Position numbers and translations under genes: made by a program. A model generated the notes under the pieces. The model was not told the origin of the DNA. It saw only the letters and a list, made by a program, of their open reading frames with translations, and made no database searches. This document shows positions 1-29,057 of a DNA stretch of 29,057 nucleotides, piece by piece. Numbering within the stretch: the first letter of the stretch is position 1; each line of letters opens with the position of its first letter. The DNA comes from a virus (taxonomy: Duplodnaviria > Caudoviricetes). The stretch spans positions 1 to 29,057 of the IMG/VR virus record IMGVR_UViG_3300020042_002006. One strand, 5' to 3'.

Positions 1-131
1 CGGCTTACATAGATGTTAATGCCGCTTTGCATAGAGTTAGTTCTGCAATAACCGAGGTTAATTTTTTTACTAATTCAGGTCAATTTATAGCAGGCTCATC
101 ATTTTATCTATACGGCATCAAGAACTCATAA
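1..131 (+). CDS. 5'-partial virion/tail-fibre-associated protein ('YLYGIK' family)
   Basis: Frame from nt 3 reads [42 protein letters not shown]; the C-terminus is nearly identical to 19856..20368 ([12 protein letters not shown]). Confidence 0.8.
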   Translation, partial: AYIDVNAALHRVSSAITEVNFFTNSGQFIAGSSFYLYGIKNS

Positions 132-140
132 GGAGAAACA

Positions 141-371
141 ATGGCAAACCCAACACGCATCGAAGTCAACTGCACAACAGGTGAAGTTCTTGAGATAGAA
201 CTAACTGATGAAGAAGTAGCACAACGCGAAGCAGAGGCAGCAGCATACGCTGTAGCAGAAGCAGAACGTGAAGCAGCACAGGCAGCAGTAGAGGCAGCAC
301 GAGCATCAGCTAACGAGAAGTTATCTGCACTTGGCTTGACTACTGAAGAGATCGCAGCTTTAACTAAGTAA
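141..371 (+). CDS. Small acidic/Ala-rich tail-associated protein (possible fibre chaperone)
   Basis: AAGGAG RBS; homologous to 19622..19846 (NC.TGE...LGLT.EEIAALTK). Confidence 0.75.
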   Translation: MANPTRIEVNCTTGEVLEIELTDEEVAQREAEAAAYAVAEAEREAAQAAVEAARASANEKLSALGLTTEEIAALTK

Positions 372-396
372 TTTCCACTTCAATCTAAGGAGATCA

Positions 397-2604
397 ATGC
401 CATACGGCGACGACATCACCGAGGGAATACCTTATGTTTTATCCAACCCTGCTGGATCTACTAACTACTCAGCAACTGGTGAAGCATACGATGTAGCTAT
501 CGGTGGCTTACCGTTCTTCCTGTTTAACTCTGACGATTCACCATATCGTCGCGTAACAGCGCAGTACCGTAAGCAACAGATTGACCAGAGCCGTGAGCCT
601 GGTGAGCAGACGCTTACTGGTTGGTGGCTACGAAGCCAAAGCTCTTTCCACTATGGACAAGGTATCAAGTTCTTTGAACCTATCCAAGATGAGTCACTAC
701 GTTTCCAGTACACAGAGTCTAAAGGTATTGATGTCTGGACCAAGGGACAAGCAACACTGCTTAACTCTTGCGATAGCCAGCACGTAGTTACTGGTGGTAT
801 TCAAACTAATGGTCGTCCTTGGCAGTTGATGCGTTCTATTCAATGGACTACAAACAGTATTAAGTACGACGGTGTGCTTCTCACCGATGAGTACGATGTA
901 GATAAGGTTTTTCCAAAGATCACAGTATCTATTAACAACAAGGCTCTGACTTCTAACGTAGCCACGCTAACTACTACTGCAGTACACGGCCTATGTACTG
1001 GTATGGAAATTGTTATTACTGGTGTGGACGCTACCTTTAACGGTACCTACAGCATCACTGGCGTACCAACAACTACTACATTTACCTATGCTAAGACTGC
1101 TACTAACGTTGCATCTACTGCTGTATCTCCAGTAGGTACAGGCGTTGCAGAGGTTATCCACTTCATTGACTATAACTCAGGATCAGACTACCCAGTATTT
1201 GCAATCTGTGATGATGGAGTCAATGCTTACTGGGTTACAAATAAATTAGTTGGTGCAAACCAAAGACTTACTGTGTATAAGAAAGCACTAACTGGCGATT
1301 CAACTACTGCAGAAACTCAGATGTTCCAGTCAACTACAGTTGCAACTACCAACGCTGTTATGGAATACACCAAAGAACGTATCATTATGTGCGTCAATGA
1401 TTCAGTCTATGAGTTTCCAACCAACCAATCATCTATGCCTACTGCTGTCTATACACATAGAGATGGTGACCATATCTTTACTAGCGTTACCTCTAGCGGT
1501 GCTGCTATCTACATCTCTGGATATTCAGGTATTCAGTCCAATATCTACAAATTTACTCTGACTACTGCAGGTGCTATGCCTACGCTGACCAGTGCTATTA
1601 CTGCAGCAGAGTTACCAGTAGGTGAGATTGTATTTAAGATTGCCTACTACCTTAACAATATGGCTATTGGAACAAACCAAGGTATGCGTATGGCAGATGC
1701 AAGTCAGCTCGATGGTTCTATTACCTATGGCGCTTTAATCTTTGAATCAGACCAACCAGTCTATGACTTTGCTTTCCGTGATAGATATATCTGGGCAGCA
1801 TCTGGTGTTGATGGTCAAGTAGGTGTGACTCGTGTAGATATGGGTCAACCGTTAGGTAATCTACAGTTCCCATATGCCTGGGACTTGTATGATCCAGCAG
1901 ATACATTAGGCCACTACACAACAGCCTGTGCTTTTATTGGTGATACCTACCGACTAGCATTTTGTAACGCTGGTAATGGTTCTAATGGAACTATCTACAT
2001 CCAATCAGCATCTACCTTGCTAGCACAAGGAACTATCCGTACAGGTTATGTACGATACAACACACTTGAATTAAAAATCTATAAGTTAATGCAAGCTCGT
2101 ATTGATACTACCAATGGTGGCATATTGATTGACTCAGTTGACTATGAAGATAACTTCTTCCGCATTGGTACCTTTGCACAAGAGGCAACAGTGCCAGAGA
2201 TTAACATTAACTATCCTCAAGCATCACAAGAGTATCTTGGCTTCCAGTTCACATTGACTCGTTCAACTACTGATACATCTAAGGGTCCATTGTTTACTGG
2301 TTACCAGATCAAGGCTTTGCCTGCTATCCCACGTCAGCGACTTATCCAGTATCCATTGTCTTGCTTTGACCACGAATCAGATCACTTCGGAGTTGAGATT
2401 GGCTATGAAGGTTCTGCTTACTTCCGTATGAGTCAGTTGGAATCTATTGAAAACGTAGGAGATACCATCCGCGTTGAAGACTTTAGAACTGGTGAGTCAT
2501 ACATTGGACTTATCGAAGAGCTTGACTTTAGAAATGCAACACCTTCAGATAAGCGATTCTCCGGATATGGCGGAACGCTCTTAGTAACGATTAGAACCGT
2601 CTGA
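397..2604 (+). CDS. Large virion tail protein (tail tubular/stabilisation-like, beta-rich), full-length copy
   Basis: 735 aa with AAGGAG RBS; last gene before the lysis cassette; homologous to 15883..17436; carries an inserted ~70-aa beta module. Confidence 0.7.
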   Translation: MPYGDDITEGIPYVLSNPAGSTNYSATGEAYDVAIGGLPFFLFNSDDSPYRRVTAQYRKQQIDQSREPGEQTLTGWWLRSQSSFHYGQGIKFFEPIQDESLRFQYTESKGIDVWTKGQATLLNSCDSQHVVTGGIQTNGRPWQLMRSIQWTTNSIKYDGVLLTDEYDVDKVFPKITVSINNKALTSNVATLTTTAVHGLCTGMEIVITGVDATFNGTYSITGVPTTTTFTYAKTATNVASTAVSPVGTGVAEVIHFIDYNSGSDYPVFAICDDGVNAYWVTNKLVGANQRLTVYKKALTGDSTTAETQMFQSTTVATTNAVMEYTKERIIMCVNDSVYEFPTNQSSMPTAVYTHRDGDHIFTSVTSSGAAIYISGYSGIQSNIYKFTLTTAGAMPTLTSAITAAELPVGEIVFKIAYYLNNMAIGTNQGMRMADASQLDGSITYGALIFESDQPVYDFAFRDRYIWAASGVDGQVGVTRVDMGQPLGNLQFPYAWDLYDPADTLGHYTTACAFIGDTYRLAFCNAGNGSNGTIYIQSASTLLAQGTIRTGYVRYNTLELKIYKLMQARIDTTNGGILIDSVDYEDNFFRIGTFAQEATVPEININYPQASQEYLGFQFTLTRSTTDTSKGPLFTGYQIKALPAIPRQRLIQYPLSCFDHESDHFGVEIGYEGSAYFRMSQLESIENVGDTIRVEDFRTGESYIGLIEELDFRNATPSDKRFSGYGGTLLVTIRTV

Positions 2605-2807
2605 TGCAGGCACAAGACTACGCAACAATAGCTGTTGCAGTGATGACAATAGTAGGTGGCTTTGCTGCAGCAGTGCGCTGGATGGTTAAGCATTACCTCA
2701 ATGAACTCAAGCCTAACGGTGGATCAAGTGTTAAAGATTCGGTAGATAGATTGGAGCGACAGGTTGAAGAGATTTATCGCATCCTTCTTTCTCGCAATAA
2801 CTCTTAG
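2604..2807 (+). CDS. Single-TM holin-like membrane protein
   Basis: N-terminal TM helix, then ELKPNGGSS.KD and a coiled-coil tail; TGATG coupling; lysis context. Confidence 0.55.
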   Translation: MQAQDYATIAVAVMTIVGGFAAAVRWMVKHYLNELKPNGGSSVKDSVDRLERQVEEIYRILLSRNNS

Positions 2808-2955
2808 CGGTTGCGGTTACCAAGGCTGGGTTAGATATCCCTGCCAAGAGTTTAAGAATTGGGAAAAGCCTGAGTGTAATCCCCCACAATGTTTACCAAC
2901 TGGTACTTGTACCAAAGACATTTTGCCTGGAGTATTTGATGAACCAAAGAAATAA
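2764..2955 (+). CDS. Small Cys-rich lipoprotein
   Basis: TTG start after GGAG; signal peptide with lipobox LSG-C; four further Cys. Confidence 0.6.
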   Translation: MKRFIASFFLAITLSGCGYQGWVRYPCQEFKNWEKPECNPPQCLPTGTCTKDILPGVFDEPKK

Positions 2956-3214
2956 ATTAACCCCAGAAGAGCTACACGCAAGACTGATTGTAACAATTGG
3001 AATCATCCTTGCAATTGTATTTGCTGGTTCTGTCTTTGCATTGCTCTATGCACTGCTATTTATCACACAACCATTAGGCGAACAGGCACCTAACGATGCT
3101 GCATTTATTGATCTTGTTAGTACCTTGTGTGTGTTTCTTACTGGTTCTCTTGCTGGAGTACTTGCAGGAAATGGATTGAAGTCTAAGCCAAAAGAAAAGA
3201 AAGATGGAGAATAA
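2939..3214 (+). CDS. Two-TM membrane protein (holin-like)
   Basis: Two hydrophobic helices and a basic C-terminus; TAATG-coupled to the endolysin. Confidence 0.65.
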   Translation: MNQRNKLTPEELHARLIVTIGIILAIVFAGSVFALLYALLFITQPLGEQAPNDAAFIDLVSTLCVFLTGSLAGVLAGNGLKSKPKEKKDGE

Positions 3215-3687
3215 TGAAACCTGTTGTAAAGAAAGCCACGCCTGCTGCTATTGCTGTCCTTCGACAAGCCACAGCCCTATATCCTTCACGTAAGAAAGCA
3301 TCAGATGGACTACTGCCATCGGCAGCACACATCCATCAGAATCCTAACTCAGATCACAATACTGGATTTGGTGTAGACCTAACCCACGATAAGTTGGGTG
3401 GCATTGATTGTGTTAATTTATTTCAAGAACTAAAAGCAGACAAGCGTGTTAAGTATCTTATTTTCCAAGGCAAGATCTGGTCAGTAGATCGTGCCAAAGA
3501 AGGGGACCGTGAATACACAGGTCCAAATAAGCACGAAAAACATCTTCACATCTCGATCAAAGAAGGATGTGGAGACGACACTTCCCCTTGGTTCCCTTGG
3601 TTGGGTAAGCCAAAGGTTGTCGGAAAGGTTAAGGCAGCAGTTAAGTCTTTACCAAAGAAGAAAGAACCAACAAGTCCAAAGGAGTAA
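3214..3687 (+). CDS. Putative endolysin (Zn metallopeptidase-like)
   Basis: SDHNTGFGVD (H-x6-D) and HEKHLHIS (HxH) Zn-ligand pattern typical of LAS/M15-type peptidases; flanked by membrane proteins. Confidence 0.6.
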   Translation: MKPVVKKATPAAIAVLRQATALYPSRKKASDGLLPSAAHIHQNPNSDHNTGFGVDLTHDKLGGIDCVNLFQELKADKRVKYLIFQGKIWSVDRAKEGDREYTGPNKHEKHLHISIKEGCGDDTSPWFPWLGKPKVVGKVKAAVKSLPKKKEPTSPKE

Positions 3688-3689
3688 CA

Positions 3690-3881
3690 ATGGATAAGAA
3701 CAAGTTAAAGGCAATTGCAGCTACGTACCTACGTGCTGGCATTGCATCAGTAATCGCTTTGTACCTTGCAGGCGTAACAGATCCAAAAGCCCTAGCATCA
3801 GCAGCACTTGCTGCAGTTGCAGGTCCATTGCTTAAGGCAATAGACCCAAAGGCTACAGAGTTTGGTCGTGGGTCTAAGTAA
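3690..3881 (+). CDS. Holin
   Basis: AAGGAG RBS; 63 aa with two hydrophobic segments and a P....FG.G tail; follows the endolysin. Confidence 0.6.
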   Translation: MDKNKLKAIAATYLRAGIASVIALYLAGVTDPKALASAALAAVAGPLLKAIDPKATEFGRGSK

Positions 3882-3901
3882 CCCATCAGCGCGAGGCAAA
3901 C

Positions 3902-3939
3902 AGGAGGTCGGTCCCTACGGGGACCGGCCTTCTTTTTTT
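3902..3939 (+). terminator. Rho-independent terminator ending the late operon
   Basis: GAGGTCGGTCCC-TACG-GGGACCGGCCTT stem (cUACGg tetraloop) followed by T7. Confidence 0.9.
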
Positions 3940-3943
3940 GTCC

Positions 3944-4294
3944 CTAAAATATGCCAGAGTTTGAATCACCTGATAGGTGAGTCTTTAATCTATGACAGTT
4001 AGCACAAAGAGTTTGTAGATTGTGTGGCGCATTATTCCAACGGTCACCGTCTATGTGGTCAACATCTAATTGACTAATGTGTACTGGTATGAATCCACAT
4101 TGTTGACATTCTGTTCCTTTATGTCTAGCGTATGGATACTGGGAGTTTACTAAGTTTCTTTTATATACAGTCTTGCACCGGTACCTACTAGTCAGTGGAT
4201 TATTTTTATCTCGTAACTTAATCTTTGTTGGGCCACAAACAGAGCACGTGGCAGTGCGTTCTACTTCGTTCTGCTCAGTTAGCTTGTGGTTCAT
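3944..4294 (-). CDS. HNH endonuclease
   Basis: CQQCG...LDVDHIDGDRWNNAPHNLQTLCANCHRLKT. Confidence 0.85.
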   Translation of the reverse strand: MNHKLTEQNEVERTATCSVCGPTKIKLRDKNNPLTSRYRCKTVYKRNLVNSQYPYARHKGTECQQCGFIPVHISQLDVDHIDGDRWNNAPHNLQTLCANCHRLKTHLSGDSNSGIF

Positions 4295-4589
4295 CTTTGT
4301 CTACTGGACAAGGAACAACTACTAGATTCCCGCAACTGACACAGGTTGCATCTAAAAAGTACCAGGTTAGCTCGTAGTCTTCAAAGGCTGCCATTACATT
4401 AAAAACCTGAGAGCCACACGGACACACGTGAAGTGGTCCTAAACCCCGCAGATCGGCCCCAAAAGGGTCAGGAAGGCCATTCCTGCGCCATCTTAACGAT
4501 GGCAGGGTTGGTAGACGGAACCGAAGAGTTACTGTACGGTTACCACTGCTGCGCCCCTTGAGGGCGCCTGCCTGTTTAATTCGCCTCAC
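4275..4589 (-). CDS. Zinc-ribbon hypothetical protein
   Basis: CPCG...CVSCG; GTG start lies 7 nt after a TACAAT -10 (leaderless). Confidence 0.65.
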   Translation of the reverse strand: MRRIKQAGALKGRSSGNRTVTLRFRLPTLPSLRWRRNGLPDPFGADLRGLGPLHVCPCGSQVFNVMAAFEDYELTWYFLDATCVSCGNLVVVPCPVDKDEPQAN

Positions 4590-4658
4590 GGCTCATATTG
4601 TAGTGACTAGTATGTGTCGCTACGCGACGACACGCCGATCTCTAGTACACTCTCTAGT
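4590..4658. promoter_or_regulatory. Divergent leaderless promoter pair with inverted GACAC boxes
   Basis: Minus strand TACAAT (4602-4597), 7 nt, GTG 4589; plus strand TACACT (4646-4651), 7 nt, ATG 4659; GTGTC 4614-4618 and GACAC 4629-4633. Confidence 0.7.
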
Positions 4659-5216
4659 ATGACAACAATCGCAGCACTTGAAGGTATTGATTACGCTGTT
4701 CTAGTAGCTGACTCACAGATTACTGAGGACAATTTAGTAACGTTATCTACTAGTACGCCAAAGATTGTTGCAGTCGGTAAGTTTCTCATCGCAATCTCAG
4801 GTGATACACGACCAGGTGACATCCTTTCCTACAACTGGAAACCACCTGCCTATCGTGGTGAAGATCCCGTGCAGTTTATGGGTAAAAAAGTAATACCTAG
4901 TTTGATGAAAGCATTTAACGATAACAACTACGACTACAACAAGGTGGAAAAAGATGGCGGTTTTGATTATCTCTTTGCTTTTAACGGTAACATCTTTCGT
5001 GTTGCTTGTGATCTCTCTTTTTTCCAAGCAAATAACGGAGCGTATGGCATTGGTAGTGGTGGTCAGTTTGCTCTTGGCTATCTTTCTTCAATTATCAAAC
5101 CTGATATGGAATTAGAATATGCAAAGCGACACGCCCGTAAAGCCGTAGAGATTGCGTCGGTGCTTGACGCTAATACAGGCAAGCCCTTACAGTTGGTTGT
5201 ACAGGAGAGGATGTAG
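4659..5216 (+). CDS. Ntn-hydrolase (proteasome beta/HslV-like) protease
   Basis: Start reassigned to ATG 4659, giving M-TTIAA (Thr1 nucleophile); ADSQ, KI and GIGSGG.FALG motifs. Confidence 0.85.
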   Translation: MTTIAALEGIDYAVLVADSQITEDNLVTLSTSTPKIVAVGKFLIAISGDTRPGDILSYNWKPPAYRGEDPVQFMGKKVIPSLMKAFNDNNYDYNKVEKDGGFDYLFAFNGNIFRVACDLSFFQANNGAYGIGSGGQFALGYLSSIIKPDMELEYAKRHARKAVEIASVLDANTGKPLQLVVQERM

Positions 5217-5218
5217 CT

Positions 5219-5371
5219 ATGGAGTTTAATACATACGAATACATAGAACCAGAGTTTATAGAAGTTACAGCAACAACTGAGTACGCAGCTCACTACTGGT
5301 TTGAACAAGGTTGGAAAGCCTGTAGACTTGCTTTTCTTTTGCACGATCAAGCAGAGAAGGCAAAGCTATGA
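5219..5371 (+). CDS. Hypothetical protein (50 aa, not in the ORF track)
   Basis: GGAGAGG RBS; MEFNTYEYIEPEF...AEKAKL*; ATGA overlap with the next gene. Confidence 0.7.
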   Translation: MEFNTYEYIEPEFIEVTATTEYAAHYWFEQGWKACRLAFLLHDQAEKAKL

Positions 5372-6309
5372 CAGACCCAAAAGAATTATTACTTACTGCA
5401 CTACGTGCAGGTGATGCAAAGCGTTCACGTTCTACACAGGTACAGATTGGTCCATCAGAGGTAGGTGGCTGTCGTCGTAAGGTGTGGTACAGACTGAACG
5501 ATCAACCTGAAACTAATGACAACGAATTAAAACTCGCAGCAATTATGGGTACTGCTATTCACGCAGAAATTGAAAGAGCGTTAGCAGATAATGCAGATCT
5601 TATGATTGAAACTGCTGTTGAATATAACGGAATGAAAGCACACATTGATTGTTTCGTACCTGGTACTGGTGATGTGATTGACTGGAAGACAAGCAAGGTG
5701 CGTAACCTTTCTTACTTCCCATCAACACAACAACGATGGCAGGTGCAACTGTATGGCTACCTCCTAGCTAAGAACGGCTATGCGGTCAACCGAGTATCTC
5801 TAGTGGCAATCGCTAGAGATGGTGACGAACGTGATGTCAAAGTTCACACTGAGGACTATGATGAGTCTATCGCCCTTGAGGCACTCGGTTGGCTAGCGGC
5901 TGTTAAGGAAGCAAAGGAAGCGCCAGCACCAGAAAAAGATGCAAGCTACTGTCAGTTCTACTGTAAGTACTACGACTCATCAGGCGAGATGGGATGCGTT
6001 GGTCTAAAAAAAGAACGTACACCAGTCAGTGATGTAGTCATTGAAGATGCAGATGTTGACAAAAATGCACTACTGTACTTACAGTTAGGAGTACAGATTA
6101 AAGAGCTAGAAACTAGACAGGATTCTTTGAAGGCATCCTTTGAAGGATTACTAGGTACTACTAATTCCGGTTTAGAACTAAGTTGGACAACTGTTAGAGG
6201 GCGTGAGTCAGTTGACAGTGATGAAGTAGAAAAACTATTAGGGTTTGTCCCTAAGAAGGTAGGAGCTGAAAGCCAGCGACTATTAATCAAGCAAAGTGGA
6301 GGCAAGTAA
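5368..6309 (+). CDS. Cas4-like PD-(D/E)XK exonuclease
   Basis: GPSEVGGC, GTAIH, AHID...VIDWKT, QVQLY and a C-terminal Cys cluster (CQFYC...C). Confidence 0.85.
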   Translation: MTDPKELLLTALRAGDAKRSRSTQVQIGPSEVGGCRRKVWYRLNDQPETNDNELKLAAIMGTAIHAEIERALADNADLMIETAVEYNGMKAHIDCFVPGTGDVIDWKTSKVRNLSYFPSTQQRWQVQLYGYLLAKNGYAVNRVSLVAIARDGDERDVKVHTEDYDESIALEALGWLAAVKEAKEAPAPEKDASYCQFYCKYYDSSGEMGCVGLKKERTPVSDVVIEDADVDKNALLYLQLGVQIKELETRQDSLKASFEGLLGTTNSGLELSWTTVRGRESVDSDEVEKLLGFVPKKVGAESQRLLIKQSGGK

Positions 6310-6310
6310 T

Positions 6311-6673
6311 ATGGCTACAGAAGGAACAAAGTTCCAGATCAATTACAAGTTAAATGATGGAACACTCATCAACTTGTACGCAGCAACAGTTACAGAATTA
6401 GAGACAGGTCTTGCTGACCTTTCTATGAATGCTATGAACATCAGAGCAACAGGGTTAGAACTATCAGGTGGACAAGCAGCACCAACAGTTTCATCAGTAG
6501 CACAATCTTTTAATGCAACACCAGTTGCTGCACCATCAGGTGGCGGTAATACTTGTAAGCACGGTCAGATGTCATTGCGTTCAGGTGTAGGACAAAAGGG
6601 TCCTTGGTCAGGCTATATGTGTGCAGCACCAAAGGGTGCTCCAGATAAGTGCGACACAATCTGGGTTAAATAA
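6311..6673 (+). CDS. Conserved phage protein with C-terminal Zn-binding motif
   Basis: GGAGG RBS before ATG 6311; CKHG...GPWSGYMC...C. Confidence 0.7.
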   Translation: MATEGTKFQINYKLNDGTLINLYAATVTELETGLADLSMNAMNIRATGLELSGGQAAPTVSSVAQSFNATPVAAPSGGGNTCKHGQMSLRSGVGQKGPWSGYMCAAPKGAPDKCDTIWVK

Positions 6674-6675
6674 TT

Positions 6676-6945
6676 ATGCGGGAGCCTTCGGAATACGAAG
6701 CTCCTAGTTGTGCAACAGTAGGCGGAGACTATTGGTTTCCTGAGAAAGAATCAGGTGGCATTGGTCAGACTGAAGCAAGAATTGCAAAGTCTATTTGCTA
6801 CTCGTGTTTACACAGAACTGAGTGTGCAGAGTGGGGAATCTATAATGAATTACACGGAATCTGGGGTGGCTTTGGCGACCTAGATCGCAGACGCCTTCGC
6901 AGAGAACGTGGAATCAGATTAAACCAGGAGGATAAAAGTGCTTAA
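6676..6945 (+). CDS. whiB: WhiB-family Fe-S transcription factor
   Basis: Four Cys (C...WFPE...CYSC.....C) plus the G(I)WGG turn and a basic tail. Confidence 0.92.
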   Translation: MREPSEYEAPSCATVGGDYWFPEKESGGIGQTEARIAKSICYSCLHRTECAEWGIYNELHGIWGGFGDLDRRRLRRERGIRLNQEDKSA

Positions 6946-7786
6946 TCTATCCCGTGCTTGGAGTGGAGTGCTTACCAAAGCAACGCCACTACCTGATGTA
7001 TGGAATGGGTTAAAGGCAGAAGGTATTAAGTTTCGCAGAGGCCAGGTATGTATGGTAGCTGCAGCACCTAATGCTGGTAAGTCTATGTTCGCTCTGATCT
7101 ATGCAATCAAAGCCAATGTTCCTACACTTTTCTTCTCCGCAGATACTGATACTGCTACTGTAATGATGAGGTCTGTATCGCATCTATCTGGTCACTCACA
7201 AGTGACAGTAGAGGCAAACCTTTCAGACAATAGCCAGTACTACAATGCACACTTAGATAAACTTTCACACATCAAGTGGGTCTTTGATTCATCTCCAAAC
7301 ATTGATGACTTGGAGTTAGAGATCAGGGCCTATGTTGAACTCTATGGACATCCACCTGAGTTGATAGTCATTGATAACCTAATGAACATCACTGCTGAGA
7401 CAGACAACGAATGGGCTGGACTTAGAGCAATTATGATGGAGCTACACGATATGGCACGCAAGACTGAGGCCTGTGTATTGGTACTCCACCACGTATCAGA
7501 ACAGTCAGAGTATGGGTCACCTACTAACCCACCTCATCGCAGAGCAATTCACGGCAAGGTCAGTCAGTTACCTGCACTGATACTTACACTGGGCTATGAC
7601 CCAACGCAAGGGATACTCAAGGTAGCACCGGTGAAGAATCGGTTTGGCGCACACACTGCAGACGGAAGCAAATATGCACAGCTACTGGTAAACTACGCAG
7701 CAGTACAGATATCAGACCAGAACGAGTTTGGTTGGATGTTAAGAAAAGATACGATTGCAGGATACCAAGGAGGATACAATGTCTGA
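6938..7786 (+). CDS. DnaB-like replicative helicase (RecA-fold ATPase)
   Basis: Walker A AAPNAGKS, Walker B LIVIDNL, VLHH and KNRFG motifs. Confidence 0.85.
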   Translation: MLNLSRAWSGVLTKATPLPDVWNGLKAEGIKFRRGQVCMVAAAPNAGKSMFALIYAIKANVPTLFFSADTDTATVMMRSVSHLSGHSQVTVEANLSDNSQYYNAHLDKLSHIKWVFDSSPNIDDLELEIRAYVELYGHPPELIVIDNLMNITAETDNEWAGLRAIMMELHDMARKTEACVLVLHHVSEQSEYGSPTNPPHRRAIHGKVSQLPALILTLGYDPTQGILKVAPVKNRFGAHTADGSKYAQLLVNYAAVQISDQNEFGWMLRKDTIAGYQGGYNV

Positions 7787-8030
7787 AGAAACAACTGAAG
7801 ATAAGCCAGCACTTAGTAACTATTACCGAGACAATCTCAGGATTGATGCACTGCGTGATACCACCATTGCACTGCGTACAGATGTTGACTCCATCAAGGT
7901 TGACCTGACCAACTTCGTTGGTGCGTTACTGCAATCTGGTGTTGTTGAATTAGTTAAAGATGAAGAAGGCAATGTCATCTACAAGATCAACAAGGTTGTA
8001 TTGGTAGATGAGTCAGTACAACAAGACTAA
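7779..8030 (+). CDS. Hypothetical protein
   Basis: AAGGAGG RBS before ATG 7779; overlaps both neighbours. Confidence 0.7.
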   Translation: MSEETTEDKPALSNYYRDNLRIDALRDTTIALRTDVDSIKVDLTNFVGALLQSGVVELVKDEEGNVIYKINKVVLVDESVQQD

Positions 8031-8358
8031 AGGTTCTCAGTTTGAGACAGATGTAATGAAGTGGCTCCGCAAAGCTGGAGTTATAGCAGAGCGTCTGACT
8101 AAGGCTGGGGCAAAGGATGAGGGCGACATCGTAACTGTTATCGCGGGAGAAACTTACATCCTTGAACTCAAGAACAGGGCAACCCTTTCGCTGCCTGAGT
8201 TCTGGAGAGAAGCGCAAGTTGAGGCGCTTAACTATGCTAAGGCTCGTGGTATCGGGGAAGTACCACTGTCATATGTAATAGTTAAGCGTCGCAACGCTTC
8301 AATAGATCAGGCTTGGGTAATCCAAGACTTAGCACAATGGTTAAAGGAGAAACAGTAA
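8008..8358 (+). CDS. Holliday junction resolvase (Hjc-like PD-(D/E)XK)
   Basis: KGSQFE...GDI...ILELKN. Confidence 0.8.
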   Translation: MSQYNKTKGSQFETDVMKWLRKAGVIAERLTKAGAKDEGDIVTVIAGETYILELKNRATLSLPEFWREAQVEALNYAKARGIGEVPLSYVIVKRRNASIDQAWVIQDLAQWLKEKQ

Positions 8359-8639
8359 TGCCATACGCAGCTCAGTGGTATGCAAATGAAAGTCCCGCTT
8401 ATTCTTTTTATTGTGTATGCGGTCTAGCCATTACGGGTCAAAGTGAAAAAGGGTTACATACCCTAATAAGAAGACACAGGGAAAAAGGTATTTTCCACTT
8501 AGAACATACAGGAGAAATAGTTATGCCAGTACCAGGCGGAGAAATAACAACAACAGAGATACTAGTACCAGAAGTAGAAGAAGTGGTTGAAGATTCAACT
8601 ACAGAAGAAGCCGAAGATGATCTGCCAGAACTGTCTTAA
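8358..8639 (+). CDS. Hypothetical protein (with a probable second start at 8523)
   Basis: TAATG coupling and AAGGAG RBS; a second AGGAG-ATG at 8523 gives an acidic 38-aa product. Confidence 0.55.
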   Translation: MPYAAQWYANESPAYSFYCVCGLAITGQSEKGLHTLIRRHREKGIFHLEHTGEIVMPVPGGEITTTEILVPEVEEVVEDSTTEEAEDDLPELS

Positions 8640-8796
8640 AGGCGGAGAAGAGAACACACTTGTTCACTACAAGCGTGCAACTAATTGGCACGACAAGTGC
8701 GACTTTAAGGGGTGCGTATGCCAGCACAAGACTGGTCCAGGGTACGTAAGGCGAGCAGATACAAAGGTGCCGTTGATGCAAACTCAATCCCCATAG
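8617..8796 (+). CDS. Small Cys/His-rich (Zn-binding) protein
   Basis: MICQNC...HDKC...CVCQH. Confidence 0.6.
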   Translation: MICQNCLKGGEENTLVHYKRATNWHDKCDFKGCVCQHKTGPGYVRRADTKVPLMQTQSP

Positions 8797-9095
8797 GAGT
8801 TATTGTTTCCCACTATGGAGGTGAAGTACGTGAAGGCAAGAGTGCTTCGGTTCGTTGCTGTTTACATAGTGACAGTAGACGCTCAGCAGTTATCAACACT
8901 TATGACAATTTATATTTCTGCCATACCTGCGGTAAGGGTGGCAATGCAGCTAACCTAGTATGCATATTAGAGAACTTGGAGTTTAACGATGGCCTCAAAC
9001 GTGCAGTCGAAATTGCTACTGGAAGCGGCGCAACAATACGCACAGGCAATAAGTCCAGAAACTCTAGCCGTACTAGAAGGACGTGGGATCTCTGA
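8718..9095 (+). CDS. DNA primase N-terminal zinc-binding (CHC2) module
   Basis: CCLHSDSRRS...FCHTCGKGG; AAGGGG RBS. Confidence 0.8.
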   Translation: MPAQDWSRVRKASRYKGAVDANSIPIGVIVSHYGGEVREGKSASVRCCLHSDSRRSAVINTYDNLYFCHTCGKGGNAANLVCILENLEFNDGLKRAVEIATGSGATIRTGNKSRNSSRTRRTWDL

Positions 9096-9639
9096 GGAGA
9101 CAGCAGGACTGTTCCAATTAGGAACTATTACTAACCCCATCAATGGTCACGAGATGTATGAAGGGTGGCTATCTATCCCATACATCACCGCATCCGGTGG
9201 TTGTGTTGGCTTTAAGTTTAGACGATTAGATGATGCCAAGCCTAAGTATGGCAGTCCTACTGGGCAGAAGGCACATCTGTATAATGTATGTGACATCACT
9301 CTTGACTCACCACACATCGTTGTATGTGAGGGTGAGCTAGATGCAATAGTCACTAGCGCAGAGCTTGGTATCCCAGCAGTGGGTGTGCCAGGTGTTGCAG
9401 CGTGGAAGAACCACTTTCCAAAACTCTTTGTAGGTTATGAAACTATCTATGTTGTTGGTGACAATGACGTCAAAGAGGATGGGTCTAACCCTGGAGCTGA
9501 GTTTGCTAAGCGCGTGGCGAATGAGGTAATGAACTCACAGATTGTTACACTACCACCAGGTATGGACATCAATGATTATTACTTGGCTAATGGAATTGAT
9601 GCTACGAGAAAGTTACTGATAGGGGAGTCAAATGTATGA
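8989..9639 (+). CDS. DNA primase catalytic/TOPRIM module
   Basis: RGI, KFRR, PKY, VVCEGELDAI, GDND and DINDY motifs. Confidence 0.88.
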   Translation: MASNVQSKLLLEAAQQYAQAISPETLAVLEGRGISEETAGLFQLGTITNPINGHEMYEGWLSIPYITASGGCVGFKFRRLDDAKPKYGSPTGQKAHLYNVCDITLDSPHIVVCEGELDAIVTSAELGIPAVGVPGVAAWKNHFPKLFVGYETIYVVGDNDVKEDGSNPGAEFAKRVANEVMNSQIVTLPPGMDINDYYLANGIDATRKLLIGESNV

Positions 9640-10051
9640 CAATGACAAGGCAAGAGTGGGACACGATGCTACAGACTTTGCAGCATATGGGCTTTCAAAT
9701 CTTAGAGATCAATACGGAAACAGAGACAGTACTACTGCGCCCTATACCGATAAGATAAACGATGCTTTCATTGCAGATGTCTGGCGTATTATGGACCAAG
9801 CAGGCAACCTATTGGTGCGTAAGCATCACGACTACGGCCCAAAGAACATTGCTCACTCACCAGGTGGACCACTTAATGGTCTGCGTGTACGTATGTGGGA
9901 TAAGATAGCACGCATTAATAACCTATTAGACTCTGGCGTTGAGCCAAGCAATGAGTCCTTGCGTGATTCCTTCTTAGATTTATTAAACTATTCAGCTATT
10001 GCAATGATGGTCTTAGATGGCGTATGGCCTGAAGTGCAGGACAATGACTGA
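9632..10051 (+). CDS. DUF1599/Nmad1 nucleotide-modification-associated (MazG-like) protein
   Basis: RKHHDYG...RMWDKIARINNL...DSFLDLLNYS. Confidence 0.75.
   Translation: MYDNDKARVGHDATDFAAYGLSNLRDQYGNRDSTTAPYTDKINDAFIADVWRIMDQAGNLLVRKHHDYGPKNIAHSPGGPLNGLRVRMWDKIARINNLLDSGVEPSNESLRDSFLDLLNYSAIAMMVLDGVWPEVQDND
9636..9758 (+). CDS. Nested 40-aa ORF in the +1 frame of the DUF1599 gene
   Basis: ATGA overlap with the primase stop; MTMTRQEWDTMLQTLQHMGFQILEINTETETVLLRPIPIR. Confidence 0.45.
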   Translation: MTMTRQEWDTMLQTLQHMGFQILEINTETETVLLRPIPIR

Positions 10052-10505
10052 AGGCTTCTATAAAACTGACACGTTCAAGACATCTAACGATGATACGTGG
10101 ACTACACCTAAAGACTTCTTTGATAAGTTACACAAAGAGTTTAACTTTAGTTTGGATGCAGCAGCACTTGCTTCATCAACTCTGGTACCTGATAACTGGT
10201 ATGGTCCTGACCATCCAGATCACTTAAGGCGTGATGCTTTTACTAGAGACTGGGCTAAAGAAAGTTTTGGTTCTATCTGGTTGAATCCACCTTATGGTAG
10301 GACTATTAAAGATTGGGTACGTAAAGCTGACAGCGTTGCTAACGGGGGGGGGACAGTTGTGTGTTTAGTACCAGCACGTACTGATACTTCTTGGTGGCAC
10401 GAGCATTGCATCCATCACGAGGTTAGATTTATTAGGGGTAGATTAAAGTTTGGTAATCAAAAGAACTCAGCTCCATTTCCTAGTGCAATAGTGGTGATGC
10501 GATGA
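10044..10505 (+). CDS. Phage DNA N6-adenine methyltransferase (Dam, T1/HP1-type)
   Basis: WTTP..FF, FSLDAAA, WLNPPYG, LVPARTDTSWW and RGRLKFG motifs; start at ATG 10044. Confidence 0.9.
   Translation: MTEGFYKTDTFKTSNDDTWTTPKDFFDKLHKEFNFSLDAAALASSTLVPDNWYGPDHPDHLRRDAFTRDWAKESFGSIWLNPPYGRTIKDWVRKADSVANGGGTVVCLVPARTDTSWWHEHCIHHEVRFIRGRLKFGNQKNSAPFPSAIVVMR
10344..10352 (+). repeat. G9 homopolymer inside Dam
   Basis: AAC GGG GGG GGG ACA, in frame. Confidence 0.9.
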
Positions 10506-11134
10506 CTGAACTTCATCCAGTAATCTATGACCTCGTTCCTAGCGTTGCTAATGCTATTCATCGTAGGTATAACAAGCACGTTGAAAAGGATGACATCAAG
10601 CAAGAGCTAATGGCTTGGGCTATGACTAGATCAGCAGATCATACTGAAGATTTAATGGAGCCAATCGAAGAGCGACGCAGGCACAACGAGCAGCGCATAG
10701 CGTGGCAGATGAAGCGTGTAGCAGAACGCTATGCTCGCAAGGAGAAGGCATCCAAGTCTGGCTATCAGACTAATGATGAAGCCTACTACGAGTCAGCTAC
10801 CCTTGGTCAGTTGCTTCCCTTTGTTATTGCATCCGTCATTGATGGCACAGTATTAGAGCAAGCACAAGAGATGATTAGAGATGGACAACCCAAAGGCTCA
10901 TCATCTCCAGCAGAAGGTGGCAACCTACTTGCAAACCTTATAGACATCAAGAAAGGTTTTCTTAAACTAGATCAAGAAGACCAGGCTATCTTGCGTATGC
11001 GCCATCACGAGAGCTTTACCTTACAACAGATAGCACAGGTATTAGAGTGTGCTGTCTCTACTGCAGATCGTAGGTGTGCTCAGTCTTTGCGTAGGTTACA
11101 AGATAATCTAGGTGGGATTAGTCCCTGGCAATGA
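10502..11134 (+). CDS. Sigma-70-like factor (region 4 HTH)
   Basis: DDIKQEL (region 2-like); C-terminal L.....ILRMRH.ESFTLQQIAQVLEC..STA..R. Confidence 0.7.
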   Translation: MTELHPVIYDLVPSVANAIHRRYNKHVEKDDIKQELMAWAMTRSADHTEDLMEPIEERRRHNEQRIAWQMKRVAERYARKEKASKSGYQTNDEAYYESATLGQLLPFVIASVIDGTVLEQAQEMIRDGQPKGSSSPAEGGNLLANLIDIKKGFLKLDQEDQAILRMRHHESFTLQQIAQVLECAVSTADRRCAQSLRRLQDNLGGISPWQ

Positions 11135-11514
11135 ACGAAGAGTTACTGTTTGCTTTTTTGCGTGAGAACTTGTATCCAGATTTAGTAAAGTCTGAGGGCA
11201 TCTATGATGCCTATGACTGTATCTCTAGGCAAGCAGGTCATTACATAGAATTAAAGTGCAGGGCTACACACTATGACACCTTGCTGATTGAAGAGATGAA
11301 GTATCGCAAGCTCATCACCCAAGCAGCAGAGCGTGATCTAATCCCCTACTACATTAACTCTACCCCGCAGGGTGTCTTCTCCTTTGACCTTATGGATTTA
11401 CCGGAGCCTGTATGGTTTAATCATCAGATGCCAGCAAGCACAGAGTTTGATCGTGTTGATAAGGTTGACAAGTTAGTAGGTTATCTACCCATAGAGGAAG
11501 CGGTCCAGCTCTAA
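11131..11514 (+). CDS. PD-(D/E)XK-like nuclease
   Basis: YDC...YIELKCR. Confidence 0.65.
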   Translation: MNEELLFAFLRENLYPDLVKSEGIYDAYDCISRQAGHYIELKCRATHYDTLLIEEMKYRKLITQAAERDLIPYYINSTPQGVFSFDLMDLPEPVWFNHQMPASTEFDRVDKVDKLVGYLPIEEAVQL

Positions 11515-11687
11515 TGCAGTATGACTATCGTTGCCCTGATTGCAACAACGTATTAACTGTTGAACGTTCTATCCACGAGGAACCTCGTGAGCCATCTTGC
11601 TTTGATTGCCACGTAACTATGGTACGTAAGTGGGACTCACCTGGAGTCACCTTCAAAGGTAAAGGGTTCTATTCTACAGGTGGATAA
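11514..11687 (+). CDS. FmdB-family zinc-ribbon protein (57 aa, not in the ORF track)
   Basis: MQYDYRCPDC...CFDC...FKGKGFYSTGG*; TAATG coupling. Confidence 0.85.
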   Translation: MQYDYRCPDCNNVLTVERSIHEEPREPSCFDCHVTMVRKWDSPGVTFKGKGFYSTGG

Positions 11688-11690
11688 AGT

Positions 11691-11727
11691 AAAAGACCCA
11701 CCAGTTCCCGTTACTGATGGGTCTTTG
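11691..11727. terminator. Bidirectional terminator between the convergent operons
   Basis: AAAGACCCACCAGT-n7-ACTGATGGGTCTTT; the single mismatch is G-U on the minus strand, which is followed by a U-tract. Confidence 0.8.
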
Positions 11728-11745
11728 TTGTGCTAAGGAAAAGGG

Positions 11746-12168
11746 TTAGGAAACCTTAGCCACTTCTACTATATTCTGTACTATCCACTCTACCACAGGC
11801 ACAGCTACAGCATTACCCATCTGCTTATACCTGGTTGAGTCTGATTGTCCAGCAGTCCAATCATCAGGGAAACCCTGCAACCTTTCACACTCTACTGGAG
11901 TTAAGCGGCGCACACCGCTTTGATCTGAAAGCATTGACACGTTGTTTCCTCCCGTACCCATACGTGATGTAAGAGTATTCATAGTCTTGTCTTGTACTCG
12001 TGCTCCATCGTGGTAGTGAGGATGAAAGACAATGACTGTCGTTCGCACATCACCATTATCAAATGCGTTAAGCGTTGGCATTACTCCTCCTTCAATCCAA
12101 GTCTCGTAGTCATCCACATTCTGTGCTCGCCTACTCTTGGTGAACCACAAGGTTCTCACTTCCTCCAC
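11746..12168 (-). CDS. C5 cytosine methyltransferase, C-terminal part (variable region plus motifs IX-X)
   Basis: RRLTPVECERLQGFPDDW (IX) and RYKQMGNAVAVPVVEWI (X); start uncertain (GTG 12168, GTG 12159 or TTG 12150). Confidence 0.85.
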   Translation of the reverse strand: MEEVRTLWFTKSRRAQNVDDYETWIEGGVMPTLNAFDNGDVRTTVIVFHPHYHDGARVQDKTMNTLTSRMGTGGNNVSMLSDQSGVRRLTPVECERLQGFPDDWTAGQSDSTRYKQMGNAVAVPVVEWIVQNIVEVAKVS

Positions 12169-12943
12169 CTAGATCACCACCATTGGCACGCAAGGTGCCA
12201 ACTCCTTCTATGTATCCACCAAAAGATGATGAAGTAACAACCACATTATCTTCAGGTCTTTTGTAAGTAGTAGCTGTAAGTGTTGTTACTCCTGGTGAGT
12301 ACTTGGCGAAGCCTGTTTGACCAAAGCTTTCTTGAGTACTTCCGGTAGTTCCTTGCCCCGCTTGCTTGCTCGTCGAAGGATTCCTTCGCAAGCCCTCGGA
12401 CTTAAAGAGTATTTCTGCAACGCCTCCGCTAGTAGCACGTCTCCCAACGACGAAGACTCTACGCCTGCGCTGGGGTACTCCGAAGTGTTGAGCATCAAGC
12501 ACACGCCATCCGACAGAATACCCGATGTCTGCCATCGTTCCGAGGACGACTCCAAAATCTGCTCCTTTGTTACTGGATAACAAACCAGGGACGTTTTCGA
12601 TGATGAAGTATTCTGTTTGCGTTTCTTCCACAAGTCTTGCAATCTCCCAGAATAACCCGCTTCGTTCGCCAGCAAGACCAGCTCTTTTGCCAGCAACGCT
12701 GAGGTCTTGGCAGGGAAATCCTCCTGTAATAATTCCTGTGCTTGGTGTAAATCCTGCATTTATTAGATCCTCTCCCTTAACTGTAGTCACATCTGTAAAT
12801 TGGGTAGCGTCAGGAAAATGCTGCGCCAATACCTGATTACAGTTCTTATCTATCTCAACCGAGGCTACTACCTTTACTCCTTGTCGTTGCATAGCTAAGT
12901 CAAAGCCACCAACGCCTGCAAATAAACTAACACCGGTCAGCAT
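12131..12943 (-). CDS. C5 cytosine methyltransferase, N-terminal part (motifs I-VIII)
   Basis: SLFAGVGG (I), GGFPCQDLS (IV), ENVPG (VI), PQRRRRVF (VIII); ATG 12943 is TGATG-coupled. Confidence 0.92.
   Translation of the reverse strand: MLTGVSLFAGVGGFDLAMQRQGVKVVASVEIDKNCNQVLAQHFPDATQFTDVTTVKGEDLINAGFTPSTGIITGGFPCQDLSVAGKRAGLAGERSGLFWEIARLVEETQTEYFIIENVPGLLSSNKGADFGVVLGTMADIGYSVGWRVLDAQHFGVPQRRRRVFVVGRRATSGGVAEILFKSEGLRRNPSTSKQAGQGTTGSTQESFGQTGFAKYSPGVTTLTATTYKRPEDNVVVTSSSFGGYIEGVGTLRANGGDLGGGSENLVVHQE
12286..12759 (-). CDS. Alternative-frame nested protein resembling the M.EcoHK31I beta polypeptide
   Basis: GGGAGAGG RBS 9 nt before ATG; 157 aa; RWQTSG...NTSEYPS...SLGDVL...YSLSPRACEGILRRASKRGKELPEVL. 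Confidence 0.7.
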   Translation of the reverse strand: MQDLHQAQELLQEDFPAKTSALLAKELVLLANEAGYSGRLQDLWKKRKQNTSSSKTSLVCYPVTKEQILESSSERWQTSGILSDGVCLMLNTSEYPSAGVESSSLGDVLLAEALQKYSLSPRACEGILRRASKRGKELPEVLKKALVKQASPSTHQE

Positions 12944-13377
12944 CAGTACCACCCTCTTCTGTCGCTATGTTGGAGAGCGCGACACGCACTCCCTCCATAG
13001 CGGTGACTAAGGTATCGTAAGCCGTGAAGGATTTGAAGTTCAGGTTGTCCACTACGCTCTCTAAGGAGTTGAGCAATTCCAAAAGCCGAGCTTCTTGGTT
13101 TGCCCTCAGCGTCTCTTGGGCGAGCAAGGTGGTCGAAGCGGGATTCACGGGTCCATAAGGTGACAAGACATCTGATTTGGTCTTGATTGTAGCCGAGTGC
13201 TCGTGCGTAACTAACTGCAAGTGACTTGTTCTCACGCTTCTCCTCCATTGTTGCCTTCGTTCTCTCCTGCATTACTGGAGTATGCAAGATCGTTTGCTCC
13301 GTTGGCTCGTGTGTGTACGCCCACCCTAAGAACAGTAGTGCCATCAATACTAATCCACTTTTTGCCTTGTAACTCAT
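12943..13377 (-). CDS. Secreted/membrane-anchored lytic transglycosylase-like protein
   Basis: N-terminal hydrophobic segment; CLVTLWTRESRF...SSAFGIAQLL...GLRYLSHRYGGSAC.A...GWY; GGAG before ATG 13377. Confidence 0.8.
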   Translation of the reverse strand: MSYKAKSGLVLMALLFLGWAYTHEPTEQTILHTPVMQERTKATMEEKRENKSLAVSYARALGYNQDQIRCLVTLWTRESRFDHLARPRDAEGKPRSSAFGIAQLLRERSGQPELQILHGLRYLSHRYGGSACRALQHSDRRGWY

Positions 13378-13531
13378 CTTGTTTCTTCTCCATTTCGAGC
13401 AATTGCTTATAGGTATCAGGGTATAGATGAGCAAGGCGAGCCAAAGCTCTGTCTCTTGCCCTTCTGTAGTTTCTATCTCTTACCGCCTTGCGGCTGGCAG
13501 TTTCCATCCTTCTCTTGACCTCATCAGTCAT
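13232..13531 (-). CDS. Basic helical hypothetical protein overlapping the transglycosylase 5' end
   Basis: GGGAGG RBS; RNYRRARDRALARLA. Confidence 0.65.
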   Translation of the reverse strand: MTDEVKRRMETASRKAVRDRNYRRARDRALARLAHLYPDTYKQLLEMEKKQDELQGKKWISIDGTTVLRVGVHTRANGANDLAYSSNAGENEGNNGGEA

Positions 13532-13604
13532 TCAGCTTGTCCTCCCACACTATAAGCACGTAGGCTACCACCATTACTATCATTATCCCTAGTACCAGGC
13601 TCAT
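13524..13604 (-). CDS. 26-aa membrane microprotein
   Basis: MSLVLGIMIVMVVAYVLIVWEDKLND*; ATGA-coupled upstream and overlapping the next start. Confidence 0.6.
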   Translation of the reverse strand: MSLVLGIMIVMVVAYVLIVWEDKLND

Positions 13605-13906
13605 CTTCCTACCTTCCTTGCCTCTTGAATAATCTCGGTTATGTCTATGGTTTGCCCTACCAGGTGAGCATCTTCCTCATCACTATCCCACGCAGAGACC
13701 AGCACACGGCTGCCATTGGGTGCAAGGGTTAGCCATTGCATACATTGCTCAGCGTTAGCTCCGCCCCACGTATTAGAGCCATCAGGCTCGACCACTTCAT
13801 AGAATAGGATCAGCTCAGACTTAGGCGGGTGTATCGTGTAAATGTTGCTCGGTGGATCACCCAAGAATGGCTCTCCCCTACTGTCAAAGCGTAATACTCT
13901 ACTCAT
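13601..13906 (-). CDS. Hypothetical early protein
   Basis: GAGGAGG RBS before ATG 13906. Confidence 0.7.
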   Translation of the reverse strand: MSRVLRFDSRGEPFLGDPPSNIYTIHPPKSELILFYEVVEPDGSNTWGGANAEQCMQWLTLAPNGSRVLVSAWDSDEEDAHLVGQTIDITEIIQEARKVGR

Positions 13907-14057
13907 TCTCTTCCTCCTCGAACCCGAACAGTTGGGACAGTGCACTGTTGGCACGCTTGAGATTTTTAATAGCCTCTGCGATCTCCTCCTCTTTGAGATT
14001 CTTCTCAGCCTGGTTTATGCACAGATCAAACTTAGCCTCTAAGTATTCTTTATTCAT
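13899..14057 (-). CDS. Hypothetical helical protein (52 aa, not in the ORF track)
   Basis: AAGGAGG RBS; MNKEYLEAKFDLC...FEEEENE*. Confidence 0.7.
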   Translation of the reverse strand: MNKEYLEAKFDLCINQAEKNLKEEEIAEAIKNLKRANSALSQLFGFEEEENE

Positions 14058-14208
14058 TGTCTTCCTCCTTTGGTAGTACGCGACCCTTAAAGTCGCTGCT
14101 GATTATTTTGATTACATCCTCCCCCGTGGACAGTTTCTCCCAGTCCCACTCTTTTGGGTCGCCGTCATAGGTTTCTATCTCTAGTGTTACTAGGTATCTA
14201 TCTTTCAT
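14050..14208 (-). CDS. Hypothetical protein (52 aa)
   Basis: Purine-rich RBS before ATG 14208; MKDRYLVTLEIETYDGDP. Confidence 0.7.
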   Translation of the reverse strand: MKDRYLVTLEIETYDGDPKEWDWEKLSTGEDVIKIISSDFKGRVLPKEEDNE

Positions 14209-14242
14209 CCTCGTCCTCTCTCGCTCTCTCCCGCATCTAGCG

Positions 14243-14286
14243 GCAGACCACCAGGCACCGACCCGAACCGGTGCCCGATAGTCCGC
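14243..14286 (-). other. 19-bp intergenic RNA hairpin
   Basis: GCGGACUAUCGGGCACCGG-UUCGGG-UCGGUGCCUGGUGGUCUGC; all non-Watson-Crick pairs are G-U on the minus strand; no U-tract. Confidence 0.8.
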
Positions 14287-14288
14287 TT

Positions 14289-14459
14289 CTACAGCTGGAC
14301 ACACTCCGCCATTGATCCCCAGCACCAGCCGAGAAACTCAGCTTTGGGCGAGTCAATCCCAACCCACCAAAGAGAAGAGGACACCAGCACCAGCAACCAA
14401 AGCGCAAGAGTGGCAAGGACTCCCAGCACGAACCAACCTCGCGGGGTGATGTTCTTCAT
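14289..14459 (-). CDS. Small membrane protein
   Basis: MKNITPRGWFVLGVLATLALWLLVLV...; ATGA-coupled. Confidence 0.7.
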   Translation of the reverse strand: MKNITPRGWFVLGVLATLALWLLVLVSSSLWWVGIDSPKAEFLGWCWGSMAECVQL

Positions 14460-14521
14460 TTTCCACATCTTCCGTCGTGTCCTTTTGGTTTTCTGCATCC
14501 GTATCTATTACACATCAACAT
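14456..14521 (-). CDS. 21-aa Cys/His microprotein
   Basis: MLMCNRYGCRKPKGHDGRCGK*; TAATG overlap upstream and ATGA overlap downstream. Confidence 0.6.
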   Translation of the reverse strand: MLMCNRYGCRKPKGHDGRCGK

Positions 14522-14907
14522 TAGAGCCACGCCTGAGAAAGTGAATAGCCAGCGTCTACGGCGTCGGCTTGTCCTTCGTACTTGTCACGAAATAGAACAC
14601 GGGCGAGGCTGTAGACCACGTGAAAGCCCATATCCATCCCACAACCACCGACACGAATGGCGCGGGATCCGTTGACCTCTACGAGTGGGTAGTCAAGAAC
14701 TACTGAAGCGTAATAGGTTAGGTCTAGGATCCTGCCTTCTTTGGCGACCTTGAGGGACATCGTGCGACTCATTCCAGAAGGTGCGACACTTCTCAAAACT
14801 GTGTAGACGGTATCGCCTTCCTTTACGAAGAACTCCAAAAGTTGCTTTTTTGCATAGTTGTAGTCTTCCTGCTTTTGTTGCTTCTTTGTCATTGTTGCTG
14901 TTGTCAT
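14521..14907 (-). CDS. Conserved phage early protein (GGCGMDMGFH motif), function unknown
   Basis: AAAGGG RBS before ATG 14907; VYTVLRSV..SGMSR...VGGCGMDMGFH. Confidence 0.75.
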   Translation of the reverse strand: MTTATMTKKQQKQEDYNYAKKQLLEFFVKEGDTVYTVLRSVAPSGMSRTMSLKVAKEGRILDLTYYASVVLDYPLVEVNGSRAIRVGGCGMDMGFHVVYSLARVLFRDKYEGQADAVDAGYSLSQAWL

Positions 14908-14929
14908 CTTGCACCCTTTTCTAGTATCT

Positions 14930-14979
14930 GATCTCATCAGGTGACGAATTACGCCACGACCTCCGAAGAGGTTTCGATC
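14930..14979 (-). ncRNA. Type II hammerhead ribozyme
   Basis: GAUC-GAAA-CCUC(UUCG)GAGG-UC/GUGGCG(UAAUU)CGUCAC-CUGAUGA-GAUC: full catalytic core, three stems and a GUC cleavage triplet. Confidence 0.92.
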
Positions 14980-15405
14980 TTAAAGAGGCAACGCCTCAAG
15001 GTTTGCGGTTTTCATTGTTGTTTGAATTGCCTTTGCTTTTTGTTCTGGAGTTGTTTCGGATTCTGCAAAAGAACAATTTGCCCAGCCTTCGCACTCTGCA
15101 TCTTTGTAGAATGAAAAGCCCTCATCGTTTGCATAGATGTAGGACTCATCGCCTGTTTTGATGTAGACGCACATAGTAAAGCCCCCAGTCTGGTGAACAT
15201 CTGCAGGGATTCCAAGTGCGATCAAAGCCTCAGCAATTGCGGTTGTTCCTTGTGTTTCTGATGCTGAAGCCTCTTGGCAGGTGTAGCAATACCCTTCTCT
15301 CTTTTCTTCTCTTGTCGTGTTTCCTTCTGAGTCTTTGTATCGGCGCGTGATTTCTACAATGTGCGGATGTGAAACGAAGTCTTTGCAGGTTGTTGGAAGT
15401 GTCAT
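14980..15405 (-). CDS. Hypothetical early protein
   Basis: GGAGG RBS; ATGA-coupled; 141 aa. Confidence 0.75.
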   Translation of the reverse strand: MTLPTTCKDFVSHPHIVEITRRYKDSEGNTTREEKREGYCYTCQEASASETQGTTAIAEALIALGIPADVHQTGGFTMCVYIKTGDESYIYANDEGFSFYKDAECEGWANCSFAESETTPEQKAKAIQTTMKTANLEALPL

Positions 15406-15635
15406 TCTGAAACCTCCAAAGAAACTAGAACTTCACGAGTTGAAAACTCAACATCGTTTCCCTCTTCGTCTGCTGGTTCTTCTATCTGCACTTCAATAGC
15501 GAAAACAATTTGATCTAGTTGTTCTGCTGTGAGTTCTTGATCTGATTGAAATGAAATTGTGCCTTTGTATTGAAACATTTTTGTGTTTCCGATTGCACCA
15601 TCTTTAGTCATTGGTGAGCCGTATTTTCTATCCAT
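15402..15635 (-). CDS. Acidic hypothetical early protein (first gene of the leftward operon)
   Basis: AAAGGG RBS; 77 aa. Confidence 0.7.
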   Translation of the reverse strand: MDRKYGSPMTKDGAIGNTKMFQYKGTISFQSDQELTAEQLDQIVFAIEVQIEEPADEEGNDVEFSTREVLVSLEVSE

Positions 15636-15649
15636 TTTTCTACCCTTTC

Positions 15650-15686
15650 GCAGATTGTTCGGGATCTGCTAGGGCTAACGATAGCA
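15650..15686 (-). promoter_or_regulatory. Probable early promoter (extended -10) with a 5' hairpin
   Basis: TGCTATCGT (TGn-TANNNT) at 15686-15678, then GCAGAT-n8-ATCTGC and the RBS. Confidence 0.5.
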
Positions 15687-15739
15687 GAAAAAAGAGGGCA
15701 GGCTCCCCCATTTGGTGGGCATTTATTCCACGAGCTTTG

Positions 15740-15817
15740 GTAACGATTTGATAACGAAGTCAGGGGGCGATCTTGTTACTGACCAGTAAGTTACCAGGAT
15801 TGAAGGCTCGGTAACTT
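15740..15817. promoter_or_regulatory. Cluster of GTAAC/GTTAC direct and inverted repeats
   Basis: GTAAC-n6-ATAAC (15740-15755); TTACTG-AC-CAGTAA (15776-15789); AAGTTACC-n14-GGTAACTT (15788-15817). Confidence 0.55.
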
Positions 15818-15853
15818 GGGAGATTGCTGGGTCTTTCCCGAGCTGAAAGCAAA

Positions 15854-15916
15854 GGGCAAAGGGTTGGCGGTTGGTCGGTTGGTCAGGTGATCGGGTTGGG
15901 TTGCTGGTTGGTTGGG
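15854..15916 (+). repeat. G/T-rich degenerate GGTTGG repeats
   Basis: gggttggcggttggtcggttggtc...gggttgggttgctggttggttggg. Confidence 0.7.
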
Positions 15917-17436
15917 TAGTTAATGTTAATCTCTGGCACCACTGATTGCTGTGCAAATGTACCAATACGGTAGAAGTTATCTTCGCTGTCAACAGAGTCA
16001 ATGTTAATACCGCCATTGGCTGTATCAATACGAGCCTGCATCAGCTTGAAGATCTTAAGTTCTAGTGTGTTGTATCGGATGTAGCCAGTGCGTAGGTAGC
16101 CAGTTGGTACAACGCTAGTTGTAGATTCAGCCCAGGTATTATTACCATTAGTAAATGCTGCTCTGTCCGAGTTACCAAAGAAGGCAACCTGACTTGCTGT
16201 GGTTGTAGTACCAGTTGCAATCAAGTCCCAAGCCCAAGGGAAGAACAAAGAGTTTGGGATTACAATGGTTGATAGATCAACACGGACTAGCCCTGCTTCT
16301 CCATCTACCTTTGATGTAAGGTAGGCAAAGTTATCTCTGAAAGCAATAGCATTACACGGTGCATCTTTGAATAGAAGCGGTCCATACTGCACATCTCCTG
16401 TGGCATCTGCGATGCCCACTCTAAATCCTAGGCTTGTTGCAAGAACTGCATATACACCAAGGTAGACATCAAAGTCATTGATGCGCTCACCCTCTGGCAT
16501 ATCAATAATAACTGTAGGCACACTCAGTGTTGGGAAGCCTAGTGAGTTGGGAACTGCTGCATCTAGGTTAATCTTAAAGACAGAAGATGATGTACCGTTT
16601 GGATCATAACCTGATACGTAGATTGCTTGTGGTCCCTCTGCGATAGATGACCAAACCCAGTTAGCGTTAGGGTGTGTATACAAAGCTGTAGGCAGGGCTG
16701 CAGAACCAGTAGCGTTAGCGTTGAGTTCATATAACACATTACCAATTGCTAGTAGCAGACGCTGCTTAACAAAGCGAATGGTTGCTCTAGTTACTCCTGG
16801 AGTATTGTAAATCTCAGAGTCAGCAGGTGTTGCACCAACTGAACCTTTGTGTACCTTAGTGCCGTTAATAAAATAATAGTTTGAGCCATCAGTTGTAAGG
16901 CTATAGATGGTTGAGGCTGTGCCTGCTTGGGTAATAGTTGTTGCTGCACCAGCAGATGTAATCTTCTTGAGCGCTGTGCCATCTGTGACATAGATACAGT
17001 CATTAGTTCCATCATTGACACCGATTAACTGAGCAGGTGCAGCGCCAGCATAGAAGCTGGCTGTGTCATTAAGTAGGGTTGCCTGTCCTCTAGTCCAGAC
17101 ATCTACACCCTTTGACTCTGTGTACTGGAAGCGTAGCGACTCTTCTTGGATAGGTTCAAAGAACTTGATGCCAGCGCCAAGGTGGAAGGATGATTGGCTA
17201 CGTAGCCACCAACCGGTCAGTGTCTGCTCACCAGGTTCACGTGACTGGTCAATCTGTTGCTTACGATACTGCGCTGTTACGCGACGATATGGTGAATCGT
17301 CAGAGTTCAACAGAAAGAACGGTAAGCCACCGATAGCTACATCGTATGCCTCGCCAGTTGCTGAGTAAGTAGTTGATCCTGCAGGGTTAGAAAGGGTATA
17401 TGGAATGCCCTCGGTAATATCGTCGCCGTATGGCAC
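15883..17436 (-). pseudogene. Second copy of the large tail protein, 3'-truncated at about 15,914
   Basis: Homologous to 397..2604 up to VPEININYP, then 9 unrelated residues; lacks about 128 C-terminal aa. Confidence 0.8.
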
Positions 17437-17446
17437 TTAGTTCCCC

Positions 17447-17821
17447 TTAGTTTGTTGGGCCTGTAATTTCAATCCATTGTTGGTTAGGTTCAAACCACGC
17501 ATAAGGCTTGCCATCTTCTGGCATAGCTACAGGTGCTTGCCAGTTAAGGTCAGCATCTAGTGTCCAAGATGGGTATGGCTGAGGTGCAAGGAAAGCATCC
17601 TTGTCAGCATCGTATGTGTAACCGATACCTGCATAGCGCTTACGGATGTTACCGTTGTAAGAAGTCTGAACCCACTTGGTATCGTTGCCGAATAAAGATC
17701 GGCAGAAGATAACTCCCTGTGTTTCATTCTCTACGCCTTCAAAGATTAACTCTTCGTTAGCCACAACAATTACTTGTGTGACTACATTGTTATCATCTAG
17801 TTGTGCAAAGTGTGCCATCAT
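17447..17821 (-). CDS. Conserved partner of glycine-rich fibre proteins (MAHFA...WVQTSYN...RYAGIG)
   Basis: AAGGAG RBS; adjacent to the Gly-rich genes. Confidence 0.75.
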   Translation of the reverse strand: MMAHFAQLDDNNVVTQVIVVANEELIFEGVENETQGVIFCRSLFGNDTKWVQTSYNGNIRKRYAGIGYTYDADKDAFLAPQPYPSWTLDADLNWQAPVAMPEDGKPYAWFEPNQQWIEITGPTN

Positions 17822-17827
17822 ATCTCC

Positions 17828-18718
17828 TTAAAAAGTAATTGTTCCTGATCCTGTGTATTGATAAATATAGTAGCTACCCGATGTTGTAAAAGTAGGAGAA
17901 CCAGTTGTTGCTGTTGCTGCTTGCAATGCTCGTATAATCACAATTCCAGATCCACCTGCGGCTGGTGTGTTAATTGTGTTGGCACAACCGCCTCCACCAC
18001 CACCAGTGTTTGCTGTTCCAGGATTAGGCTGTAATGGGGTTACGGCATCATTTGTACCTCTACCACCGCCACCTGTTCCTGGCGTTGAATAAGTGCCATC
18101 ATTTGCAGTAGAACCACCACCTCCACCGCCACCACGTGTAACGCTAGATCCTGTAATTGTGGATGCTATTCCGTTACCACCAGTACCACCATTGTTGCCA
18201 CTTGAAGCAGCATTACCACCAGCAGCACCAGCACCACCACCGCCACCGCCACCGTAGTTTGCACTTCCAGTTCCAGATCCTCCTGCATAACCTTGGTTAG
18301 CAGTACCTGCTCCACCAGCATAGGTAGGCACGGGTGTATCACCCATACCTCCACCACCAGAACCGCCAACAGCACCAGGGAAGTTATCATCGTAACCACC
18401 GCGACCGCCACCAGTAGAGGTGATTGTAGAGAAAACAGAGTTGGAACCTGACGAGTCTGTTCCTCCGCCAGCACCAACTGTAACTGTGTAAGAAGTTGCA
18501 AGTGTCAGCGTTAAAGATGATTCAGCAGATGCGCCGCCTCCAGATGTACCAACGGAAGTTCTATAGCCTCCTGCGCCACCACCACCACCGCGTTGTCTTC
18601 CGCCTGAACCGCCACCAGCGATTACAAGAAAGTCAACAGAGATCGTTGGGTTGTAGAAAGCATTGCCAACAAGCAAGCTACCTGAGCGAGTTTTATTCTT
18701 TACACTTTTGTTAGCCAT
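17828..18718 (-). CDS. Glycine-rich virion protein (putative receptor-binding)
   Basis: Start reassigned to ATG 18718 (TAATG); LVIAGGG...GGGGAGG.R...NTGGGGGG...GGSGIVIIR. Confidence 0.8.
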   Translation of the reverse strand: MANKSVKNKTRSGSLLVGNAFYNPTISVDFLVIAGGGSGGRQRGGGGGAGGYRTSVGTSGGGASAESSLTLTLATSYTVTVGAGGGTDSSGSNSVFSTITSTGGGRGGYDDNFPGAVGGSGGGGMGDTPVPTYAGGAGTANQGYAGGSGTGSANYGGGGGGGAGAAGGNAASSGNNGGTGGNGIASTITGSSVTRGGGGGGGSTANDGTYSTPGTGGGGRGTNDAVTPLQPNPGTANTGGGGGGCANTINTPAAGGSGIVIIRALQAATATTGSPTFTTSGSYYIYQYTGSGTITF

Positions 18719-19596
18719 TAGAAAGTTATGCTCCCGCTTCCAGTCCACTGATAAATTCTGAATCCACCTGCTGTGGTAATTGTTGGTGATCCTGTTGTTG
18801 CTGCAGCAGCTGAGTAAGCATCTGAGTAACGAATAATTACAATGCCTGAACCGCCATTACCACCTGCTATTGAATTGCCGTTCCAAGAACCTCCGCCACC
18901 ACCGCCAGTATTTGTTGTTCCTGATGTTCCACCACCACTTGCAGAACCTGCACCACCGCCGCCAGAACCACCAGTTGAAGCAGTTCCACCATTCTCAGCA
19001 CCGCCTCCACCTCCGCCTGCATAAGTGGTTGATGTTCCACTTATTGAAGAAGTTGAACCTGCACCACCATTACCACCTCTGCTGCTTGTTCCATTACCAC
19101 CAGTCGCGCTTGCACCGCCACCAGCACCGCCACCAGCAAAACCTGAACCCGATGCAATGCCGCCGTTGTTTCCTTCAGAGGGCGAATAACCTCCTTGGTT
19201 TCCTGTTCCAGCATTTGCTGCTTGACCAGAACCACCACCAGAACCACCTGGACCACCTTCGATTTCACCTGAAGCGGCTCCGCCTTTACCGCCGCGACCA
19301 CCACCAGTTGATGTTATCGAACCAAAAACTGAATTAGAGCCTTTAAGTCCAGGCATATCAGTTACACCAGCACCGCCAGCGCCAACAGTTACTGTGATCG
19401 CCGATCCAGCACTGACTGATAAACCTGTTGCAGTGCGATAACCACCGCCACCGCCACCGCCACCACGGTTGTTACCACCTCCACCGCCACCTGCTACTAC
19501 AAGGTATTCGACCGTTGGTGGTACTGGATTGTAATAAGCATTACCAACCAAGAGGCTTCTACTGTACGTCTTATTCTTTACGCTAAAAACAGCCAT
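18718..19596 (-). CDS. Glycine-rich virion protein (paralogue of 17828..18718)
   Basis: VEYLVVAGGGGGG...GGSGIVIIRY...WTGSGSITF; AAGGAG RBS. Confidence 0.8.
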   Translation of the reverse strand: MAVFSVKNKTYSRSLLVGNAYYNPVPPTVEYLVVAGGGGGGNNRGGGGGGGGYRTATGLSVSAGSAITVTVGAGGAGVTDMPGLKGSNSVFGSITSTGGGRGGKGGAASGEIEGGPGGSGGGSGQAANAGTGNQGGYSPSEGNNGGIASGSGFAGGGAGGGASATGGNGTSSRGGNGGAGSTSSISGTSTTYAGGGGGGAENGGTASTGGSGGGGAGSASGGGTSGTTNTGGGGGGSWNGNSIAGGNGGSGIVIIRYSDAYSAAAATTGSPTITTAGGFRIYQWTGSGSITF

Positions 19597-19621
19597 TAGT
19601 TACTCCTTGATTGATGGTTAA

Positions 19622-19846
19622 TTACTTTGTAAGTGCTGCGATTTCCTCGGCTGTTAGGCCAAGGGCTGCGAGCTTTGCTTGTGCATTAGCTTTTGCTTCA
19701 GCAACTGCTGTTGCTTCTGCCTCTGCTTCGTGCTGTGCTGCTGCAGCCGCTGTTGCTGCTGCTTCATTAGCTGCGATTTCATCGGCTGTCAAAGGACGTT
19801 CGATGACCTCGCCTGTTTCGCAGTTGATTTCGATTGCTGTTGTCAT
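19622..19846 (-). CDS. Small acidic/Ala-rich tail-associated protein
   Basis: Homologue of 141..371. Confidence 0.75.
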   Translation of the reverse strand: MTTAIEINCETGEVIERPLTADEIAANEAAATAAAAAQHEAEAEATAVAEAKANAQAKLAALGLTAEEIAALTK

Positions 19847-19855
19847 TGTTGCTCC

Positions 19856-20368
19856 TTATGATTTCTTGATGCCGTATAGATAGAAAGATGAACCTGAGAC
19901 GAAATTGAAACCATAACCACCGAAAGACAGGCTGCTGATTGCAGTCGTTGAAGATAAAAGGTTAGCAATCGCTAAAACATAAGCGGTCGTAGAGTTATCC
20001 TCAGTCACTTGGAAATAAGATGCTGGCTTGTTGGCAGCGGCTAAGTAGTTAGGTATGTATAGCTCGCCGCTTGAAAATGTATTGGATGTGCTAGTGGCAG
20101 CGTTGATTGTGTTTTGTTCCCAACTTGCCACACCTGATTGGGTTGCAGAGCTAGCAGCTGAACCATTACCACGTAAACGGATACCTGAATAAACAGATCC
20201 GCTCACATTTGTAGTAATTTGAATTGTGCTATCTGTAACCGCCCTATCTAATCTTGCACTAAAACGCACTACCAAATCCGTGAAAGTAGCAGGAATAGCC
20301 GAGAATGTAACGGATGCAGCAGTAGTGCTAAGGACATTAGATGAGATGAGTGTGTAGGTACTAGGCAA
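19856..20368 (-). CDS. 'YGIK'-family virion protein
   Basis: TTG 20368 gives MPSTYTLIS, matching the paralogue MPTTYEPIA; contains [13 protein letters not shown]. Confidence 0.75.
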
Positions 20369-20933
20369 CTGACTCACCCACTAACTTGTCTGGTGCATAC
20401 TGCTTGAGAATCTCTATAGCGTGTGCCACTTTGTCCTCTACTCTCTGTCCAGCAGGTTGCCCCTTGGACCATAGTTCTAGGTTTTCAATACGGTTATCTG
20501 AACGGTTACCGTTCTTATGGTGCACGTTTTCATATGGTTGTAGATCTCTACCTAAGTGTTCAGCCATAATTAAACGATGCTCCAATATGTGACCGCTTGT
20601 ATTTGAATTGGGATGCTCTGGGTTATATATTTCTACATAACCATTTTGGTTTACTCTTGCTTTACTGCTGCGTAGTTTTCCATCTGCTTTATTAGGATCG
20701 CCATACAAGGAGTTCCTACGGTAGTGCATCTGGCACATACCCTGAGCTTGATGTGGTTTATCGCAACCTTCTATGGTGCAATGAGTGTGCTTAAGATTAT
20801 TGCCGTGTGGTGCATTGCCTAGTGGATCACCCCACTTCTTCCACCTTACGTGGTGGGTAGGGCAATACATCTTGTATCTTTTGACTCTGTGACAACCTTC
20901 AACCTGACAAGGATAGTTATTAGAATATGGCAT
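20361..20933 (-). CDS. Free-standing HNH homing endonuclease
   Basis: Two C.(V/I)EGC...C..H Zn fingers; [14 protein letters not shown]...[21 protein letters not shown]. Confidence 0.9.
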
Positions 20934-20946
20934 AGTTAATCATACC

Positions 20947-21465
20947 TTATGCTTTGAGAATCCCATACAGAGTCGCGGTTGTGCCAGCAGCAAGTTGATT
21001 TGTGCTATTAGTTATAGTTAAAGATGTTATCGCAGATGTTGAGCGCCACAATCCAACTGATCTAAAGACCCAACCAGTTGAGTTGTTATCTATGTTTTGG
21101 TTGCTTAAAGCAGTTTTGAATGTAGAACCAGCATAAGAAAAAATATCAATCGCAGTTAATCCAAATACTCCAGAACCTGCACCGCCACCTGCAACAGTCA
21201 CAATTCCTAAATATGCCTGAGCGGTGAAACTACTTGATGAAACCGAAGATCCAGTTCCAAAGATTCTTGTCCAAGAATAATCAGATGCACTAGATCCATT
21301 AAAGGTTAAATTTATATTAGTTCCAGGGTCATTGCTTCCACTGTTTTCTCTTCCAACTATTACTAATCTAAGATCGGTATATGTTGCAGGAATACTAGAA
21401 AGCGTAATAGATGATGCTGCACTACCTAAAGTAGTGGTAGCGATTGGCTCGTATGTTGTTGGCAT
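20947..21465 (-). CDS. 'YGIK'-family virion protein
   Basis: SSIPATYTDLRL...GLWRSTSAITS...TLYGILKA. Confidence 0.75.
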   Translation of the reverse strand: MPTTYEPIATTTLGSAASSITLSSIPATYTDLRLVIVGRENSGSNDPGTNINLTFNGSSASDYSWTRIFGTGSSVSSSSFTAQAYLGIVTVAGGGAGSGVFGLTAIDIFSYAGSTFKTALSNQNIDNNSTGWVFRSVGLWRSTSAITSLTITNSTNQLAAGTTATLYGILKA

Positions 21466-22050
21466 TTACGCTCCCTTGATTCCGTATAGTGAGAAAACTG
21501 ATCCAGTAGCCCAGTTTGCGCCACCATTTTGAGTAACTGTAATAGAAGTTATCGCACTTGTTTGCATCCACAAACCAGAATGAAGCTGAATGATACCGCC
21601 GCCATTGCGATCAGTTCCTAGCATCATTCTTGTAGTTTTGTTCTTTGTTGTCGATGCGTAGTCGTGAACATCGAAAATTGCTGCTCCAAACACATCAGCA
21701 TAAAACCCGCCAGCCATTCCAGTTACCGACTCGATAAGTGTTTGACTTGCTGAACCTGATGCGCTTGCAGATGCCCCATCGCCTTGTAAACGATGGTAAG
21801 CATAATTGCTTGCAGTATCACCGTTAAATCTAAACTGTAAAGAAACTAGACCGTTAGAGTCGGTTGTTTTACCTAAGATTCTCAACTGTAATGATGAGTA
21901 AGTAGCAGGGATGCTGGAAAATGTTACAGTTCCTGATGACCCTGTACCTGTAGCAGTAGCAATGGACTCAAATGCAGTCGGTTGAAAGAAGGCATTGCCT
22001 GCAAGTAGGCTGTCACCAATAGCGCCAGTCTTGACGCTACTGATAGTCAT
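21466..22050 (-). CDS. 'YGIK'-family virion protein with an N-terminal anchor motif
   Basis: VTFSSIPATYSSLQLR...GLWMQTSAITS...SLYGIKGA. Confidence 0.75.
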   Translation of the reverse strand: MTISSVKTGAIGDSLLAGNAFFQPTAFESIATATGTGSSGTVTFSSIPATYSSLQLRILGKTTDSNGLVSLQFRFNGDTASNYAYHRLQGDGASASASGSASQTLIESVTGMAGGFYADVFGAAIFDVHDYASTTKNKTTRMMLGTDRNGGGIIQLHSGLWMQTSAITSITVTQNGGANWATGSVFSLYGIKGA

Positions 22051-22379
22051 TAAGAAACCTCGCTGCCGTATGCCTGAAATACTAGGTTAGCAGTTGAAGC
22101 ATATACTGACAGCACATCTGTTGTATTCATAGTTACACCAACTGTGATGATCGTTGTATCTGATGCACCGACTGTGATGTCATAGCCTAGGTAGTGAGCG
22201 TTAGTAATTGCCGCTCCTGCTGGGCGTACAGCGATACGAAATGTAGCAGCTGTTGCTGTTAGGTTTGCAATCGAGATAGATGAGATTACTGCTTGTGTTG
22301 ATGCTGGTACTGTGTATAGCGTTGTGAGGGTTGTAGCACTTGGGTTTGACTGACCAAGCACTTTGTAAGTTGTTGGCAT
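22050..22379 (-). CDS. Virion protein (beta-sandwich-like)
   Basis: AAGGAG RBS; MPTTYKVLGQS.P.ATT.TTLYTVP. Confidence 0.75.
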   Translation of the reverse strand: MPTTYKVLGQSNPSATTLTTLYTVPASTQAVISSISIANLTATAATFRIAVRPAGAAITNAHYLGYDITVGASDTTIITVGVTMNTTDVLSVYASTANLVFQAYGSEVS

Positions 22380-22408
22380 TTATTTCTCCTTATTAGTTGT
22401 TTGGTTAG

Positions 22409-22948
22409 TTATCCGCCCATAAGCATCAGTGAGTCAGAGACTGAAGCGCCTCCGCCTGTACTATCTGCCCATTTGACGCCTAGTGTTTGTGTTGAATCTG
22501 CTGTCAGTACTTGTCCGTTAGTTCCAACTGCGAGGTTATCTACTACACCACTTGCACTGGCAACGAGTAAGTCTGCCTTGGCAGTTACTACTGATTCAGG
22601 TATTGCTGCATCTGCTGTTGCAACTCCTGTTGTATAAAAGGTTAAGTCAGAAGATGTCAGTACGTGCTTGACTGTTGCACCTGCAGTATGTGAGATAGCA
22701 GAGGTTCCTGCTTGTCCTCTAACAATTGTTAGTGTGTCAGTAGCAACTCCAGTAACAAAGACAATCTCTTCGTTCTGTGTGTCAACATCAAGGGCAACTG
22801 TAAACTGGTCTACGTTACCAGCAGCGAGAGTTACACCTCCCATAAGGGCAGAACCTGTACCAGATGCAACTGTGATAGTCGTTGCACTGTTAGAGATTGT
22901 CGATAGGAGCGTTGTCTCAACGCTGATCGACGAATACTTACGAGTCAT
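22409..22948 (-). CDS. Tail-fibre attachment-like virion protein
   Basis: EEIV.VT...LTIVRG..GT.A..H.AGA.V.H; KADLLVAS...L.VGTNGQVLTADS repeat. Confidence 0.7.
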   Translation of the reverse strand: MTRKYSSISVETTLLSTISNSATTITVASGTGSALMGGVTLAAGNVDQFTVALDVDTQNEEIVFVTGVATDTLTIVRGQAGTSAISHTAGATVKHVLTSSDLTFYTTGVATADAAIPESVVTAKADLLVASASGVVDNLAVGTNGQVLTADSTQTLGVKWADSTGGGASVSDSLMLMGG

Positions 22949-22961
22949 TGGCTTTCCTTAC

Positions 22962-23864
22962 CTAGCGGGTGTAGTGAATACGGATTGGATACTTGTCTGC
23001 CAACTTCAACGCTTCTTCATTAAGTCGCTGTTGATAGAGGGCAAATATATAACGAGATGCAGCAGCACCGGCAGATGATGGCAACTTGGAATCGTTTAGA
23101 TCTGCTTCAGCTGAAGAGAGATTGATTCGTCCAGCGTCAAGATAAGACAGTAGTTTGTATGATGCGCCGAGTACGACAACATCCTTACAAGAATCTGGTA
23201 GACCAGACACGTCAGCAAAATCATCTGTGTTGGAGTCAAGAGTGTTCGGCGTGGCGGTATACCATACTTGAATTGTACGACCAGGTTGTACGTTCTCATA
23301 GATGTTAATTGTATTGTTTGTATTAAAGGTAGCAGCGTTTGCCATACCATCTAAGCGCCAGCGATTTACTGGTAGCCATTCCTGGCTAGAACCTGTGGTC
23401 TGCCAAGAGATAAATAGGACACCTTCAACTTCATCAGGTAGTGGGTATGTAACCTGAGATGCGTTAAATGTAAATGTGTAAGAGTTAATAATCCAGAGCT
23501 TAGGATAGAAACTGTTGATCGTGTCGTTAATTGCCTTCTTAATGTTGTTGCGTGGGAAGGTTGGAGATAGAGTTACTGGCGCATACTGTGCGTGAGGCGC
23601 TGCTCCTGTGCCTTGATATCCACGGCCAAATCCTGGAATAACATTGAGCACATTGTTAGCCTTATCAAAGGAATCAATCCAGATAAGTTCCTCATCAATT
23701 TCGATAATACCTTTAGCAAGGTTTCCTCCAGAGCCAACAGTAATTGCTGTGCTGGTAGTTGTTAAACCACCAGGGTTGGCAACATAGGTGATGCGGTCCT
23801 GACGAAGTGCATAACCTTGTAGGTTAGCCTTTACCTCGTCTACCAGTTCGTCAAGTGTTGGCAT
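22962..23864 (-). CDS. Head-tail adaptor/tail tubular-like protein
   Basis: 300 aa; structural-module position; AINDTI...Y.LP. Confidence 0.55.
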   Translation of the reverse strand: MPTLDELVDEVKANLQGYALRQDRITYVANPGGLTTTSTAITVGSGGNLAKGIIEIDEELIWIDSFDKANNVLNVIPGFGRGYQGTGAAPHAQYAPVTLSPTFPRNNIKKAINDTINSFYPKLWIINSYTFTFNASQVTYPLPDEVEGVLFISWQTTGSSQEWLPVNRWRLDGMANAATFNTNNTINIYENVQPGRTIQVWYTATPNTLDSNTDDFADVSGLPDSCKDVVVLGASYKLLSYLDAGRINLSSAEADLNDSKLPSSAGAAASRYIFALYQQRLNEEALKLADKYPIRIHYTR

Positions 23865-24926
23865 TTATTTCCTTTCATACCAGCCATCTCCCCATAGAGT
23901 TAGCAGTCTTGCAAAGTACTGTTCGTACTGTGGTGCTATAGCATCCAATGAATACAAGGACACTGCTCGCTTATGTATTGCTACTGGGTCTAAACTCTTT
24001 ACCCACTCTGTAGCTACTGCAAACTCCATTGCATTTCTGCAACGGTATCCAGTAACACCTTGTGGATTAGTTTCTGTAAACGCTCCCCAGTCTGTGGTAA
24101 TCGTTGGAGTTCCACAGGCTTGTGCTTCGATAACAACGTTACCAAAAGGTTCTATGTATAGCGTTGGAGCAAATAGGGCAATTGCACCACCCATTAACTT
24201 TGCTCGCTCTTCAGGACCTACTGGTCCTACCCATTCGCCGTATTCAACTTTAGGATCTTTACCAGGACCAGCCAAGATAAGTTTCAAACCCATCTCTTTG
24301 CATACGTGCTGGGCAATCCCAATACCTTTACGATCTACCATACGTCCTACGTAGAGGTAGTAATCTTCTTTCTTCTCTTGCAGCGGAAACATATCTGGTT
24401 CTAAGTAACCAGGAATAACCGCATCATAGAAGTTGCCATCTACCATCGTTGGGTTCTTAAACATTGCATAGATGCTGTGCATCCAAGCGTATGATTCAAA
24501 GACCTTGTACTTGCTAAAGACTCCACCGTAGCCCACACCAAACTCTACGCTGATGTGATTAGGGTAAGCCTTAGCAATCGGTTCTTGTGATGCTCCACCG
24601 ATAAGACAGATAAAGTCTTTCTGCTCTAGGCGCTTGCCTAACTCTTCAATAGCCTTGCCATTAAAGATCTGCCAGTGTGGTAGTGCATTGTTAAACTCAG
24701 CCTCTGTAAAGTGTTTACCAGCGAGTGCTTCTTGCTGTTGCTCTTTAGTAATACAGGTAATCAACTCATCTACTGGTGCTTCGTTATCTTCACTAGCATA
24801 GAGATAGACCGTATGGCCTAACCCTTTCATCATCATACAAAAGCGTCTAACCTTTTCGGTATAAGCGCAGTTGACGTACTCTTTAGTTGTCTGTGTATGG
24901 GGCAGGCTGATAACGTGGAATCTCAT
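23865..24926 (-). CDS. GT4-family glycosyltransferase
   Basis: YVGRMVDRKG...EPFGNVVIEAQACGTP.ITTDWG (EX7E). Confidence 0.9.
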   Translation of the reverse strand: MRFHVISLPHTQTTKEYVNCAYTEKVRRFCMMMKGLGHTVYLYASEDNEAPVDELITCITKEQQQEALAGKHFTEAEFNNALPHWQIFNGKAIEELGKRLEQKDFICLIGGASQEPIAKAYPNHISVEFGVGYGGVFSKYKVFESYAWMHSIYAMFKNPTMVDGNFYDAVIPGYLEPDMFPLQEKKEDYYLYVGRMVDRKGIGIAQHVCKEMGLKLILAGPGKDPKVEYGEWVGPVGPEERAKLMGGAIALFAPTLYIEPFGNVVIEAQACGTPTITTDWGAFTETNPQGVTGYRCRNAMEFAVATEWVKSLDPVAIHKRAVSLYSLDAIAPQYEQYFARLLTLWGDGWYERK

Positions 24927-24935
24927 ACGAGAAGT

Positions 24936-26547
<1,612 letters not shown>

Positions 26548-26551
<4 letters not shown>

Positions 26552-26832
26552 GATGACACCGCTCTGAGAGCTTGCGCTGCAGGTAGTTGAAAAGTACCAG
26601 CGATGAGGTTACATACACCATTGTAATCGAGACGATTAGTAGTAGACGTACCCGCAATCGCATTTAGAACTCCCACTGTGTCTGTTAAGTTTGTTGATAC
26701 TGAGCGTTGTGCTGCCCATTGACGAGCAGCAAGTGCTTCGCCCACCATTGCGCCTGGTGCTCTATAGGTGCCACCATTAGCCAAACGGTTAAGTTCATCT
26801 AATAACGTTGTGCCGTATGTTCCTAGTGCCAC
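26548..26832 (-). CDS. Hypothetical virion protein
   Basis: AGGAG RBS; GTG start. Confidence 0.7.
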
Positions 26833-26842
26833 CGTATATCTC

Positions 26843-27004
26843 CTACTTCTTCTTAGTTCTCTTGACTGCAGCGTTATCTACTAGATTGGGGTATGGTCGC
26901 CCTGCTGCTTTGGCTCTTGCCTTTGCTTTCTTCTTTTGCTCTGGCGTTAATGCTTTTGACTTCTTGTTAGGATTTGGTTTATCCCAAAACGCTGTCTTCT
27001 TCAT
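26843..27004 (-). CDS. Small basic protein (53 aa, not in the ORF track)
   Basis: MKKTAFWDKPNP...AGRPYPNLVDNAAVKRTKKK*; ATGA coupling. Confidence 0.75.
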   Translation of the reverse strand: MKKTAFWDKPNPNKKSKALTPEQKKKAKARAKAAGRPYPNLVDNAAVKRTKKK

Positions 27005-27279
27005 TTGCAACTACAATCCCAAGCACGAAGTGACTTGTTTATTCTTGAGTTCGGATCTCTAGCAGTCTTACTAGAAGTGTTCTTTGCCTTCATCCCACAC
27101 ATACGACCACAGAAAGACTTGCGCCGTCCTGCAGACTTAGGAGACTTAGCTGCCTCAGCTTTTTTAACTGGAGGCTTGAGGTTCATCCCCTGCGCTTTGG
27201 CAGAGGCACGACCCTTTGCGTTGAGGCCACCCTTTGGGTTCTTGCCCTCTGCTCTTTGCCACGCTGGAGATTTAGCCAA
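27001..27279 (-). CDS. Small basic protein (DUF6321-like)
   Basis: WQRAEGKNPKGGLNAKGRAS...RRKSFCGRM...SLRAWDC. Confidence 0.7.
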   Translation of the reverse strand: MAKSPAWQRAEGKNPKGGLNAKGRASAKAQGMNLKPPVKKAEAAKSPKSAGRRKSFCGRMCGMKAKNTSSKTARDPNSRINKSLRAWDCSCK

Positions 27280-27453
27280 TTACTTCTTCTTGCCCATCTT
27301 CTTGTTAGACATCTTTGCTGAAGCTAGAGCAATAGCAACTGCTTGCTTCTTGTTCTTTACTACTGGTCCTCTACTAGAACCTGAGTTAAGAGTTCCTGCC
27401 TTAAATTCTTTCATTACCTTGGCGACTTTAGCCTTCTGTGCTGCCTTCTTCAT
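27280..27453 (-). CDS. Small basic protein (DUF6496-like, 57 aa, not in the ORF track)
   Basis: KVAKVMKEFKAGTLNSG...VKNKKQAVAIAL; TAATG coupling. Confidence 0.75.
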   Translation of the reverse strand: MKKAAQKAKVAKVMKEFKAGTLNSGSSRGPVVKNKKQAVAIALASAKMSNKKMGKKK

Positions 27454-27605
27454 TACTTAGCAGCCTTACCTAGAGCACCAGTTTGGATTGATTCATAAGA
27501 TGAATACTTTGATGCGTTTGGATATTGCTTATCCATTGATGGGTAAGGCATTAGATCTTCTTCTAAGCCCATATCATCCATCTTGCCGTTTTCTGAGTTA
27601 TACAT
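27453..27605 (-). CDS. Small hypothetical protein (50 aa, not in the ORF track)
   Basis: MYNSENGKMDD...GKAAK*; TGATG and TAATG coupling. Confidence 0.65.
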   Translation of the reverse strand: MYNSENGKMDDMGLEEDLMPYPSMDKQYPNASKYSSYESIQTGALGKAAK

Positions 27606-27727
27606 CACTTCTTCTTTCCCATCTTCTTAATGGCTGCCTTCTTCATCATCTTCTTCTTCATTTCTTTCTTTGCATCCATCTTACCTTTTGCTGTGTATGG
27701 AAACTTCTTTCCGTCTACGTTTGGCAT
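27605..27727 (-). CDS. Lys-rich microprotein (40 aa, not in the ORF track)
   Basis: AAGGAG RBS; MPNVDGKKFPYTAKGK...KKMGKKK, 16 Lys. Confidence 0.75.
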   Translation of the reverse strand: MPNVDGKKFPYTAKGKMDAKKEMKKKMMKKAAIKKMGKKK

Positions 27728-27736
27728 TGTTTCTCC

Positions 27737-28009
27737 TTAGTTTTTGAAGGTCATTGAGATCCCATCGAAAGCCTTACCAGCCTCGTTGGAAAGTTGGACT
27801 GCTGCATCTATATCTTTGCTCTTTGTTGAACGTGGTTCTATACCCTGTCGTGTTGCATCATAATAAGATTGTAGTTCCTTATCGTGTTGCTTAGCAGTAG
27901 GTATTCCTCTGTGGTTTGCCACGCCTACGCTCAACTCTAGTTCGCCTATCTTGCAGCCAAAGCATCCTTCGACATACTCAAGGTGGGTCTGCCTTCTATG
28001 TAAACTCAT
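27737..28009 (-). CDS. Hypothetical protein
   Basis: H.EYVEGCFGCK...Y..A..QGIEP. Confidence 0.7.
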   Translation of the reverse strand: MSLHRRQTHLEYVEGCFGCKIGELELSVGVANHRGIPTAKQHDKELQSYYDATRQGIEPRSTKSKDIDAAVQLSNEAGKAFDGISMTFKN

Positions 28010-28323
28010 ACTACAGGTGTCACATAATCGCCGTAGCCAGCATTGATAAGTACCTGTGCTTGCTCATCGCTAATAGTATATTCGTGACCACCAAGGAAGT
28101 AATAACTAGCTGCTGCTAATTCATCTTGGCTTGGTGTCAATGTTAGTGTGACATTAGTTCCATTAACAATGATTGTCTGGCCTCGTGCTACATCTGTAAG
28201 ACTTGGAGCAATAGGTCCATCAATAGTTCCACCGATAAAGCGACGACCTGCAAGGCGTGCATACGGAGTGAACTCTGTATAGCCTGCGCCCCAAGTTTGC
28301 CACTGGTACGGAGTTGTTAATGT
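28006..28323 (-). CDS. Hypothetical virion protein (body of ORF; start near 28332)
   Basis: AAAGG RBS after the capsid hairpin; YFLGGHEY.I......L..AGYG. Confidence 0.55.
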   Translation of the reverse strand, partial: TLTTPYQWQTWGAGYTEFTPYARLAGRRFIGGTIDGPIAPSLTDVARGQTIIVNGTNVTLTLTPSQDELAAASYYFLGGHEYTISDEQAQVLINAGYGDYVTPVV

Positions 28324-28350
28324 GTATGCCATATCCAACCTTTCTTAAGT

Positions 28351-28380
28351 GACAGGGATGGGTTTGACCCCACCCCTGCC
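28351..28380 (-). terminator. Hairpin after the capsid gene (weak terminator/stabiliser)
   Basis: GGCAGGGGUGGG-GUCAAA-CCCAUCCCUGUC, 12 bp with G-U pairs; poor U-tract. Confidence 0.6.
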
Positions 28381-28395
28381 GTTGCACTAGCGGAA

Positions 28396-29057
28396 TTATC
28401 CGTTTGTTGCTGCAGACTCAATGCGATAGAGCGCAGCTTCACGAAGGCGTGCAAAGCCTCCGAAGTAGTACCAACCGATTGTGCGGAAACGACGTAGCGC
28501 ATCAATCTCTGGACCGATAACGGTTGAGATATCTGCAGCCTGTGCTTCAGCCAATGCTTCACGACCAGCGACGATTGCGCGGTAGTTGTTGGTGAATGTT
28601 ACAGTACCTGTGTCAGCAACTGATGTGATGTTAGATGCTGTCAATGCGTATGTAAATGTTGTTGATGCTACACCTGTGATGGTGAATGTGCCGTTAACTG
28701 CTGTGTTTGTAGTAGCAGCAACTGTTACAACCTGACCTACGCCAAGACCGTGAGCAACTGCTGTAGTAATAGTTACTACGTTAGATGTCAAAGCAACGTT
28801 GGTGATAGTAGTGCTTGTAGCAATACCTGAAGCCAACTTTAGACCGTTAAGAACACGTGGTGTCTCAACGATGAATGCGCCTTCGATAACGCCTACTGCG
28901 CCAGCAACGAACGGTGTACGCTCAACGTACTTTGTTAGCTCCTGGAATCCACCTGTACCAGTTTCAGCACGAAGATCGGCTGACTGACGTGGGTGTAGGT
29001 ATGCAGCATATAGTTCACCCATACGAGGCAATGCCTTGTTTGTGCGTAGTGATACAA
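28396..29057 (-). CDS. Major capsid protein (N4-gp56-like), 5'-partial, with an inserted beta module
   Basis: Y.AYLHP....DLR.ETG...G.IEGA..VETPR...D.L.RFR.IGWY.FGG. Confidence 0.8.
   Translation of the reverse strand, partial: VSLRTNKALPRMGELYAAYLHPRQSADLRAETGTGGFQELTKYVERTPFVAGAVGVIEGAFIVETPRVLNGLKLASGIATSTTITNVALTSNVVTITTAVAHGLGVGQVVTVAATTNTAVNGTFTITGVASTTFTYALTASNITSVADTGTVTFTNNYRAIVAGREALAEAQAADISTVIGPEIDALRRFRTIGWYYFGGFARLREAALYRIESAATNG

Follow-up and report, generated by a model that had tools for sequence, protein, structure and literature searches.

M.EcoHK31I is an E. coli C5-methyltransferase of two chains, alpha and beta, that acts at YGGCCR and whose beta chain is encoded in the +1 frame within the alpha gene (PMC2836561; PMC3404938). 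Its beta holds motif IX, its alpha holds motif X, and a restriction nuclease gene adjoins the pair. M.AquI is described with two chains as well, motifs I-VIII lying on one and the distal variable region with motifs IX-X on the other (PMC3404938). The multispecific orphan methyltransferases of Bacillus temperate phages are single polypeptides in which the linker is in frame and a series of short variable cassettes separates motif VIII from motif IX (PMC12707154). Streptococcus phage MM1 carries orf13/orf14 (GenBank DQ113772), annotated as 'C5 methyltransferase alpha subunit / beta subunit', and mycobacteriophage Omega carries split halves, gp127 and gp128; passages on the mycobacteriophage methylases in PMC3706429 and PMC2884959 make no mention of a nested gene. 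Both the principle of a nested beta (M.EcoHK31I) and a split in the variable region (M.AquI) are already published, and GenBank already lists, for MM1, a nested phage beta that lacks motif IX, so that the original prediction for the locus described here, a tripartite, dual-frame enzyme, overrated its novelty. In the literature searched, whose coverage of older and subscription papers is thin, we found no account of a three-piece layout or of a shift of the linker between frames.

Results

The window analysed here, by which we mean the whole stretch of DNA, is a linear virus record of 29,057 bases with 45.7% G+C. Its plus strand encodes a helicase, a primase, a Cas4-like nuclease, a sigma-like factor and a Dam-family adenine methyltransferase, and its minus strand contains a C5-methyltransferase region whose catalytic core has its nearest annotated relatives among the enzymes of cluster J mycobacteriophages (64%). 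The C5-methyltransferase motifs (PF00145), including the catalytic Pro-Cys, ENV and RxR, are distributed over two open reading frames, both scoring above the Pfam cut-off, with motifs I-VIII on the one that we call alpha-N and IX-X on gamma. Alpha-N (12131..12952, minus strand; 273 codons; PF00145 positions 2-165, E 5e-56) continues after motif VIII with a poorly conserved stretch and two cassettes resembling target recognition domains (TRDs; 12146..12325, minus strand). Motif IV, GGFPCQ with the catalytic Cys (12707..12724, minus strand), is invariant in alignment A3, as are Q161, R163 and R165 in motif VIII, PQRRRR (12458..12475, minus strand). The real start of alpha-N is probably the ATG at 12943, which has the better ribosome site (-7.2 versus -0.1). 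We also note that a transglycosylase-like ORF (12943-13377, minus strand) stops at 12943 and so abuts this likely start, which suggests coupled translation, and that a second orphan methyltransferase, of the Dam family (PF05869), lies at 10017-10505 on the plus strand, 1.2 kb from the C5 locus.

Entirely within alpha-N lies a further open reading frame (12286..12759, minus strand), +1 relative to the methyltransferase frame, with an ATG at 12759, a TAA at 12286 and a predicted product of 157 residues, beta, that matches phrog_16143 (E 2e-10). As originally predicted, this same-strand alternative frame stays open over motifs IV-VIII, and it is free of stops against an expectation of 5.7, calculated from the host protein and the codon usage of the window. 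Applied as a control to twelve ORFs of the window, the same statistic gave 184 stops against 196 expected, and when the host gene was recoded synonymously 20,000 times, 11 of the versions had a +1 stretch of this length. The frame starts 13 codons upstream of motif IV and ends about 60 codons past the start of motif VIII, and it therefore extends beyond the catalytic core. The strong ribosome-binding site claimed for it is also present, a purine-rich site followed by a 9-base spacer (12760..12778, minus strand) and an ATG right behind two in-frame stops. Its pairing with a generic anti-Shine-Dalgarno tail, at -7.5 kcal/mol, falls in about the top 1-5% of random positions in the window.

Conservation was followed in 80 viral loci that were picked by the host protein and are close relatives, some of them near-identical, and thus not independent. 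The +1 frame is open over 153-166 codons in all 80, and breakage of the frame in homologues, which would have spoken against the original prediction, was not seen among them. No stops occur in the beta frame of the 78 analysable loci against 471 expected (a comparison between loci that are not independent), or in that of five loci of less than 90% identity, for which 30 are expected; in the stretch upstream of beta the +1 frame of the relatives holds 450 stops versus 314 expected. All 65 distinct loci have a start codon no more than ten codons past the upstream stop, which is ATG in 46 of them and TTG in 19, with a median pairing of -7.5.

Constraint on synonymous sites, proposed earlier as a check, reverses along the gene. 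Upstream of beta, changes that are silent in the beta frame amount to 17 of 95 and those silent in the host frame to 77 of 97, whereas after motif VIII changes that are silent in beta and alter alpha reach 56 of 85 possible, with 17 of 83 for the reverse class; over motifs IV-VIII both frames are constrained. Judged from these substitutions, selection shifts past motif VIII from the host frame to the +1 frame, and this reversal of constraint is the strongest sign that the nested gene is selected. Identities after motif VIII in the +1 and host frames are 70/48, 58/28, 46/33 and 39/37% in the groups that carry beta, being higher in the +1 frame in three of them and about equal in the MM1-like group, and 23/48% in the group without beta.

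Part of the similarity among betas is a shadow of alpha conservation, as beta-less genes reach as much as 32 bits at positions 7-94 of the beta profile, its first two thirds, and for this reason only the part of beta beyond motif VIII counts as independent evidence. These shadow scores also lend something to the view that the whole +1 frame is a shadow of conserved methyltransferase codons or an untranslated relic, as do a +1 frame open around motif VIII in 6 of 24 beta-less genes (genome and phage samples) and the result from the Atlas, in which beta falls into three unnamed clusters at 0.95-0.96 with a recognition value of 1705, below the 2300 mark. We regard this view as very improbable, however, in the light of the avoidance of stops, the reversal of selection after motif VIII, the conserved start with its ribosome site, and the homology of beta to a chain that is experimentally required, the beta of M.EcoHK31I.

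The sequence used for the comparison with M.EcoHK31I was located by means of a primer published in the supplement of PMC2836561, which led, in 81 of 5,426 E. coli genomes, to a 309-residue methyltransferase with a nested 176-residue +1 ORF beside a NotI-family nuclease; we regard this locus as either the EcoHK31I system itself or an allele nearly identical to it. The residue pattern given in the original prediction fits the beta sequence retrieved in this way, and alignment bears out the proposed kinship, in that residues 60-151 of the window beta are 38% identical over 92 positions to residues 21-111 of the EcoHK31I-type beta (E 5e-13). The family beta profile scores 101.8 bits on the latter versus 11.8 bits for the best of 2000 shuffles. 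The two alpha chains are 51% identical over 164 residues in an alignment that ends at residue 170, the end of motif VIII, and the beta-beta alignment continues for about 45 codons past that point. The window beta shares with that of M.EcoHK31I its full nesting within alpha and its +1 offset. Unlike it, the window beta stops before motif IX, as predicted; motifs IX and X lie instead on a third ORF, and the locus is phage-borne. By sequence, the nested gene resembles an M.EcoHK31I beta minus motif IX, but stands outside strict membership of the M.EcoHK31I type. MM1 likewise has a phage gene with a nested +1 beta lacking motif IX (141 residues; 33% identical over 121 residues), although its alpha, which includes IX and X, is unsplit, its beta stops short of the second helix, and its roles are assigned by annotation. 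Omega and its cluster J relatives have the split halves and a 157-codon +1 ORF that is 42% identical to the window beta, but the two halves share one frame, and the nested ORF is unannotated in AY129338.

Gamma (11746..12150, minus strand; PF00145 positions 257-323, E 1e-17; alignment A4) consists of 134 residues counted from a TTG, in a frame that is open from 12168, and contains two further TRD-like cassettes. Motif IX (11913-11857, minus strand) matches that of the EcoHK31I-type beta at 15 of 25 positions, and motif X (11832-11791, minus strand; alignment A4) is likewise found on gamma and not on alpha-N, which ends at 12131. The alpha-N stop and the likely TTG start of gamma overlap at 12131..12150 (minus strand), where the junction is conserved and the ribosome site pairs at -9.3; 50 of the 55 loci with this junction keep such a TTG, 14-20 bases ahead of where the alpha stop ends. 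The split C-terminus that the original prediction had described is a feature of the whole set of relatives. Motif IX lies within the host ORF in none of the 80 and outside it in all 76 in which it is in view (in four it is not), the location being an overlapping +1 ORF in 64 and some other arrangement in 12, some of which may be assembly errors. A two-base assembly error or sequencing slip, or a fresh mutation, was rejected as the origin of the break between alpha and gamma, as the break is present in all 76. M.AquI is similar in that it is split in the variable region with IX-X on a separate chain, but only two chains are described for it, whereas the window has a third, nested and selected frame.

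The junction bears on a two-chain alternative, in which a programmed +1 frameshift near 12150 fuses alpha-N to gamma and yields, as in MM1, a full alpha accompanied by beta. The 64 relatives in which gamma overlaps the alpha stop in the +1 frame at a conserved junction are in keeping with such an event, and the cassette boundary would be seamless. Nonetheless we think it quite unlikely, in that a slippery run is absent from the junction, gamma has a ribosome site of its own, and the break is not fixed in place but varies between cassette boundaries, lying elsewhere in three relatives (L013, L044 and L045) in which gamma has ATG starts. The Omega halves, moreover, are separated by a stop and then a new ATG seven bases later in the same frame. 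Because the break shifts among cassette boundaries and Omega has a stop followed by a new in-frame ATG, separate but coupled translation of gamma seems likelier than a frameshift. There is also an in-frame ATG at 12081 (minus strand) inside gamma with a ribosome site (-10.4) stronger than that of the TTG, and a shorter gamma without half a cassette would be possible from it; the Met is not invariant in the relatives. Mycobacteriophage Goose gp80/gp79 (L316:1280-2273) shows another two-frame split, in which the C-terminal half starts in the +1 frame over motifs VII-VIII and has no beta core.

The four short cassettes, two on alpha-N and two on gamma, vary across 63 loci by gain, loss and change of order, and those at the end of alpha-N may be kept, missing or swapped. 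By their position and by analogy with the Bacillus phage enzymes, which are likewise orphan phage enzymes with a cassette array, they are likely to be TRDs. Multispecificity, which had been part of the original prediction, we infer only from this shuffling.

The best conserved part of beta is its core, residues 94-151 (12307..12480, minus strand), a linker-like motif with a predicted two-helix hairpin, recognizable by profile match, pLDDT and conserved columns. Modelled alone, beta has a mean pLDDT of 60 and is confident only over about residues 101-150 (pLDDT 71-96). The model gave no informative match among 48,161 PDB chains (best Z 4.5), and the beta profile gave none among PDB sequences; in the viral library BFVD the model matched only an 81-residue protein of mycobacteriophage Thibault (E 1e-3) and a 521-residue cytosine methyltransferase (E 3e-3). 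The Thibault protein (G1FGG9) resembles the beta core; Thibault is without the cluster J methylase according to PMC3706429, and the modelled protein is possibly a remnant.

The linker-like motif was followed, at a threshold of at least 8 bits, with a profile for which 53 beta-less phage enzymes, and no others, provided the in-frame segment that follows motif VIII. In beta-bearing loci it is found in the +1 frame in 160 of 279 and in the host frame in one of 279 (119 of 279 score below 8 bits), and it is found in the +1 frame of none of 99 beta-less loci. It scores in frame in 71 of the 72 loci that make up the group it was derived from, including the 53 training sequences, and in 5 of the remaining 27 beta-less loci. 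A looser form of the pattern is missing in frame from 26 of 51 beta-less enzymes. Profile-profile comparison pairs the linker with beta residues 94-134 (probability 92.5%, E 5e-7), at a score of 37.6 versus at most 13.0 in 40 column shuffles. The profile scores 0.2 bits on the window beta, 0.8 on the EcoHK31I-type beta and 35 on the MM1 beta, and the apparent link between linker and beta rests on family profiles and on intermediates such as the last of these. The linker aligns in frame with residues about 247-275 of PDB 4dkj/8c56 and in solved one-chain enzymes directly follows motif VIII, the same region in which complementing fragments of M.SssI start best (PMC3404938). M.EcoHK31I keeps some activity in cells, at a lowered level, when as many as 50 residues are taken from the N-terminus of its beta, and activity drops sharply between deletions of 65 and 70 residues (PMC2836561); internal starts were leaky in that system. 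Residues 65-70 of the EcoHK31I-type beta align with residues 105-110 of the window beta.

The placement of motifs IX and X was classified in 77 loci, comprising the window, two named systems and 74 loci picked by beta (7 of 84 were not anchored). The two motifs are on alpha in 33, on a separate ORF in 33, split between beta and alpha in two, and unclear in nine. Natural fusions also exist in which beta, TRD cassettes and motifs IX-X form one chain (P0039, P0045, P0150, P0222, P0238, P0239 and P0275), and from this variety it follows that beta is kept with or without motif IX. Five single-member alpha-beta chimeras (P0050, P0058, P0077, P0085 and P0134) were rejected as true one-chain forms; they terminate where beta does and have the appearance of frameshifted copies. 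Among ten longer matches no full-length one-chain enzyme was found in which motif VIII is followed in frame by the beta core, a weak result since four were read and only one of the ten has PF00145.

Discussion

The kinship with M.EcoHK31I beta, a beta without motif IX and the conserved split of the C-terminus together point to three coding pieces in two frames. We consider it fairly likely, on the strength of these comparisons, that they belong to one phage C5-methyltransferase in which nested beta supplies the segment after motif VIII in trans and alpha-N, beta and gamma assemble. Beta would be a structural subunit, translated from its own ribosome site and giving in trans what one-chain enzymes hold just after motif VIII, and its first two thirds would likely be a tolerated leader through which translation from an upstream start arrives at the core. 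Gamma would be translated from the overlapping TTG, coupled to the alpha stop, and the three chains would form a single enzyme, an arrangement that is likely insofar as beta likely provides a structural piece that the main chain lacks. The four TRD-like cassettes would allow the enzyme to methylate several sequences in the phage DNA and so protect this DNA against host restriction.

A real beta might instead be accessory or regulatory, acting in stability, as a chaperone or inhibitor, or in coupling the translation of gamma, with alpha-N and gamma methylating alone. We think this unlikely, although several observations agree with it. Where motifs IX and X are on the alpha chain, that chain looks complete by the ten motifs; beta-less relatives exist within the beta clade; and the predicted helical hairpin (residues 121-150) is without a clear match in solved structures. 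The switch of the linker motif between frames, the fusions of beta with TRDs and motifs IX-X, and the EcoHK31I deletion series argue rather that beta is part of the fold. One point against supply of the linker in trans is that in M.EcoHK31I motif IX alone can explain the need for beta.

A wider version of the proposal, to which we lean slightly, is that a large branch of C5-methyltransferases moved the linker after motif VIII to the +1 frame as an overprinted subunit, and that TRDs, motif IX and motif X were then free to reside in the alpha, the beta or a third gene. M.EcoHK31I would be one such arrangement, its beta being needed for linker and motif IX, and this phage would encode an obligate three-chain multispecific enzyme in 1.2 kb; thousands of genes now annotated as 'complete' would yield no activity without the frame hidden in them. 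If true, this would provide a clear case of origin for a same-strand overprinted gene, in which a piece of an old protein lost its frame and was rescued in trans. In practice, codon optimisation of such methyltransferase genes for synthesis would abolish the hidden chain, and specificity screens would then return false negatives. An enzyme that naturally consists of three chains and has cassettes on its parts would also be a ready scaffold for the design of split methyltransferases.

By its matches, nested beta appears to be widespread and not special to this phage. It matches phrog_16143, 179 phage records and 541 plasmid records, and its family comprises 7,545 protein clusters at 50% identity (E <= 0.001), or 5,115 at E <= 1e-10, the weak cluster matches being in part perhaps shadows; if the proposal is true, M.EcoHK31I would be one member of this family and no longer an oddity. 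Beta is present in 3 of 54 methyltransferases that were not selected for it (59 less five seed loci), it is mostly unannotated among the phage matches listed, and it has no family match in Pfam or NCBIfam. An unpublished genome (G023) was excluded. A Citrobacter phage-like plasmid gene (L081:2083-4299), annotated only as Dam, is an unsplit C5-methyltransferase fused to a Dam domain with a nested 170-residue beta ORF. In a tree of 65 cores, six beta-less cores are nested in the beta clade and the MM1-like betas stand apart from the main one; since a single clade that includes the MM1-like betas is not rejected (p-AU 0.54), we make no claim of two origins of beta. RNA runs gave only small word shares, and the contigs of relatives in them cover the stretch at an identity of at least 85% and are silent on strand, frame and transcription.

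We also note two further features of the window. An ORF of 127 residues (11131-11514, plus strand), for which no Pfam or PHROGs match was found, contains a YIELKCR stretch that presumably resembles the motif of PD-(D/E)xK nucleases. CATG is absent from the window, where about 105 are expected per strand, and from all 80 related loci (L001-L080), CCSGG occurs 0 times versus 45 for CCWGG, and CCGG, CGCG and GGCC are at 0.42-0.47 of expectation. These missing or scarce sites likely reflect avoidance of host restriction sites, and may be a hint at the host or at the targets of methylation.

Follow-up and report, generated by a model that had tools for sequence, protein, structure and literature searches.

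Hammerheads of type II, with stems I and III closed and stem II open, have been known from sites between phage genes since 2011 (Perreault et al. 2011, PMC3088659). According to the available parts of that paper, copies flanking prophage genes are active, and a role in trimming transcripts to the length of an operon or a gene was proposed for them; polycistronic RNA is cut by prophage hammerheads in vitro and, in the case of one triple, in E. coli too. The same source describes HHphage of the haloviruses HF1 and HF2, an early-region phage hammerhead immediately ahead of a start codon; close to its cut, the 5' end of a transcript has been mapped. In sTRSV-type hammerheads, a U of loop I and an A of loop II form a Hoogsteen pair (PMC2553840 and PMC9217987, in the parts available, the latter citing O'Rourke 2015). 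In bacteria, glmS cleaves itself ahead of a gene and yields a 5'-OH message; the available part of this source (PMC6765202) treats ribozyme function in bacteria and phages as unresolved and reports that different ribozyme classes share such sites. The portions of PMC5737381 and PMC13725137 at hand add nothing closer. A literature search that covered subscription papers and bioRxiv supplements thinly found no description of a hairpin masking the hammerhead core, of hammerheads adjoining stop codons, or of a tRNA-like element of the kind described below in phages.

The window analyzed in this study is the whole 29,057-nt stretch of viral DNA. Judged by core, stems, and topology, it carries a genuine hammerhead (Table 1), yet this locus lies below the membership threshold of the Rfam type II family, RF02276. 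It shares with the published type II ribozymes, as far as the available text of PMC3088659 describes them, the topology (stem II open, the other two stems closed), the canonical core, a sense-oriented position between phage genes, and frequent arrays. Its family differs from RF02276 in lacking a pseudoknot of loop I with the 3' tail and in having a fixed 4-bp stem II, a 17-nt stem-loop I, and a near-invariant A before stem II; most copies are sub-threshold, and about 30% of all copies among the matches listed have a covarying anti-core hairpin. The U beside residue 1.6, the A equivalent to the last loop II position, the 6-bp stem I, and the 4-bp stem II recall the sTRSV type (PMC2553840, available part), but the window form is permuted, its loop II is open, the A comes from the flank (a stop codon), and it is carried by a DNA phage, not by a satellite RNA. 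HHphage has a variant core and heads an operon of an archaeal virus, whereas the window form is canonical and lies inside an operon. Unlike glmS, which has another fold, depends on a metabolite, and leads to decay, it has no evident ligand site. As a ribozyme it is ordinary; the anti-core hairpin and the swappable slot that it occupies are the moderately interesting part.

Table 1. Features of the hammerhead locus and its surroundings (window positions unless a locus is named)
Feature	Position	Strand	Remark
Compact type II hammerhead	14930..14979	minus	canonical core; stem II open (4 bp), stem III capped by UUCG, stem I of 6 bp closed by a 5-nt loop
Stem II	14979-14976 with 14933-14930	minus	4 bp, open
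GAAA core segment	14975-14972	minus	
Stem III	14971-14960	minus	UUCG loop
U16.1-C17	14959-14958	minus	
Predicted scissile bond, after C17 (14958)	14957..14958	minus	from the hammerhead consensus
Stem I	14957-14941	minus	6 bp, one of them G-U
U1.7, first base of loop I	14951	minus	candidate Hoogsteen partner of A14980
CUGAUGA core segment	14940-14934	minus	
A directly 5' of stem II	14980	minus	last base of the upstream TAA; likely equivalent of the loop II A
Alternative 5-bp hairpin	14928..14940	minus	core CUGAU (14940-14936) with 14932-14928; RNAfold; excludes stem II
Upstream gene, 141 aa	14980..15405	minus	relatives at 48-94% in 11 viral loci
Downstream gene, 128 aa from ATG 14907	14521..14907	minus	PHROG 12365, function unassigned
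Shine-Dalgarno-like purine run	14914..14921	minus	6 nt before ATG 14907; similar runs in relatives
Gene opening the putative operon, 77 aa	15402..15635	minus	overlaps the next start; zero family match
Extended -10-like box (15686-15678), then 5' hairpin (15669-15650)	15650..15686	minus	8 leaders aligned
Terminator-like hairpin	11692..11726	minus	14 pairs; minus-strand block meets plus-strand genes
tRNA-like element in related loci	L012:2906-2951, L013, L017-L020, L022-L025, L089; about 50 among L340-L459		
Promoter-like inverted repeats in related loci	L026-L028, L043, L047, L051, L057, L059, L066-L069		

The first-pass annotation had placed a self-cleaving type II hammerhead in sense orientation within a phage early operon, and every element it named is present at its coordinates on the minus strand. 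The motif begins at the base after the upstream TAA, and the next ATG lies 22 nt past its end, as claimed. Sequence, covariation, and the precedent in the available part of PMC3088659 back both the type II assignment and the predicted cut, which would leave a hairpin-capped downstream mRNA; the predicted products are an upstream piece with a 2',3'-cyclic phosphate and a downstream piece with a 5'-OH. The class is characterized by CUGANGA, GAAA, and UH segments surrounding a three-helix junction, together with the pairs G10.1-C11.1 and A15.1-U16.1, all of which are present, and the closed stems I and III with an open stem II give the type II permutation. A loose core pattern matched once in the window against 0.06 matches expected, and a descriptor covering three permutations found positions 14979-14930 as its single site. 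Among 300 dinucleotide shuffles, none matched with equally long stems (6/4/4 bp) and one gave any looser match. The hammerhead was also the sole strong window match of our own covariance model R1 (79 bits, E 4.8e-20), which was partly built from the same sequence. Alone, the 50-mer folds as drawn in RNAfold (MFE -14.9 kcal/mol), with a z score of only -0.95. The AUG within the core, in frame with the downstream gene, was considered as a start codon and rejected; the spacing shifts in close relatives, some of which have no AUG.

Conservation was examined in 91 loci gathered through the two flanking genes (the best 80 of 424 for the downstream gene and 11 for the upstream gene, some on the same contig). 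The descriptor gave 36 matches in these loci, 35 of type II and one of type I, every one in sense. The proposed survey of relatives bore out the placement: all 11 closest relatives keep a hammerhead in the slot although the upstream gene changes. Twenty-four of the 26 distinct type II copies were aligned, omitting one long form and one other. The core is unchanged across them, and two-sided changes occur in 10 of 15 pairs, touching all three helices; the 100% pairing of the aligned copies is circular, since the descriptor demanded the stems. The covariation score was 0.66 compared with 0.17 in shuffles (0/500 as high) and 0.08-0.13 in slid controls. The upstream slots of L004 and L086 hold hammerhead variants with one additional U between the core and stem II.

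Pattern scans extended this compact form to at least 124 viral stretches and at least 125 genome stretches, the genome matches listed being spread over many phyla and including cultured isolates. Among the matches listed, stem II has 4 bp in 172 of 181 distinct copies and stem-loop I has 17 nt in 167 of 181, values that are partly set by the pattern. Stem III has a median stability of -7.9 kcal/mol and mostly UUCG or GNRA loops, far beyond catalytic need. Arrays of three or four compact hammerheads with one gene between them were seen in L093, L094, L101-L103, L110, L166, L479-L480, and L539, among them loci of cultured Phycicoccus jejuensis and Caballeronia LZ033; the stem II strands of array members are often compatible, which could permit circularization of excised units. 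In L071, genes downstream of the homolog are flanked by two ribozymes (3454-3509, 3899-3952), a twister of type P5 (Rfam, 51 bits) and a hammerhead of type I.

Rfam, suggested earlier as a check with its hammerhead II models, does not recover the locus: no hammerhead match was returned for the whole window at E<=1 or for 151 bases at E<=10, so that the RF02276 gathering threshold of 37 bits is not reached. The closest complete relative likewise has no RF02276 match. Only 2 of 36 compact relatives in 20 loci exceeded the threshold (38.3 and 38.6 bits), and in a separate scan of 20 loci no compact copy did, one long form alone passing. The pseudoknot between loop I and the 3' tail is a majority, not a universal, feature of the published type II consensus, as given in the available part of PMC3088659. 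For a run of at least 4 bp, the window offers 3 bp at best; among the matches listed, 31 of 181 copies have one compared with 28.6 for shuffled partners (312/1000 shuffles equal or higher). Pairing of loop I with the 5' flank is unconvincing as well (38/181 versus 34.0, among the matches listed). A blastn search of the motif against GenBank phages gave zero matches. Model R1 found no copy in five cultured phages bearing a homolog of the downstream gene or in two cultured Planktophila phages, and a single copy in each of two among five related viral records. Six short motifs had no match in 11 supplementary text files of PMC3088659; within Dataset S1 of that paper, compact copies may already be present, for example masked by gapped alignments. 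Compact copies are frequent both in viral contigs and in the genomes of bacteria from many phyla, yet Rfam misses most of them.

The functional unit is a little larger than drawn, including A14980 and positions 14929-14928. The base before stem II is A in 180 of 181 distinct copies (window and viral loci) and in 106 of 109 genome copies, both among the matches listed, and no search pattern specified it. U1.7 is a U in 25 of the 26 copies found only through neighboring genes. The two bases fit a Hoogsteen pair, and by analogy with the sTRSV type A14980:U14951 is likely an A-U Hoogsteen tertiary contact linking stem I to stem II; both are near-invariant, and covariation therefore cannot prove the contact.

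The ribozyme occupies a slot whose content varies. Homology with seven relatives begins exactly at A14980 and with an eighth at 14981, while the genes upstream differ. Simple patterns were used to sort what precedes the 128-aa gene in 68 distinct regions (the best 80 of 424 loci, 12 duplicates dropped). These regions hold a hammerhead (15), a tRNA-like element (9), a promoter-bearing long hairpin (14), direct coupling of the genes (12), or other contents (18). Hammerhead, tRNA-like element, and promoter hairpin could each create a new 5' end. A 7-bp acceptor-like stem, a D-like hairpin, and a T arm make up the tRNA-like element, which has no anticodon arm; all three tested T-arm pairs covary, the acceptor sequence being dictated by the pattern in most rows. 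The element starts 5-18 nt past stop codons and is followed by a hairpin and a ribosome-binding site. No Rfam family matched it at threshold, and ARAGORN found no tRNA in the window, L012, L018, or L594. The acceptor-like stem, short D-like hairpin, T arm, and missing anticodon arm recall mascRNA/menRNA (RF01684), which among Rfam families matches the sense strand of L012 best; at 17.4 bits (E 0.2), short of the gathering score of 42.5, this marks a resemblance only; mascRNA/menRNA is vertebrate, whereas the slot element comes from phage. The tRNA-like element is a candidate substrate of RNase P/Z, with cleavage by RNase P presumed. This stand-in for the slot also occurs in a cultured phage with a cultured host: three copies lie between early genes of Planktophila phage E7 (L594, OX376640, minus strand, near 2208, 1794, and 1434). 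The compact hammerhead is absent from phage E7, and the same tRNA-like pattern has no match in its sister phage F5. The long inverted repeats upstream of the homolog carry -35-like and -10-like hexamers 17-18 nt apart, and are candidates for a promoter with an operator or cruciform, or for an RNase III site.

The flanking genes gave nothing usable on function in Pfam, PHROG, or Atlas; the upstream gene had zero Pfam or PHROG match and Atlas scores of only 0.76-0.77. For the downstream gene, 424 stretches were confirmed in IMG/VR, of which the best 80 were kept, and homologs occur in Gordonia, Caulobacter, and other cultured phages. The -10-like box and 5' hairpin of the leader are shared by relatives, with a compensatory change in the hairpin among the eight aligned leaders. 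These features suggest transcription through the motif from a start that is likely near 15670, and the transcript likely ends at the terminator-like hairpin, although the total hairpin count of that scan was no higher than in shuffles. A sigma-70 scan of 11500-16100 gave one site compared with 5.2 expected, and it lies elsewhere than the leader. The designation "early operon" would follow from small genes without assigned function standing behind a conserved promoter-like leader.

In its natural context, the core has a competitor. RNAfold favors a hairpin in which the core pairs with bases ending at 14928. The predicted active and trapped folds in the window are about 1 kcal/mol apart (-16.4 vs -17.5, tertiary terms omitted). 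For transcripts ending at 14930-14929, the stem II probability is 0.29-0.72, and only there does the active fold lead; in longer transcripts, the competing hairpin has a probability of 0.65-0.96. In full context, the stem II probability falls to 0.002-0.05 in a folding model without tertiary contacts, and in silico removal of the complement restores it to 0.97. Of 277 compact copies among the matches listed, 82 have a UCAG complement no more than 10 nt from the core, compared with 2 and 5 in downstream stretches and 3 in an upstream stretch, and 20 of 25 members of the set gathered by neighboring genes have the hairpin. Of the 74 copies with a stem II ending in UC, 50 have AG as the two following bases, compared with 28 of the other 203 (among the matches listed). 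The variable core base N7 covaries with its hairpin partner: inside stem II the counts are 20:8 versus 5:15 among the matches listed, and outside stem II there are 10 U-A and 20 C-G pairs and zero A/G cross-combinations, besides a single C-U mismatch and a single G-U. When the copies are clustered to 16 groups, 7 groups show U-A and 6 show C-G outside stem II. Template-switch correction of a quasi-palindrome could yield part of this covariation without selection. The loop size of the hairpin varies, which points to an RNA rather than a DNA-binding site. A mutually exclusive inactive fold is predicted, and it is both enriched and covarying; by the same modeling, the anti-core hairpin would slow the cut or lock the cut product.

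A comparable arrangement was found in type I phage hammerheads, in which the tail pairs with the 3' strand of the open stem I in 29 of 93 copies compared with 12.5 in shuffles (0/1000). In the type I copies of L216-L339, this re-pairing of the 3' tail gives the cut product a 5' hairpin. Both the type I and the compact hairpins lie wholly within the 3' product, and refolding of the product thus fits at least as well as control of the cut by ribosomes. The core-hiding hairpin is a two-base element able to separate a "cut and cap" from a "ribosome-gated" interpretation.

The reading favored here, with a rough probability of 0.55, is that the compact hammerhead would cut the leftward transcript without protein and largely independently of translation, leaving both pieces hairpin-ended. 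The cut would be constitutive, perhaps slow, and located 22 nt past the upstream stop. The upstream message, of about 0.7 kb and two genes, would finish in stem III with a 3' cyclic phosphate; the downstream one, of up to about 3.3 kb, would begin with a 5'-OH on a base-paired G. Refolding of the downstream piece into the anti-core hairpin would promote product release, block re-ligation, and produce a double-hairpin cap about 20 nt before the start codon, and the hairpin would also slow cleavage to some degree. Type II is the sole hammerhead topology that leaves a terminal hairpin on both products, and the putative primary 5' end likewise opens with a conserved hairpin. RNase E/J and 3' exonucleases are impeded when an RNA bears a 5'-OH and terminal hairpins, so the two messages may be stabilized. 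Because the competing hairpin dominates once the transcript passes 14929, cleavage would depend on tertiary and Mg2+ stabilization, which lie outside the folding model. At least 12 of the 68 relatives (from the best 80 of 424 loci) express the gene without such an element, indicating that the cut is dispensable. Two further points count against this mechanism: the anti-core hairpin is present in only 82 of the 277 copies listed, and in the glmS precedent (PMC6765202, available part) cleavage is followed by decay.

A doubtful alternative, although the best placed of those considered, is a kinetic switch gated by translation. A ribosome terminating at the adjacent stop of the upstream gene would cover stem II's 5' strand along with the tertiary A, the 3' half would collapse into the anti-core hairpin with a delay of the cut, and cleavage would report the translation load of that gene. 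The first-pass annotation had proposed such coupling because stem II abuts the stop codon. The adjacency is real: among the matches listed, 140 of the 171 viral copies for which an ORF was called (10 had none) and 61 of the 98 such genome copies (11 had none) have a stop between -1 and +3 nt from stem II, compared with a background of 124/3064, or 200/3058 after an A (4-6.5%). The competing, covarying hairpin, nearly isoenergetic with the active fold, would provide a physical basis for a switch, and blocking up to 5 nt past the stop in silico gave a trap probability of 0.90-0.94. The switch itself fared less well. Blocking 9-12 nt gave other folds, and the trap is favored even without a ribosome. 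Stop adjacency occurs in 64 of 77 copies with the hairpin and in 134 of 184 without it (p=0.083, among the matches listed), no clear enrichment, and the viral or genome set alone shows no difference. Type I phage hammerheads also adjoin stops, within 3 nt in 33 of 63 copies with a call (30 of 93 had none). By contrast, tRNA-like elements never do so (0/56 with a call; median 8 nt, range 5-18; 58 elements were selected for this count, a few false matches among them), and each slot element seems packed to its own minimum distance from the stop. Since type I copies adjoin stops, the A of the stop is likely structural, and tRNA-like spacing has its own minimum, compaction explains the adjacency equally well. 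A terminating ribosome stays for about 1 second, which would modulate cleavage rather than switch it. The same low odds attach to the wider claim that the locus is a natural ribosome-sensing ribozyme and one of several swappable junction modules punctuating shuffled early genes. If gating is true, this is a natural translation-sensing ribozyme; if false, the locus still illustrates the modular build of phage early operons.

It is unlikely, somewhat more so than ribosome gating, that the cut hands the downstream message over to host RNase J in the manner of glmS (PMC6765202, available part), lowering or time-limiting the early genes with the hairpin as a timer. The near-isoenergetic trap could tune such a rate, but the 3' product opens with a paired base and two hairpins, and a promoter-like element in the same slot of other phages would raise downstream output. 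Tandem arrays with one ribozyme per gene also fit better with the making of units.

Ranked below that is the improbable case in which ribozyme, ribosome-binding site, and gene form a mobile cassette with a recombination handle, cleavage occurring with little effect on fitness. The start of homology at or one base before A14980 in eight relatives with differing upstream genes, and the common ribozyme-gene-ribozyme arrays, agree with such a cassette. A handle, however, needs conserved sequence, yet the stems diverge with compensation while the catalytic bases and the A/U contact stay fixed, which indicates selection on RNA function. Finally, it is very improbable that the hairpin traps this copy so that it is effectively inactive in vivo, as the low stem II probability in full context might suggest, because 20 of the 25 clade members retain the hairpin alongside a perfect core and the folding model leaves out tertiary contacts.

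The cut-and-cap reading concerns a locus that probably belongs to a freshwater actinobacterial phage. A WhiB gene, helicase matches mostly to actinophages, a GC content of 45%, and genes common to two cultured Planktophila phages (those of PMC10202952, in the part available) point to a freshwater actinophage and, by extension, to its host. Positions 385-15917 of the window are collinear with a complete relative, whereas 15913-29057, with a structural module, are inverted with a tail gene repeated, so the contig is most likely a chimera joined at 15913-15917; the ribozyme locus is within the collinear part and unaffected. At the join, the leader of the early region meets the second tail gene (15883-17436), which is truncated and inverted, and in parts 80-85% identical to 397-2604; one contig of run X1 departs from the window at 15924. 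Near this junction, a conserved 290-bp non-coding leader (15633-15927, minus strand) has CAAC-rich repeats and an inverted repeat near 15820-15785, and may contain a genome end or origin. Further along the minus strand, a C5 DNA methylase is split over two overlapping frames, 12952-12131 and 12168-11746, with a Pfam match on the first, the sole frame tested.
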